A stretch of 63,385 bases of DNA, filler included, from Klebsormidium nitens (taxonomy: Eukaryota; Plantae; Klebsormidiophyceae): assembly GCA_000708835.1 (NCBI GenBank). It is 7 parts of 6 records of this genome, joined end to end, with 100 filler letters (N's around TTAATTAATTAA, not from the genome) between each part and the next. Parts side by side here need not be neighbours in the genome. Positions count along the whole stretch, not along the records: positions 54,851 to 63,385 come from DF238012.1; 6 more parts are not named here. The stretch is one strand, 5' to 3'. Positions 1 through 63,385 of the stretch are shown piece by piece. Below the pieces are notes generated by a model, which was not told where the DNA came from, did not search any database, and worked only from the letters and a program-made list of their open reading frames with translations. How positions within the stretch are numbered: the stretch's first letter is position 1; every line of letters begins with the position of its first letter. The position numbers and the translations under genes were made by a program.

Positions 1-114
1 GAGCCTACTAGGCTAGAGTGTAGACCTAAGATAGGCCGTGACTCGGAACACTCCATATACATTGTGTGAACTTGATTGATTGAATATCACTTCCAACAAC
101 GCTGTGTTTCAACA
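1..114. repeat. LTR-like segment, inverted relative to the copy at 1370-1465
   Basis: Its reverse complement aligns with 1370-1465 (tatggagtgt.ccgagtcacggcctatct..aggtctacact...gcctagtaggct), with a ~20-nt indel; it reads TGTTG on the minus strand and lies next to a Copia gag remnant. Confidence 0.5.
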
Positions 115-224
115 TAGCTCAACCGAGCCGCTCCCTCTGCCCACAAGATTCCCTTGTCTCCGAACGTGAACTCTCGGCCACTCCCTCCGAACATCTCGAG
201 GGTCTCAAATAGGCTTTTGTCCCC

Positions 225-945
225 GGATTAGGTGTTGGGAGCTACCCACTCGTCGGCAGCTTTCTCCTCAATCACGCTAAAGGCCACTCCCTTCGTTTGC
301 TCCGGTTTGAGCTCTCGCCTCCGGCTTACTGCAATTCCGAGCAATGTGACCAAACTCACTGCAATTGTAGCACTTAGGCCCCTTGCCCCGGCCCTCATCC
401 TTGCCGTGGATTCTCTCCTTGCTCCCTTTCCGCTAAGCTACATAAGCCAAGAGGGAGTCCAACGCACCACCGCCCCTCTTCCTTGGGCAACTGGAATCCT
501 TGCTGATGCACCAAAAGCTTCGGCAGAATCGCATCCACCGAGCTCGAGCCGCCCTCCAAAGCCATTAGGATTGTTTTCATGGTACTGAACGAGCTTGAGA
601 ATCCCGCTAGCACGCTCGAAGCCAGCTCGTCCAGCTTCAGCTCGACACCGGTAGCGGTCAAGCTTCCTAACAAATCCTTTGCCCGAGCCACGTACATGGT
701 CACGGGCTCACCCGACTTCATCTTGGAGGAATGCAGCTCTTACTTGAGCTGCATTTTCCTTGCATTGGACTTGCTGCCAATGTTGTAGGCCGTCTCAAGA
801 AGATCCCAAGCCTCAATCGTTCCCAAATGATGGTCCTCAACATTCAGCTCCATGATGGACTAACGCTTTTGTTGATTGAGATGCGTGCTCCCCGAGATTC
901 ACTCCATTCCACAGATCCTTGGATGTCAACAAGAACTTGATATTG
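225..945 (-). pseudogene. gag: Ty1/Copia gag (UBN2-type) + CCHC zinc knuckle + start of protease, degraded
   Basis: Minus strand reads ...AWDLLETAYNIGSKSNARKMQLK*ELHSSKMKSGEPVTMYVARAKDL..., then KCYNCSEFGHIARNC (331-372) and EWV..SSQHL with the protease LDSG lost. In-frame stops and frameshifts are present. Confidence 0.85.
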
Positions 946-985
946 CGACTCTCCAATTGATGTAGTTGTCTACCCAAGCTTATCT

Positions 986-1023
986 ATGTGGGTTTTAACA
1001 TAGAAAAATGTTAAAACCCACAT
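986..1023. repeat. Perfect 16-bp inverted repeat with 6-nt loop
   Basis: ATGTGGGTTTTAACAT-agaaaa-ATGTTAAAACCCACAT. Confidence 0.9.
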
Positions 1024-1369
1024 TAGAGTTCGCTTTCCCTTCCTCTCTTTCTCGAGACCAAAGGTGGGAAATCTTCTTTTAGGTGTTCCCTGCTTGATCC
1101 CCCTTAGAGGGCTTTCAAATGTCACTTGGCTGAAAGAGCACCCGTGATAAAGCAGATCGCCCCCACCGATGCCTTCTTCGACCTTAAGCTGATTTGCACT
1201 GCATTTTGCCGCTTCTCCTGAGGACGGAACGTGGTTTTCTTCCTTGCGGATTTCGCGTGTTGCCTACTCAATGGCTACAAGTGACAGAAATCGCTTCTTT
1301 ACCAACGTCGTCGCGACACGGAGAGCTTACTTGATCGATCCTTCCTCCCTAGCGCCGTGGTCCCATACT

Positions 1370-1465
1370 TGTTCAAACACAACGTTGTTAGAAGTGATGT
1401 CTACTTAATATGGAGTGTCCCGAGTCACGGCCTATCTCTAGGTCTACACTTTGGCCTAGTAGGCT
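1370..1465. repeat. Second copy of the LTR-like segment, inverted relative to 1-114
   Basis: Direct alignment to the reverse complement of 1-114. Confidence 0.55.
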
Positions 1466-2407
1466 TTGTGGACCGTCATCTAGTAAGTCCGAAATTTCAC
1501 TCTATACCGTACATCAACGGCTATTATCGAACCTACACAATATCGACGGTTATCGCCAAATCATTCGGGTGTAGCGTTTTAATCCGCGTGTCGACGTCGT
1601 GATCCTAAAACCTTTTGAATCACCCAGAGATGCGGTTTCGAAATGCCCGTATCTCAACAAGCTCTACGAGTTCTCACAACAAAGTGAAATGGAGCGGTTG
1701 GTGTCTCTGGTGCCATGGTCGGAAGAAGGATGGCTTAGCTTTCAACCGCTCCTGTCCCAGAGAGCAACTTGGTGCAATTTTTGTCTACCAATCTGGCAGC
1801 GGTCCAGAGACTGCTCACACATCTACCCACTTGCTGTGGCAGTGAGAACGCGAGGCACCTATTCCATCATGAAACCCAAGGTTGCAGAAATGATCCTACG
1901 CAAGGACAAAAGAAAGACGTACAACCCTTCGATAAGTGTCAGCTCTCACAACACCGAGTACTTTTCGGGAGTAGCAGTTCTGGTTGAACAAAACAACTAG
2001 CTATGGAGCAGGTTGCGCAGTCTTCCCTGCAGCTGCGTTCCGGGTCCCGCCCGTCGCACCGTCCTCAATGATTGCAATGCTCCACTCGTGCTGAGCGCGG
2101 TGTTTGCCTCCGCAAACCCCCAAGCGCACCCACAACACCACATCCACCAACAGCAACACGACGGGTTTGCGGTGGTGAGGCTGCAAAGTGTCACACCACC
2201 AAGGTGAGCAGACACCAAGTTCCGGCAACCCGACGTCAAAAATCATACCGATACGAAAACGCAAGCAGCAGATCACAAGATGTTGCGTCTCTTTGCGCCA
2301 TATGCCGATCGACGCACAACATGGCACATGTTGAGGCCACAGCCAGCAGCAAAGAGGACTGGTGAACAAACCCAAGTAGGAACGCCTGTCCGGGTGTCAG
2401 AGTGCTC

Positions 2408-2866
2408 TTACCTGGGGGTCTTGCGGGAGAGTTGATAGCCCTTGGCCGCCGTCAGGATGTGCGCTTGCAAGGATGCCCGCTCTTGATACTCCAGCTTGGT
2501 GTGCTCGTCTAGCACCTTTGGAGCTGCCAGCTCCTTGATGTCCCCGGCGCGCACGCCCTCCACCTTCATTTTTAGAATCGCCTTCGCCGCCTCCACATCA
2601 GGCTGAACCGCCGCAACCAGCGCATCAGGCATCGCAAACAACTGCTGGCGCCTGGCTGCCGAGAGGAATGTCTTGCATGCATCCACCACAAGGCCCTCGT
2701 GATAGGCGTTTGTGTTTAGCCCGCACACATTGCGGATGGGCCGCCATGCAGACGGAGAACGCGGTCGTCCCGAGAGTGGGGGAGGGGCGCTTGTCGTAGA
2801 CCTGGCGAGGCTCGTCAAGCTTATGGTGAAGTTTGAAGGAGCGTAGAGAAGGGCGCTAGCCACCAC
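2408..2866 (-). pseudogene. Coding-like remnant of unknown family
   Basis: 152-aa ORF with a protein-like C-terminal half; upstream reading frames are interrupted; no motif recognised. Confidence 0.25.
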
Positions 2867-5800
2867 GCAGAGGAACTGGATCAGCGAACGGTCGTGGGCG
2901 GCCCGGGTGGCAGGATGAGCAGTGTACTCTGCACCATCGCCTCCGGCGCTTTTTTGGAGAAGAGTCCGAGGTTGTGCACGTTCTTCGCAAGGAGCCGGAA
3001 CGCGTTCGCGACCGTGGCGAGATCCTAAAGCAGGGAGTCGCTCAGGGGACCCGTGGAAGTGGGGAGGTCGTTACGAGCAACTCGATGACGTCAGTCGACA
3101 GGGTGACTGTCGCCAGCTTGGCGCCGGAGATTCTGGAGGAGCGCGCTTGGGCCATCCGGGCTGATGCGTAGGCGGAGATGATGACAGCAACCAAAATGGC
3201 GACGCCTCTCAAAACGTGACAAACCGAAGCGCCGCAAACACAACCGCCAGTAGGTTCAGCGCCAGTGACACGAAGAGAGAGATGAGCGCTCGCTGGAAGA
3301 GCCACATAGCGCAGCCGACTGCTTCTGGCGCAAGGATGTCATTGTTGTGCTACGCATCGCTAGACTTGGCCGCGCGAATGAGAAGGAACCGGGCGAGCAA
3401 GAAGGTGGCCAAGAGGCACACCATGGCGGAGAGAAAGAAGCAAGTACTGGCACGAAACACGGAACATGGTCGCAATGGTATCGCTGGCGCCCTTCGCCGA
3501 GGGCTTCTTCCACCGTTTGCCCTGAGAATGGCTGATGATGTCCAGCTCTAACCCACAAGGGCTGGAAAGTGGAGGTAGCGATCAAACCAGCCACAAGTGC
3601 AACCATTCTCAGCATCTGGACCACAGCGGAGGCCATTCCTCGACGAATTGTCACCGACCGGACCCGAAGTGGTGCTTCGCCGCTGAGAGGGCCTTATAGT
3701 AGTTCTTTCCACTCCAGTCGCAGCAAAGGTCTTTCATGGGCAAGCACCACGTCAGGCTAGAGCGCGCCATACTGCCACAACGCAAACAGATAGCTGAAAG
3801 GACAAGCTAAACGGTGAACAATGAATAAAGCCGCAAAGCGCCACAATTGGAACTTCGACTTCTCCCTTGCAAATCTGCATCCGGCTGACTCCTAAGGGCC
3901 TCTGAACACTGTGCAGTCCTATCTGTCGTGTGTTGCACGGTCTCAGTCTCTTCCCCAAGCTTCAATCAGTGTTGCACATTTGTCATTTGCAACTCGATTG
4001 ATACTACCAAGCACTGTGAACTGTGGTCTTGGTGCTTTGCTGTCCTCCAGTTGGACGTGACTTTGGCTACACACACCCACATCTGGGGAGGAGAATGAGC
4101 TTTGCACAAGTTGACTTCACTACCACAACTTGGTGGGGCCGGCTTGCATGGTATATAGCTTCGAAATCAGATCCAGCACAATTGTGCACAGTGGCCGCGC
4201 ACTGCAGCAATGGCTGCCTACCGCTTGCTTGGCCCCCCCTTGCTTTGAAGAGCACAATCCCCACTGCAGCACGCATACACGCAAGCAGCAATGAGGTGGT
4301 GGTCTGAGCAAGGACGGAGATGCACCAAGTTCTCATGCATTGCAACCTCTTCCACCTGGCGCTTTCCATGGCGTGCAGGAGCCCCTTCCTGCCAGGTGCG
4401 TCCGGTACACACTGCTGTCCTGATCTTGGTCTGCTCAACAGAGTCGGAAAGGCACTGCAGAAGCTGCTCAGATTGCAAACTGTATTCTGCTAAGAGTTGT
4501 GGTCTGTTAAGGTTCGCCACATTCCTGAAAGAAAGTATTGTAGGTGAAATTGGACAAATACTTTCCGTCTTACGATCCCCATTTGACGTTGGGCAATTCA
4601 GCTGGTCGAAGCATTTTGATATTGACTTCTCTAGGATTAGTGTACATATTGATCAATGTTCATAGCAACTGAGCTGTGTGAATTTGTGGGACTCTGACGG
4701 GGTGAATGCCTTAGGCCGCCAGTGAGTATCAACTCACTTGTTGCAGTGTTTGTCCTGCTTCGGGGCCTGACAAAGTCGTAGAGCTGCCCCTGGGCCTATT
4801 GCGAACCGTGATCCCCACTGTTTGCCCCATTAGAGTGCTCTGACCGATCAAGTGGAGTTTCACAAGGTGCGCGTATCGCACGCAACACTTATTATTGGGC
4901 CTCTTGTGGTACAAACAACTAATTCCAACCCTTTTTCAAAAAGTACTTGTGGACCCCTTTGGGCGCCCCATGCGATTGGCTATCTCTGGAAATCCTGATT
5001 GAATTAATGTCCTTACGGGAGCGCTTTGGCCACAATCAAGTACTCCTTGATCTGATCCAATACTCCGTTGGTGAATATTTGCAAATCTGGATATGTAGCA
5101 CAGAGCCTTTGCGTCTTGCTTTCCGCCCATTGCTTCCTACCCACCTTTCATCCGCTCTTTCCTTTGCGCGTTTTTCGTGAGCAACTTGAGGGCATGGAAG
5201 GCTGCTGAGATGGACACTGGTCAACTTTCCAATCTAGCGGCTTGTCATCTGCGCGTTGCTTTGGGCCAAATTTCTAGCAAGCTCTGAACCCTCTTGTCTC
5301 TAAGTTGCCAGTTCATCTGTATGGGAGTCAACCCGAGCTTCTCCCTCCTTTCTGGGCGATGGCGTTGACATCTTCAACAGTCGACCTGGCGTGTGATCTG
5401 ATCCATCTTCATTTCGTCAGTTGCCACCATTTCTTTTTTGAGCCTTTTTGAGCTTTGAGGTATGGTGGGTTTGGAAGTAGGTTACATCTTTCGGTTGTAT
5501 ATGTTTTGTTTTTGGCTACTCCAAGACGTATTCTCACAATAATCACAAGACTCGTCACTTTTTGGTTATGCTTTTGTTGTGCCTGAAAGTAGGACAACCG
5601 ACAGCAACTTCGGCCATGTATTCTATAAGAGAAGGCCCGTATGCAATCTCAGGTTTAGAATTCTCTCCAAGTCTTCCATCACCAACACAGGGGTGGAAAG
5701 GAGAAAGAGCGATCCCATTCAGGGATTTTAGCAACACAATAATCATTGCGCCAAGCAGTTTGTACTGCCCTGGCGTTAACAATGCTCTTCCAAAACGCTC

Positions 5801-6214
5801 TTCCAAAAGGTTGATTCCCTTGAGCAACAGAACTTCGTGCAGTCTGCAAAATTTGCATAGAAAGACTGTCCTGATTGCTAGGTGCCAATTCGAGAAAGGA
5901 AGATACGACTTCAGGACGGCCTTCTAAACGTTTGTCTCTGAACACCGTACTTTGAAACCCAGGTCGAGGCAAAAGTCTAATCCCTGCCTAGCTACAGCCG
6001 TAAATCAACCATCGCAAGAAGCATTTCCAAGCTCCTTGACTTGATTAGTCTGAATGTCGGCAGGAACTGATCCCCCCAAAAGCGCCTGCAAGTCTACTTG
6101 ATGGTACGTTTCACTTCGCGTTTTGACCAGCTATTTGATGCTGGGTCTCTAATCCCGTCTGTTCTTCTTGTACCCACAGAATGAAGCACGGGTTTCAAAC
6201 TCGGATCACACGCA

Positions 6215-6631
6215 TTAGTCGTCCCTGAATGATGTATGCGCTTCAAACTTGTCTTTAGAATTGACCTTGAGTCCGTTCTCCGAATTTAAAGCTTGACCCA
6301 ATAGAGAAGTCTGACCGATGGGCTCCTCTTCTCCACTGACATCGTCCTGATGCGCAATTTCCTGATCTTGCTTGACAAAATCTGCGGAAAATGCAGATTT
6401 CAAGTCAAGCAGATCAGGCAACTCTTTATCTCCAATCTGATCATTCGTATCAGATGCACTGTCCGACCTTGACAGCAAACCAGAAATTTCGTCCTTCTGC
6501 GGCTCCTTACTTGAAGAATCTAACTGACGTCCTGCCCAGGGCGTCCCGCTTCCAAGATTCTTCTGGCCCACTGGCAACTTCTGACTATTTTTCTCACTAA
6601 CCGGCCTTGACACTGACTCCTTAGGCATCAT
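6215..6631 (-). CDS. Low-complexity S/D/E/K-rich ORF or exon of unknown function
   Basis: 138-aa open frame with disordered-protein composition; no domain recognised. Confidence 0.25.
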   Translation of the reverse strand: MMPKESVSRPVSEKNSQKLPVGQKNLGSGTPWAGRQLDSSSKEPQKDEISGLLSRSDSASDTNDQIGDKELPDLLDLKSAFSADFVKQDQEIAHQDDVSGEEEPIGQTSLLGQALNSENGLKVNSKDKFEAHTSFRDD

Positions 6632-9600
6632 AAACTCAAGTGTGCCTAAAAAATAGGATCTCCATTGGACAAATCCTCAAACTCTGAGGAATCTCAGCAT
6701 CCAAATTGTCGTTTACTTATGGAATCATGCGCAGATTGCGTTGCGTTCAACACTCCCTTAGCCATGTTTCTGTCTTTTTCAATCTGCAGTCTTTCATATA
6801 CATGGCGGCTTGACTCCCCCCTCCGTGCGTAAACCCCGACCGGATTTTGCGCGCACACATGATTGTACGAAATAAAGTCAAATAGGGTACTAAACGACTC
6901 TCAACCAACTTTGAAAGTCAGTCTAACATTCAAAACAACCGAAAGAACAACTTTCCTGACACTGTTCCAGATCTGATCAGGAATGCACGAAAACAACATG
7001 TTTAGAGCATGCTGCCGCGCTGACCGCATGACGCCGTTGCAACGCCATCCCTTGATTGGTTGAATCTACATACAGACCGACTGTACTAATCCTTATCTCA
7101 GTACTTACTATTGAATAAGCTCGCAAACAAAATGCAAAAGTCCCGTAATAAAAATCTTGAGATCTAAAAATCCGAACGACTACACTGTCTTTACGCAACG
7201 TTTAAGCAGCTCGAACGGTGTCAGAAGCTAACGTCAAGCTAGATTTGGGTCTATAGGGGTCGTATGAACTTGCAACCAGCCTTTCATCAATGATTTTCAA
7301 CCAGAGACGTGAGAATTGTAGTGTCTTTGTCTTGTACACTACCAATACTGCATTCTTCTAAGCATGAACACAATATCTTGAAGCGTGGCGCAACTCGTAC
7401 AAGCGGCGTCTCTTTATAAACCCTACTCGGTGGACCTACCCCATGTGTGCATCAGCTGTTCGCAGTCTTTTGACCACTCTCATCATCAAAATAATGCTTG
7501 AAATATGCATAACAAGTTGAACCTGACTGAGGGTAACTATTTGGACTTCTCTCAGGAGACAACTGCCTGGCGCGCGTATTGCATTTTTACCAAACAGTCC
7601 TGCAGCCACATTAGCATCTCATGGTTGCTGAAGTGGACCCCTGATCACTGAGAACGTTGCGTAGCCATTAGCAAAGACGCAAAATCCTACAGCTCAAACA
7701 ACTCTCCATACTAGTCAAAGATATCTTTTCAAAACAATCAGGCAAAATTGGGATAAGGCAGAAGCACACCTGGCGCTGCGGTGGTTGACTGAAAGGCGCG
7801 GCCCGCTGAGATGCCTGTCGGCTGCGACCGGTTGCCACCCAAGTCTGCCAATTGTTGTTGCGCACCACGCGGCAACCACTGCCAGGAAAAAGAAAATCCA
7901 TCTTTGAGCATGGGGGCATGGCGCTTGTAAACTCATGGGGTATATGCAGCTTTTTCTCTTTTCCTCAGACCGCCTTGCCATACTGACGAGACCTCAAGCC
8001 ACGCACGGTGATGCAAGGGCGAGACTAGCTAACCTGCGGGTTAGCCGGTCACGTCGGCCCACCAATGCAATCCCCATCCTCACTCAACCACTCGAAAGCA
8101 CTCCATGCACAACATTATTGCCCCCCCTTGGAACTCTATCACCGCCAGGGGCCCAAGCTCTAGAGGATGGTCCTTGTCAAATTTCAAAGCTTGTCAATTG
8201 CTGAAGTTACATGGCTAGTTAGAAGGAAGAGCATGGGGCCACGCGGCATTGCCCGAGAAGTGCCAAGTCATGATCTTTCCCCATGCAGGCGGACATTTCC
8301 GAATTTATTTATGACATGTCTTGACCCAAATCATAAATACTTCACCAACATTTTACACTGACAACAACCATAGGTTTACCCTGTAGTGTGTGCCTGGTTA
8401 TGCTTCCATCAACGTCAGAGTGACCTAACCGGGTGTCTAAAACCCTCCATATCTTACAAAGACCCAGGACAACTGATTAACCAAAATCCTCGTAATTCTA
8501 AACATACATGGAAATTAAATCACTCAATCTTCAAGAAGCCTTGCAAGCATGCATGCCCAACTGGGCCCAATGAATTCAAATCAAAGCCGTGTGCTATTAG
8601 ACCAAAATTGGTTGACAAGGATTTGAAAGTTCTCACCTTACGTCACGCACCGCGAGGCCCTCCGAACAACGCAACAAATATTGTAAACGTGGAGTTGATA
8701 CTTATCTAAAATCCCGCTCTCGTCCAAAGAGGAACTCAATTCCCGCCAGTTCGTTTTACATGTATACGGGGGCGAAAGGCGAGATCGCCTTTGGCTCCGC
8801 TGAATGTGAATAACGGGAGGTCGAATATTGCATACGAAGGACGAGAGAATTGCACGAGTCACTGTAGGGCGGATGTGTGTGAAGAAGGAAGTAGGCTTAT
8901 ACTCGCGCTTATGAGGTTTTCTCGTGGTTGCTTCAAGTCGCCTCGAAGTTCGCCACATTTGAAAGGAGGACGGATCAACCAACTTGAGTCCTTTTATACC
9001 TGCCAATGACTCTGTTTGCCTACGCAATAGTGGTTCAACTCTGTCGTCCGTTCTTGTATCAAGTCGATAATTCCCATATCAAAACTAGAGCCTATATGCA
9101 TCGAAACTATCTACGGTATTGCCAAGTGGCAACCTCTGCGATGAAGTCGCTAATTATATGTGTCATGTGGTCCCGTCGACTAACGTGGCTACGTCGCGAG
9201 GCAAGCAGCCTCGTGTGGTAAGGCGAGTGCACACTGATTGGCTAGTCGCGTATCCATGCATTAAAGTATGATTGGTTGGCTAGATTTGGTGATGTCCTAG
9301 CAACGGTCGTGATTCCATCATTATCATTGAGCGAACAGGTACCGGGGATTGGCGGTTGCGTACCATTGCGTACCGTCTTGGGTAGGATTCAATCGGAGTC
9401 CGACCTTCTAAATACCCATGTTGGCCCTCAAGTTATATCGTACAATGATGCAGTGGCCGCGCGTCGGCACAAGTCGAAGTCGCGTCGCGCCGTCAATCCG
9501 TATTGCCGCGCAACATGCCGCGGCTCCGGCTATTCGTGGCTCCAATTAAACCGAGATTGACCGTTCTAACCGTGCGTTAGTTATGATTGTTGCAATACAA

Positions 9601-9639
9601 CCACTTAAAACAATCTCGCTTATTGCAGAACGTCGCATG

Positions 9640-10287
9640 AGCAGCTATACCATCGAGACCGCTCGTCATGACATAATTTTCAACGAGGTTTGGCACGTCC
9701 CCGGAGCGAGAGCAAACTTGTTCGCAATGCTGCGAGCACTGGGCGCGGGTGCAAGGATCTCCTTTGAGGGGGGGATTGCCCGATTCGAGATGGGAAGCGT
9801 GGTGAGGATGGAGGCGGTGCAACGCGGCGAATTGTGGGAAATAGCAACGGTTAAGAAAACAAGAGCGTTCTTGGCGGTCAAGTGGCCGGTCAAGACGGAG
9901 CGTCGGTTGGGGAAGGTGGCACCGAAGCCGGAAGTGAGAGTGGAGAAGAAGCAAGCGGAGGTGAGGCCGGTCAAGGTTATTGTGGTTGACCTTGAGTCGG
10001 ACGATGAGTCGGACGACGGGGTGAGAGAGAGCCAACGGGTGGATGTAAGCGTCGGGGAAACGGAGTCACCAACAAGGAAGACAGAGAAGCACGGCGCAAC
10101 GGAAGCCGTGGGAGCAACCGCAGCGGAAGGCGTGGGAGCACGAATGAAACGGAAGTTGAACAAGGTTGAAAGCGAAAAGATGATGTCGCCGGAGACGGGC
10201 AACAAATTGTATCCGGAAAGGGCACGTGCGGCACCGAAAAAGTTATGGGAAAGTGAGACAGGTTGTGCAACACCAAAATCAAAATAG
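9640..10287 (+). pseudogene. Ty1/Copia pol fragment (post-protease, pre-integrase region) running into low-complexity sequence
   Basis: DIIFNEVWHVPGARANLFAMLRALGAGARISFEGG...GELWEI resembles the Copia L.DVL.VP.L..NL.S motif; no integrase or RT follows. Confidence 0.6.
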
Positions 10288-10419
10288 CGAGCGGGTAGAA
10301 GTGGCAAAAGTGAGTGGGACAATTTGTCCGCATGTGAGTGTCGAGATTAAGGTTGGTTGACGGCCAAATTGTGGACATGAAGGACACAGAGAATATTCAC
10401 TTGAAAGATGATGATGAAT

Positions 10420-10640
10420 GAGAGCGAGGGCTTGACACATTAAGATGAAAGAAATTGAAGACTTGGTAGATTAAGAGAGACGGGATTGGGGGCTTGAGAG
10501 ATGAAGTCGAAAAGAATTAAGGGCTTGATAGATGAAGATAAGAGGAGTTGGGTGCTTGGTCGATTAATTTAAAAGAGGTTGAATGCTTGATGAATTAAGA
10601 TGAAAGGGATTGTGTGCTTGGCAAATTAAGACTGCTAGAA
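10420..10640. repeat. Degenerate purine-rich tandem repeats (GGGCTTGA...TTAAGATGAAAG)
   Basis: Recurring gggcttga/gtgcttg and ttaagatgaaag units, about 5 copies. Confidence 0.5.
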
Positions 10641-10814
10641 TCCGGTGATTATGGTCAGCCGGATTACTCCGTGGTTAGGTTTCGGACCGAGTTAGGGTTT
10701 GAACTAGTGAGCGCCGGCGTGCGTGCACAGCGGTTAGGCGGTTAACCTTGGAGGTTAGGCGGTTGAGAGGGCCGCCGATATGGAGCCGTAGATGAGGATA
10801 TCGATGGCTATGAT

Positions 10815-10900
10815 TGAGTGTGAGTGTGATCTAGGCTAGTGAGCCTAGTGGTGTGTGACTTAGGCTGTGAGCCTAGTAGGCTAGTGAGCCAAGTGGAACG
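10815..10900. repeat. LTR-like segment related to position 1-30
   Basis: gagcctagtaggctag recurs here and matches gagcctactaggctag at position 1. Confidence 0.4.
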
Positions 10901-10905
10901 GAAGA

Positions 10906-11005
10906 NNNNNNNNNNNNNNNNNNNNNNNNNNNNNNNNNNNNNNNNNNNNTTAATTAATTAANNNNNNNNNNNNNNNNNNNNNNNNNNNNNNNNNNNNNNN
11001 NNNNN
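10906..11005. other. Artificial contig linker (N + TTAATTAATTAA six-frame stop + N, 100 bp)
   Basis: Identical 100-bp structure also at 18008-18107, 24349-24448, 38716-38815, 43252-43351 and 54751-54850. Confidence 0.95.
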
Positions 11006-12324
11006 AGAGTCTGTATTTTTACGATGTTTTTGTGTGTCATCATACTGCAAGCGAAAGAGTGGGCCTGAAAGGCAGCGGGCCAACCTAGAGTAGCTGAGGC
11101 ATTTTGGCTGCAAGCGCAATTGCAAGAGAGCAGGCTAGCAATTGGAATGGCAGCTGCGTGGGATAGAGAAGCACGAAAGGTGAAGAGAGTTATACGGGAA
11201 CTGCGATGAGAGGTGGATTGTGGAGAGGCAGCTTGCTGAATGTGTTGGCACAGTAACGCAAGGAGGACAGATTTCACAGAAAGCTCAAGCGGGGCCGCAG
11301 TAAATTAGAGGAGGCGGCGCAGACTTGCGGCGGAAAGAAGTGAGGATTCTTATTTTCTTTTTCAGTGACTTGCAAGGCAAATTGAGAGTTGAATGAATCT
11401 GCATCAGAAACATGGGCAAGGTGCATCCGACTCTTGACAGAGCGGGGACAGAGCAATCAGATTACACCTAACTGTAACAAGTAGAGTCTAATTTTCTGTG
11501 TCTGCCGTATTGGTCCAAGTCGCCACAAAAACGCTGACAGGGAAGGTGTTCTTGGCGAGGAGACATCAGTTGAAAGTTGCCGCCCCCTGCCGCGTGTCCT
11601 TGGCCACGTCCTTTCTGGGAGAGAGACGCTATTGCAGGTCCATGCCCCCGATGCGGATTCCTTTGGAGCATAGTTTGAGATTTCTTTAAAGGGCTGGGTT
11701 TGAACATGATGTCACACTGATCTTTTGAGATGCGGGAGGGGGGAAACCTTCGTTTTGTCAGTGGTGTTTACTGGAGACTCTTCTTTCTGCCTCTCTTTTG
11801 CGCTCTATCAGCTTGGCGACTCATGATTACATCCACTGTATGCATTCATTATCTCTGGCCTTGCAAAGCCTTCCTTGCGAGTTCTCGCAAGTTTGTCCGA
11901 GGTCATCTCGCCTCAGGGGTCAAAACTTCCACCAACTCCGCCATTGATGGGGGTTAAGCATATGCGCTGTCTCTGGGCTCTTAGAAGGAGCCACCATGTT
12001 TAAAATTGATGGGGTCACCTAGAGAAGCACAACCCCCTGTCTGGTTCAGTGAGGATTGCTTTTGCATTGCGCTTCGCTGCAGGTTTGGCTGCGTCAGATT
12101 AGAGTTTTACGAGTTGTGACGCTCTTCAGCCCGGTCAGCATCAGCGTCGGTTAAGGAATTGCTATTATCTAGAGCAATTCAAAGTCTTTCTAAGCGCCAG
12201 CATCAGAGTTCGTCAGACTTCCGTTAGACCTCGCTGAATCGCTAGTCAATTTGCTTTTTTTTACAGGTCCTGTCCCAATTGCAATTGCAGTGGTTGTGTT
12301 TTCGGCAATCCTCAAGCAGTGAAA

Positions 12325-15300
12325 ATGGTGAGGATCCGCCCTCAGGGTCGAACAAAGTCAGATCACAGGGCATGTCAGGCGGAAAGATTCGCAAGAGCAG
12401 CTGAGTATCGTGCAAGAATACACATAAGCATCGAAAAGCAGGAAGCACTCTTTGCTTCCGTCAATCAGCCAATCATTGGACAGACTCCTTGTCGGCGGAA
12501 GCGCAAGAACGGCAAACCCGGTAGTAAGAGGCCTTGCTCAAGGGATGGCTGCCCGGTGAGCCAAGAGAAGCGTTCTGTCACTGGGAAATCAGCACAAAAG
12601 GCACCCGGCAGATTATGCAAGAAGTTTCAAGAGGAAGCTACTGGTGAGTTTTTCCCGCCCCGTGCTTTTCAAGTGAAAGTCCTTAAGTTCCGAGAGAAAG
12701 TTACCAGTGCCAACTAGATGCAACTTCAAAAGGGCGGCCTTGTGCATCAACGCAACTGTGCCGGTGCTACCTATGTGTCTAAGCGTTAGAGCCAATGTCT
12801 GTGTTGAGCTTTTGGTCATTTGCTTAGGGCAACCTGAATGTGGCATGCAGTAACTAGGAAGTCAGCATAACAGGCACACGGCAGATCATGCAAGGAGTTT
12901 CAAAAGAAAGCTCTCCACCCTGTGCTTTCAAGTTGGAGGTATCAATATGCTGCAAACACTTTTTAAACGCCAACTGCAAGTCCTTAGGTTCCCAGAGAAA
13001 GTGACCAGTGCCAACTAGATGCGGCTTCAAAGGGAGGCCTTTGCATCAACCGAACTGTGCCGGTGCTACCTATGTGTCCGAGCGTTAGACTTGAATGTGG
13101 CACGTAGTAACTGACAGCAAATCTCTTCTGCTTCAGATGTACATAGTCTCTTCTGTCGGGAGTGCGCCAAGCCAGCCACCCATGGACGACGCGGCGGCAA
13201 GGGCCGTGGGGACGTGCAGTACTCTTGTGATGCACATGACCGTCGGCCTGGCTGCTTCAAGATCGACATGGACAGGGAAAGTAAGAATCTTTCCTTTCAC
13301 CAGCTGGTCCTCCTCGATTATCCCCCTCAATTTGCCACCTAAAAGTCTGTTGCAACACCTTAAAAAGTCTGTTGCAATGTTCATGCAAGGAATGAATGGG
13401 AAGCTGCAGCTGGACCATTGCGTGAGAATTGGTGCACTGCTTCAACTTTGCCAGGCACCAGGTGAAGTTCCTCCTAATGCTTCCCCCTTCGTTTCATTGC
13501 GCAGCTTGGTTGCAGAATCGCATTGGCCCGCGGCAACTCAAAGCTAAGCTTGCAGCCCTGGAGGAAGAGTTGGCGCAGATGGGAGCGGATCCGGGTCCAG
13601 CGCACGAAGAAGTGGACGACGGTGAGTATGGATCTCACAGGCGCTCAGCAATTTCTTTGACAGAGGCTTGATGGGCGGTCCTGTGCGCTTTCCCGCTCCC
13701 CCCTCTCTCTCTCAAGAAATGCGGCTCCTTTCTTGCGTCATTCTTACGCTCCGACGGTGTTTGTGCAGCTCCTGGTGAACCTGGAGCTGGTGCGCCCTTC
13801 ATCGACATCATGAGCCGACTGCTGATTGGTGAGTAACTCAACCAGTCGGGCAAAAGCGTTTGCGCAAAATACAGTGTCTACTCCTGCTCGTTGATCGAGT
13901 CTGTGTGTCCACGTTTGCCTTCAAAAACCAGGGCGCTCACCCTCACTTTTGACGCGCTGATTGCACTAATTGCACCTTCTCCACCGTTTGCAGTCATCCT
14001 CCTGTTGATCGGGTGTGTGGAGCGACACCCAGGGCAACCCGTCAAACGCTTGCAGATCAAGATCTCGGACGCGGTAAGTCGCAAAAACATAGCGTCGACT
14101 TGCAACTTTACTTCTGCGTCGATCGTGTCAATCGACTTGGAGCCCTCGAGGCAGTTGGTTCATGCATCAATATTTTCCTTCTCTTCTTGTCTTTGCAGGT
14201 GGAGCCAGTTCCGGATGCTGATGCTAGGCAGCTCCTCTACAATTCCGAGATGGAGAAGAGGAGGAAGGCGATGAGGGCTGTTACCGCAGTGCCAGAAGCG
14301 GCACCCCCGGCCGAGGTGGCTGCTGAAGCAGCACCCCCGCAGGTACCTTCAGGTTCCCTATCCCTACTTCTGCCCCATTGCCACTTGCGCCTCTTGAGAC
14401 CGCAAAAAGTGGCTGGTTTTCCCCTCTATCAGTCCTCTGTATATGGAGGTGCCCCCTCCTTGCTGCCTAAGCATATCAATGCACTTGCCTTCCACAGTCT
14501 CAAAAAAACATCCTGCTGCGCAGTCCATGCGTGCTGTACAGTCTCTCGACTTGCCGAACTGTCGCAACCCAATTGGATTATTGAAGCAGCTCTTGTCTCT
14601 GCAGGATGAAGAGATGTTGCAGGCGCTTGATGCTGTTCAGGAACCCGTACCAGAAGGTCTGGAACGGGAGAGCAAGGCGAGGAACGAGCTGCAGAACAAG
14701 ACGGTGAGATCTCATTCAAGACTCACTCTCTTCTTTCCCAGAAAAAGGCTCGACTGGTCGTTGTTTTCAAAACGGATCAAGGTAGAATTTACAGCCCGGT
14801 TGCTTTCCATGGATTTTGACACAGCAGTTTTTACTGATCCTGCCAAGCTCATCCAGCTTGTTGTGCAGCTGCCTCTCTTCTATTAGAATTCCTCGCTCCG
14901 CTGCTCATGACATCTTAGTCACTTCATACATTTCGGTTCTTCCAGACCGCCCTGATAGAGATTGCCCGGGACGACGTTCGATGACGTAGGAGCCACGCCC
15001 CGCGCCGTGCAATTGCTGATATGCAGGATGCGGTGCAAGTTTGCGATGCGGAAGGGGAACTCGGACCCCCCTTATGTATATTGCTAGGCAGTGACTTTGA
15101 TCCTCAGTGCGGTGCTTTTGTCGCGCGAAGGTACTCCTATTTATTGACGGTTGGGGGTAGAAACCTTAGGGAGTCCGCCCCCTTCCTCCAATCGATTCGG
15201 AATGTGATCGTTTTCTGGGGTGAAAGAAGATACTTTAGGCTCCTTTTGATGGACTACTGTACCGACCGCGAACCTTGCAATTCAAAAAATATGCAACCTT

Positions 15301-16030
15301 GGATGTGTCTCCTTGAAGCTGCGTCAAGCCTATAGCTCTCGACGCAATACTGCATGTACCTGGATTGGCCTGAACATTAGGCATGTGTTTGCTTTGCCTC
15401 AAGTGGGATTGGCCAGCAGCGATGCCGCACCGTTCAAAAAAAAGAAAATGAACTCAAACCTATGCACTCGGCACGTTTTCTGCTCAGGATTTCAATGGCC
15501 ATAGTAATCAACAAAAGAAATCAGAAGTAAGAACATGTGCATTCCACAGGCAAGCCAAGAGGGCAACAATCCGTTGGAGAAAACAACGGACTGCTCTTCG
15601 AATGATGATGCCCCCATTGCTAGTTTGCGACGCCCCGTAAAGAAGAAGCGGGTGAGAAAGTCTCGTAGTCCGGCTCTGGAAGGAGCTACCCCTGGTGCGC
15701 AAACCCGGGTATCAGTAGAGTCTCCCAGCGGGGGCGAACCCCCGACGACCGACCATGGACAAAAGGCAAGTCCTCAACAGATTCAAAGCATGCTCGATGT
15801 CTTTCTCCCTCGCTTCCCGCCCTTGCTAGCTGCCTCGTGGTCACCCTGAGATGTACGCCGTCGATGGCAGAAACCGATAGGATGCGACCATGCCCTTTGA
15901 TGGAATCCGTACAGAAACATTCATCTCTCATGCAGGAAGAGGAAATGCTGCAGCCGCCCGAGCAATCGTCTGTGGATGAGGAGCCGGCGGAGAACTCGAG
16001 CAGACAATCAGAGAAAACTCGGGTGAGTGA
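12325..16030 (+). CDS. Header-family paralog 1 (spliced): basic header + CxxC/CxxH finger + coiled coil + decayed 2A-like motif + low-complexity exons
   Basis: Phase-consistent GT-AG exons 12325-12643, 13137-13280 (144 nt, same length as in both paralogs), 13505-13621, 13769-13828, 13994-14073, 14199-14342, 14606-14703; later exons are uncertain. MVRIRPQGRTKSDHRACQ aligns with MARGRPHGRSKSDHRVCQ. Confidence 0.7.
12677..13090 (+). repeat. ~115-bp direct repeat pair in intron 1 of paralog 1 (12677-12792, 12978-13090)
   Basis: ccagtgccaactagatgc...actgtgccggtgctacctatgtgtc..agcgttaga occurs twice. Confidence 0.85.
14011..14037 (+). other. Decayed 2A-like motif GCVERHPGQ
   Basis: Same exon position as GGVE(S/R)NPGP in the two paralogs; in frame after splicing. 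Confidence 0.7.
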
Positions 16031-16373
16031 AAGGAAAACTCGAGGACTTTTGTTGACTTGCGTTGGAGAACACCGCATGTGCTGCTGACTGTGCTGCTGA
16101 TTGGTGAGATTCTGCTTCGAATGTGGTTCAAGTTTCACCGCCCCTCTGCAATCTACAGATCTTGAATGGTGCTCGGTGATGCTTCGGTGTGTTGTGGCAC
16201 ACGCTTGTGAGGGGAGATCCTTAACCGGTGGGGATGTACACCTTTTGGCCTCTGATTTTGACGTAGCGGCCGCCCCGTGGACCTGTGTAAGCGCGCCTTA
16301 GCTTGTTTCGGAAGAAGATCTGAGGTGACTGAGTTTGGGAACTAGGTCCCGCGTCCCCATCTGAGAAGCATAC

Positions 16374-16982
16374 CTAAAAGCATTCCTGCATGATTTGCTG
16401 TGCTTCTTCTGCAGAGGATTCACTGAGAAGCACGATTGCTCTAGCAGCAGCTACGAAGCATACGAACATCGTGCTGACCTCGTCTAAATGCTTAAAGAGG
16501 TCCTCATTAGCGAGCCTCTCCATGAGTTTCCCGTTCGCTTCCATGAAGCTTACAATGAGTCCGATGCCCTCAGTTAGTTGGCCAGGGTTGCCATGCATTC
16601 GGATCTTGTCGATTGTATCAGAAGCATCTTCGATTTTCGCTTTGAAATCGATCCGCCGCATGCGGGTGGCGTTTTGGACGTCGAGCTGTTGTAAGTTGCG
16701 AAACAACGGGTCCGTGAAGCTTTGGATCCAACGGCTCTTTGTACTCTCGAGCTCAAATTTCGTGTGATGGCCGTATGGCCCGTCTCTGTACCCCCAATTC
16801 TTGTACAGCTGAAAATAAGGCTTCAACGCATCAACTTCCCTAAGGTACAAGTCATCATCTGTTGGTCGTGGAAGCGTCATGAACCGACTTGTGAGATTAA
16901 CGATGGAACTCTTCAATGCTTCTCTCATGTTTTTCTGGACTTGCAAGAGCAGGCATACGACTGATGCCACCACTTCCTGCAA
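16374..16982 (-). CDS. Intronless hypothetical protein
   Basis: 202-aa ORF with globular-looking composition; no motif recognised. Confidence 0.5.
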   Translation of the reverse strand: MQEVVASVVCLLLQVQKNMREALKSSIVNLTSRFMTLPRPTDDDLYLREVDALKPYFQLYKNWGYRDGPYGHHTKFELESTKSRWIQSFTDPLFRNLQQLDVQNATRMRRIDFKAKIEDASDTIDKIRMHGNPGQLTEGIGLIVSFMEANGKLMERLANEDLFKHLDEVSTMFVCFVAAARAIVLLSESSAEEAQQIMQECF

Positions 16983-16992
16983 TTGCGTGCAG

Positions 16993-17481
16993 GAAGACGG
17001 ACCCGAGTCGGAGCAGGGCTCAGAGGAGGTCCCAGAGTCGCAGGGCGAGGATATCGAAGGGGTCGAGTACGACCGGGAGGAGGAGACGGAGGATCAGGAA
17101 ACCTCCCAGGACAGGGCCATGATGGACGAATCGACTCAAGACCCGGTCGATCCTCTCATAGCGTACGCCCGGATGGACGCAGAGAGAGAGGAAGCGGAGT
17201 CGGAGGAAGAGCCAGAGAACCGGGTCGTTAAAAGACGACTGCCAGCAGATGGGAAGAGTCAGCCAGAGCGACCGAGGCGCAAGTCCTACCAGCTTGAGCC
17301 CTCTCAAGAAAGCGACCCAGAGAACCCTCTAGAAACAGGAGCGCACGCGGGCTCGCACGGGAAAGAAGAGGGGGGCACGGAGGGGGCCCGCAGAGAGGAC
17401 CCCGTAGATCTGTCCCAGCCCGAGCCAGACAGCCCTCCTCTCACGGAGGATCAAGAGGATGATGATGTCATGTTGGAGTAA
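16993..17481 (+). CDS. Very acidic exon (EDGPESEQ...EDDDVMLE*)
   Basis: Acceptor gtgcag| at 16992, E/D-rich open frame to TAA; possibly a 3' exon of paralog 1. Confidence 0.5.
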   Translation, partial: EDGPESEQGSEEVPESQGEDIEGVEYDREEETEDQETSQDRAMMDESTQDPVDPLIAYARMDAEREEAESEEEPENRVVKRRLPADGKSQPERPRRKSYQLEPSQESDPENPLETGAHAGSHGKEEGGTEGARREDPVDLSQPEPDSPPLTEDQEDDDVMLE

Positions 17482-17511
17482 TTCGGTGACATCTGCTGCA
17501 TTCAGTTCAAG

Positions 17512-17820
17512 AAGGTGAGGGGGCAAGGGGGCAAGCTCGAATCTCCCTCGATCGTCGATGGCCGTTTTTGCCCCTATTTGGAGCTCAAGTCCCTAAGGTG
17601 GTAAGGGGGCAAGGGGGCAAGCTTTTCAGGAAGTCCCAGAGATTTTTCTTGTGACCATCTCCGCCATCAACTACAACATCGCTTCGTCATTTCGGCTCAA
17701 GTCCCTAAGGCGGTAAGGGAGCAAGCTAGATTTCTCCTCCATTGACCATCCCCCCCTTTGCTGCTATTTCGTGCTCAAAAGTCCCTAAGTAGGTAAGGGG
17801 GGCAAGGGGGGGCAAGCTTT
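17512..17820 (+). repeat. Iteron-like array, 4 copies of (GTCCCTAAGnnG)GTAAGGGGGCAAGGGGGCAAGCT
   Basis: Copies near 17515, 17594, 17701 and 17780; same family at 54878-54985 (+) and 56760-57300 (-). Confidence 0.85.
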
Positions 17821-17882
17821 TCTCGAGGTTCCCCCATACTTTCTTGTTCCGCCACAAAAACACATTTTCCTTTCGTTGCTAG

Positions 17883-17963
17883 GTGGACAAGAAGAAGCCA
17901 TCCAGGGACGAAAAAGCGGGAGAGGAGCCCAAGACCGGTGGCGAAAGCAACGCTCCCTTGTCG
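17883..17963 (+). CDS. 81-nt exon VDKKKPSRDEKAGEEPKTGGESNAPLS, paralog of the first visible exon of the primase-helicase gene
   Basis: ttgctag| ... |gtaag; same length, phase and similar sequence as 55059-55139; the contig ends 44 nt later. Confidence 0.7.
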
Positions 17964-20900
17964 GTAAGGACATCCGCCATGAACTACCAAAAAACTTCAT
18001 TTCAGGANNNNNNNNNNNNNNNNNNNNNNNNNNNNNNNNNNNNNNNNNNNNTTAATTAATTAANNNNNNNNNNNNNNNNNNNNNNNNNNNNNNNNNNNNN
18101 NNNNNNNTGCGCGCGCCACCGGCATCGGAGCTGTCGCCGGGCTGCAAGATTTGCGGGTCCGCCGCATCCGTTGATGCCAATCGCGGGAAGGATCGGGTTG
18201 GGATTCCTCCTCTCTGTTCTGCTTAACTTAACTGCGTTTCTGACCACTCTGTCTGTAGTCTCTCTGAAGCCTTTATCGGCCTGTTCTTATGTATCTGTTT
18301 GCTCGAGATTCTGACTCTATAATACGGACATGACGTTACTCTAGTGGGCTCTGTCCAACGAGCCGAGCAATGATCTGATCCGTATTTCTGTTTCTGCTTA
18401 CGGACTTGATGTCGTCATACTGGGCCGAGCCCAGTCCTGACTGATGACTCGCTCTGATCCGTCCGTTCTGCCTATACCTTCCGATTTTTTCGGCGGTTAA
18501 CTGGTTGTGATGACTGCAAACTTTGTCCCCTGGACAGAAATAGTTTGCTCTTAGCTCTGATACTATTTTCATTTACGATTTCTGTTCTGGTCGTGATGAA
18601 TCGGGGTTCGCTCTCTCTTTCGAGATACGCGCATAAGCCCGATCTGACACCTCTGATACGTTCCCCGGAATTGGGCCGCGGAATAACGTCACGCTGACGT
18701 CACTTACTGATCCTTCTGATTCATTTATTTCTCTTTTTCTGTCTTAGTTCCATTTTATCGTTCTGCGAACTCCCCCGGAGGGGAGGATAGTGTGACGATT
18801 CGTGTGTATTGACCGCATACCGAACTCGCCATAGTATTTTACTCTGCGCCTATTGGTGATTCTGATCTGGTCGTATACGCATTCCGGTTCCGTTGCGTTC
18901 CGTTCTGGTCTGTCGCTACATGCCCGAAAGCGTATCACGTGCTACTGTGACAATCTGACACTATACCGGTTTATTGCTGTGTCATGATTTGACAGCCGAG
19001 ATGCCGCATATCGTTCAGCATGTACGAGTCTGTGCGTACACTGTATAATGCATAGCGTGAATGTTGTGACATTGCGTGCATGGAGTCCGAAGCCGAAGGT
19101 CCGCCCTGAAGCTGACCTATTGGAACTACTGGTCTGACTCTACACTTCTCTTAGTAACTGGACATGAGGTAATTCCTCGCTTGCGAGCAAGGTTCCAAGT
19201 CCACGAACAGGAAGGAGGAGGACACTTCTGTAGTTACAATTTCTGGAAGAAGGGCGCTCCTCGGTTTTCATGGCTACCGCATAGGCAACCGTAATCTTCC
19301 GCTGCATCCTCTGATCGCATTACCCTCCTTATAGCTCATAGCTTTGGATGAGCCGCCACACAGGTGGCCTCAGATTGGTTGTAGTAGTAAGAACTTTCTT
19401 CTAGCCTCCGACGTGCATTTGAGATACAAAAATCTCTTTACTTGTCATGATTAGACTGTGATTGCCTTATGCATGATCTTGGGGTCTTCTCATTTTCTGA
19501 CTCATGCGATTTCATCACACTACGCTTTCAATTCGGCTTGCTTTAGAGTGATTCAATAGATGAATGCAACCTGGTTCTCTACTCGCTGGCTGATTCGGAC
19601 CGTCCGATCTTGAAGAGACGCTCCTTTAAATATTGCAACCAAAGATTTCCGGAGAAAGGACCGCAAGCCTATTCTAACTTCGACGAGACCCAGTCTCAAC
19701 GCCGTGGGTCTTTGTAATTAAGTCAAGGCAAGCGTGAGAAAGCTCTTTAGGTGTTTGGAAAGCCGCCTCTGGAAAGAAAAGCAGTCGCCCGTCTTTGCGA
19801 CGACTGTTCCGTGCTATCCTTTCCGCTGGTTCCGTTACTCTCTACTTCCACTTCCATTGGAGTCGAGTCCTTTCATTGCGCTGGAATCAAATTAACTCTA
19901 ACCTTCTCTTGGGCTTCTAGGCTGCCGCATCTTAGCGGACGCAAAGAGCATTGCGCCGCCATATGACGTCAGCCTACAGCTCTCTGCCACAGTTTTACGT
20001 TCTTTCCGATCGCCGCTCTTGGTGTAAAAACTTCCCCTTCAATCTCTTCCAGCACCGGCGCCCCTTCACATCGATGGCGTGCGCCGACTGCAGATCCTCA
20101 TAATCCGGTCCGGTAGATGCTCCTGATTGTACGAAACCGCTCGGTGCGGTCCCGCGGTTGGCGGATTCCGAGCCTGAGCGTCTTTACTCCTTCTCTTTTT
20201 GCGTACACTTCCGGCTGCTTTGGTGCCGCCAGTTTTCCCCCGGGCTGTGCCAAGCCGCCCGCCTGTATAATCCGACCGCATGCGTTTCCCAATGAATATT
20301 CAAAGAGGCGGACAGAAGCACTGGGGCGTCGCTTGTTCCTCTGGGCGCCAGAATCATCACATCGGGGGGCTTTTTACCGGTTGCAAAAATCTGAGCGCAG
20401 TAGAAAACGAAGCGTTGTCGAAGCTGCTTGAGAGGGGTTTACCAACCGCTGTTTCGGGCCGGGAGATGCTTGTTGCGCCTGGCAATTCATCCTCACCTAC
20501 TTTCTAATCTTTGCGCAGGTCGCTGGCGAGAAAGGCGCCAAAGCCCCCTATGTGCTGCTCGAATCTGCTGCTGCCGTCGGGCGGAACTCTTCCAATCCCT
20601 TCGAGACCGCTTCTTATGCTGTAAAACTTTGATGCAAGCACTCGTGCCAACGGTGGACCCGCTCGTCATCCCACCAACGACATCCCACCCGAGCTGCAGG
20701 AGCGGCTCTAGTCCTGACCGTCCGCTGAAGTACTCTCACGAGGAAGGGACTCCGGAGAAATTCAGAGCGTACATCATGCGGATGCATGGCGGAGTGGTTG
20801 GCGGAGGGTGGGGAGCGGAGTGCAAGGCGAACCGGTGAGGTACCATGTCCTCGACTATAAGCGCAAACATGAGGCTAGACTGTTTGCCGCAAGATTCTGC

Positions 20901-21574
20901 ACCTTTCGTCCCGCCAGAAAGTTGGGGCAAAACAAGAAAAGCCTGTTCTAGGCGAAAAGAAGGCCTCCTCGTCAGACGGACCTGACGCAGATCGTCCGCT
21001 TTATGTTCTTATGTCTTTTTGACCGTCAGTCAGCCGTTTCGAGCCTGCGGTGAGCAGCCTTGCAAGTCAATCAAAGCATTTGCTTGTCACGCAGCTTACG
21101 AATTTCAGTTGAACGACGTGAAACAGAACGCGGCCCGGGCGGTTTTTCCACTGCAGCGCAAATGGGGACGAGCATGTACTGGGCTGAAAGATGGATCGCT
21201 AAGCAAACACTCTTCTTCTGAGGTGTCCGAACCCCATGTTTGAAAACAGCCAGGTCACCATTGGCGTCACTCAGCACCGAGACCCTCGCCTTCCTCAATC
21301 CGGAAGAACGTCTCCTTCTTGGGCTGAAGGACCCCCTGGTTATCACTCAACACTTTTACTTTCATCCAACGCGCGCGTGCATCCATCGAGACGTTCGCTC
21401 GGCGTATGCACCCAAGGAGGAGGGCGGCAGACTGCAGAATAACCACGGGCGGGGCATCTCGAAGAGTTTTTTAGAACGAACCTCCTTTCCATCCGTGGTC
21501 GAACTGAGAGACGAGGAACTAGAGCAGCTTCGAGAAGGCGGACTCTCGTGGATTGGAGAGATTCTCGGCCGTGT

Positions 21575-22800
21575 TTAGTGCTCTGTTGACTTCCGGCAAC
21601 GACATTTGACGATCACTCGAAGCATGAACGATAACAGGATCTGCGGGGCTTTGAGAAATCTAGCCTTACTGGCTTTGCTTCTGTTGGCAAACCCTGAAAA
21701 GATGAGTTCATTGGAACGAAGGAACTTCTTCTTTGTTGATTCGTAACTCAGAGTCAAATCTGCATAATGACGGGCTCCGGCAATGCATTTGCAGCATTTA
21801 TGATTGTCGTCCATCATGACCACTGCGGCCGCATTATAAATTGATCGAGATGCATGACGGTTCCTTTAAACCGTTCATTGTTGAGTTGTATGCCGTTAAC
21901 AATACCTATATAATGAGCGCCGTATATACGAATGATCTCATGGTGCATCGCGTGGTATTTTAAATTACCACGCAGCTTTGAAACCGCATAGCATAACCGT
22001 GAGGCTATTTCAAAGGTTGACGTGATACACGCAATTATGTGTTTGCAGAGCAGTTGTGTGTCTCCAACGGACCGAATCGAGAATTGATGCGTGCACCCAA
22101 GGCCGTGATGCATCCTTCGGAAGTACATGAGATCCGCTCTTGGTTATAGGTTTCATTGACTGGTGGTGTAATCTTTTGTGGCCATCCTGTATCTGAGATT
22201 GCAGACGGCTCCCGCACATTGAGTCAAGCAACAACTAAAGATGGCAGTCCTCAGGTTGCCTTTAGGAACTTGAGTGCGATATAGTACCAGCAACATCAAA
22301 TCATAGAACTTGACCATAGCTAGGTACCATGCATCCAATGGAATAACGTACGCCTTAGACGGGTCACCTACACCTAATTGTCGAGTTTTGTGAAAGCAGA
22401 GAATCGGCTTGTAGTACCCATCGTACTGCTTGATTTCTGAACGGTCATGATTGACCGACATACGGAGTAAGATCGGTTCTAAAAATCTCGTAATTTCAAG
22501 CCTTGTTAAAAGTTCTGCATCTAGTCAAACATGCACGCAAGTTTAAGACGACATGCGATGTGGTCTCAACATTCATCAAGTAATGAATTGGAACTCGAAT
22601 GACCGTTGCCGCATTCTTATACAACCGTCGGATCAGTGCATACTTCCTTGCATTCTGTTGACGGAGTCCAATCGTCATCATTCTTTTGGGCTTCGTGCAC
22701 GATTGTCCAGTCCTTTTCTGGCGATCCAAAGACATCAACCGCACTAGAGGTTCCTGCCACTGTTCGATCCTGCAAACGGTACATCTGCTGCCTATCAAGG
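21575..22800 (-). pseudogene. Degraded gene with a SWIM-like zinc finger
   Basis: Co-linear ORF fragments separated by stops; CTHQFSIRSVGDTQLLCKHIIACI (about 22024-22098) resembles CxC..CKH. Confidence 0.3.
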
Positions 22801-24556
22801 TGCGCCATCCCCACTTGCTCGTGGACCCTGGAAGCCTGACGCGACGGGCCTACCGGGGGCCGATGCGGGCTCCGAGCTGCTCCCTTGATCGGTTCCGAAA
22901 CTTTTTTCTGTCCTCTAGGGGCTAGACAGGATTGTGGGCGGATGAACCAGATTTGGACGCAAATCCCTAGTCTCCCATGGTTGCGGGGCTGTCTGAAAAC
23001 TAGAGAAGTAGGCGTCCAGGCCGGTCGGGGAGAACGGCGACTTGCCAAGGCGAGGCCGACGATGAGCGTGCTTTGGCATCTCGGTGGCCAGGCCTAAGAA
23101 AGCGAAAAAAGAATGAGTTGGGTAACGAACAAAAGTTTGGAATGAAAACTTTTCGAAAGCGAGACAAAACCCTTTCCATTCGCCTTCTCCTCGTTATTCG
23201 CCCGGACTTCCAGCAATCGGAACCTTCAAAAGTGTATACTCAGCAGGCTGGTTTGAGCAGATGCTTCGCCAATCATCAGGTTCATGAAAGTGGAAGGACG
23301 GTCGCAATCGATTTTCTGCCAAAAAATACTTTTAGCTTGTCTTCGATCTCAATTGAGTGGGCATAGCTCGTGTTTTTGCAAGGCGGTTATCCGGAGCTCT
23401 TGGCACTACGACTGTTACGCATACAGTCGTTGTCGTTCTCGTTCCCCATGAATTAAGCCATCAGAAGTATCAAAGCCTTGGCTAGCCGCTTCATTTAGAT
23501 ACTCGAGTCACCATTTGCCTTTCGCGTTTTGATTACTTGCTCAAGCGGACTGGATCCTCACCCGCTGATGCGGCAGGAAGCTGCCCATCTTGCCATGAGG
23601 AAGTTGGAATCTCCAACCGAAGAAGCCCAAAACTCTGCTTCGTAACCACCCCCGGCCCCTGCTCAAACCCTTCTCTCCCTTGCGGCCGTGCAACCGAGCC
23701 GAACCCCGCTGGGATGTTTTCCGGCCGGCTGTGCAGGTCGGGCCGTCCGCTTCCTCCACCGAGTGACCTCATTGAAAATGCTTCAGCCCCGATCGTTTCC
23801 CACGGCCTCTTTGAGCGAAAAGAATCGCTCCCAGTCCAAAATCGCACTTCGTTGTGAGTTACTCCCCTTGGACTCCGCGCATTGGGACCGATTCGCTCAC
23901 CTCCCTACGCGACACCTCCGAATCCCCCAGGACTGCCCATCACAGAAACCCTGCGCTCACTGTTGGTACTTCTCCAACTGGGACACAAGCTATCGAAAGT
24001 GGGTACCGGCCGAGTCGATTTTGACTCGGTTCGCGACGAAATATCGATACCGCGTATCAAATTTCGTCAGTGTTACTCGCGGTTCACGATACGACGACTC
24101 ACGTTTGTGTTACATGTACGGTACGAGTACTCAGGATTTTCCGCTCGGCCGTGAGTCAGTGTGATAAAATTGTATAATTGTGTTACATTTTGCACTTTGA
24201 ATGAAGCATAATATTAGTGCTCAAAGATGACGCTTATGCAGCATGTAGAAACCTTTGACAAGCATACAAAAATGTTGGGAGAGCGTCGTTAGGGGTCCTT
24301 TGAAGCTCCAAGTGCTTGTTTTCTTGAGGACAAATCTGAAGAATCTGTNNNNNNNNNNNNNNNNNNNNNNNNNNNNNNNNNNNNNNNNNNNNTTAATTAA
24401 TTAANNNNNNNNNNNNNNNNNNNNNNNNNNNNNNNNNNNNNNNNNNNNGTTCCTCGAGTTACGTACGAAGTTTCTCCAGTTTCTCTTCAGAGAAGTAGAA
24501 GGCAAAATCTGGTACAACGCAGTCAGGCGGAATCTATAGGAAGACGCAAACAGCTC

Positions 24557-27500
24557 TCACCTGGAATCTGACCTGAAATCAGATGCGGCAGACTGATGGA
24601 GCTGATCAGAGCCTGACGCTTCTTCTTGTCGGCGCATCCTCTCCGTCTCTAAGCGCATACCGGCGAGAGCATCATCCACAGACCGTGGCAGCTTCTCTTT
24701 CCCCAGCGTCTGGTCGAGGGCACGGTGCGTGTTGGGGTCGTCATCTCCTGATTGCACAGAAGCATCCATGTCGCTCAGCTCCTCAGAATCGTCGGATTCT
24801 GACTCTTCGGACGTCTCTTGGATGTCCTCGCCGGCGTCTTCCAGCTCCTGCAAGTGGGGAGGAGTTTGAGTAGAGCATAAATGGCCTAAGAATACGCGGC
24901 ATGCAGCTCGTTGGAATGGCTTGCAAGTACGCACCGAAATCACCCCTTGCATCGCCAGGGTATGGCATGCGCAGTGATCTCATTATCCTCAATAACAATC
25001 ACACCAGCATCTCCCTTGTCAGCGCCACGCCACCTAACACTTCCCTTCAATTGGACTCCCCAAGGCAGGAAAAAGTGTGACATAAGGTACTTCAACCAGC
25101 CCAAATAGCAATAGAACTTCTCCCCGCCGTCCCACATGAGAGCACGGCCATTCGGAGAGAGCATCCATTGGCAGTATCGAGGAAAAGATGGACAAGCACC
25201 AGCCCCTAAACAACGCGAGCACTGGCAACAAGGATCGTCATCATGAGTGAGCACCACATCGCATTCCCCAGCAACCGAATATGGGGGCAGCGAACCCTCT
25301 AAGTGACGATGCAACTGGACTGCCTCAAGAGTATCGCGCTGTTCCTTGCTGAGCGGCTTAGAGAGGGCAAAGCAGCCCGTGAACTTGGTCATAACGTGCT
25401 CTATCTGCAGGATTCGATTCCCCCAAGTATAGTTCCCAGCCGTGTCCAAGCGTAGACTCTGGACATGAACGATAATCACCTCATCCGATGGCGTCGCCTC
25501 CTCCGCCTGCTCGGCAGCTGCCGTCGAGGTGGGGGGCATCCCCCTGCGCCTGGCACCGGCCCTGGAATTGACCACAGGACTCCTCAGATTCGAGGACCTT
25601 TTCAGGCCAGCGACCCGCCCTGGTCCGCTAGCTGCTGACGCCGGTGACTGCATTCGAGGGCAAAAAAGGCAATAAGACGTGGTCCCTGACAGCGCTGCCC
25701 CAAGACCAAGTGGACACTAAAGCCAGAGAGGGGTACAATCTCCCAATACCCCGCTTGCTCTCCGAGTGCGACTGATCAAGTGCTGCGCCAGAATTCGGCT
25801 GAGGAACAAGTGGTACTTCGTTTCCAGAACCTTTGGGATGTTTAGCAGGTACTGCAGATGTCACAAAAAGCTCGAACTTAACAAGCAAGGGGACAGCCGA
25901 CAGCCAACCTGTGTAGCCTCGGCGGCAGCTTCGCGGCCCTTTGCAGCTTTGGCTTTTCTCCAACGAAGAAACTCGGCCAATTCCACCTCCTCGGACTCGA
26001 CACTTTCGATCTGCAAGGAGCGAAGGTCTACAAGTGAGGTTCTGAATCATACTTAGGGGAACGCGTTCGCCACCAATAGAAGCAAGTTTGGGGGTGATGG
26101 CTGCCAAAGAAGACCAATCCCTGTCGGACAAGCATATTAAGGCTCTTTTTGAGGTCAACGACGATGACGAAGATGCTTGCAAGTCGGCGAGGATGTTTTT
26201 TGTTGCTGTTACAGAGGCGATCGAGGCTGTTTCTCAACAGTACGGATGCGGCGCTTGGCCAAGAAGGCTCGATTGGCCAACAGCTTTCCAGGAGTGCAAG
26301 AAGGGACGTGGTTTTAAGGTGAAGGGTCCTGGGTTCGTGGTACGCATCTACGGAGTTTATGACCAAGGTGGCCATCCCTCTCTTGACTACGAAGTGGAAG
26401 ACCCAGCTTCCCTCGAGGACTTCTACAACGAGAGACTGTACGAGCAGTGTCGGTGGCTTCATTGAGAAGTGTGACACTCACTTCTGCACGTGCGCCAGCA
26501 GTGGTAGTCTGCCGCTCTTGAAGCGGCAGAAGAGTGGCAGGTTCGGTCTCGGTTTGGGGGGCCGCTGTAGGCCTGCCGCGCAAAGCTTGCAGACGGTACA
26601 GCATAAGACATTTAATGTATGAAGGCATCGTTCAGACAATGCAGGAAGCTAAGAGAGAAGAGCTACTTGCAAGAAGGCCGCAAGATCGATTGGGATACCC
26701 GCCCAAAGACAGACAGCGTGTCCGAGGAAGCTTAGCCATCCCCGTGCCTTAGCCATCCCCGTGCAAGGCCTACAGAATGTCAGCGGTCATGGAATATGCA
26801 CCAAGAAACGCCACAAAAGAGCTCCGCATGAGCTCGAAAAGAGTCCGACCATAGAAAAGCGCACACCTTGGGCGTTTGGGCTGCTTCGGAGCCCTTTGCA
26901 AGTCCGCCTTCCGTTCCGGACAGAAGTTGCCCGATGGGTACCTCCTCCGGCGTATCAAAGTCCGCAATGGTCGCGCTTGCCGGGGGCGTATCCACCTGCG
27001 AGAATTGATGACGTCCAGTCAAGAACATGGCATAGAGAGGCAGATAACTTGCAACTCGTTTCAGCAATCCAGACCTGTATATTCCAGCAGTGCACTTGGA
27101 TCGGTGGTACTGGCATGGCATGCGTGCCATGCTTGTTCTCACAGTCGCTCACGAGTAGAAGCGCTTGCCCAACATGGGAGCCTGCTAACAGCTTCCTGTC
27201 GACCCTTGAAGCGGACCACGACACTCAACAAAGTGTGTCTGAACTTGGTCTGAACTCCTAAAGCTTACATGCACATTGCTCACCCGTTCCTCAGGCCGGC
27301 AAGGCAGAATCTGTTCACGAATTCTGCTGTCCGTGCCCGCCACCTCTAGGATGTTCTCGTCCGATGGAGCTCGGTTTGCAGCCCCTTCCCTGCCTTGCCC
27401 TCGCTCGTTCGCGCCCGAGATCTGAGCACAAGGCGTCCCATGAATCGCTTTGTCGGAGGCAATCGTTCAAGTCAGTAAGAAAGCGCACCTTAATGTCGAT

Positions 27501-30305
27501 GATAGACATGAAGCATGGGCGTCTGCCCTATGGTTCATGGCGCATGTACCAAGAATCGCCCTATTTCTACTCAAAAGAGAACGTGCATAATCTGGTACAT
27601 CCTTCAAGGCCGGCCGGTTTCTAGACAAGATGTTGCTGTATTGTCATTGTGATCAAGTGCGTTGCACCAAGATCACCCGATCACCCGATCACCTGATCAC
27701 TCGAAAGAGAAGAGGACAAAGCTTGGTACATCCCTGCAGATCATTGAAAGCTGGCTGGCCAGCTCCCTCAGCAAATTAAGGGAAGGGGACAACTTTCCTT
27801 GGTCGGCAAGCGGCACCTCTTCATGCAACGGCCAGTATCAAGTTGCCATGGGCAAAGGACTCACCTGCTCGCTCAAGCCACCTTTCTTCTTCCAATCTGC
27901 AAGGGCAGGGGCGTATATGCGCTCCACGTTAGGTTGACCTTGGGATGGCGGCTGATAAACCTCCTGCAAAGCAGAGGTGTGAGGGTGTTGCTACAAGGAC
28001 AGAAACAGGTCTTCTTCGACGGAGTCACAAGTCAAGGCAGGCTTTCCAGCAATTACATCGTAACAGCACCTCGATTGAGCACCCCCTGGCCCGTTACTGA
28101 CAGGTGATGTGCTTCACATGCAGAATACGGAGAACCCCCTTTCTCCAGCATGCCAGCAGAAAGAACACTCTGAATGTAACCATGAGCATTCCCTAATCCA
28201 AGTCAGTCGAAGGCAGATGGTCACACAAAGACAATATCACACAGGGGCAGGAAGCAGGGGGCTTACTTCGAGAGATGGCAATGGGATAAGTGGCCGACCG
28301 GAGCTGACCCCGCGTGGCAGATTCTCGCCTCGAACTCCAGTCACCTCGTCCGGGGCAGGCCCAGGGTTGCTCTCAACTCCGCCAATGGTCAGAAGCTTTG
28401 CTGTACAGAAACGATGGTCCGTTTAAGCTGGGCAAGCTTGCACAGAATAGCTGGCTGCTGGACACAGGGTGGGGGCTGCCAAAGGAACCGTCCGAAAGGA
28501 ACCGTCACAGGTGCAATGAGACTGATAAATTGCATGATGGTGTTGCCATCGGTTGTCTCACCTATGAGAGATCTGCTCTTGGGCGTTGAATCCCAGTATG
28601 CCGCGTTCTCCCAGGATCCTTTGCAAGCTGCAAAAGACACAGAGTCCAGGTTCATGTGATGGACAACAAGCCATACAACCCGTCAGAGGCCTGGAACTGA
28701 GAAGGCACGTGAAAAGGCACGTGGTACGTCTGGAACAAACCAGCCGCATGCCGCATGTCCAGACTCAAACAAACTTGCCCGCATGCCGGAACCAGCGACG
28801 CTCACCTGATTCGTAGCAATCCTGGCAGCGATGCTGTTCCGCGGTGGACGAGGCCCCTCCCATTTGCCGCAGCTCCGCTTCGAGTCTGGCAGCTTCGACC
28901 TTCAAGCGCCATTCAACCCGGTTCTGTGCCCAGGCTGCAAAGTTCGGAAAGGTGGTTGATGCACTGCTGCATGGCGAACTCGTCTCAAGAGTGAAGATGC
29001 ATGCGGACAAGGGCTGCAACAGCTCAAAGCTTTGCGGGCCTGGGGTGCAACAATGATGTTCTCACCTGCGCGGTCTCTAGTGATGCGAAAACAGCCTGTC
29101 GAATGGACGTGCCCTCTGCAGAGGTACTTGACATTCCCCCCTTCCTTGCTTCCTCGGTGTCCGAATTCTGCGGTGGCAGCGCACTCGTGGCAGTGAAGAG
29201 TATGTGGGTCTGTGAGGAAATGCGCAGAGGTTGGACAAGCACCTGGACTCTGAGCTTGGAGAGGCATGCAAGTCTATGTGCTTGGCGCGACGCACCCCTG
29301 ACTCTTGCCGTCGTGTCTCTTTCTTCTGGCGTGGGGTTGGGGGTTTGTCACCGACAGCATGTACCAAGAATCAGCCCTTTATACTCTAAAGAGAAAGAAG
29401 GAAAGCTTGGTACACCCCAAGGACGGCCATGCCTGCTAGGATCTTTCCTTTAGGACTCTGTAATTGACAGCGTGTACCAAGAATCAGCCTTTTCAATTCT
29501 AAAAAGAAACAGGCAAAGCTTGGTACGCCCCAACAGGGCCAGCAGTCATTAGGCTTGTGGAGAGAGGCAGATTGTGCTTGGTGCAAAAGAAGGTCTGGGG
29601 GCACCCTTCCAAACCGTGACTACGAAGCTGTTCTTGGTACAGAGCTGCAGAGCCAGCCACAGCCTGACGGCGCTACCGCAACAGTGTTACCTGGTTCATT
29701 CCCTTCATTATCCTAAAAACAAACGCATCGTTCTTGGTACATTGATGCAGGGCCAGCCATCCACGTGACCATAGAAACAAGGTTGTGATTGACTGCACTG
29801 TACCAAGATCTGGCCATTACTCTTTTAGAAAGAAAAACGCTCTTCCTGGTACATCACTGTAGGCGCACCCTTCACCTTTTTGATTGGACGCTGAGGTTAC
29901 AGCGCAACGCGTCCCGGCTTCTGCTTGGCCTCTGCTTGATCACTCAAACCACTTGACCCAGAAGCACTGCACCAGACACTCACCTCTTTCTGCGGCTTTG
30001 CCAAGCGTTTTCCCAAGGCGCTGATTTGCTTTCTTCTTGGCACTCCCAGACGCTTTGCAAAACCTGCCGTGCGCTGACCCACGAGCAGCGCATGCCTCTT
30101 TCTTCAAACCTCTAGAATTCTGGCCCCTTCGTTTACGAGGGGCATCTTGAACATCGCACTCAGCGTTCACAGCAGCGATGCGCGCCTCCTGCTGCTCAGC
30201 GCTGATGCTTATTCTTTCCCTATATGCAGCAGCGTGCGCATATCGAGCTGCTTGGCAGACCCTGTGATCAGACTTGGACCGGCCATGAGGCCGGCCTCCA
30301 GCCAT
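24557..30305 (-). CDS. Header-family paralog 2 (spliced): header + 2A-like LLTIGGVESNPGP + linker exons + WDGGEKFY domain + acidic tail
   Basis: Exons 30305-29984 (322 nt), 29209-29066 (144), 28934-28806, 28627-28562, 28400-28345 and 27963-27865 are phase-consistent. Downstream phase-0 exons (ISGANERG.., VDTPPASA.., IESVESEE.., SPASAASG..) lead into the 24940-25653 ORF, but this part is less certain. Confidence 0.65.
24940..25420 (-). CDS. Conserved hypothetical domain of the type seen in large DNA viruses and phages (CQW...WDGGEKFY..WLKYL..HF..PWG..L.G.V.W.G)
   Basis: Motif recognised in ORF 24940..25653; function unknown. Confidence 0.6.
26088..26465 (+). CDS. Intronless hypothetical protein nested antisense in an intron of paralog 2
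   Basis: 125-aa ATG-initiated ORF with protein-like composition; no motif recognised. Confidence 0.5.
   Translation: MGVMAAKEDQSLSDKHIKALFEVNDDDEDACKSARMFFVAVTEAIEAVSQQYGCGAWPRRLDWPTAFQECKKGRGFKVKGPGFVVRIYGVYDQGGHPSLDYEVEDPASLEDFYNERLYEQCRWLH
27543..27730. repeat. Two palindromic units TG(T/C)ACCAAGA-N~40-(C)TGGTACA, one with an internal 8-bp GATCACCC tandem
   Basis: Same unit as the arrays at 29355-29853 and 37180-38075. Confidence 0.75.
28357..28383 (-). other. 2A/StopGo-like motif GGVESNPGP
   Basis: Exon 28400-28345 (tacag|caaag...gacgag|gtgac) reads AKLLTIGGVESNPGPAPDE in frame with the header. Confidence 0.75.
29355..29853. repeat. Array of palindromic units TGTACCAAGA..CTTGGTACA in intron 1 of paralog 2
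   Basis: Units at 29358 and 29471 (113-bp period), plus degenerate units extending to 29853. Confidence 0.85.
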
Positions 30306-30715
30306 GACTGATCACTCTAAGTACTGGCAATCCTTTCCCTGCAAGGCGAAGAGGAGAGTGAGGACTGGATTGCCGTCTCAAGAAACGTCCGCCCCAGGTG
30401 CGCCTTGGTATAACATTCTGAAAGGCGCGTGCCGCTGCTGCTGGTCATAAAACTCGGTTCCTTTGCACACAAGGCAGCTGAATAGGCTGCAGCCTTATCC
30501 CAAAACCTGAACCATTCGGACCATTGTCTGAGAATGGACAAGTAATTAGCTGCTGTAGTACCCACAAGAAGCGCTAAAACTTAAAGAGCCAAAGTCCCGC
30601 TTAAAGAAGGTGCCAGCTGGTGACTGAGCTGAGCTACGCTTCTGTCAGTTCTGATGCCAGCTCTGAGCCCGCTCTGAGCTCAGGTGCTCAGTGTTGCATG
30701 GGGCTTATCCTGATT

Positions 30716-31454
30716 NNNNNNNNNNNNNNNNNNNNNNNNNNNNNNNNNNNNNNNNNNNNNNNNNNNNNNNNNNNNNNNNNNNNNNNNNNNNNNNNNNNNN
30801 NNNNNNNNNNNNNNNNNNNNNNNNNNNNNNNNNNNNNNNNNNNNNNNNNNNNNNNNNNNNNNNNNNNNNNNNNNNNNNNNNNNNNNNNNNNNNNNNNNNN
30901 NNNNNNNNNNNNNNNNNNNNNNNNNNNNNNNNNNNNNNNNNNNNNNNNNNNNNNNNNNNNNNNNNNNNNNNNNNNNNNNNNNNNNNNNNNNNNNNNNNNN
31001 NNNNNNNNNNNNNNNNNNNNNNNNNNNNNNNNNNNNNNNNNNNNNNNNNNNNNNNNNNNNNNNNNNNNNNNNNNNNNNNNNNNNNNNNNNNNNNNNNNNN
31101 NNNNNNNNNNNNNNNNNNNNNNNNNNNNNNNNNNNNNNNNNNNNNNNNNNNNNNNNNNNNNNNNNNNNNNNNNNNNNNNNNNNNNNNNNNNNNNNNNNNN
31201 NNNNNNNNNNNNNNNNNNNNNNNNNNNNNNNNNNNNNNNNNNNNNNNNNNNNNNNNNNNNNNNNNNNNNNNNNNNNNNNNNNNNNNNNNNNNNNNNNNNN
31301 NNNNNNNNNNNNNNNNNNNNNNNNNNNNNNNNNNNNNNNNNNNNNNNNNNNNNNNNNNNNNNNNNNNNNNNNNNNNNNNNNNNNNNNNNNNNNNNNNNNN
31401 NNNNNNNNNNNNNNNNNNNNNNNNNNNNNNNNNNNNNNNNNNNNNNNNNNNNNN
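30716..31454. other. Sized scaffold gap (739 N, no linker)
   Basis: Run of N. Confidence 0.95.
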
Positions 31455-31939
31455 CCCCCAGGGCCGGGAATGGCAATGGTCTGTGTGTGCGCGGTAATGG
31501 GAGTGCCTCAGCCCCTATGGGAGCCCCAGGGCCCTTATGGCTCATAGCCTATGCCAGAAGGCGGTAGCCCGGACATGTAAGGTCGGCCAACTGGCATCTA
31601 GACACGCCATGCTTGACTAATTTAAGCACCCAGCGTTCTTGCCCTGCAACGGCCAATCGGGCTGACGAATGCTCTCTCACTCATACATCAACACCAAAGT
31701 GCATGGTGCGGTTGGCGACAACAGGCTATGATGGTTCATGTACGTGCTTGGATGACACGATCGATAGTCAAAGCTCTCCGCTCACTTCAGGCAAGGAGAA
31801 TCTCAATCCGAATATCGTCTAAATGTGCTCATAGAATGAGTCGAAGCATCAGGGTGAGCCACGATCGCAAATCAAAAGCTGAGGGAACACAAGAGCATGC
31901 ATATTCGGAATCGTGGGTGCTCGACGGCTATCGCTGGTA

Positions 31940-34900
31940 CTAGGCTACCTTCCCCGCGTTCCACTTATCCACCTGTCCTAGCCTTTCATCTAGCTGACCA
32001 AAAGCCAACTCTACATGAGTATGTGCAACAATTTGTATTGACCCTGCTTGTGCCCGTGTGACACCCATTTTTGCCGGAATCTGCTCAGTGTGCCGTGGAA
32101 CCCCACCCGTGACAAGATCACCTGGCACTATGTAGCAAAATTCCACCGTCACGGAGTCAAGGTTTGCCTTGCCCAGCCACGGCTCCACGTTGCTAATATG
32201 CATTGCAGTCCTGGTCGAGTGACCATGTTCACGCGCTGACTCCAGTGTCATCTGAACTTTCGTGAGCCGCTCCACCGATCCTGCAGAATGGCAAACTTAG
32301 CCCATCGTGTCACACAACCTTGGGATTGGCAACCACGTTTTGATATCTAGCAACTCATCGAGGACTATGTGTAGGTAGTCACGAAGCTGCTGCAAAATCA
32401 CAATTCCTACGGATAGTCGATAACCAGCAACACTCGCAGGCTGGACGGGCGCTTGGTGTTACCACTCAACAACAGCAAGTCAGGGCCATCACAAGAGGCT
32501 CGTGAAACAGAATATTCACCTGGCTGCCCCTTCGGCTTCTTAAAGACCAGGAGGGCCATATCCATAGCAGGGTAGAACGGCGACCGAGGCACAAAGCAAG
32601 CAATCCGCATCTCGAGTCCGCTCTTCCGGAAATCGTCTTGTTCGGCGAACACAGCAGAGGCCTCTCCGTTGGGTTTGAAGAACACCAATTTCACTTGCTC
32701 CTTCTTCTCCATCTTTAGCACAGCCTTGTAACCTAGACCGTCAACGATTGCGCCGATGGCGCAGCGTTCTGTCAGCAGCCCAGCAACCGCTGGTACCCGC
32801 TCTCCTCCAAGCTCCTGGGATAGAGAGGCCCAGACTGCTTGGTCACTGTAGAAGACAGCCCGGCCTTGAACCTGCTCCACAAAGTGGGCTATCGCATCTC
32901 GTACTAGCGGGTATGCTGGCCGCACTTTATGCCCCTCTACTGCTACATACCGTAAGTCGATGTCGTTCCAGTCGGTGAGATCAAACTCCACAAACGAGTC
33001 CGTGTAAACCATCTTTTTCATCTGGTCTATCCACTCTTGCACTTTGTTTGCCCCTTTCGCCCTTACTTTGTCATAGATGCGTTTCAAACCCCTGCTGATC
33101 TGCAGCACCCTATTGCCCTCCAAGAACGTTTCCCAGGCTTTCCAGTCACGCTCTTCGGCAAGCAGCTTCTCCGTTGTCTGCTCACTCTTAGTCACTTCAG
33201 CAAAGCCAGAGCCCTTCAGCTCCTCCTCGAGCAGCTCTTCCACTCTGATGGCACTCTCCTTCCCGCGTGTAACAGCGGGTGCTTTAGAAGCGGTAGCAAT
33301 GTCCTTCCTCACGAGCCCATGCTGACTTTCTAGATGCTGACTTCCTTCAAGCTTGCTCTCGCCCCCAAGCACCCCCGTATCTAGCTCTCCTTCCTTCACC
33401 GGTTCCAATGGCCCCACTTGAAATGCTGGACTCTGCCCAAAGACTCGGTATACTGAGTGGCCCCCCGGAGGCTTTCCGTAGTAGGCCTCATACCAGTCCG
33501 CCAGGCACCCCGCTACTCCCCCCAACTTTTCCCTCACAAGGCGTTGGACAGCCGGGGTGGTGCACTCTGTCCCGTAGATGATGTCAAAGGACTTCTGCTC
33601 CTCCTGCACAGGACCACGTCCAATTAGAAGTCTTTAGTGGGAGGATCCTAAACCTACCCTAATCTATGCGTATACCGCATCCCTGACCCTAAACTTAAAG
33701 AGCTCGTTAGGAGTAATTTAGGGACTAAGGCTCTTACTCAAGCTAGCGACAAAACAGTTGGAAGCATCTTCTGCTTGTCATTTCAGCGAAACTCCACGTC
33801 CACCAAAATAAAGTGGACACTGAAGAGGCCTCTCTGCCTGCTCTTGCAGTTCTATCGGCACCCAAATACCTACCCTGTCAGAGAAAGCAGAATCCGAACT
33901 TGAAGAAAAGGAGATCTGAATGACCAGACTCATCTTAGAACTTGAGAGCAATTCAGGAGGTGCATCAGCTGAATTAGAGCGCATGCAGATTGATTTGGTA
34001 GAGCTAGATTGCGTACCTGAGTCAAACCAGAGTGCACGGGGAACCTGCTGGCCAGGCCATGTAGCGTCTCGTTTTCTGTTGTGAGCTCCTCACCCCCCGC
34101 GCTCGTCACCAGAATGGTTCTGAAGTGGTAAAGCAGACCATCTAACTTCTGTTTAGCCTCCGAGTCTTTTAGGAGTTCCTGATACTGATCCAAGCAGAAG
34201 AGGATCTCCTGCTTCCTCCCGCTAAGAAAAGCCTTCACGTCTCGCATCGTTTCAAGGCTTGCGATGGTTTTGACAATCTCCCTTTCCCCCGCATATGCCC
34301 ACGCAAGGGCCTGCTTCATTGCCTCGACTTCATCCGCCTTAAAGAACGCACAGTCCAAGAGGGGCGCCACCCGCTGCTGCTTTGCTTCCAATGCTGCTGT
34401 GAGGTAGATTATAAGTTGCAGAAGGAGGTGTGTTTTGCCAAACCCTGCAGGCCCGTGCATCAGAATCCTTCGCCCACCGCCCGGCAGCTCTCCGTCCATA
34501 AGCTGGATTGCACGATCTACTAGACGCCTGAAATGGGAGCGCCCCATAACCGCAACACCGAGTCTCTTCTCTTCTGCCGTCAGCACTAGAAAACGTAGAT
34601 CCCTGACACCCAAAGGTTCCGCCTGCGGCAGGATGCTCCAGCCAATCTCGAAGACGCCCTTCCCTGCTTGCTCAAGCTCCACTTTCCTTCTTTTCACCAG
34701 ACCCTTCGCAAGAACCCCGGTTTCTGATGTATCAAGGTATGTGGAACGCTTGAAGTTGGGTTTAGCATGGCTGGATGGATCCCCTGCAGAGCACCAAGCC
34801 CTTTGGTCAGGTCGAGCTTGTTCCAGAAACAGCATACTATCCTAAGCTTCCCGGTAGGTGTATGCTTTGGAGAATGGGTTTAAAACATGCGTATCACCTC

Positions 34901-37900
34901 GAGGAAACACTCGATGCTACAAGCAGCCCACAAGATTGCAGGCTCAAGCCTATGAGGCACATGTGCAGACTTGGCCACAATGAAGGCATTGCTTGTCAAA
35001 GGAGCGGTCTGTCGGCAGCGTTCATACCAGAAATTAGCAAAAGGCGATCACATCAGCAAAGAGCATCAGCAAAGACCCCAGAAGAGAGACAAGAAGCAGG
35101 TTCTTGGCATGGTGCGGGGTTGCTAGACCTAGCCCTGCCTTGTCCATCATGCGCCAAGAAGTAAGGCAGCGCGCGCAAGCAACAAGCAACCTCAAGAAGC
35201 ACTCTGCAGATACAGACAATGCCGTAACGCAAGACCACAGACCATGAGCGGCAGAACTCACGATTCTGGTTCTCCTGATCAGCATCCCGCTTCCCCACAT
35301 CCGTAGGTTGGCCTGCATCCTGACCCCTCTTCACAACTGCAGCAGAAGGATAAGCAGATCAGACTCTTGGGTGCATGAGCTCTGAGGCAGCGAGCGACGT
35401 GAAGAGCTAGCCATTGGAAGATTGCATAAGGCTGACAGCTGAGAAGCACCGCGACGCTCATGAGTTGCACCTGGTCTGCCAACAATTGCACAGCAAACCG
35501 CTTTCTGCTCCAGACCAACTCCGCTTCTGCTAGAAAACACCCCATGCCTAGCAAGCACCAGTGTCCTCGGCAAGATCGATGACGACGCAACTATATGATC
35601 CCTGGCAACACCTTCTAGTCAGTAAAGTCCCCTGTCATGCCATCTTTTCCAAGCTTTCCCGCTGCCACATGCCAAACAACAACACCAGAATGCTCGAATC
35701 CCTCGTTTCCTGTTCTAACCAGAATTTCTTAAGTTTACCGTCGAGCGTTTTTCCTCGTAGCTAGCCTCTCATCTGATAGAGAGAGCTGCTTACCCGGAAC
35801 CGCTTTGAGGAAGGCCTCCCAGCCATCTGCCCACTCCCCTGGGCCTTTGTACTCGTTTCTCCATCGGGTCAGATAGCCAGACCGGTCATCAGGAGGCGTT
35901 TTTTCCCAGTCTGCCAATTCAAACTCCTTCCGCGCCAGATGATCCAGCAGCCTGGATTTAATTCTCAGATCATAATCCCGCCAGCTCTCCCTTAATGCAA
36001 TCTGTGGTGGAGAGACATTAAAGATCAGCACAACAATGTATAGCTCGCACTTTGATAGCATGGACACTGGTAAAAGACACAAAGTTGCTCCTGGACGTTC
36101 AAGTCCTCAACTGCAGGATTCACCTTGACCAGGCTCACCTCCTCAGTAGTAGGTCCCGGGTTGCGTTCGACTCCGCCAATCATGAGGAGCGTCGCTGCAT
36201 GGAAGGACGCCACATTCAGATGCTGCATGTGCGACGGGCTGGATTCATCCGAAACTGATCAATCAGATTTCCCAGATCAATACAATGGAGATGTCTTAGT
36301 AGGATAAGCCCAAGTGCTCTACACGTTGTTGCACGTTCAGAGCAAGCCCACCTGTTTACACTCGGACTGCAGATACAGAGCTGCTATCGAAGTGCCTTAC
36401 CTATGAGCGACGGGCTCATGTGCATCGAAGCCCAAACCCCCTTACTCTGGAAATCATTCCAAGCTGTAGGCAGAAGGCAGTGAAGCGTCAAGTTGTTGTC
36501 ATTCTTGATTAATGTGTAAAATGCACAGCGAAGGAGCCATAACCCATGAAAGGCATGACAAGGAACTTGCTGCCCTTAAATTGTGTATAAGAGAACAACC
36601 AATCAAGTCAGATTGCGTCACACGCTCACCTGCCGCTGGTTCTGCAGCGGACGAGGCCCTTCCCAGGTTGCGCAGCTCCTCCTCCAACCTTCTCTCCTCT
36701 GCTCTCAGAAAGCGCATCTCCCGTTCCTCTGCCCAATCTGCAGGAGCATATAGATTGCGTCAATATTCACATTCTACTTTCAAAGACCCATTGCTGACGC
36801 AAGGGAAGCAGCTATGAACGTTGTGTCAACCTCAGAGCCAACTCAAGGGCAGGCTTCTCGAGTGCTCTCACCTTTGTGGTCTCTGTCAATGCGGAAGCAG
36901 CCAGTCATGGGGGTATGCCCTCTGCAAAAGTAAATGACCTCCCCCCCTTTCTTGCCTCCCCGCAGCCCGAACTCTGCTGTTGCGCCGCACTCATGGCAGT
37001 AGAGGATATGTGGGTCTGAAAAGAAGATGAGGAGAGAATTCAGATTAGAGAAGCTGGAGTCCGAAGGTGGAGGGGCATGCAAAACTCGCTGCGTGCCGCA
37101 ACCTACTCCCGCCCATTTGAGTCGTGCCCCTATTTCCTGCAGGGGAGTTGGAGATATGCAGCTGACAGTACGTACCAATGATAAACTTTGTATAAGCGTA
37201 TGTTCTTGGTACACTGCGGGGATGGCCATCCCCACCAGCTTGCTTTGATTGATGGCATGTACCAAGAAATGGGGATTACTTTTTTAGAATGAAAGAGGTA
37301 GAACCTTGGTACACATCCCCACAGGCCCGGCCATACCACTGCCTTCCTGTTGTAACTCATGGCATGTACCAGGAAATGGGATTTAATTTTCTAGAAAGAA
37401 AGAGGTAGAACCTTGGTACACCATCAGAGGGACGGCCATGCCCCAGATGTTTGTGGTTGACAGCATGTACCTAGGTTTAACCTTCTATCAAATCAAAGAG
37501 AAAAGCATTTTCTTGGTTTTCTGCAGGGACGGCCATACCTGCTAAGACTCCTCTTGGGAGTTAGCAATCAACAGCATGTACCAAGAAACAGCCTCTTATG
37601 TTTCAAGGAGAAAGAGGCAATGTCTGGTACAACCCAGGAACGACCATGCCTGCTAAGACTTCTCAAGAACTTTGTATTAGACAGCATGTACCGAGAAACA
37701 GCCTCTTATATTCTAAATAGAAAGATGCAAAGCTCGGTACGTCCCTGCAGGGCCAGCAATCAATAATGCTCGTGAACAAAAGCAAAGTGTTCCCTGGTGC
37801 AAAAGGAGGCCTGGGGGCACCCTTCTCACTGAAACCATGCTATTCTTGGTACAGAGTTGCAGGACTAGTCGCACCCCTTCGCTATTAAGACGGCGCTAGC

Positions 37901-38504
37901 GAGAAAAGGATGGACCAACTTCATTCCCTTTATAGCGAAAGAGAAACGCATCAATGCAAGGCCACCATCCGCGTGACTGTACGAACAAGGTTATGATTGA
38001 CTGCAGTGCACCAGACAATGTCCATTGGTCTTATAGAAATAAAAATGCTCTTCTTGGTACTCGTGGCAGGGCCAGCCCACCAGTCACCTTTACATCTTGC
38101 AGCGCAAAGCGTCCCAGCTTCTGTTCCGCCTCGGCCTGATAAGGCAATCCAGTCAAACCAGAAGCCATTTACCAGAACTCACCTCTTTCTGCAGCCTTGC
38201 CAAGCGAATATTCGAGGCCCTTCTTTGCTTTCTTCTTTCCACCGCCAGACAATTTGCAAGCACGGCTCCCTGCGGACATCCGAGCAGCCCCTGCCTTGGT
38301 CTTCAACTCCCTCGACTCCCGCCTCCGCCGCCTACGAGAAGCATGCTCCACATTGCACTCTGCGTTTACGGCCGCAATCCGCGCCTCCTGCTGCTCAGCG
38401 CTAATTGTAATCCTCTCCCTGTACTGAGCAGCACGCGCATACCGAGCTTCCTGACAGACTCTGTGGTCCGACTTGGACCGGCCATGAGGGCGGCCTCTAG
38501 CCAT
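31940..38504 (-). CDS. Header-family paralog 3 (9 exons, 1054 aa): header + 2A-like LLMIGGVERNPGP + Crinkler-type P-loop NTPase + restriction-endonuclease-like (PD..QxT) domain
   Basis: Exons 38504-38183, 37015-36872, 36737-36630, 36254-36139, 36001-35794, 35336-35262, 34783-34017, 33603-32520 and 32280-31940 sum to 3165 nt with every intron GT-AG and phase-matched. Motifs: GPAGFGKT (Walker A), LFCLDQ (Walker B), GLTQ|EE..GGV, FYPAMDMALL..|..VQMTL...H. Confidence 0.85.
36151..36177 (-). other. 2A/StopGo-like motif GGVERNPGP
   Basis: In frame in exon 36254-36139 (...HAATLLMIGGVERNPGPTTEE). Confidence 0.75.
37180..38075. repeat. Array of palindromic units CATGTACCAAGAAA-N~35-CTTGGTACA..GGACGGCCATGCC in intron 1 of paralog 3
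   Basis: Units start at 37256, 37363, 37464, 37575 and 37685 (period 101-111 bp), with degenerate flanking units. Confidence 0.9.
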
Positions 38505-38839
38505 GACGACACAATGGAAGGGACCAGCTGTCGTGACCCTACAAGGCCAGGTTGAATGTAATGACTAATCTGTCTCAACAAACATACGCATGCACCATTT
38601 CTGTGCGCTTGCCACTGCGCTGCGAATGCAACTCCTATCAGTGCGCACTCATGGAGAACTTTCAAGAGCAAGGAGTCCTTGGTCCACCTCGTTCAGACTG
38701 AGTCGCTCAATTCACNNNNNNNNNNNNNNNNNNNNNNNNNNNNNNNNNNNNNNNNNNNNTTAATTAATTAANNNNNNNNNNNNNNNNNNNNNNNNNNNNN
38801 NNNNNNNNNNNNNNNTTTTCTTTTTTGCAAATTAAAAAT

Positions 38840-39184
38840 TTATTTCTTTTCAATTGCGGCCGCCGCTCTTGCTGCCCTGCGGTCTTCACGGAGCTTTGCA
38901 GACCTCTCTTTGGCCTTTTGCTTCTTTTTCTCTCGGTATTCTGGGTCTGTCTTATATCGTTCGTTGCTCCGCTTATTGATATGGTCTCGCTCTTCCTTGC
39001 TGAGTCGATGAAAACGCTCGCGAGCGGCCGTCCGAACCTTATCAGCGTATTCAGTGTCTTCCTTGTATTTTTTGGATTGCCGTGTGATAGGGACGACCAT
39101 ATTCTGTTCGATTTTTTCCATATGCTGAGCGATTTGGGTCAACGCAAATTCTTTTATACTGGCGGTCAGTGCGTCGATGTCCAT
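38840..39184 (-). CDS. Small basic virus-type protein (ERYKTDPEYREKKK)
   Basis: 114-aa intronless ORF in AT-rich, compact context; the RY.TDPEYREK motif is typical of small proteins of Polinton-like and large DNA viruses. Confidence 0.7.
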   Translation of the reverse strand: MDIDALTASIKEFALTQIAQHMEKIEQNMVVPITRQSKKYKEDTEYADKVRTAARERFHRLSKEERDHINKRSNERYKTDPEYREKKKQKAKERSAKLREDRRAARAAAAIEKK

Positions 39185-39265
39185 TCTTACTACATATATT
39201 AGGAATTATTTCCTTAAGAGGTTTTATTTTTTTTGCAAAATTAAAAACTTTCGGCAGATAATCTT

Positions 39266-39509
39266 TCAAACCTCTGATTGTGCCGCCGCCATCCGTGCGG
39301 CTTTCTTCCTCTCGTTATACCCCCTCATGTAGATTCTGACCTTTTCTCTGTACTCTGGGTCAGTGTGGTATCTCTCGCGATTTCTAAGATCGACGTTGTT
39401 TTACACGCATCTCCTCGCGCTTCTCGTCAGACATGTTTTGATACAAGAATTTAGTACACAAAGCATGCATCGCTTTGTATTCTTCCATAGAACGTATTTC
39501 GTTCGACAT
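39266..39509 (-). pseudogene. Frameshifted tandem paralog of the DPEYREK protein
   Basis: MSNEIRSMEEYKAM...MRVKQRRS* continues in the +1 frame as NRERYHTDPEYREKVRIYMRGYNERKKAARMAAAQSEV*. Confidence 0.65.
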
Positions 39510-39584
39510 TTAGTTTTACTTGAGATAATCTACGCGGGAATCAAACCAGAAGTTTATATATCTTCCATATAGTAAAGACGAAGC

Positions 39585-40817
39585 ATGCCACCGAAACGTG
39601 CGAGTAAGAATGCAGGCAAGGTAATCAGTTTAGAAGACGTTTCAGAACCTTCGACGTCCGCGGCGGCGGTTCAGACCAGAAGCAAAGCAGCCGCACCTGC
39701 CCCTCAGCCAGCACCTCCATCCAAACCGAGGCGGGCAGCCAAAGGTAAGGGGAAAGAAAAGGAGAAGGTTGTGACGATTGAAGATACGACTCGTCAGATT
39801 GATGCAAACGCCAACTTAGCTCCCGAAACGCAATCAGATTATGTGCGCAAGACCAATTTTATCAGTCGCTGTCTCAACGAGAAGAACATTCAGAAGCTTG
39901 TAAATCAGCCAGACAAGGTGATTGAGTATATACGAAACAGGTACACGAACATGAATTCACGCACTGGTTATGCTACAGCGTTTTGCTCGCTTTTAAAACA
40001 TACAACTTTGCAGGTGACAGATGCGGTGCAACAGAAGTTCTTTGATTTCATGATGGAATCAGCGAATGCCGTTCAGGAAATTAACAAAGACAACGTGCAT
40101 AAGGTCGATGAAGTCATGCTGAACGGCAAACGAATTGTGTGGCGAGACATTCTCAATCTTGAGGCAAAGATGCGCAAAGAACAATATGCGAGCAAAGACC
40201 ATCTTTTGGTGGCACTTTTTTGCCTAGTCTCCCCACGACGTTTGCGCGATTATTGCAAGATGGATGTGTTCAAAAGCAAGGCGGAATATGACCGAGCGGG
40301 TGATGTCAACAAGATGTGGCTCGATACTCGAAACAAATGTGCCCACGATAGCATCTCTGATTTCAAAACTTTCAAAGATAAGGGAACCTACACTGCAAAA
40401 ATTACTGGAGTCCTATATCAAATTATCAAAACTAGTCTAGCGGAACACAAACGGCGTTGGTTATTTCAAAACACAAACGCCGAGCCCTATACAAGCGGAA
40501 CGTTCTCTAAGCTGCTGTCTGATACTCTAAAAGGAAACCTACACTGCAGCCTTTCTTTAAACAGTTTGCGTCACCTAAAAATTACAAGTTTCTTGGCTCA
40601 GAATCCGTCGTTGAGAGAGCGGGAACAGCTCGCTTGGGAGATGGGCTCGAGTGTTGCTATGCAAGCTGTGTACAATCAGCCTGACACCGAGGCCACCCGT
40701 GCAGCTCGAGCTGCAGAAAAGAATGTAAGGTTAGCTGAAATCAGAAAGCTTCGAGAACAGATTGATGCGAGTATAAAAAAGATTTCTCAGCTTAGTCAAG
40801 AGCTTGCTGAACTGTAG
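39585..40817 (+). CDS. Tyrosine recombinase/integrase of the PLV/virophage type
   Basis: SPRRLRDY (Arg), FKTFK (Lys), NSLRHLKIT (xxxRH), AWEMGSS (usually MGHS) and AVYN (Tyr); intronless, 410 aa. Confidence 0.85.
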   Translation: MPPKRASKNAGKVISLEDVSEPSTSAAAVQTRSKAAAPAPQPAPPSKPRRAAKGKGKEKEKVVTIEDTTRQIDANANLAPETQSDYVRKTNFISRCLNEKNIQKLVNQPDKVIEYIRNRYTNMNSRTGYATAFCSLLKHTTLQVTDAVQQKFFDFMMESANAVQEINKDNVHKVDEVMLNGKRIVWRDILNLEAKMRKEQYASKDHLLVALFCLVSPRRLRDYCKMDVFKSKAEYDRAGDVNKMWLDTRNKCAHDSISDFKTFKDKGTYTAKITGVLYQIIKTSLAEHKRRWLFQNTNAEPYTSGTFSKLLSDTLKGNLHCSLSLNSLRHLKITSFLAQNPSLREREQLAWEMGSSVAMQAVYNQPDTEATRAARAAEKNVRLAEIRKLREQIDASIKKISQLSQELAEL

Positions 40818-41508
40818 ATATTTCTTTGTGCACTGTCTTAACATGACGATGAATGCTATTTTTTCTCATTTCTTTGTTACAAAGCAGACACTTTGCTTTG
40901 GACTTGTTTCTCGCAGACACTTTTTCTTTTGTGCTTTCTCTGTAAAGTTTGCTAACCTCAGAATGGTGATCTTTATTCTCAGCATAGTACTTCTTCTTAC
41001 TTTCGAGGTTTCTTGCATACCTTTCTTTTTGTGCCTCAGTTGCTGAATCGTGATGAAATTTCGCCATGTGCTTGAAGAAATAGGCAGCTTTAACCACAAC
41101 AGAACAATGTTCACAATCCACCTCCTTCTGCTGTGACCGGACTGTCCTTTCATTGCACAGCTCCCGGTTTTCCTGACGGTACCTTCCAGCATACTCTTGC
41201 TTATCCATCTGAGGAAACCTTGAATTCAGAGTTGGCTTCAGACTTTCATACCAATACCTTTCACGCTTGACCAACTCTTCTACAGTATTACAAGGATATG
41301 TCTCGATTAGAATGATCCTCACATTCTGCCAGCCAATCGCATTAAAGTGCTGATATACTAGTCTGCCCATCTCCTTGGGGTTGTTTGACTTGCAAACATG
41401 CTGAGTTTTTCTCTGACAGAGTTTCTGAATGGTGGAGCCAACATAGAACTGCTCGTCATGGTCAGAAACAAGCTTGTAGATCTTCCCATTGGCATAATTC
41501 AAAACCAT
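40792..41508 (-). CDS. GIY-YIG endonuclease with two C-terminal C2H2-like fingers
   Basis: GKIYKL..FYVGST..L.QR...H, ILIETYPCNT.EEL.KRERYW..LN; CEHC..H...H and CLLC..H...H. Confidence 0.9.
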   Translation of the reverse strand: MVLNYANGKIYKLVSDHDEQFYVGSTIQKLCQRKTQHVCKSNNPKEMGRLVYQHFNAIGWQNVRIILIETYPCNTVEELVKRERYWYESLKPTLNSRFPQMDKQEYAGRYRQENRELCNERTVRSQQKEVDCEHCSVVVKAAYFFKHMAKFHHDSATEAQKERYARNLESKKKYYAENKDHHSEVSKLYRESTKEKVSARNKSKAKCLLCNKEMRKNSIHRHVKTVHKEISTVQQALD

Positions 41509-41683
41509 TGTGTTGTATTATACTGTATTCTGTTGCGTTCTCTTTAAGTGCTAACAACTTACCAAAAAGCTTGTCTGCAAGCCTGGTCCAAGCACATTTT
41601 GGCCACTTGACCAGGCTCGATTTCAATATCAGATTCTACAACTGAAGTTTCAAACTGCATGGACAACAAAATAAGCGACTCAC

Positions 41684-42109
41684 CTATATCTCACTCAGGT
41701 AATTCTCCAGAGCTCGTTGCATCCGCTCGAGTTCTGCATTCCCTGCAGCACCTGCTGGTAAGGCACCTGGTGGTGAGGCGTACACTGCTCCTGACAGCTC
41801 GTCACTGACCCCATAGAAATTGAGCAGGTATGCCAGCCGAACATGATTCGCAAGTCGCACCCCCGCAGCCCCGTTCCGCAGATGACTCAGCTCATCAACA
41901 CTCCTTGGGAATTGACCAGGTGCAGGCATGTTGCCCGCTGGATCAGACACTGAAAGGAGGGATCCTGTCCGACGTCCAATCGATTGATGATTGTGGCTCT
42001 TTGCCTGCTGGCGCTCGATGTTCTGTAGAATTGGAGCCATGGCATTGTTCACAACTGCTGCCAGACCAGTGTCAGGATCCGCCAAGGCTTCATTGACAGA
42101 GTTTGCCAC
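41684..42109 (-). CDS. Hypothetical protein, possibly Mug135-C-like
   Basis: FPRSVDELSHL...LAYLLNFYGV resembles the FP.T..L..L...LL.FYG pattern. Confidence 0.45.
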   Translation of the reverse strand: MANSVNEALADPDTGLAAVVNNAMAPILQNIERQQAKSHNHQSIGRRTGSLLSVSDPAGNMPAPGQFPRSVDELSHLRNGAAGVRLANHVRLAYLLNFYGVSDELSGAVYASPPGALPAGAAGNAELERMQRALENYLSEI

Positions 42110-42904
42110 TGCTTGATCCAGAACTCCACGAAACCCTGGATAGAAGCAACAACGGCGTCGTTAGTTGTGCTGTACATCCTTTCCTCAGAACTTCGGGCTT
42201 CAACTTTCAGACCACCAGCGTGAGGTCATAAAAATAGGCTGGAGCTCTCAAGCTATCCTTTTGGAACATGAGAATGAAAGCTTTCATCGTACCTGCTGGC
42301 ATGTGCAGGCTTCGATTGATTGCAAGATAGACTGCTTGAACAAACTCCTCTCCAATCGAGCTATCTGTTACATTAGTGCCCCCCAGATCTGCAGAACGGA
42401 ATGCATTGTCAATACCGAGTTTTGTTCAGGGGAAAATGCAGATTCTCAAAAATTTCTGGGAAGATTTGAACAGACATCAGAGTTCTCCTTACAATTACCC
42501 CAGCCACATCTTGCATCGCGACACATGCGCCAACTTACCGCGCCGTGCCCCAAGCTTTCTGGAGTAGTCAAACTGCCGGCCAACCGCAGCAGGCGTAGGA
42601 CTCAGAGGGTTTGCTGGCTCATTGGGTTCCACCAGCGCAGGCAACGCCCACGATCAGCAACCATTGTATGGTCTATCGACCTACTTTTGACACCCTTCTG
42701 TCTATTAAGAGTAAACTGTGGCTTGTGTGTATGGTGCAGAACTCGTAAGCGCGTTTTGTAATTCTACGCTAAGAAGATCTCCCTCCTTCTCTTGTGATAT
42801 CCAGATTTCGAATAATGAGATCTTCGTGAAGACGCGATGCAGTCATCAGTGAAGACCGAGGGTTTACTAAGTGCAGGTTTAGTGCAGACCCAGTAAAGAC
42901 CGCG

Positions 42905-43155
42905 TGAAGATCTAGTGTAGGGTTTGCGCGGATCGTGTAGGGTTTTATTTTGATTTTTTGAAACCCTACATTTTTTACTTTTATATCATACGACACTGAC
43001 TTCAGTGTCAATTTTAAACTTTTTTTCTTTTTCCACTATATACTGAATGTATGGTATGTAGGGTATGTAGGGTTATTCTCTATCTCATAAGGGGACAGAG
43101 TCAAAATGAATATAAAGGAGTAAAAACATACCCTACACCCTGCAACCCTACACGG
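42905..43155. repeat. Two inverted clusters of TGTAGGGT / ACCCTACA octamers (origin-like)
   Basis: tgtagggt near 42912, 42936, 43057 and 43066; accctaca near 42963, 43130 and 43145. Confidence 0.75.
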
Positions 43156-43377
43156 GCTTTGTTTGGCATTTTCTAACGCGAGCGCGCGCGAGTCTTGCGG
43201 AGACCTTGTGCAGACAATGGTAATGGTTGCGGTCGGCAGATACCATTACCGNNNNNNNNNNNNNNNNNNNNNNNNNNNNNNNNNNNNNNNNNNNNTTAAT
43301 TAATTAANNNNNNNNNNNNNNNNNNNNNNNNNNNNNNNNNNNNNNNNNNNNAGGCTTAACCAATCGTAATCGTTACA

Positions 43378-45949
43378 CTTGGGCTACTTCCGGCGCATGT
43401 CCCTGCTCAGTGACTTCTTTAACAAGAAGCTTGTCCTGCCAACCCGCCTCTTGGATTTGCTTGGAGTGACCTACTATACTGCAACCCAGTTACCCGGCTG
43501 GTTTGTCATCACAACGGGTTTCCACCAGGCAAGCCCACTTGCTCTCCTCTCTTCTTGATGGTCCTTAACCTGTCCAAACTCGACAGACAGCATTGTCCAG
43601 AACCGGTGCAGGTCTTCAGCAAGCTCAACATTTAGCTTTTTGATAAAGAGCATTGTTGGCATGCCATTCTGAGCATCTCTAGGGAATTGGGGTTTCCCAA
43701 CACACTCAGCGACAACAAGCTTCTGGAGTATGCTTTTGCTTTCTAACAAAAAGCGTGCTCTAAATGCACTTCGTCCTGACAGCTCTATTGGAATTTAGCA
43801 TGCATTAACAGTATGCCTTTGATTTCTGGAAGCGGCGAAGGCCTCGCATTGTGGTTGCTCTGTTGCATCCAGCAACCTCAGCAATAGCTTTTTTTCAGGA
43901 CAGAGAGCACCTTCTGCTTTGACAAGGCCTTGCATTGGTTGCTCTGTTGCATACAGCATGCTCTCAGCACATCCAGCTTTGTTTTTCGAGTACAGATTGC
44001 AGTGTCTGCTTCATTCCCACCATTCTGAGGGGAAAAAAGGATGCATCCAGAGTTCCAATTACATTCGTGAAATCTCTGCACAATCTGTTGATGCTGTCTT
44101 TCGCATGTGCAGGTGCGGAACTCGGGGTTCAACAAGGCCTATGCTGTCAATTTCCCAGTTCCAAGGTCTCTTGCCCGGTACCTTACAGCCGCTGACCAAC
44201 TGCGCCAGCTCACATTGCAAGATCCCAAAGTGGCCCGTGACCAGGTGCCCGTCCTCAAGCTTGCGCTCGACTTCCTTGATTCCGAGCAGAAGCGTACTGG
44301 GGTCTGCTCGCATGCCGTGGAGTGCCTGTGGAAGCTTCTCGGGGACATCGACAAAACACTGCACGAAAACAGCCTTCGAACGTCCTTCCCATCCAATGAC
44401 GAGTCTGCCAACCGCTACCCTCCCAAAGAAAGGGGCTCAAGGTACACCAACTGGTGGAACTCGGTGGGGCTGCAAGCACCATGCCTGATCTGCGGAGCTG
44501 ACACGTGCTTTGCTGCTGTCAAGCTCGAGGGCTCGAACGTGGGGTGCCTCAATTGTCTCGAGGACGGCTTTCTAGAGCACGAGGAAAAGGCGGAGATCCT
44601 GGTCTACCCAGAGCTTGAGCGGCTCAGAAAAGCCCTTCAGCTCGTGCACCCTTCACCCTGCGAAAGCTGTTGCCGGGAAGGGCTCGGAGCGTCCGAGGAG
44701 GAGCTGGCAGAGTTAAGGAAGGAAGAAGCCCAGGGGAACCTGGTCTACCGGGATTGTCTAGAGGAGCGGGGTTTTACAGGAGTCCTCAAACTCTCTGCGG
44801 ATGGCAAGCTGACGGTTGGTACACGGGAGGTCACCAAGGAGCTGGCAGAACGGGTGTATGTAGCCGGTGCAGGGGCTGCGGCAGAACGTGCTGAGGCTCA
44901 GGGATTGCTGCCCTTTCGAGGGTTGGTGCCACCACCTGTCTTCAAGCTGTTCCATGGACGAGAACCTGAGCTCGAGAAGCTGCTTGCGGAAAAGCGGAGG
45001 GGGTCGCGGGACACTAAACAGGCTGCAGCGGATCTCCTCAACCTTCACCACACTAGCCCCTCGACATCCGGCGTCCCTGCTCCGCCTGCTACGCCCTCCA
45101 CTCGAACTAGCCCTCCTGTTTCTTCCCCCCCTACAGTCTCCAGCTCTTCTGCATGGCTCCCTCCAGGCGCTCCCGTATTGTTCCCTGCTGTCGAACCCAC
45201 TTCCAGCCCATCCGGTCCGGTTCTGCATGCTGACTCCCTTCCCAGCCCTTGCCCGGTCCTTCCCACTCAACAAGCTCCAAGCTCTCCAGGTTTGTTTCCC
45301 CTTTCTTTCCTGACAAGCATGGCAGTTTTTGATACATGGCTTTTAGCATGGCTTTATGAGCTTGGAGAATGGTGCTAATTGTTTGCACGGTGTTCACGTT
45401 TTCAAACTTTTGAATGCTCATTCTGTAACACCATCTGCTGCAACAGGCAGCCCGACAGCTTCGGTGCCAGTTGCCACGTCTCCCATGGGGCTTCCCTCGC
45501 AAGATCCAGGCGATCGATACGCCAAGCGCCAGAAGCTACCCACTCTGGTAAAATATCCTTTCGGTCTGCCCATCTACATGTATTTAAGCCTTCTAGTTTA
45601 AGATTGTTCCTACTGCCATGCGTTGCCACTTTGTTCTGTCACATGTCTTTATTGATGTATTCGCAGAGTTTGATAAGAATGTATCTTTGCAATGTAGGTG
45701 TGGCTAGACGACGCCCCTGCCAAGTACGATGCAATATGGAGCAAATTAGGGATCAACAGTCCTGTCCTAGATAGTGCAACAGGAAGGGCTGATCGATGGT
45801 GTTTCCAGGTTCCGGTTGCTAATAAGAGCCGGCGGTCTGTGAAGAGTACAAATTTCTGGACCGCAGTGGAGAAAGCATGTGAAGTAGCAGGAACAGTAGT
45901 GCCAGAGGACATGCGTTCAGCGAACGTAAACGATGTTATCGAAGTGTAG
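43378..45949 (+). CDS. JmjC-domain + C5HC2-like zinc-finger protein (KDM5/JARID-like), 5'-truncated by the contig end
   Basis: Exon to 43528 (...GVTYYTATQLPGWFVITTGFHQ) splices via a GC-AG intron (43529-44112) to VRNSGFNKAYAVNF, matching the JmjC C-terminal Q.PGEFV.T...H...N.GFN.A.AVNF motif; then CLICGADTCFAAV..GCLNC. Further exons 44113-45289, 45447-45547 and 45698-45949. Confidence 0.75.
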
Positions 45950-46092
45950 ATCCCCCCTGCTTGATCCCCCCTGCTTGATTGCTTGATCCCCTCTGCTTGA
46001 TCCCCCCTGCTTGATCCCCTCTGCTTGATCCCCCCTGCTTGATCCCCTCTGCTTGATCCCCCCTGCTTGATCCCCCCTGCTTGATCCCCCCA
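45949..46092 (+). repeat. 14-bp minisatellite GATCCCC(C/T)CTGCTT, 9 full + 2 partial units
   Basis: Starts on the last base of the JmjC-gene stop codon. Confidence 0.95.
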
Positions 46093-46203
46093 GAACCCCA
46101 AAACCCTAAACCCTAAAACCCTGAAACCCTAAGTTCCCAACCCAGGAAACCCTAAACCCTGAAAAACCTCAAACCCTAAATTTCAAAATTTCGTAAACCC
46201 TAA
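46093..46203 (+). repeat. Degenerate telomere-like (AAACCCT)n tract
   Basis: About 9-10 units of aaaccct(a/g). Confidence 0.75.
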
Positions 46204-47507
46204 CTCCCATTTTCTTTCTTTTTCAAATTTCCGTGTCACGATTATCGCTCATTTACTGATAATAACAACTGTCGATCATCCCTCTGGTGAAATAGAGGAC
46301 TACCTTGCATACATATTTGATGACATTTCTTGGATGTCTCGGCAGTGCATGTGTGTTGTGATTCAAACCTGCGCGGAAGGTTGTAAATGCATTTCTCATC
46401 GTCTGCTTGCTGAGCTAGCTCTCAAAATAATCAATCGACAAGCACGTCATGTAAACACCCTAACAACTTAAAACCCTATCCGGACATCCCGACAAGTCCC
46501 ATATCACTTCATGTACATGTTTTGAGGCTGCTCTGGCTCCCACTCCGCTGCGTCCGTTCGGGGAAGGGTCGATGGGATATCGTACCCTCCAGGCAGCGGT
46601 GCGGCCTTCTATCGCAACTTGTCAGATCCAGTCCACTCGGCGAATGGTCTACCGTAGCCTCTCCCATGAGCTTTGCACATCTCTCCAGAGACACGACCGA
46701 ATCGTCGCAACCCACGGCTACATCTCTCTTGAGACGCGTGGAAGATCTAAGCCACCAGCGCTGCTTGCATGGCATTTACCGCCTTGCGTACGGTGCGACA
46801 ACCAGGCCGTCACGATCTCGCCGGCCGTGTCGCCCACGAAAGGAGGGAGCCTCAGCTCCACGCTGACAACTGAGCCCGTTCCTGGAGCGTCTTCCTATTG
46901 ATCTTCGTGCGCACGTCCCGCAGGTTTCCCGGCGTATCCCTCAGCGCCCCGCACAAGGCCGGTAGAGGACTCCCTCCGCCGCTATCAGCCTCTTCGCTTG
47001 GACATTCGTTCTGGGAAGAGCAACATCCTGTCCGGGTTGAGAAGATTTCGGCCGTTCTCCTCCCTTACATCTCGTCGTCCGACTCGTCGTCCAAGACCAC
47101 CACGGCGCACGCAAGGGCGCCTATCATCGAACTGTAGCAAGCCGTTGCGAAGACCACCAGAGCATCGAACAAGACGGGCATGCTCAGTAGCAGTATGACT
47201 GTGCAATACATATTAATCTTCTGACTAGAAGATGCGCTAGGAAGCATTGAGTGCAAATGGCAGGGTCGGTGTCCCTAATGACCCCTCACAGAAGCTTCGG
47301 GATGTTGACGTGGCAGTTCGGAGAGAATATTCCTTGGTCGGGCACTCGCGGGTTCGGTATTCCACTACATGCCAATAATGTCAATCACATTTCGTTCGTG
47401 TTCACTGTACGTGGTCATGCTGTCATCTGACGATAAATAGCAAACACAGTGGGCCTACAAAGTCGGGTTTGCAGATGAGTCGATTGTTCTCAGCGAGGAT
47501 CTCTCGG

Positions 47508-48278
47508 TCACTCTGCTCTCATCACACAGCTGCTCTTGTGCTCGGGCCAGTGGTCTCTCCGACACTCCTTACTGCAGTACGCGACTCTTCTGCTCCAGGA
47601 GCACGACCATAGCGATCCGAAAGAAGCACGATCTCCTTGCTCTGACGCCTTCCTAGCCTCGCCGCAAGAGGCACACACGAGCCGTGCTACGGTTAAACCC
47701 GCTAACATCTTCGGACACATGTCCTCGTCCTTCGGGGTACCAGTCTCCATCAGAGTCTGATTCAAGGACTTTCTCAGATTCTTCGTCAGCGCTTTGGTCG
47801 GCCTGATCGACCCGTCCTCGAGGTCGAACAAGGTTTCCATGATCACCTGCACCTTCTTGTCTTTCTTCCTCCAAGAGGACAGGCAGTCCGTTGCGAGGGC
47901 TTCATCCCGGAGGATGGTCCTGCTAACCATTCCCAGGTAGTAGCAGTATACTCCCTCGTCGTGCTCCACTAGGAACCACTTTCTGATCTCGCTGAACAGC
48001 AGATGCGTATTCTGAGTCATACACCGTCGGAGTGCGTCTACCCGATCCGGTGCCAGTGTCCCGTCCCAGTGATTCGTCAGTACGCACATGACAGCTTGCG
48101 AGGCGAGGCGCGCACACGCTGCCAATTGCACCCCCTCGGTGCTCGTCGAGTCGACCTTCGACTTTCTCAACACCCGGAGGATGCTGAGGAGGGCATCGGG
48201 ACCCCGCTCATTGTCGAGCAGCTGGCGTACGGTGACGGTCGCGCGGTTCAGGACGCGCAAGCGCTTAGAGGCGTCCAT
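47508..48278 (-). CDS. Intronless protein with a C-terminal MYND-type zinc finger
   Basis: CASC...CSWSRRVAYCSKECRRDHWPEHKSSC (one Cys replaced by Ser). Confidence 0.8.
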   Translation of the reverse strand: MDASKRLRVLNRATVTVRQLLDNERGPDALLSILRVLRKSKVDSTSTEGVQLAACARLASQAVMCVLTNHWDGTLAPDRVDALRRCMTQNTHLLFSEIRKWFLVEHDEGVYCYYLGMVSRTILRDEALATDCLSSWRKKDKKVQVIMETLFDLEDGSIRPTKALTKNLRKSLNQTLMETGTPKDEDMCPKMLAGLTVARLVCASCGEARKASEQGDRASFGSLWSCSWSRRVAYCSKECRRDHWPEHKSSCVMRAE

Positions 48279-48470
48279 CGGCCGATGCCCGAGAAGTGAA
48301 TCTTGAAAGAGTGGACGGGTTCCTTATATATCACCTCTCCTTGCTGTCTTGTGACGATTCTGACTGGGGAAGTCGCTAAGGTAGGGTCATTTAAGTAGCC
48401 CCCTACAAGACGCATCGTTCATTGTGTCTTGTGGGGTTTTTGACCGGGGATTTCGCTGGGAGTTTCTCCC

Positions 48471-49970
48471 TCAACTCACGACGTCGGGATTTCGCAGTCT
48501 TGCGGTGAGAAACTGCGATACGGCCTTGACGTTCTCAGCCGTAAAGCCCCGCGGGTATATCGTTCTTCCCGCTCGATATCTATCCGGATGATACATGAGA
48601 AGCAGATGCTTTATGATCGGCTGCGTCAGAGGAATCCCTTCGATGCCTCGGATGCCGAGCTTGGAGAGCGTGGCGTTGTCTGATGTGGTCTTTCTGAGGA
48701 TGAAATGCCTTTTGGCTTCCTTTCCTAGCTTGTCCAGCGTCTCCAACAGCTTCTCGTCCTGGAGCCTCGACTGATCCGGCGCTCGCTGCTTCCGCACGGC
48801 CTCGTCGGCTAGTCGCTTCTCTTCGGTCATCCGTTTCCGTGCGGTCTCTTCGGCGAGACGCCTCTCTGCCGCTCGTGCTTTATTCATCAGACGCCTGCGC
48901 TCGGTCTCTTCGGCGATTCGTTTCTGTTCTGCCAGGCGCTTCCGCACGGCCTCGTCTGCCAGTCGCTTCTCTTCTGCCTGACGCTTCAGCGCGGCGTCTT
49001 CGGCGAGGCGCCGCATATGGTCCTCCATCGCTCGTGCTCGTTCCCTCGAGCGCTCTTCGGCGAGGCGCTTCAGCTCGACATCTTCGGCGTGCTTGCGCCT
49101 CGTCTCTGCGGCGATGCGCTTCCACGCCCTCTCGCCCGTCTCTGCAGGCGCCGCACTCGGAGACCCCCTGCCCCGTCCCTTGCGTCCGGCATCCTCCGCC
49201 GCTCTCCGCCTCCGCTCGGCCTCCTTGGCCCGCTCTTCGGCCGACCTCCTTCTCTCGACCTCCACCGCCTGCGCCCGTGCTCCCTCCGCCGCTCTCCGCA
49301 TCCGCTCGGCCGCCTCGGCCAGGCGTCGCTGCGCGTCCTCAGCGGCCCTCATCTCCTGGGCTCCCGCCCGCTCCCGATTCGCTTCGTCAGTCTCCGCGCC
49401 TCGCGGTGCTTCCGTAATTGCGGCGCGCCGTCGCCCGCGATCGCGCTCGGCTTTCCCGGCGGCGAGTTCGGCCATGCGGAGCACCCGCTCTCGGTGCCTC
49501 TCCATCACTTCCGCTTGAAGGATGTCGAATTGCGCACGGCGTTCCTCATCCGTCTGGTGCGCGCCGTGCTGCACCGCTGCAGCCCCCCCGTCCCGCTCCG
49601 CCGTCCGGCCTCCGTCGTCCTGGGCTCGCCGTGCCCGCAACCGCTCGGCCTCTTCCCGTAGCCGCTTCAGCGCCCCGCCATCGACGCCCTCCGCACCTCG
49701 CACCGCTTCGATCCGTTTCTCCAGGTTTCCGAGCCGGGCCTTCAGTCGGTTCTCGCGCTCCGCTTTCGTGGCGGCGAGCTGGGCCATGCGGAGCAGCCGT
49801 TCCTCGTGCCTTTCCATCACCTCGGCCTGAAGGATCCGGAAACGTTCTTGGCGCTCGTCGGGCGTCGGGAGTGCGCCGTCCCGCGCTGTTGACACGTCCG
49901 CACCGCGGTCGGCAGGCGGCGTGCGCTCGTCCTCATCGTCGGGTCCCGATGAGTCGGCCCGAAACAGCAT
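48471..49970 (-). CDS. Long coiled-coil protein with internal duplication and a C-terminal J-domain-like HPD motif
   Basis: R/E/A-rich; ERF.ILQAEVMERH.ER.LRMA.LAA occurs twice; IIKHLLLMYHPDRY. Confidence 0.7.
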   Translation of the reverse strand: MLFRADSSGPDDEDERTPPADRGADVSTARDGALPTPDERQERFRILQAEVMERHEERLLRMAQLAATKAERENRLKARLGNLEKRIEAVRGAEGVDGGALKRLREEAERLRARRAQDDGGRTAERDGGAAAVQHGAHQTDEERRAQFDILQAEVMERHRERVLRMAELAAGKAERDRGRRRAAITEAPRGAETDEANRERAGAQEMRAAEDAQRRLAEAAERMRRAAEGARAQAVEVERRRSAEERAKEAERRRRAAEDAGRKGRGRGSPSAAPAETGERAWKRIAAETRRKHAEDVELKRLAEERSRERARAMEDHMRRLAEDAALKRQAEEKRLADEAVRKRLAEQKRIAEETERRRLMNKARAAERRLAEETARKRMTEEKRLADEAVRKQRAPDQSRLQDEKLLETLDKLGKEAKRHFILRKTTSDNATLSKLGIRGIEGIPLTQPIIKHLLLMYHPDRYRAGRTIYPRGFTAENVKAVSQFLTARLRNPDVVS

Positions 49971-50306
49971 CTTTTAGAGTACACCCAGAGGAAAACGGCC
50001 GACGTGCCGCAAGCGACATCCGCACCGACCGGCCGACGTGCCTGTCCGCCCGTCTGCGTCCGGCGACATCGAGACACGTTCTCCGATTTGCATCGGTGGC
50101 GCAGGTGGGCCGTACTGGCGGCGCGTTCGACGACCGCAAATACATGATACCGTAAATTGAAGCATACACGTAGACATGGCACCGTTTAGGCCGGAACACA
50201 CGTGTCGTCTTATGAGTTGCACACATGGGTGTTGTGCTGGTTTGGTGAACGTTCGGTGAACGTGAACGGCGACTGGAACTGTCTCCAATGACTATCCCCT
50301 AATCCA

Positions 50307-51455
50307 CTAGATCTCCACTCGCTTGCGCTTCTGGCCTAGTCTCCTGCCTTCTATGTTGCTAGTCCACTCGTAGCCGTCGTAACACATATGCTCCACCGTG
50401 ACTTCGCGATCCGGCACGTTGGTGAGATGGTAACGCAGGCGCTCGATGAACGCACCCATGCGCCCCTCCCACGTGGCCAGGTCCCGTATTACCGGCACTC
50501 CGAGCTTGTTGTACTTGAAGCAGCCCCGGTGCTTGATCCCGTCCGTAGACGTAAAGCCGTCCGGATTGAACCGCAGCTGGACCTGGGGGCGGTCGCCGGC
50601 ATCCTGGAAGAGCTCCATCGTGCGCTTGCTCTCGCACGTAGCGTCACGGTGCTGATCCTCGTCGTTTTCGCAGTGCACCGTATGAGTGTACACGTCCACG
50701 AAGATATCGGGCCGCTTTCCCGAACATCCCCCTTGGAGCCGCTTGTCGAAGGTGACCCCCGCATGCTCTGGAAGAACGCCTGCCGCCTTGATGTAATCAG
50801 CGAAGTGCTGCTCCTTGACCTTGTAGTTACGGGCTACTGGTTCGTCGGGAAACAGGTACACGAAGCACCTTATGCAGTATCCTCTGTACCGCTTTTTGAC
50901 CGACGTACCGCACCCGTTGGTGCACTTCGGGTGTACCACGTCCCGCATATGTTCGGTCTTGCACGTGCTGCAGTGAGTGGCCCTGCTGCCTTCGAGCCCG
51001 AATGTAGGCAGCCCCCTCCGGCAGGCGCACTTCGGGTGTACCACGTCCCGCATATGTTCGGTCTTGCACGTGCTGCAGTGAGTAGCCCTGCCGCCTTCGA
51101 GCCCGAATTTGGGCTGCCTCCTCCCGCAGGCGCACTTCGGGTGTGCCACGTCCCGCATATGTTCGGTCTTGCACGTGCTGCAGTGAGTAGCCCTGCCGCC
51201 TTCGAGCCCGAATTTGGGATGTCTCCTCCCGCAGGCGCACTTCGGGTGTACCACGTACCGCATATGTTCGGTCTTGCACGTCCTGCAGTGAGTAGCCCTG
51301 CCGCCATCGAGCCCGAACGAAGGCCGCCCCCTCCCGCAGGCGCACTTCGGGCTTACCACGTCCCGCATATCTACGTTCTTGCACTTGCTGCAGTGAGTAG
51401 CCCTGCCGCCTTCGAGTCCGAAAGAAGGCCGCACCCTCCCGCAGGCGCACTTCAT
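50307..51455 (-). CDS. Giant-virus-type endonuclease: five 35-aa EsV-1-7-like Cys repeats + PD-(D/E)xK/Vsr-like domain
   Basis: KCACGR..P.FGLEGGRATHCS.CK five times (105-bp units); KRPDIFVD..HCENDEDQH..QLRFNPD. Confidence 0.9.
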   Translation of the reverse strand: MKCACGRVRPSFGLEGGRATHCSKCKNVDMRDVVSPKCACGRGRPSFGLDGGRATHCRTCKTEHMRYVVHPKCACGRRHPKFGLEGGRATHCSTCKTEHMRDVAHPKCACGRRQPKFGLEGGRATHCSTCKTEHMRDVVHPKCACRRGLPTFGLEGSRATHCSTCKTEHMRDVVHPKCTNGCGTSVKKRYRGYCIRCFVYLFPDEPVARNYKVKEQHFADYIKAAGVLPEHAGVTFDKRLQGGCSGKRPDIFVDVYTHTVHCENDEDQHRDATCESKRTMELFQDAGDRPQVQLRFNPDGFTSTDGIKHRGCFKYNKLGVPVIRDLATWEGRMGAFIERLRYHLTNVPDREVTVEHMCYDGYEWTSNIEGRRLGQKRKRVEI

Positions 51456-51486
51456 TGTAAAGTCCGAAAACGTTATGGCACCCTGC

Positions 51487-51540
51487 GCTTCCTTAAGACG
51501 TGTACAACTCCCCGCTTCCTTAAGACGTGTACAACTCCCC
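51487..51540. repeat. Perfect 27-bp tandem duplication just upstream of the endonuclease start
   Basis: gcttccttaagacgtgtacaactcccc twice. Confidence 0.9.
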
Positions 51541-51850
51541 GATTGCTGATTGTCTGGGTGCGTAATGTATCTGCTGCATTTTGGGGTAGCGCTCCATCAC
51601 GCCACTCCCCCTCCTCCCCCTGTTCCCAGCCCCATGCCACTTTCCACTCTCCTGCATCGCAGGGCGCCCCGTCTCGATGCACCCCCTCCTTGGCCCCACG
51701 GCACTTCCTTATACCCCCGCGCACACATACCGCCTCGTATGCGAGACCACCCGGGCCACCCGGAACCGGAGAAAGTTACCGAAATGAGGGTCCATATCAA
51801 AGTCCCCCAGAAATATGACTTTTGGCCGATGATGTGTCGCAGCTATTTCT

Positions 51851-52381
51851 ATGGAAACACCGGGGCCCGCCAGAAAAAATCTGCCGACGGGCCGCGGGGC
51901 GACAACGTCTTGCCTGCGTCCAGCTCAACAAATTATCGTCGGTTTCATCACCATGGCGGCGGCACGCGTAGCCGCGCCCCGAGCGATGCGCCCGATCGCT
52001 CTCAGGGAGATGGAGCAGAGACGCTACACCGTCCAGAGGGGGCGCTTGCCGGAGCAGCTGCACGTGCTCAGGATGGGGCGGTCCGTGCTCTGCAATCCGA
52101 CGGGTCTGCGAGACGACAAGCTGTGTGCGGTCGCCTTCCCTTCAAGAGAGTTACTCGTGTCGGTCAACCGCATCCTGGGAAACAGCTTCGACATCCGGGA
52201 AGTGTCCACGGACGACCTGCTCGACCACGTGGAACACATGAGCGGCGTCGCCGGGATATTCCAGATCGTCGACTGCTCTTGCCGTCTTGCCGACCGCAAG
52301 ACCTTCTACGAGGCGAAGCAGATCGAAGCCGACGGGCGCTTTGTTAACGTGTCGGAGCAACTCATAGTGTTCGACGACTGA
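51851..52381 (+). CDS. Hypothetical intronless protein
   Basis: 176-aa ORF with a globular C-terminal half; the real start may be an internal ATG. Confidence 0.55.
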   Translation: METPGPARKNLPTGRGATTSCLRPAQQIIVGFITMAAARVAAPRAMRPIALREMEQRRYTVQRGRLPEQLHVLRMGRSVLCNPTGLRDDKLCAVAFPSRELLVSVNRILGNSFDIREVSTDDLLDHVEHMSGVAGIFQIVDCSCRLADRKTFYEAKQIEADGRFVNVSEQLIVFDD

Positions 52382-52693
52382 CGCCAGGTGGAAGCAAACA
52401 GTGTATGGTCCTGGTTTTAGGGTATATATAAGAAAGCTATAAGAAGACCTGATCAAGACGTGCTTTCAGATCAGCGACTAGGGTGTAGAAAGAGACCACA
52501 AAGACATGTCGTGTTTGTTAGGATCCCAACCTATACTCCATTGTACATATCCACACCCATTTGCCCCGTCGTGCATCGTAGAATCGGGCGCTATATCCCG
52601 ACCGGCATATAATTACGCAGTCCTCGCTCAGCGCACACATCTATGGTATGGTCCCTCATGGATGGTACATAAGGAACGCCGAACTCATTGATT

Positions 52694-52852
52694 CTTTCAA
52701 AAATCACTTCCCGGGAATCGACCGATGGACGCCTCCAAGCGTTTGCGCGTCCTGAATCGAGCAGCCGTCACCGTACGACAGTTGCTCGACAATGAGCGGG
52801 GTCCCGATGCCCTCCTGTGCATCCTCTGGGTGTTGAGAAAGTCGAAGGTCGA
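52694..52852 (+). pseudogene. Inverted partial duplicate of the 5' end of the MYND gene (48151-48308)
   Basis: MDASKRLRVLNRA.VTVRQLLDNERGPDALL.IL.VLRKSKVD is near-identical, including ~30 nt upstream; diverges after KVD. Confidence 0.85.
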
Positions 52853-52976
52853 TACATCTGAATATGTATTCAAGAAAAGAGTCCAGACAGTACTATCGTC
52901 CCAATCGACCCAAGAGAGCAAACACTACACGTATACAAGACCGCGACCTTACTGCGACGAACACTATATTTCCTGA

Positions 52977-54231
52977 TCAATTCTTATCCCCTGACAGCTG
53001 CTGCGAGCTGGCTTTCTTGGAAACTTCGACTTCTTCGAAGCGAGAGCCGGGGTCCTTCCTCTTCTTGCCGGACTCGCCGGAGTCGGAGCAGGGAAGCCGC
53101 GCTGCATGCATTGACGACGACGATTGAGCACCTTCGACAGGGCGGTGGGAGAACGCAGAATGTACGAGCAGAGGGAGCGGCATGTGAGGCGTTCTCACTA
53201 ATGGTAGAAACGCGTGCAATCTCGCTCATGCTCCTGTGTACCCCAGATGAAATACAGGAGCATGATGCACAGTGTTGCTCAAAGCAGAGCGTACCTTCGA
53301 TCGGCTGGGGGGCATCCCGGGTCCCCAGCGCGAGCCTGACGTAGCCGTCCACGTGCCTCTGCGTCTGTCCAGCCAAGTGATGCAGAGTTCGTTCCTGGAG
53401 GCCGACCATGGCATCGGTCTGCTTGGTCACCGCCCTGCGGAACTCAACGGTCTGCTTGGTCATCGCCTTGGTGAACTCGGACACTATCGTCGCACCCTCG
53501 CCAGGACCGATGGACGCGCCCGGCCCCGCGCCCCCCCCGGGCGCCTGGGCGGCGTGGCCCCCGACCGCCAAGTCGCACAAGGCGTCGATGGCGTTCTGCT
53601 TGACGAACCCCTTCTTGTTGCCCAGCTTCTTGGAGTTCCTGCAGTCTTCGATCGTCAGCCCGTGCCGTGCCAGCACGCGGGCTACGTCGGCGCATCCGGT
53701 GTCCGGCGAGGCGGGCGGCTTGCTGCGGCGGGGTGGCGGGCCGGAGTCGCCGCTGTCGGAGTCGTCGGAGTCGGAGCCTGATGACTCGGACGAGGAGGCC
53801 GAGCGCGTCGGTTGCGGGTGTCGCAGCTGCTTGCCGTGATCGCGGGCCGGCTCGGCGAGGGGCGGGGCCGCGGTCGGTGCAAAGGCGAAGGAATCGGTGC
53901 CGGCCTGCGTCGGCGTCCTCGGCGCGTCCCCGTGTTCGAAGCAGTGCTCTCGTAACGCGTCGAAATGTCTGAGGAACGCCCAGGCGTCCCCTTCCGGGAA
54001 CTGATCGTCCAGGACCACCGGGCTGCCCCTCACCATCAGCGCCAATGGCTCCCTCGTATCATTCGGCTCCCACTGGGCTCGTACGTCTCCGGGCAGGAGG
54101 TCGTCGAGGCACCGGGCGAGGAACTGCGCGATCACAGCATGCAGGGCTTCGACCTCCAGAACCCCTTCTCTGTGGAGGACTTTGAGAAGTTTGGCGACGA
54201 ACGCCTGATCATCCTGCAAAAGCGCGAGCAA
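52977..54231 (-). CDS. Hypothetical protein with an S/D-rich linker; possibly one 3' intron
   Basis: 415-aa ORF with high GC3; a second frame near 52977-53110 looks like the true terminal exon. Confidence 0.6.
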
Positions 54232-54877
54232 GACTTATAACGAGCGGTTCGGGAAACGAACAGTGCGTTCCGAGCAAGAGCACGACAATTTCTTTCAGAA
54301 TAGCTGCTTCGCAATGAAGAACCAGCGTCACGAAAAACTCGCATGGGGATATCACTGCTCATAAGGTGGTTGAAGCTAACCTAAACTACTATGCAGTATG
54401 GGCGGCGATTGTAGCAGCCCTGAATTCGCAAACAAACGAGACATTGCATGCTACGAGTGGGGTGTACAGGAACAAAGTCTTGCTGCTCAGAGCAAGCCAA
54501 CTTGGCATGGATCGTTAATTGGCTCATCATGCAACTTCACGGGACCCGCACCTCGTTGGATCATGTTAGGAGCCAGCTCGGCGTGGAATACGTGCAAACA
54601 AGAGTAATTTCGACACTAGGACCTCAGAATCACTCAAACCCTAAAATTCAAATCTCTGACCTACGCTGAGAATGGTCACACTTACGTCGTCGCCGGACAC
54701 CGCCGCCATCGCCGTCCCCTTTCCGACTTCTTTCATGGCCGTCAGCATGTNNNNNNNNNNNNNNNNNNNNNNNNNNNNNNNNNNNNNNNNNNNNTTAATT
54801 AATTAANNNNNNNNNNNNNNNNNNNNNNNNNNNNNNNNNNNNNNNNNNNNTGTCAATTTTCGGGCACAACCCCGGAA

Positions 54878-55010
54878 AGGGGGTAAGGGGGCAAGCTAGA
54901 TTTCTCGTCGATGGACTCCCCTGTTTTTGCCCCTGTTTTTGGCTCAAGTCCCTAAGGGGGTAAGGAGGCAAGGGGGCAAGCTTTCTGAGAACTCCCACAA
55001 ATTTTTCTTG
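54878..55010 (+). repeat. Iteron-like GTAAGGGGGCAAG array, 2 copies plus shared flanks
   Basis: Matches 17512-17820 and the reverse complement of 56740-56935. Confidence 0.85.
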
Positions 55011-55058
55011 TGACAATCTCTGCCATCAACTATAACTAGATGTCTTTTTCATTGCTAG

Positions 55059-58000
55059 GTGGACGGGAAGAAGCCATCCGGCAACGAGGACGCGGAAAGG
55101 GAGCCAAAGACCGGTGAAGGAAGCAACACCCCCCTGTCGGTGAGCACCTCATACTCGAAGCTTCTCTGGCGGCCTTCTTTGCACATCACTTCTTGTCTCC
55201 ACTGTAGGCTTTCTCCCACATTCTCTGGTGTGTGGCAAGTGTGGCAAGAGACACATGGTGTGCAGGGGTTGACGCCATTTTGAGGGATTCTAACCAAGTG
55301 CTCCAATTCTGGAACACTTTGTGTGGCAGCCGTTGTAATTCTGTGAAGACTCCCTTCTCCTACGCGACTAGAAATACTCTCTTTTTATGAATTTTTCAAA
55401 AAAATTAAAAAGGATATGCTCTTGATGCAGGCCGAGCCGGCACTGTACGCGGTCTTCGATCGCTTCAACAAGGGCTGGTTTTCGAGGAAGGATCCGGCAT
55501 CCGGACTCGGGCCCAAAGACCTCGCCGTGCAGCACATGTGGAGCAGTGGGGACAGGCTGATCGTGGCCAGCGACGTGAGTCCGACGGCAGGCACGAAGAT
55601 GTACGGCACTTTCGCGACCCCCGCGGCCCTGGCTGCCCACCTCGCTCTGTTCCCGACGGTCGGGATCGACCCCGTCTTGTACGAGGGGCTCCTGTCCGAG
55701 ACCCCATCCCGCATCTACAACGATCTGGACAACGAGGTGCTCGAGCGCGACGATGAGGCCTTCGCCGTCCGCGTCCGCCATTTCGAGCTCGTGAGGGATG
55801 CCTTCCTCACTAGCGTCCTGCTCATCCCCGCGGAGGAGATCGCGTTCCAGTCCTGCCGGGCGAACGGGGGGAAGGCCAAAACGTACAAGTACAGCAGGCA
55901 CGAGGTCATGCAGGGCTTCTTCCTGCGAGACCACCGCGCGCGCCTCCTGTTCAAGCATGCCTTCGAGCGCTTCCAGTTGCACCTGCCGGACGAGCTGAGC
56001 CACTGCACCCCGTTCCTGACCTGGCTCGACCCGACGAGCGGAGGGGTCAAGCCGTTCTGGGACCCGAAGCCGTATGCCTCCTTCCAGTGCTGGCGGACGC
56101 TCTACTCGAGCAAGATGGGGTCCCTCCGCCCGCTCTTGCCCGAGGAGGGGAGCTCCGTCCGCATCGAGGACCACCTGATCGGCGTCTACGACGAGGGAGC
56201 GCTCCACAGCATGCGCGAGATCGACACCACCCTCTTGGAGGGTTACATGAGGGGCTCCACCCCTTCGGGTGCCCCCAGGAGCGCCCCCCCGGGAGCGGCC
56301 GATGTGAGTTCGTTCACATGATCCACTCATGAAAGCTCACTCCTGCTGTTGGTCATCATCATTGATTCTTGAAATTTCTTTTGAGATAAAGAGAGACTAG
56401 GTACCAGGAAGGGAAGAAAAGCCAGACAGACGGATCATCATTGCTACCTCCCTGCACACTTGCTCGTTGCTCTACTTGGTGGTTCATTCATGATTTTCTT
56501 TGAAAAGAAATTCAGAATATTCAACATACAGGTAGGTGTTGGAAGCCTCTTGAAATGGGTGGGAGCAATACGCAAGACTCGTGGACGAAATGCTCGATGA
56601 TCCTCATCTCCTCCGTTGCTGTCGATGCAGGATGCGGCCGTGCCACCGATGGCGGGGACGTCCGGCGATGGCGGGGGAGGAGCGAGCAAGGAAGGCGAGC
56701 AGGTCAGTGCACGCCCAGTCGGATCGTTTTTCGAAAAAGAAATCTCTGGGAGTTCTGAAAAAGCTTGCCCCCTTGCCCCCTTACCACCTTAGGGACTTGA
56801 GCTCGAAATAGGGGGCAAAAAAGGGAATGGAAGATGGAGGAAGATTCGNNNNNNNNNNNNNNNNNNNNGAGCCGAAACTAGGGGCAAAAGGGGCATCGAC
56901 GATCGAGGAAGATTCTAGCTTGCCCCCTTGCCCCTTCTGGATCTTCGAGGAGAAATCAACATGTACTCCCAGGCCCCCTTGAAAATTCAGACGGTGTTTG
57001 GGGTAAGTTCCAAAAGGCTTGCCCCCCCTTGCCCCCTTACCTACTTAGGGATTTGGGTCGGACACGAGGGACCTCTTCACTGACAACCTCCCACTAAACG
57101 GACGTTCTGCAGGAAGCGCCGCCTCCATCGACGGTGAGAGCGCATAAAAACCACGCTGAGGAAGCAGGCAGGAGGGAGGAACCGGTGAGTCTCCTCTTTG
57201 AACACCTTGCCCCACCTTGCCCCTTACCTACTTATGGACGTGAGCCCGAACTTGCAGCCAAGAAAAACACTGCCTCCATTAGAACGATTCTAGCTTGCCC
57301 TTCTCTCTCTGCTTTGTGAGCTGGCCTTCAATTTGATCGAAGACATGTCGTACCTGTAGGTTCGAGGAGCCCCCCGACCCGAGTTGGACGTCGACGCCGG
57401 CGACATCCAGACGAAGGTTGCAGATGATATCCTGCAGACGCTCAAGTTTTGGGGCATCAACTCGTGCACGTTCCGCAAGGCGAAGCCTCTGACAGGCGGT
57501 GCGGTGGGGATGATGTACATCTTCGATCGGAGCTTTGATGCTCCGGGGGGCGGCGCGTGCCCCTTTCTGGATGTTGGTCAGCTCCACTCCAGCAACTACT
57601 TCTTCGTCGAAAGACGGGGCACGCGGCTCATCTATTGCTGCAATAGCTCGACCTGTCGGTCTCAGTTCGGCCCGTGCAGAAGGAAGAACATCGGCTATCT
57701 AACGAGCGCCACCAGCTCCATCTTCTGCGATGCGCTTCCCTTCACGGACATCCTCACCAACGTGATTGACATCTTCGGCCCGGATTTCCTCGCCTTCAAC
57801 CTGAGCAAAGGCTCCGGTGAGTGACCTCAGACTTCGTGTCAAAAAATCCTTCTGACCACCGATGACTGCTGTTGGTTTTCTTCACTGCACCCCTTGGCCA
57901 TGTTCGATGCTTGAGCTGCGCACATTCGCTCCCCCTTTGCTCTCCATCCATCCACCTGCGGTGCTGTTTTGGACCCTTCACCGTTGCTTTCAATGCTGGA

Positions 58001-60124
58001 TCGGCGCACTCCGAGCCGGCCTTATGACCCACAGATACACGCATTGCGAGCAAACCCCAAAGGTTTCTCCTAGGGCAAGTACTTTGCAATCCAATTCTGA
58101 AAAAAGGTTAGGATCCTCTGTGTTATCTGTGGGTGCCTTCGTACTGCCTTCTCCGTTTTCGCTTCAAAGCCTCCCGCTCCTATTGAAGTCTTTGCTCTCT
58201 TGCTCACAGGCGATCGAGGTGGTGCGGACATCCTCCACGCTCTCCATAATGCGAGGGGTATGAAGGTCGCCTTTGCACCTGGCTCGGTGATGAAGTTCTG
58301 TTATTGGAGCGGGCGCAATTGGAGGTGGGACGAATTGGATCAAGTCATCACCCACGTGTTCCAGGACCAGCTCTTGCGTGTTAAACGGGAGTTCGTCGAT
58401 CACTGCACGGCAAACGACCTCGATGAGCCAAAAAAATACACGGACTTCCGCTCGAACGCACAGATGAACAACATAGTCACCACAGCGAAACGCCTCTTCC
58501 GCAATCAGGCCTTTGTGGGCGGCCTCGATCAGGACCTCGATATTTTTCCTCTTGGAAACGGCGTCCTCGATATCCCGTCGGCCACCCTTCGGCCCCATCA
58601 TCCTCGTTTCATGATCAGTCTGATCCACGACAAGCTCGATTGGCCCGATACCGGCCTCCACACCCCGCTCACCGACTTCGAGCCGTTCATATGCGAGGTG
58701 ATCGGCAAAAATGTGAAGTACTTCCAGGTGCTCATGGGGTACATGCTTACGGGGCAGACGAACATGCAGTTTGTCTGCTTCTGGGTCGGCGCTGGTGAGT
58801 AGTTTTTTCCACCTCTCTCTCGCTCTATTGCCTCTCTCCCTGCTAAGTCCACTGTAGTTTTGAGCACCACTCAATCCTCCTTGTTTGAAGTTCCCTCCAC
58901 TTCCCCTTCTTGGCTCATTCCTCCCTCCGGACGTTGCTCGCAAACGCTTGTACTACGAAGCTTGTGTTAAGCGGCTCAATGGCCTGTCTGATGTAGGAGC
59001 CAACGGCAAGAGCACTTTGAACAACATCTGCCAAGAGGTGCTGGGTCCGTGGTATAGAGACGTCGGCAAGAGCCTGCTAATGACCAGTAGCAAGGACCAG
59101 AAATCCAGCGCGGGAGCCGCATCGCCGCATCTAGCAGGTATGAATGATTCACCTTATGACATCGACGGATATGTGAGTAGTTGCCTTGCAACCTGCGGCA
59201 TGATGGAGCTTCGACAGAGTGCACCTTTGTCCCTCAAAAAGGATCGTCTGACGCCTGAATCAACTTGCTTGTCTTCGTCCATGCAGTCCTGAAGGATGCG
59301 CGGCTGGTCATTACCGAAGAAAGCGATGATATGGATCACATCGACAAGACGTCTTTCAAGAAGCTGAGTGCCGCCCGGAAGCTCACCTTCCGCAAGCTAT
59401 ATGAAGACGTCTCGACCTGCAACATGACACACAAGGTGATTGGACCACTCTAGCTCCCCTCCCCTCCCGACGGGTGCTGAGTTTATGAAGGGGAGTTTCT
59501 GAGTGTCAACATTCATTCGTCCTGGACGCGTGCTCTACTTTGATTCCTCTGACCAATCTTGTGCACCTTCCTTTGCAGCACGTCGTGCTGACGCAGCAGC
59601 TCCCGCACGTGGATCCGGACATTGGGATCATCCGACGGATCATGATCGTCACATTCCTTATGCGCTACTTCCATGATCGCGAGGCGGGGTTCGACAGGAA
59701 TAACCCCCTACACAAACGGGTAGATCCGACCATGGAGACCCGGATGTTGGAGCCTCGCGTGATTCAGCAAGCGCTAGTTTGGATGGTCATCGGGGCAAAG
59801 AAATACTACGAAGCAGGGAAGTCGGTCGGAGCGGTTCCGGCTGAGTTCTTGCAGGCGTTGGAAGAATACGTGCGGGAGGAAGACAAAGTTGGGACGTTTG
59901 TCGAAGAGTATTGCGAGCTCGGTCCGCAAGCGACCCACCGAGTTCGACAGTCCGTGTTCGTGGATGTATACAATCGCGAGATGGGATCCGCTGTTCAGCC
60001 AAGGCACCCAAGCTTTTGGAAGAACTTTCTCAAGGCCTTCCCGTCGGTGCAGAGACTTGAGAATAAAAAGAGCGGCGGGAACATCCTTGCTGGGATCAGG
60101 CTGAAGGGCGATGGGGCCGTGTAG
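55059..60124 (+). CDS. Intron-containing viral-type primase-helicase: AEP/PrimPol + Zn finger + D5_N + SF3 helicase (>=974 aa, 5' end missing)
   Basis: Exons 55059-55139, 55431-56303, 56631-56702, 57113-57133, 57360-57816, 58210-58794, 58997-59137, 59287-59435 and 59579-60124 sum to 2925 nt, phase-consistent. AEP motifs RIYNDLD, KYSRH, DPKPY..QCWRTLYSSK; CPF..HSSN..C..C; Walker A GAG|ANGKST; Walker B LVITEE; IIRRI. Confidence 0.9.
56740..57302 (-). repeat. Iteron-like array in inverted orientation, about 5 copies, in primase-helicase introns
   Basis: cttgcccccttgcccccttac units near 56763, 56915, 57018, 57205 and 57290; interrupted by a 20-N gap. Confidence 0.85.
58027..58134 (+). mobile_element. 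108-bp MITE-like hairpin element, copy 1 (in a helicase intron)
   Basis: Ends ACCCACAGATACAC / GTGTTATCTGTGGGT are inverted repeats; other copies at 61366-61473 and 62855-62962. Confidence 0.7.
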
Positions 60125-60419
60125 CTCATCGACAGAAATAGACGCGAGCTTTGGTAGACGCATGTACATATTGTAAATTGAACAGTGAAACGAGTGTTTC
60201 TTCTGGTGATCCTTACCAAAACTGAACTTCCCGTATGCATGCAGCATCTGAACGATGATGACACCATCTATGCCTATCCACACGGTCTGCTCATCTGCAT
60301 CGAGATTGCTATCTCTTGCCCTACTTAGGGCTTTGGTCCCCAGATATGAGTCATATCTATTCGCTCTGCTGGAATTTACTACTTACGAAGTAATAGGGGC
60401 TCACAATTACCATAGAATC

Positions 60420-61015
60420 ATGCTGCTGTACATCGGCGCCGGCTCCGACGTTCGCCCGATCACTGACCTCCCTTACGAGCATTTTCTCTACGTTGATGCG
60501 CTCCCCAATAAACCGCACATAGGCCCGAGCACGGCGGCTATCCTTTTTATAAGGACGAAGAAGCCCTTGTTCATACTCTGGAGACGGAACTCGCTGATTC
60601 TGGGTGCGTCATCGATTCCAAAGTCAAGCTATCGCCGACCGTGTACCGGTACTCGATCGACGGTGACAAGGTTCAGACGTACGCCATCAATACGCTGGAC
60701 GAGCGCGCGCACGAGGTCCCGGAAGTGGCTTCACTGCTTCCAACTATCTCCGCTGTTTTCTTGGCGGGATACGCGCCTATTTTCAACGGTCTGCTTCCCA
60801 GCCTGAAGACCATTTACGCCTCCCCGATCGTGGAAGACATGCTCTACGACGAGTGGACGAAGCAATTTTGCAAGGGGCGGGAGGTCGAATGGCTTCGCGT
60901 GTACGATTCCGATTGCTCGGATAGAGACGTCTTCGACAAGCTTCCAACGTGGTCGGATGACTCGGAGTACTCGGAGAGCCAGTATTCGGACAGTCAGCAT
61001 TCCGACATTGAGTGA
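60420..61015 (+). pseudogene. Frameshifted virus-type hypothetical gene with a SAM-binding-like N-terminus
   Basis: MLLYIGAGSDVRPI..FLYVDALP shifts frame near 60520 into EHGGYPFYKDEEALV...YRYSIDG...SDIE*. Confidence 0.55.
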
Positions 61016-61365
61016 ACCGCTTATCAGACATAGAGAGATTTTTTAGGTAGATTGTTAGGAGAACGACGAATAAAGACATTGATTTGAGCCTAAATGTATG
61101 CTTCAATGTTCCACAAGCATTGACTCACATGCAAGAACCCTCTGGTGCTTTTTCAACCAGGGCTTGCGAATGGATGCATGGCTGCACAAACGAGACCCCC
61201 TCGACCCAAAGCTCATTATTGGTTCTCTGCCACTGCGACGAAATGGCGGGTTCGACAATCGAGCTGCGAGGATTCGAGCTCCTTTGGGTTACCACACATG
61301 CACTCGCGCCGCTCAGAAGGAGACAAAAGCGAGAGTGTCACGCGAGATGGGCAGATTGGGGACGG

Positions 61366-61473
61366 ACCCACAGATACACGCGGCGCGACCAAACCCCAAA
61401 GGTTTTTTCTAGGGGCAGTACTTTGCAAACCAATTCTGAAAAAAGGTTTGGATCTTCTGTGTAACGCGTGGGT
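61366..61473 (+). mobile_element. 108-bp MITE-like element, copy 2
   Basis: Aligns end to end with 58027-58134. Confidence 0.7.
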
Positions 61474-61839
61474 GTCTAAGTACAGCCTTTTGCATCTTCC
61501 CTCCCGACCCCCCCTCGAGCCGATTCGAAAATGGCGGCACGGCCTTCGGAGCGGATCGATATGCGGTCGAAGGGCTCGAGAATGGCGAGGGTGGCCCTCA
61601 GTCGAGGGACTCCGTTGGCAGAGGGCGCCCTCTGACGCCCTCGTTTGTGCCCAACCGAATGCTGCAGCCGCCCGAGCAATCGTCTGTGGATGCTGAAGCA
61701 GGTACCTTCAAGTTTTCCGGTCCCAACGAGCGTAAAGAAAAGACGAAAAGTACTGCCGTCAAGTTGCGAGAATTTTCGAGGGGATCTAGGAGGCAAAAGG
61801 GGCATGTCCTATCCTATCAGCAGCTTAGGGGAATGATGC

Positions 61840-63385
61840 ATGTACAGAATGAGTCAAAGCATGACGGAGACTCAGAAGGAGCGCGCGGATGGAGCGCCCG
61901 GATGGGAGTTGCGAGCTGACGGGAGAATTTTTGCGTGCTTGCTAGTGCACCCCCCGGGTGCGACGAGCTGCGAGAACGAATATGCTTCGAAGCAAGGGCT
62001 TGAGATGCATCGCAGGCGGATGGCCGTGCAAGAGCCCAGCCTGCCAAGCCGACGGACCGTCTCGAGATTTTTTGGGCTCGACGAGCAGGAAGCGAAGCTG
62101 CTGAAGGCGAGCCGCAACGACTCGTACGTCGCGAACTACCGCCGCACTGCAAAGGGGAGGCTCGCAACATTTCGTGCGAGTCATTCGAAAGAGCTGCAGC
62201 TGCGTGCAATGGAAGCTCTGCCGTATCCAGAGCCACTCCCGCCGCCCGCCTATCTGCCTCCCCCCATCTCCTGGCTCCTGAGCAAGAGGCCGATTCCTGC
62301 GGAGGGCTTGACGGACCTCTTCGCGAGCACCGCAGGCGGACTCAAGATCGACCATCGGACTTGGAGTCTTCAATATCACCCCGATCACGTGCAGGTGAGC
62401 CGACAACACGGATTGATATACTGAACACAGCTGTACACTTTCGACCGAACACCCATTCAACCCTTTTTGAAAATATGTTAGTCTGTACAGCTTTGTGTGC
62501 CTTTTCACTCTCAAAAACCTGATTATACTTGTGAATGTACACTTATTACTTGAAACATCTGTGTTTTCCGTGAACATTCCTTTTGGACCCATCGAAAGTC
62601 GATGAGAACAATTCGAAGTCTTTTCTCCGCCCCGTCTCCCTCCAAGACGTCTGAAGGCCAAACGGGCTCGACCCCAAAAGCAACAGAGGAGTCGAGCGAG
62701 ACATGTCGGCCACCATTCAAGCATTTCTAATGCACTTCGTCGCTCAAACGAGCTCGTTCTAAGTCCATCCGGCTGGCTTCGGTCGCACCCTGACGAGGAA
62801 ACGCAAGAACTTTGAAAGGATGTTGCTTTTCTTTGAGAAGAGCAATCTCGAGGCACCCACGCATTACACAGAGGATCCAAACCTTTTTTAAGAATTGGAT
62901 TGCAATCTACTAGGCCTAGGAGAAGCCTTTGGGGTTTGCTCGCAATGCGTGTATCTGTGGGTCGTCCAGATCCCATGCATGATTGGTTCGACCTTCGATA
63001 TCAGCCAACAGCGTGCGCCTTTTTTGCAGGTCAAGAACCCAACCGCCATCGAGGCCTTTGAGAAGCATCACGGCTACTTCATGGATGACGAGCTTCAGGG
63101 GCTCGACTCATCGGCGCGTGCTCAGAAGGTCCTCTCGATCTACTCGACCATGCTCTTTGCGCCCCTCAACGAGCACCGCTTCGGCCCCGGCACCGTGGCG
63201 CAAAAGCTCGGCGTTTTCGAGTGGAGGTGGTGGCTGAGAGGGGAGTCCGATTTGATCCGGGATTATCACACGTATTTGCATCAAATCGGTGCGCACGATG
63301 CTGCTGCAAAAGCGGCCAGAGCAGCTGTGAATGCGGCGCGCGAGCGGTGGTTTGAGAGGGAGATCGATATCAAGTTCAAATGTTC
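61840..63385 (+). CDS. Spliced protein with a C2H2-like segment and an HPD motif, running off the window
   Basis: ORF 61840-62394 (CENEYASKQGLEMH; WSLQYHPDHVQ) has donor gtgagc at 62395, phase-0 acceptor at 63029, and an open frame VKNPTAIEAF... to the window end. Confidence 0.6.
62855..62962 (-). mobile_element. 108-bp MITE-like element, copy 3 (inverted, intronic)
   Basis: Reverse complement aligns with copies 1 and 2. Confidence 0.7.

Follow-up and report, generated by a model that had tools for sequence, protein, structure and literature searches.

The window, i.e. the whole 63 385-nt stretch of Klebsormidium nitens DNA analysed here, carries at 55059-60124 a gene for a virus/phage-type primase-helicase which likely contains six to eight spliceosomal introns, their splicing being deduced from the sequence. 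Its parts are the following:

54851-55058, + strand: remnant of an upstream intron, cut by an assembly pad; bears the GGGGCAAG repeat, which is inverted in introns 3 and 4
55059-55139, + strand: exon 1, low-complexity linker, not the true start, phase 0-0
55431-56303, + strand: exon 2, PrimPol-like AEP domain with DLD, SRH and FWD motifs
56631-56702, + strand: exon 3, candidate, 72 nt, phase 0-0, GC 0.74, weak donor GTCAGT
57113-57133, + strand: exon 4, candidate, 21 nt, phase 0-0
57360-57816, + strand: exon 5, putative C-H-C-C zinc-binding module and linker
57817-58209, + strand: intron 5, at the boundary between the zinc module and D5_N; contains a MITE-like repeat of about 113 nt (58026-58138)
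58210-58794, + strand: exon 6, D5_N domain and first half of Walker A
58795-58996, + strand: intron 6, phase 1, inside Walker A (GA-G-ANGKST)
58997-59137, + strand: exon 7, remainder of Walker A (NGKST)
59287-59435, + strand: exon 8, Walker B (E755) and conserved R779
59579-60124, + strand: exon 9, motif C (Q799), arginine finger R813, C-terminal domain and stop

Once joined, the nine exons yield the stop-free frame of 2925 nt described in the initial annotation, that is 974 amino acids and one terminal stop. All eight introns are of the GT..AG type and read-through would meet stops in seven of them. There is no start codon in the model because the 5′ end was lost at the assembly pad 54751-54850. 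For the helicase part, a chance chain of exons is ruled out by the collinearity of profile matches: the phrog_1156 match leaves exon 6 at profile position 566 and is taken up by exon 7 at 568, the TIGR01613 match breaks at 83 and restarts at 86, and the phrog_6088 match runs from 557 to 599 on residues 1-43 of exon 8 and restarts at 607 on residue 2 of exon 9. The same collinearity upholds the earlier proposal that a phase-1 intron splits the Walker A motif. Removal of introns 6-8, the Walker A intron included, causes no change of length relative to D5 homologues. Among in-frame GT/AG pairs located at most 45 nt from introns 5-8, there are 6, 13, 10 and 9 to choose from, respectively, and the pairs chosen at junctions 7 and 8 are gap-free when compared to 21 D5 homologues. 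The situation is different for exons 1, 3 and 4: being of phase 0-0, they cannot be tested by the reading frame, and the observation that small exons keep the frame, while true, is automatic in their case. Since eight symmetric mini-exon candidates exist between exons 2 and 5, six of the ‘at least eight’ introns initially announced are supported, and the remaining two, delimiting mini-exons 3 and 4, amount to a guess, to which GC content lends some weight (0.74 and 0.71 versus 0.44-0.53). Self-splicing introns and inteins are ruled out, the introns being short, GT-AG and without ORF. None of 24 RNA runs was listed as containing 55059-60124. Contigs from four of these runs do not reach 54851-63385 (three of the four cover 24449-38715), and this uncovered part constitutes no evidence on expression.

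Judged from its sequence, the predicted protein is a PrimPol-like AEP followed by a putative zinc finger, D5_N and an SF3 helicase, in agreement with the initial domain call. The DxD, SxH and hD motifs of AEPs are present as DLD, SRH and FWD, with D98, S155 and H157 invariant in 16 rows; the AEP family profile matches human PrimPol (E 7e-8), exon 2 matches Atlas AEP_C962R (0.97), and in the predicted structure (pLDDT 90.3) the motifs sit on strands. Exon 2 matched no Pfam, PHROG or NCBIfam family. No Pfam match to a zinc-binding or PriCT module was found between AEP and D5_N; the C-H-C-C pattern aligns with family members, yet beats 100 shuffles in only one of eight comparisons. D5_N is recognized on exon 6 by PF08706 (E 7e-11, 43 bits for a cut-off of 22.4) and phrog_6088 (E 2e-15). 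Exons 7-9 matched no Pfam helicase family, and exon 9 searched alone found no relevant solved structure. The Walker A and B residues G695, N699, K701 and E755 are those of all 89 references, and the arginine finger R813 that of 88. In motif C the annotated TQ in place of TN is real: Q799 occupies a position where 88 of the 89 references have N. The codon, CAG, is two changes away from an Asn codon, so that a single recent hit is an unlikely source of Q799. A glutamine there may impair ATP turnover, which counts against a replicase role.

The protein looks chimeric at the sequence level, the AEP going with a family that has an AEP-UL9 fusion among its members and the helicase with phage-type D5s. 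Both trees come from quick searches with long branches, and their references comprise no rows named as phycodnavirus or PLV. A clade of 19 rows (SH-aLRT 99) unites the AEP with an AEP-Zn-UL9 fusion; it has no match in the phage collection, and its profile found none at E 1e-3 among the ORFs of 79 viral and phage loci. The helicase half is placed with phage D5s in both trees, and its best blastp scores are with phage rows (114, 105 and 100 bits), the best non-phage viral rows reaching 105 and 104. It does not join the sampled NCLDV D5s: grouping with 10 NCLDV-type rows is rejected (p-AU 0.0024) in a 20-row set with a quick tree and a long branch, the NCLDV-type group having been named after the first tree was viewed and the test being silent on phycodnavirus-type D5. 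No full-length annotated relative emerged through exon 6 (0 of 198 longer candidates, a weak test), nor did any relative from viral contigs scanned with exon 6, A3 and P0019 or from metagenome contigs scanned with A2 and A3.

Several known systems resemble the gene in part. Poxvirus D5 and ASFV C962R (NCVOG0023) likewise combine AEP, D5_N and SF3 in one chain with motifs that align over 89 references, and exon 6 plus a D5-relative profile finds the C962R and D5 structures, this profile being dominated by the relatives; the window gene differs by at least six spliceosomal introns, the Q in motif C, the absence of PriCT-2 and an identity of 20-30% only. P4-family phage primase-helicases (TIGR01613) are close by helicase-half scores and tree placement, but the window AEP is without match in phages and the gene has introns. 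Introns also separate it from Polinton-like viruses, such elements being treated as intronless (PMC10120064). That genes of this kind are normally intronless, as the initial annotation held, agrees with our own survey, in which the matched part lay in one ORF at 76 of 77 viral and phage loci. GEVEs and mirusviruses (punuivirus, Rhizophagus GEVE, Mirusviricota) offer precedents, with GT-AG introns in genes of viral origin that reside in a eukaryotic nucleus. In the latent punuivirus, 61 of 506 genes have introns (mean 2.5), its D5 gene having none (supplement table); mirusvirus introns concentrate in virion genes, whereas no virion gene was found with the window primase-helicase.

Six database proteins, with 86-93% identity to the window gene, appear to be sister copies. 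Three were among 36 matches to exon 2 (86-92%) and three among 22 candidates for exon 6 (86-93%). Four of the six have intron positions in common with the window gene: P0001 and P0015 read through the donor of exon 2, P0037 reads through that of intron 6, and in P0038 exon 6 is preceded by intron 5, MITE-like repeat included. They could be orthologues in other strains instead of copies. Two of the six (P0002 and P0039) are frameshifted, which could reflect assembly errors, and the 50% protein clustering used favours the display of broken variants. In exon 2, CpG-type changes away from the window copy make up 13 of 33 differences versus 8% expected; in exon 6 the excess is weak (7 of 50 versus 7%). 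Relative to P0038, exon 6 shows no conservation beyond that of intron 5 (24/176 versus 8/89, p 0.32). Of 13 AEP fragments at a greater distance, 8 terminate in tails of 14-193 amino acids that match nothing. The initial annotation, which had the gene kept intact under selection, counted disabling mutations in other copies among what would speak against it; with frameshifted sister copies and no exon-over-intron conservation, this is in part what we find, and the claim of selection is not sustained.

The window also contains one partial paralogue of the gene, which opens with a five-exon leader; this leader is present in the window in three copies:

12325-14073, + strand: leader copy A, five exons, 2A-like motif decayed to GCVERHPGQ; opens the paralogous 5′ half
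14199-18007, + strand: paralogous acidic linker exons and a paralogue of exon 1 (17883-17963), cut at a pad
28345-30305, - strand: leader copy B, ends in IGGVESNPGP; then a cargo gene, 25647-24940
36139-38504, - strand: leader copy C, ends in IGGVERNPGP; then a NACHT-like NTPase gene

The C-terminus of the NTPase gene behind leader C may be an REase. The 2A-like motif is intact in two copies and splicing is seen in one, leader C, where three introns are bridged exactly by contigs in three of the four RNA runs. Exon 17883-17963 and exon 1 coincide at both splice sites and are 78% identical in nucleotides, versus 50-52% for the sequences beside them (60 and 44 nt). No single open frame could be drawn through the paralogue between 15550 and 17515; 16993-17478 matches the linker of the leader-AEP protein P0012 (E 1e-6). 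Leader and AEP occur together in P0012 (motif DSNPGP), and a 2A-like motif with an AEP in P0008. The consensus (D/G)(V/I)ExNPGP is found in leaders B and C and in P0008; it is decayed in leader A, and the window gene is 5′-truncated. The leader matched no Pfam family at cut-off, and its zinc finger was rejected as an EsV-1-7 repeat, there being no such match at E 10. A 2A-like motif ahead of a nucleic-acid enzyme is known from non-LTR retrotransposons, and a constant N-terminal header with swapped enzymatic C-termini from CR/Crinkler header and NTPase-REase genes, as far as the available part of the source describes them; in contrast to both, the cargo of the window leader includes primase-helicases and the leader is without Pfam family.

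Our preferred reading, to which we give a probability of about 0.48, is that of a virus/phage-type AEP-D5/SF3 gene with introns, likely the replicase of a capsid-less or helper-dependent nuclear mobile DNA family, and likely multiplied at the DNA level, together with its introns, to give several copies which are mostly decaying. Mobility is here deduced from the copies rather than seen directly. The gene would be a composite in which an AEP-Zn module was fused to a phage-type helicase module, intron 5 marking the seam; the host would transcribe and splice it, a hexameric SF3 motor would unwind the element DNA and the PrimPol domain would prime and extend. The missing 5′ end may be the five-exon leader, from which the 2A-like motif, where intact, would release the enzyme; against this counts the fact that the paralogue on which the link is based breaks off ahead of its AEP exon, has a decayed 2A-like motif and a linker that could not be read in one frame. 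Of the initial annotation, the domain call and the introns are retained; it missed the apparently multi-copy, chimeric and 5′-truncated state of the gene and its tie to the leader family. Also counted against a mobile element, the 8.5-kb contig of the gene showed neither element ends nor a target-site duplication or an integrase. A Polinton-like unit (capsid, packaging ATPase, integrase, terminal inverted repeats, 15-30 kb) was not found on this contig either. A recombinase-like ORF (a weak call, PF00589 E 0.026, for which no relevant solved structure was found) and a GIY-YIG ORF lie two pads away, and genes across 100-nt pads were rejected as proven neighbours.

A doubtful alternative, but the one which survives best, would have the gene come from an endogenous giant virus as its D5, the virus being phycodnavirus-like or of another nucleus-using lineage. 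The introns would then have been gained in latency or after integration, and the copies would stem from repeated integration or from segmental duplication. The primase-helicases of phycodnaviruses cluster with those of phages (PMC3493329), so that the phage-side placement of our helicase fits this origin as well. The EsV-1-7 ORF at 50307-51596 matches an ORF of a viral locus, L022 (residues 56-408, E 2e-29); the exons of the gene resemble compact neighbouring ORFs in GC3 (0.70-0.78 in exons 5, 6 and 9 versus 0.70-0.77) and in CpG o/e (about 1 in both); and introns in GEVE and mirusvirus genes have been published. However, the giant-virus-like genes lie across an assembly pad from the primase-helicase, and the capsid and packaging ATPase genes to which the initial annotation pointed as a check were absent, like PolB and VLTF3, from the 34 window ORFs scanned for capsid, A32 ATPase, PolB and VLTF3, the gene’s own contig measuring 8.5 kb. 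Moreover, the AEP profile is unmatched in the 79 viral and phage loci, the punuivirus D5 is intronless, and the leader is common to a spliced, host-like NTPase gene.

Another possibility, quite improbable in our view, is that the window copy is already dead: its family would be extinct, and this copy, as the youngest or the least damaged, would have stayed open by chance. The change in a motif C column otherwise invariant in 88 of 89, the frame switch in the neighbouring ORF 60421-61015, the absence of exon-over-intron conservation and the apparently broken paralogue A would be in keeping with it. Against it stand 974 codons without stop or frameshift, 16 of 16 splice dinucleotides intact, and exons without CpG depletion (o/e 0.99-1.14 in exons 2, 5, 6 and 9 versus 0.40-0.68 in four introns). 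At least as improbable is a domesticated host enzyme for repriming or repair, nuclear or organellar, of which the window copy would be functional and the rest pseudogenes: the open frame across at least six introns, the improbability of Q799 as a recent hit, the retention of family-conserved E158 and K228, both lost in P0001, and a branch shorter than that of P0001 (0.022 versus 0.066) speak for it, but exon 6 has no edge in conservation over intron 5, exon 1 shows dN 0.24 and dS 0.34 on 27 codons, full-length annotated relatives are missing in the weak test above, and the surroundings are repeat-rich and fragmentary. The vertically inherited host gene that the initial annotation named as its own alternative found no support.

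To return to a mobile replicase gene, a preprint (10.64898/2026.10.13.758929) reports the swapping of AEPs and helicases and puts forward mobile AEP-SF3 insertion sequences that, according to the part available, need neither capsid nor flanking repeats. The polisuvirus AEP-SF3 and these proposed insertion sequences (12 copies in Bodo saltans virus) are like our family in having an exchangeable SF3 or SF2 and are multi-copy, as our family appears to be; they reside in viral genomes, and were compared with the window gene by description only. The available part of that preprint makes no mention of spliceosomal introns, of a 2A leader or of a host-chromosome family. At this point we may only speculate, and consider it unlikely, that we are dealing with a new class of capsid-less, spliceosome-dependent DNA elements, with a spliced 2A-terminated leader and interchangeable enzymes (AEP-SF3, AEP-UL9-type SF2, NTPase), in which the primase-helicase would spread the intron-bearing gene that encodes it through a eukaryotic genome. 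Such an element would be a replicase transposon, devoid of both transposase and capsid.

Viral insertions are detected with D5-type genes as a hallmark, and the gene finders that surveys employ for them are blind to introns (PMC10120064). An intron-split D5 such as this one would escape them: exon 2 goes unmatched in Pfam, PHROG and NCBIfam, and exons 7-9 match no Pfam helicase family. If the gene did spread with its introns, the recent idea of AEP-SF3 replicases that move alone could be tested on it in a nuclear setting, and it would illustrate how a viral replication module takes up the splicing, and possibly the 2A processing, of a host. Should it turn out to be no more than a giant-virus gene in decay, it would still be an unusually intron-dense example.

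The D5 gene at 55059-60124 (+) is a real feature and, with a probability of about 0.48, the replicase of a nuclear family of putatively mobile DNA. Its nine exons, as the initial annotation had it, join into a stop-free frame of 2925 nt, which gives 974 amino acids plus a stop; the eight introns, each GT..AG, measure 143-410 nt and have a GC content below that of the exons. The model has no start codon because the contig starts at 54851, right after one of the six 100-nt pads that break the window into short contigs. The phase-1 intron proposed inside the Walker A motif is borne out by PHROG and NCBIfam profiles, which, when scored exon by exon, break off and restart one codon apart at that point; phrog_6088, scored on single exons, likewise halts and restarts one codon apart at intron 8. 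When aligned with 21 D5 proteins, the model is gap-free at junctions 7 and 8, and at junction 6 the sole gap is one opened by two intein-bearing rows. At the sequence level, the predicted exons of the helicase half are fixed by homology, beyond the frame alone, and the model is less secure for the linker half. Exons 1, 3 and 4 all have phase 0-0, there are eight symmetric mini-exon candidates between exons 2 and 5, and sister sequences back both intron 1 and the donor that follows exon 2. For these reasons the earlier count of at least eight introns holds in part: six are supported and eight are plausible, mini-exons 3 and 4 being among the eight candidates. Another gene of the window, at 38504-36401, confirms this splice grammar: three of its introns are bridged exactly at the sequence-predicted sites by contigs of three of four runs, presumed to be RNA (among the joints listed; 100% identity in the listed pieces). 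For the D5 gene itself splicing is predicted.

Exon 2 has no family match in Pfam, PHROG or NCBIfam, and its relatives number 36 among 1.84 billion representatives. A profile of 16 rows finds human PrimPol (E 7e-8), the Atlas places the exon with AEP_C962R clusters (0.97), and DLD and SRH sit on strands in a structure model with a pLDDT of 90.3. Exon 5 has a C-H-C-C pattern that resembles the post-AEP module of relatives but exceeds shuffles in only one of eight comparisons; exon 6 is D5_N. In the comparison with 89 references (eight split, intein-bearing or partial rows were excluded beforehand and two further loci gave no match), the Walker A lysine and the Walker B glutamate are found in 89/89 and the arginine finger in 88/89. 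Motif C, the SF3 sensor of ATP hydrolysis, does lack its asparagine, as had been noted: 88 of the 89 references have N and the window copy has Q, with a codon two changes away from an Asn codon.

In a quick AEP tree of 30 rows, the window copy falls within a 19-row clade (SH-aLRT 99) together with P0021, in which AEP-Zn is fused to a UL9-type SF2 helicase; P0019, an intronless AEP-PriCT2-D5 protein, and seven other AEP-UL9 proteins fall outside. The helicase half shows 20-30% identity to all its matches and clusters, in a 90-row tree, with five phage rows and L025, a locus judged by eye to be a phage from its terminase- and portal-like ORFs. The phylogeny with NCLDV D5 proteins that had been called for was run, and grouping with 10 NCLDV-type rows was rejected (p-AU 0.0024, for 20 hand-picked rows, a group named after the first tree and a long branch). 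Given the long branch and the after-the-fact naming of the group, and with phycodnavirus D5 proteins themselves described as phage-like (PMC3493329), the placement is compatible with a phycodnavirus or PLV source. Polisuviruses are described as exchanging the helicases that go with their AEP domains (preprint 10.64898/2026.10.13.758929). That such genes are normally intronless agrees with our survey of 79 viral and phage loci, where the matched D5 part lay within one ORF in 76 of the 77 with a match; L003 is the sole viral locus whose match is divided between two ORFs. Supplement file 3 of PMC13692296 gives 0 introns for the punuivirus D5, and 61 of 506 punuivirus genes are reported as intron-bearing. 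Introns are also described for mirusvirus genes (PMC12768974), Rhizophagus GEVE genes (PMC10640383) and Amoebidium KDM4-like genes (PMC11244446). A giant-virus relic is, on balance, a rather unlikely origin: of the 34 window ORFs scanned, none matched a family of capsids, packaging ATPases or polymerases. Beyond the pad from the D5 gene lie compact GC-rich ORFs, one of which matches a viral ORF.

Other features of the window
50307-51596 (-): EsV-1-7 repeat protein whose C-terminus is nuclease-like and which matches an ORF of viral locus L022
39576-40817 (+): intronless recombinase-like ORF (PRRLRDY, LRHLKIT; PF00589 E 0.026)
40792-41517 (-): GIY-YIG ORF, tail to tail with the recombinase-like ORF on a separate, AT-richer contig
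60421-61015 (+): intronless ORF directly 3′ of the D5 gene; it switches frame near 60520-60545 and has no convincing family match
48471-49973 (-) and 62026-63385 (+): YHPD-motif genes, both without a family match
58026-58138, 61365-61477 and 62851-62963: MITE-like repeat of ~113 nt with short inverted ends (ACCCAC..GTGGGT), two of three copies within predicted introns
54869-55016, 56728-57265 and 17509-17840: GGGGCAAG / CTTGCCCC repeat units, which occupy the intron before exon 1 and, in the opposite orientation, introns 3 and 4 around both mini-exons
45930-46200: 14-nt tandem repeat, then degenerate CCCTAAA plant-type telomere-like repeats (near 46090-46200)
1-1000 and 9550-10287: Copia-type retrotransposon gag and pol-like fragments, read by eye

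The recombinase-like and GIY-YIG pair is possibly a fragment of a Polinton-like virus. The EsV-1-7 ORF and its neighbours are flanked by 172-nt inverted repeats (48151-48322 and 52681-52852) that duplicate the MYND gene start. The plant-type telomere-like repeats and the style of the introns would be in keeping with a green-algal host, perhaps Klebsormidium. The start of the ORF at 60421-61015 (YIGAG) recalls what we take to be giant-virus methyltransferase-like proteins, and the YHPD motif presumably J-domains.

The sister copies, either paralogues or other strains, are three relatives of exon 2 (86-92% identity) and, for exon 6, three of 22 candidates (86-93%). The donor after exon 2 is read through in P0001 and P0015 and the Walker A donor in P0037, and the N-terminus of P0038 is translated intron 5, internal repeat included. 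The copies show intron sequence at the same sites, so these particular introns are older than the copies, and copying was probably at the DNA level. P0002 and P0039 contain a frame switch and P0038 an early stop; the frameshifts could be assembly errors. CpG-deamination-type changes account for 13 of the 33 differences from the window copy in exon 2 (8% expected) and for 7 of 50 in exon 6 (7% expected). That the window copy is itself dead seems improbable: its CpG is not depleted. It also retains residues lost from P0001. Compared with P0038, it differs at 24 of 176 residues in exon 6 and at 8 of 89 in an ungapped 89-codon stretch of intron 5 (p 0.32); this pair shows no sign of selection, and a domesticated enzyme is the least probable of these readings.

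What the lost 5′ end looked like may be gauged from paralogue A, the 5′ half on contig 11006-18007. At the end of that contig, an exon-1 paralogue and the preceding intron are 73-81% identical over 160-280 nt; as this span covers the intron, the intron too is highly conserved there. Further upstream lie a five-exon leader and acidic exons, of which one matches the linker of the leader-AEP protein P0012. Three leader copies in the window, all with phases 1, 1, 1, 1, 0 and a 144-nt Cys/His exon, each head a different cargo.

Leader copies and cargo genes
12325-14073 (+): leader A, ending in a decayed form of the motif
30305-28345 (-): leader B, ending in IGGVESNPGP
38504-36139 (-): leader C, ending in IGGVERNPGP
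25647-24940 (-): cargo of leader B; its WDGGEKFY motif looks conserved, and Pfam and NCBIfam gave no match
34841-32060 (-): gene of a NACHT-like NTPase, which follows leader C and is spliced in three runs

The C-terminus of this NTPase recalls what is presumably the REase of Crinkler-type NTPase-REase proteins. Between leaders B and C, the Cys/His exon has a dN of 0.23 and a dS of 0.88. In the leaders, the residues upstream of the 2A-like motif are split by an intron, and many contigs of 85-95%, from three runs, suggest that more leader paralogues are expressed. GxExNPGP is described as a skipping motif (PMC6249498), and in P0012 and P0008, another AEP protein, a 2A-like motif precedes AEP. 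Neither primase nor helicase appears in the main text of two 2A surveys, whose supplements could list the motif; neither an intron-rich multi-copy D5 gene nor such a leader turned up in the literature searched, which takes in few subscription papers. A 35-nt identical stretch is common to 61658-61692, after the D5 gene, and 15944-15978, in a linker exon of paralogue A. Judging from this paralogue, whose linker gave no single frame, the D5 copy may carry a five-exon leader at its lost 5′ end. The farthest-reaching proposal, a replicase transposon that depends on the spliceosome and has an exchangeable, putative 2A leader, is doubtful as a whole. As a replicase gene, the D5 gene would be transcribed and spliced by the host, and its product, a putative helicase hexamer with a polymerase that primes, would copy the DNA of the element, perhaps into breaks, as has been proposed for AEP-SF3 insertion sequences.
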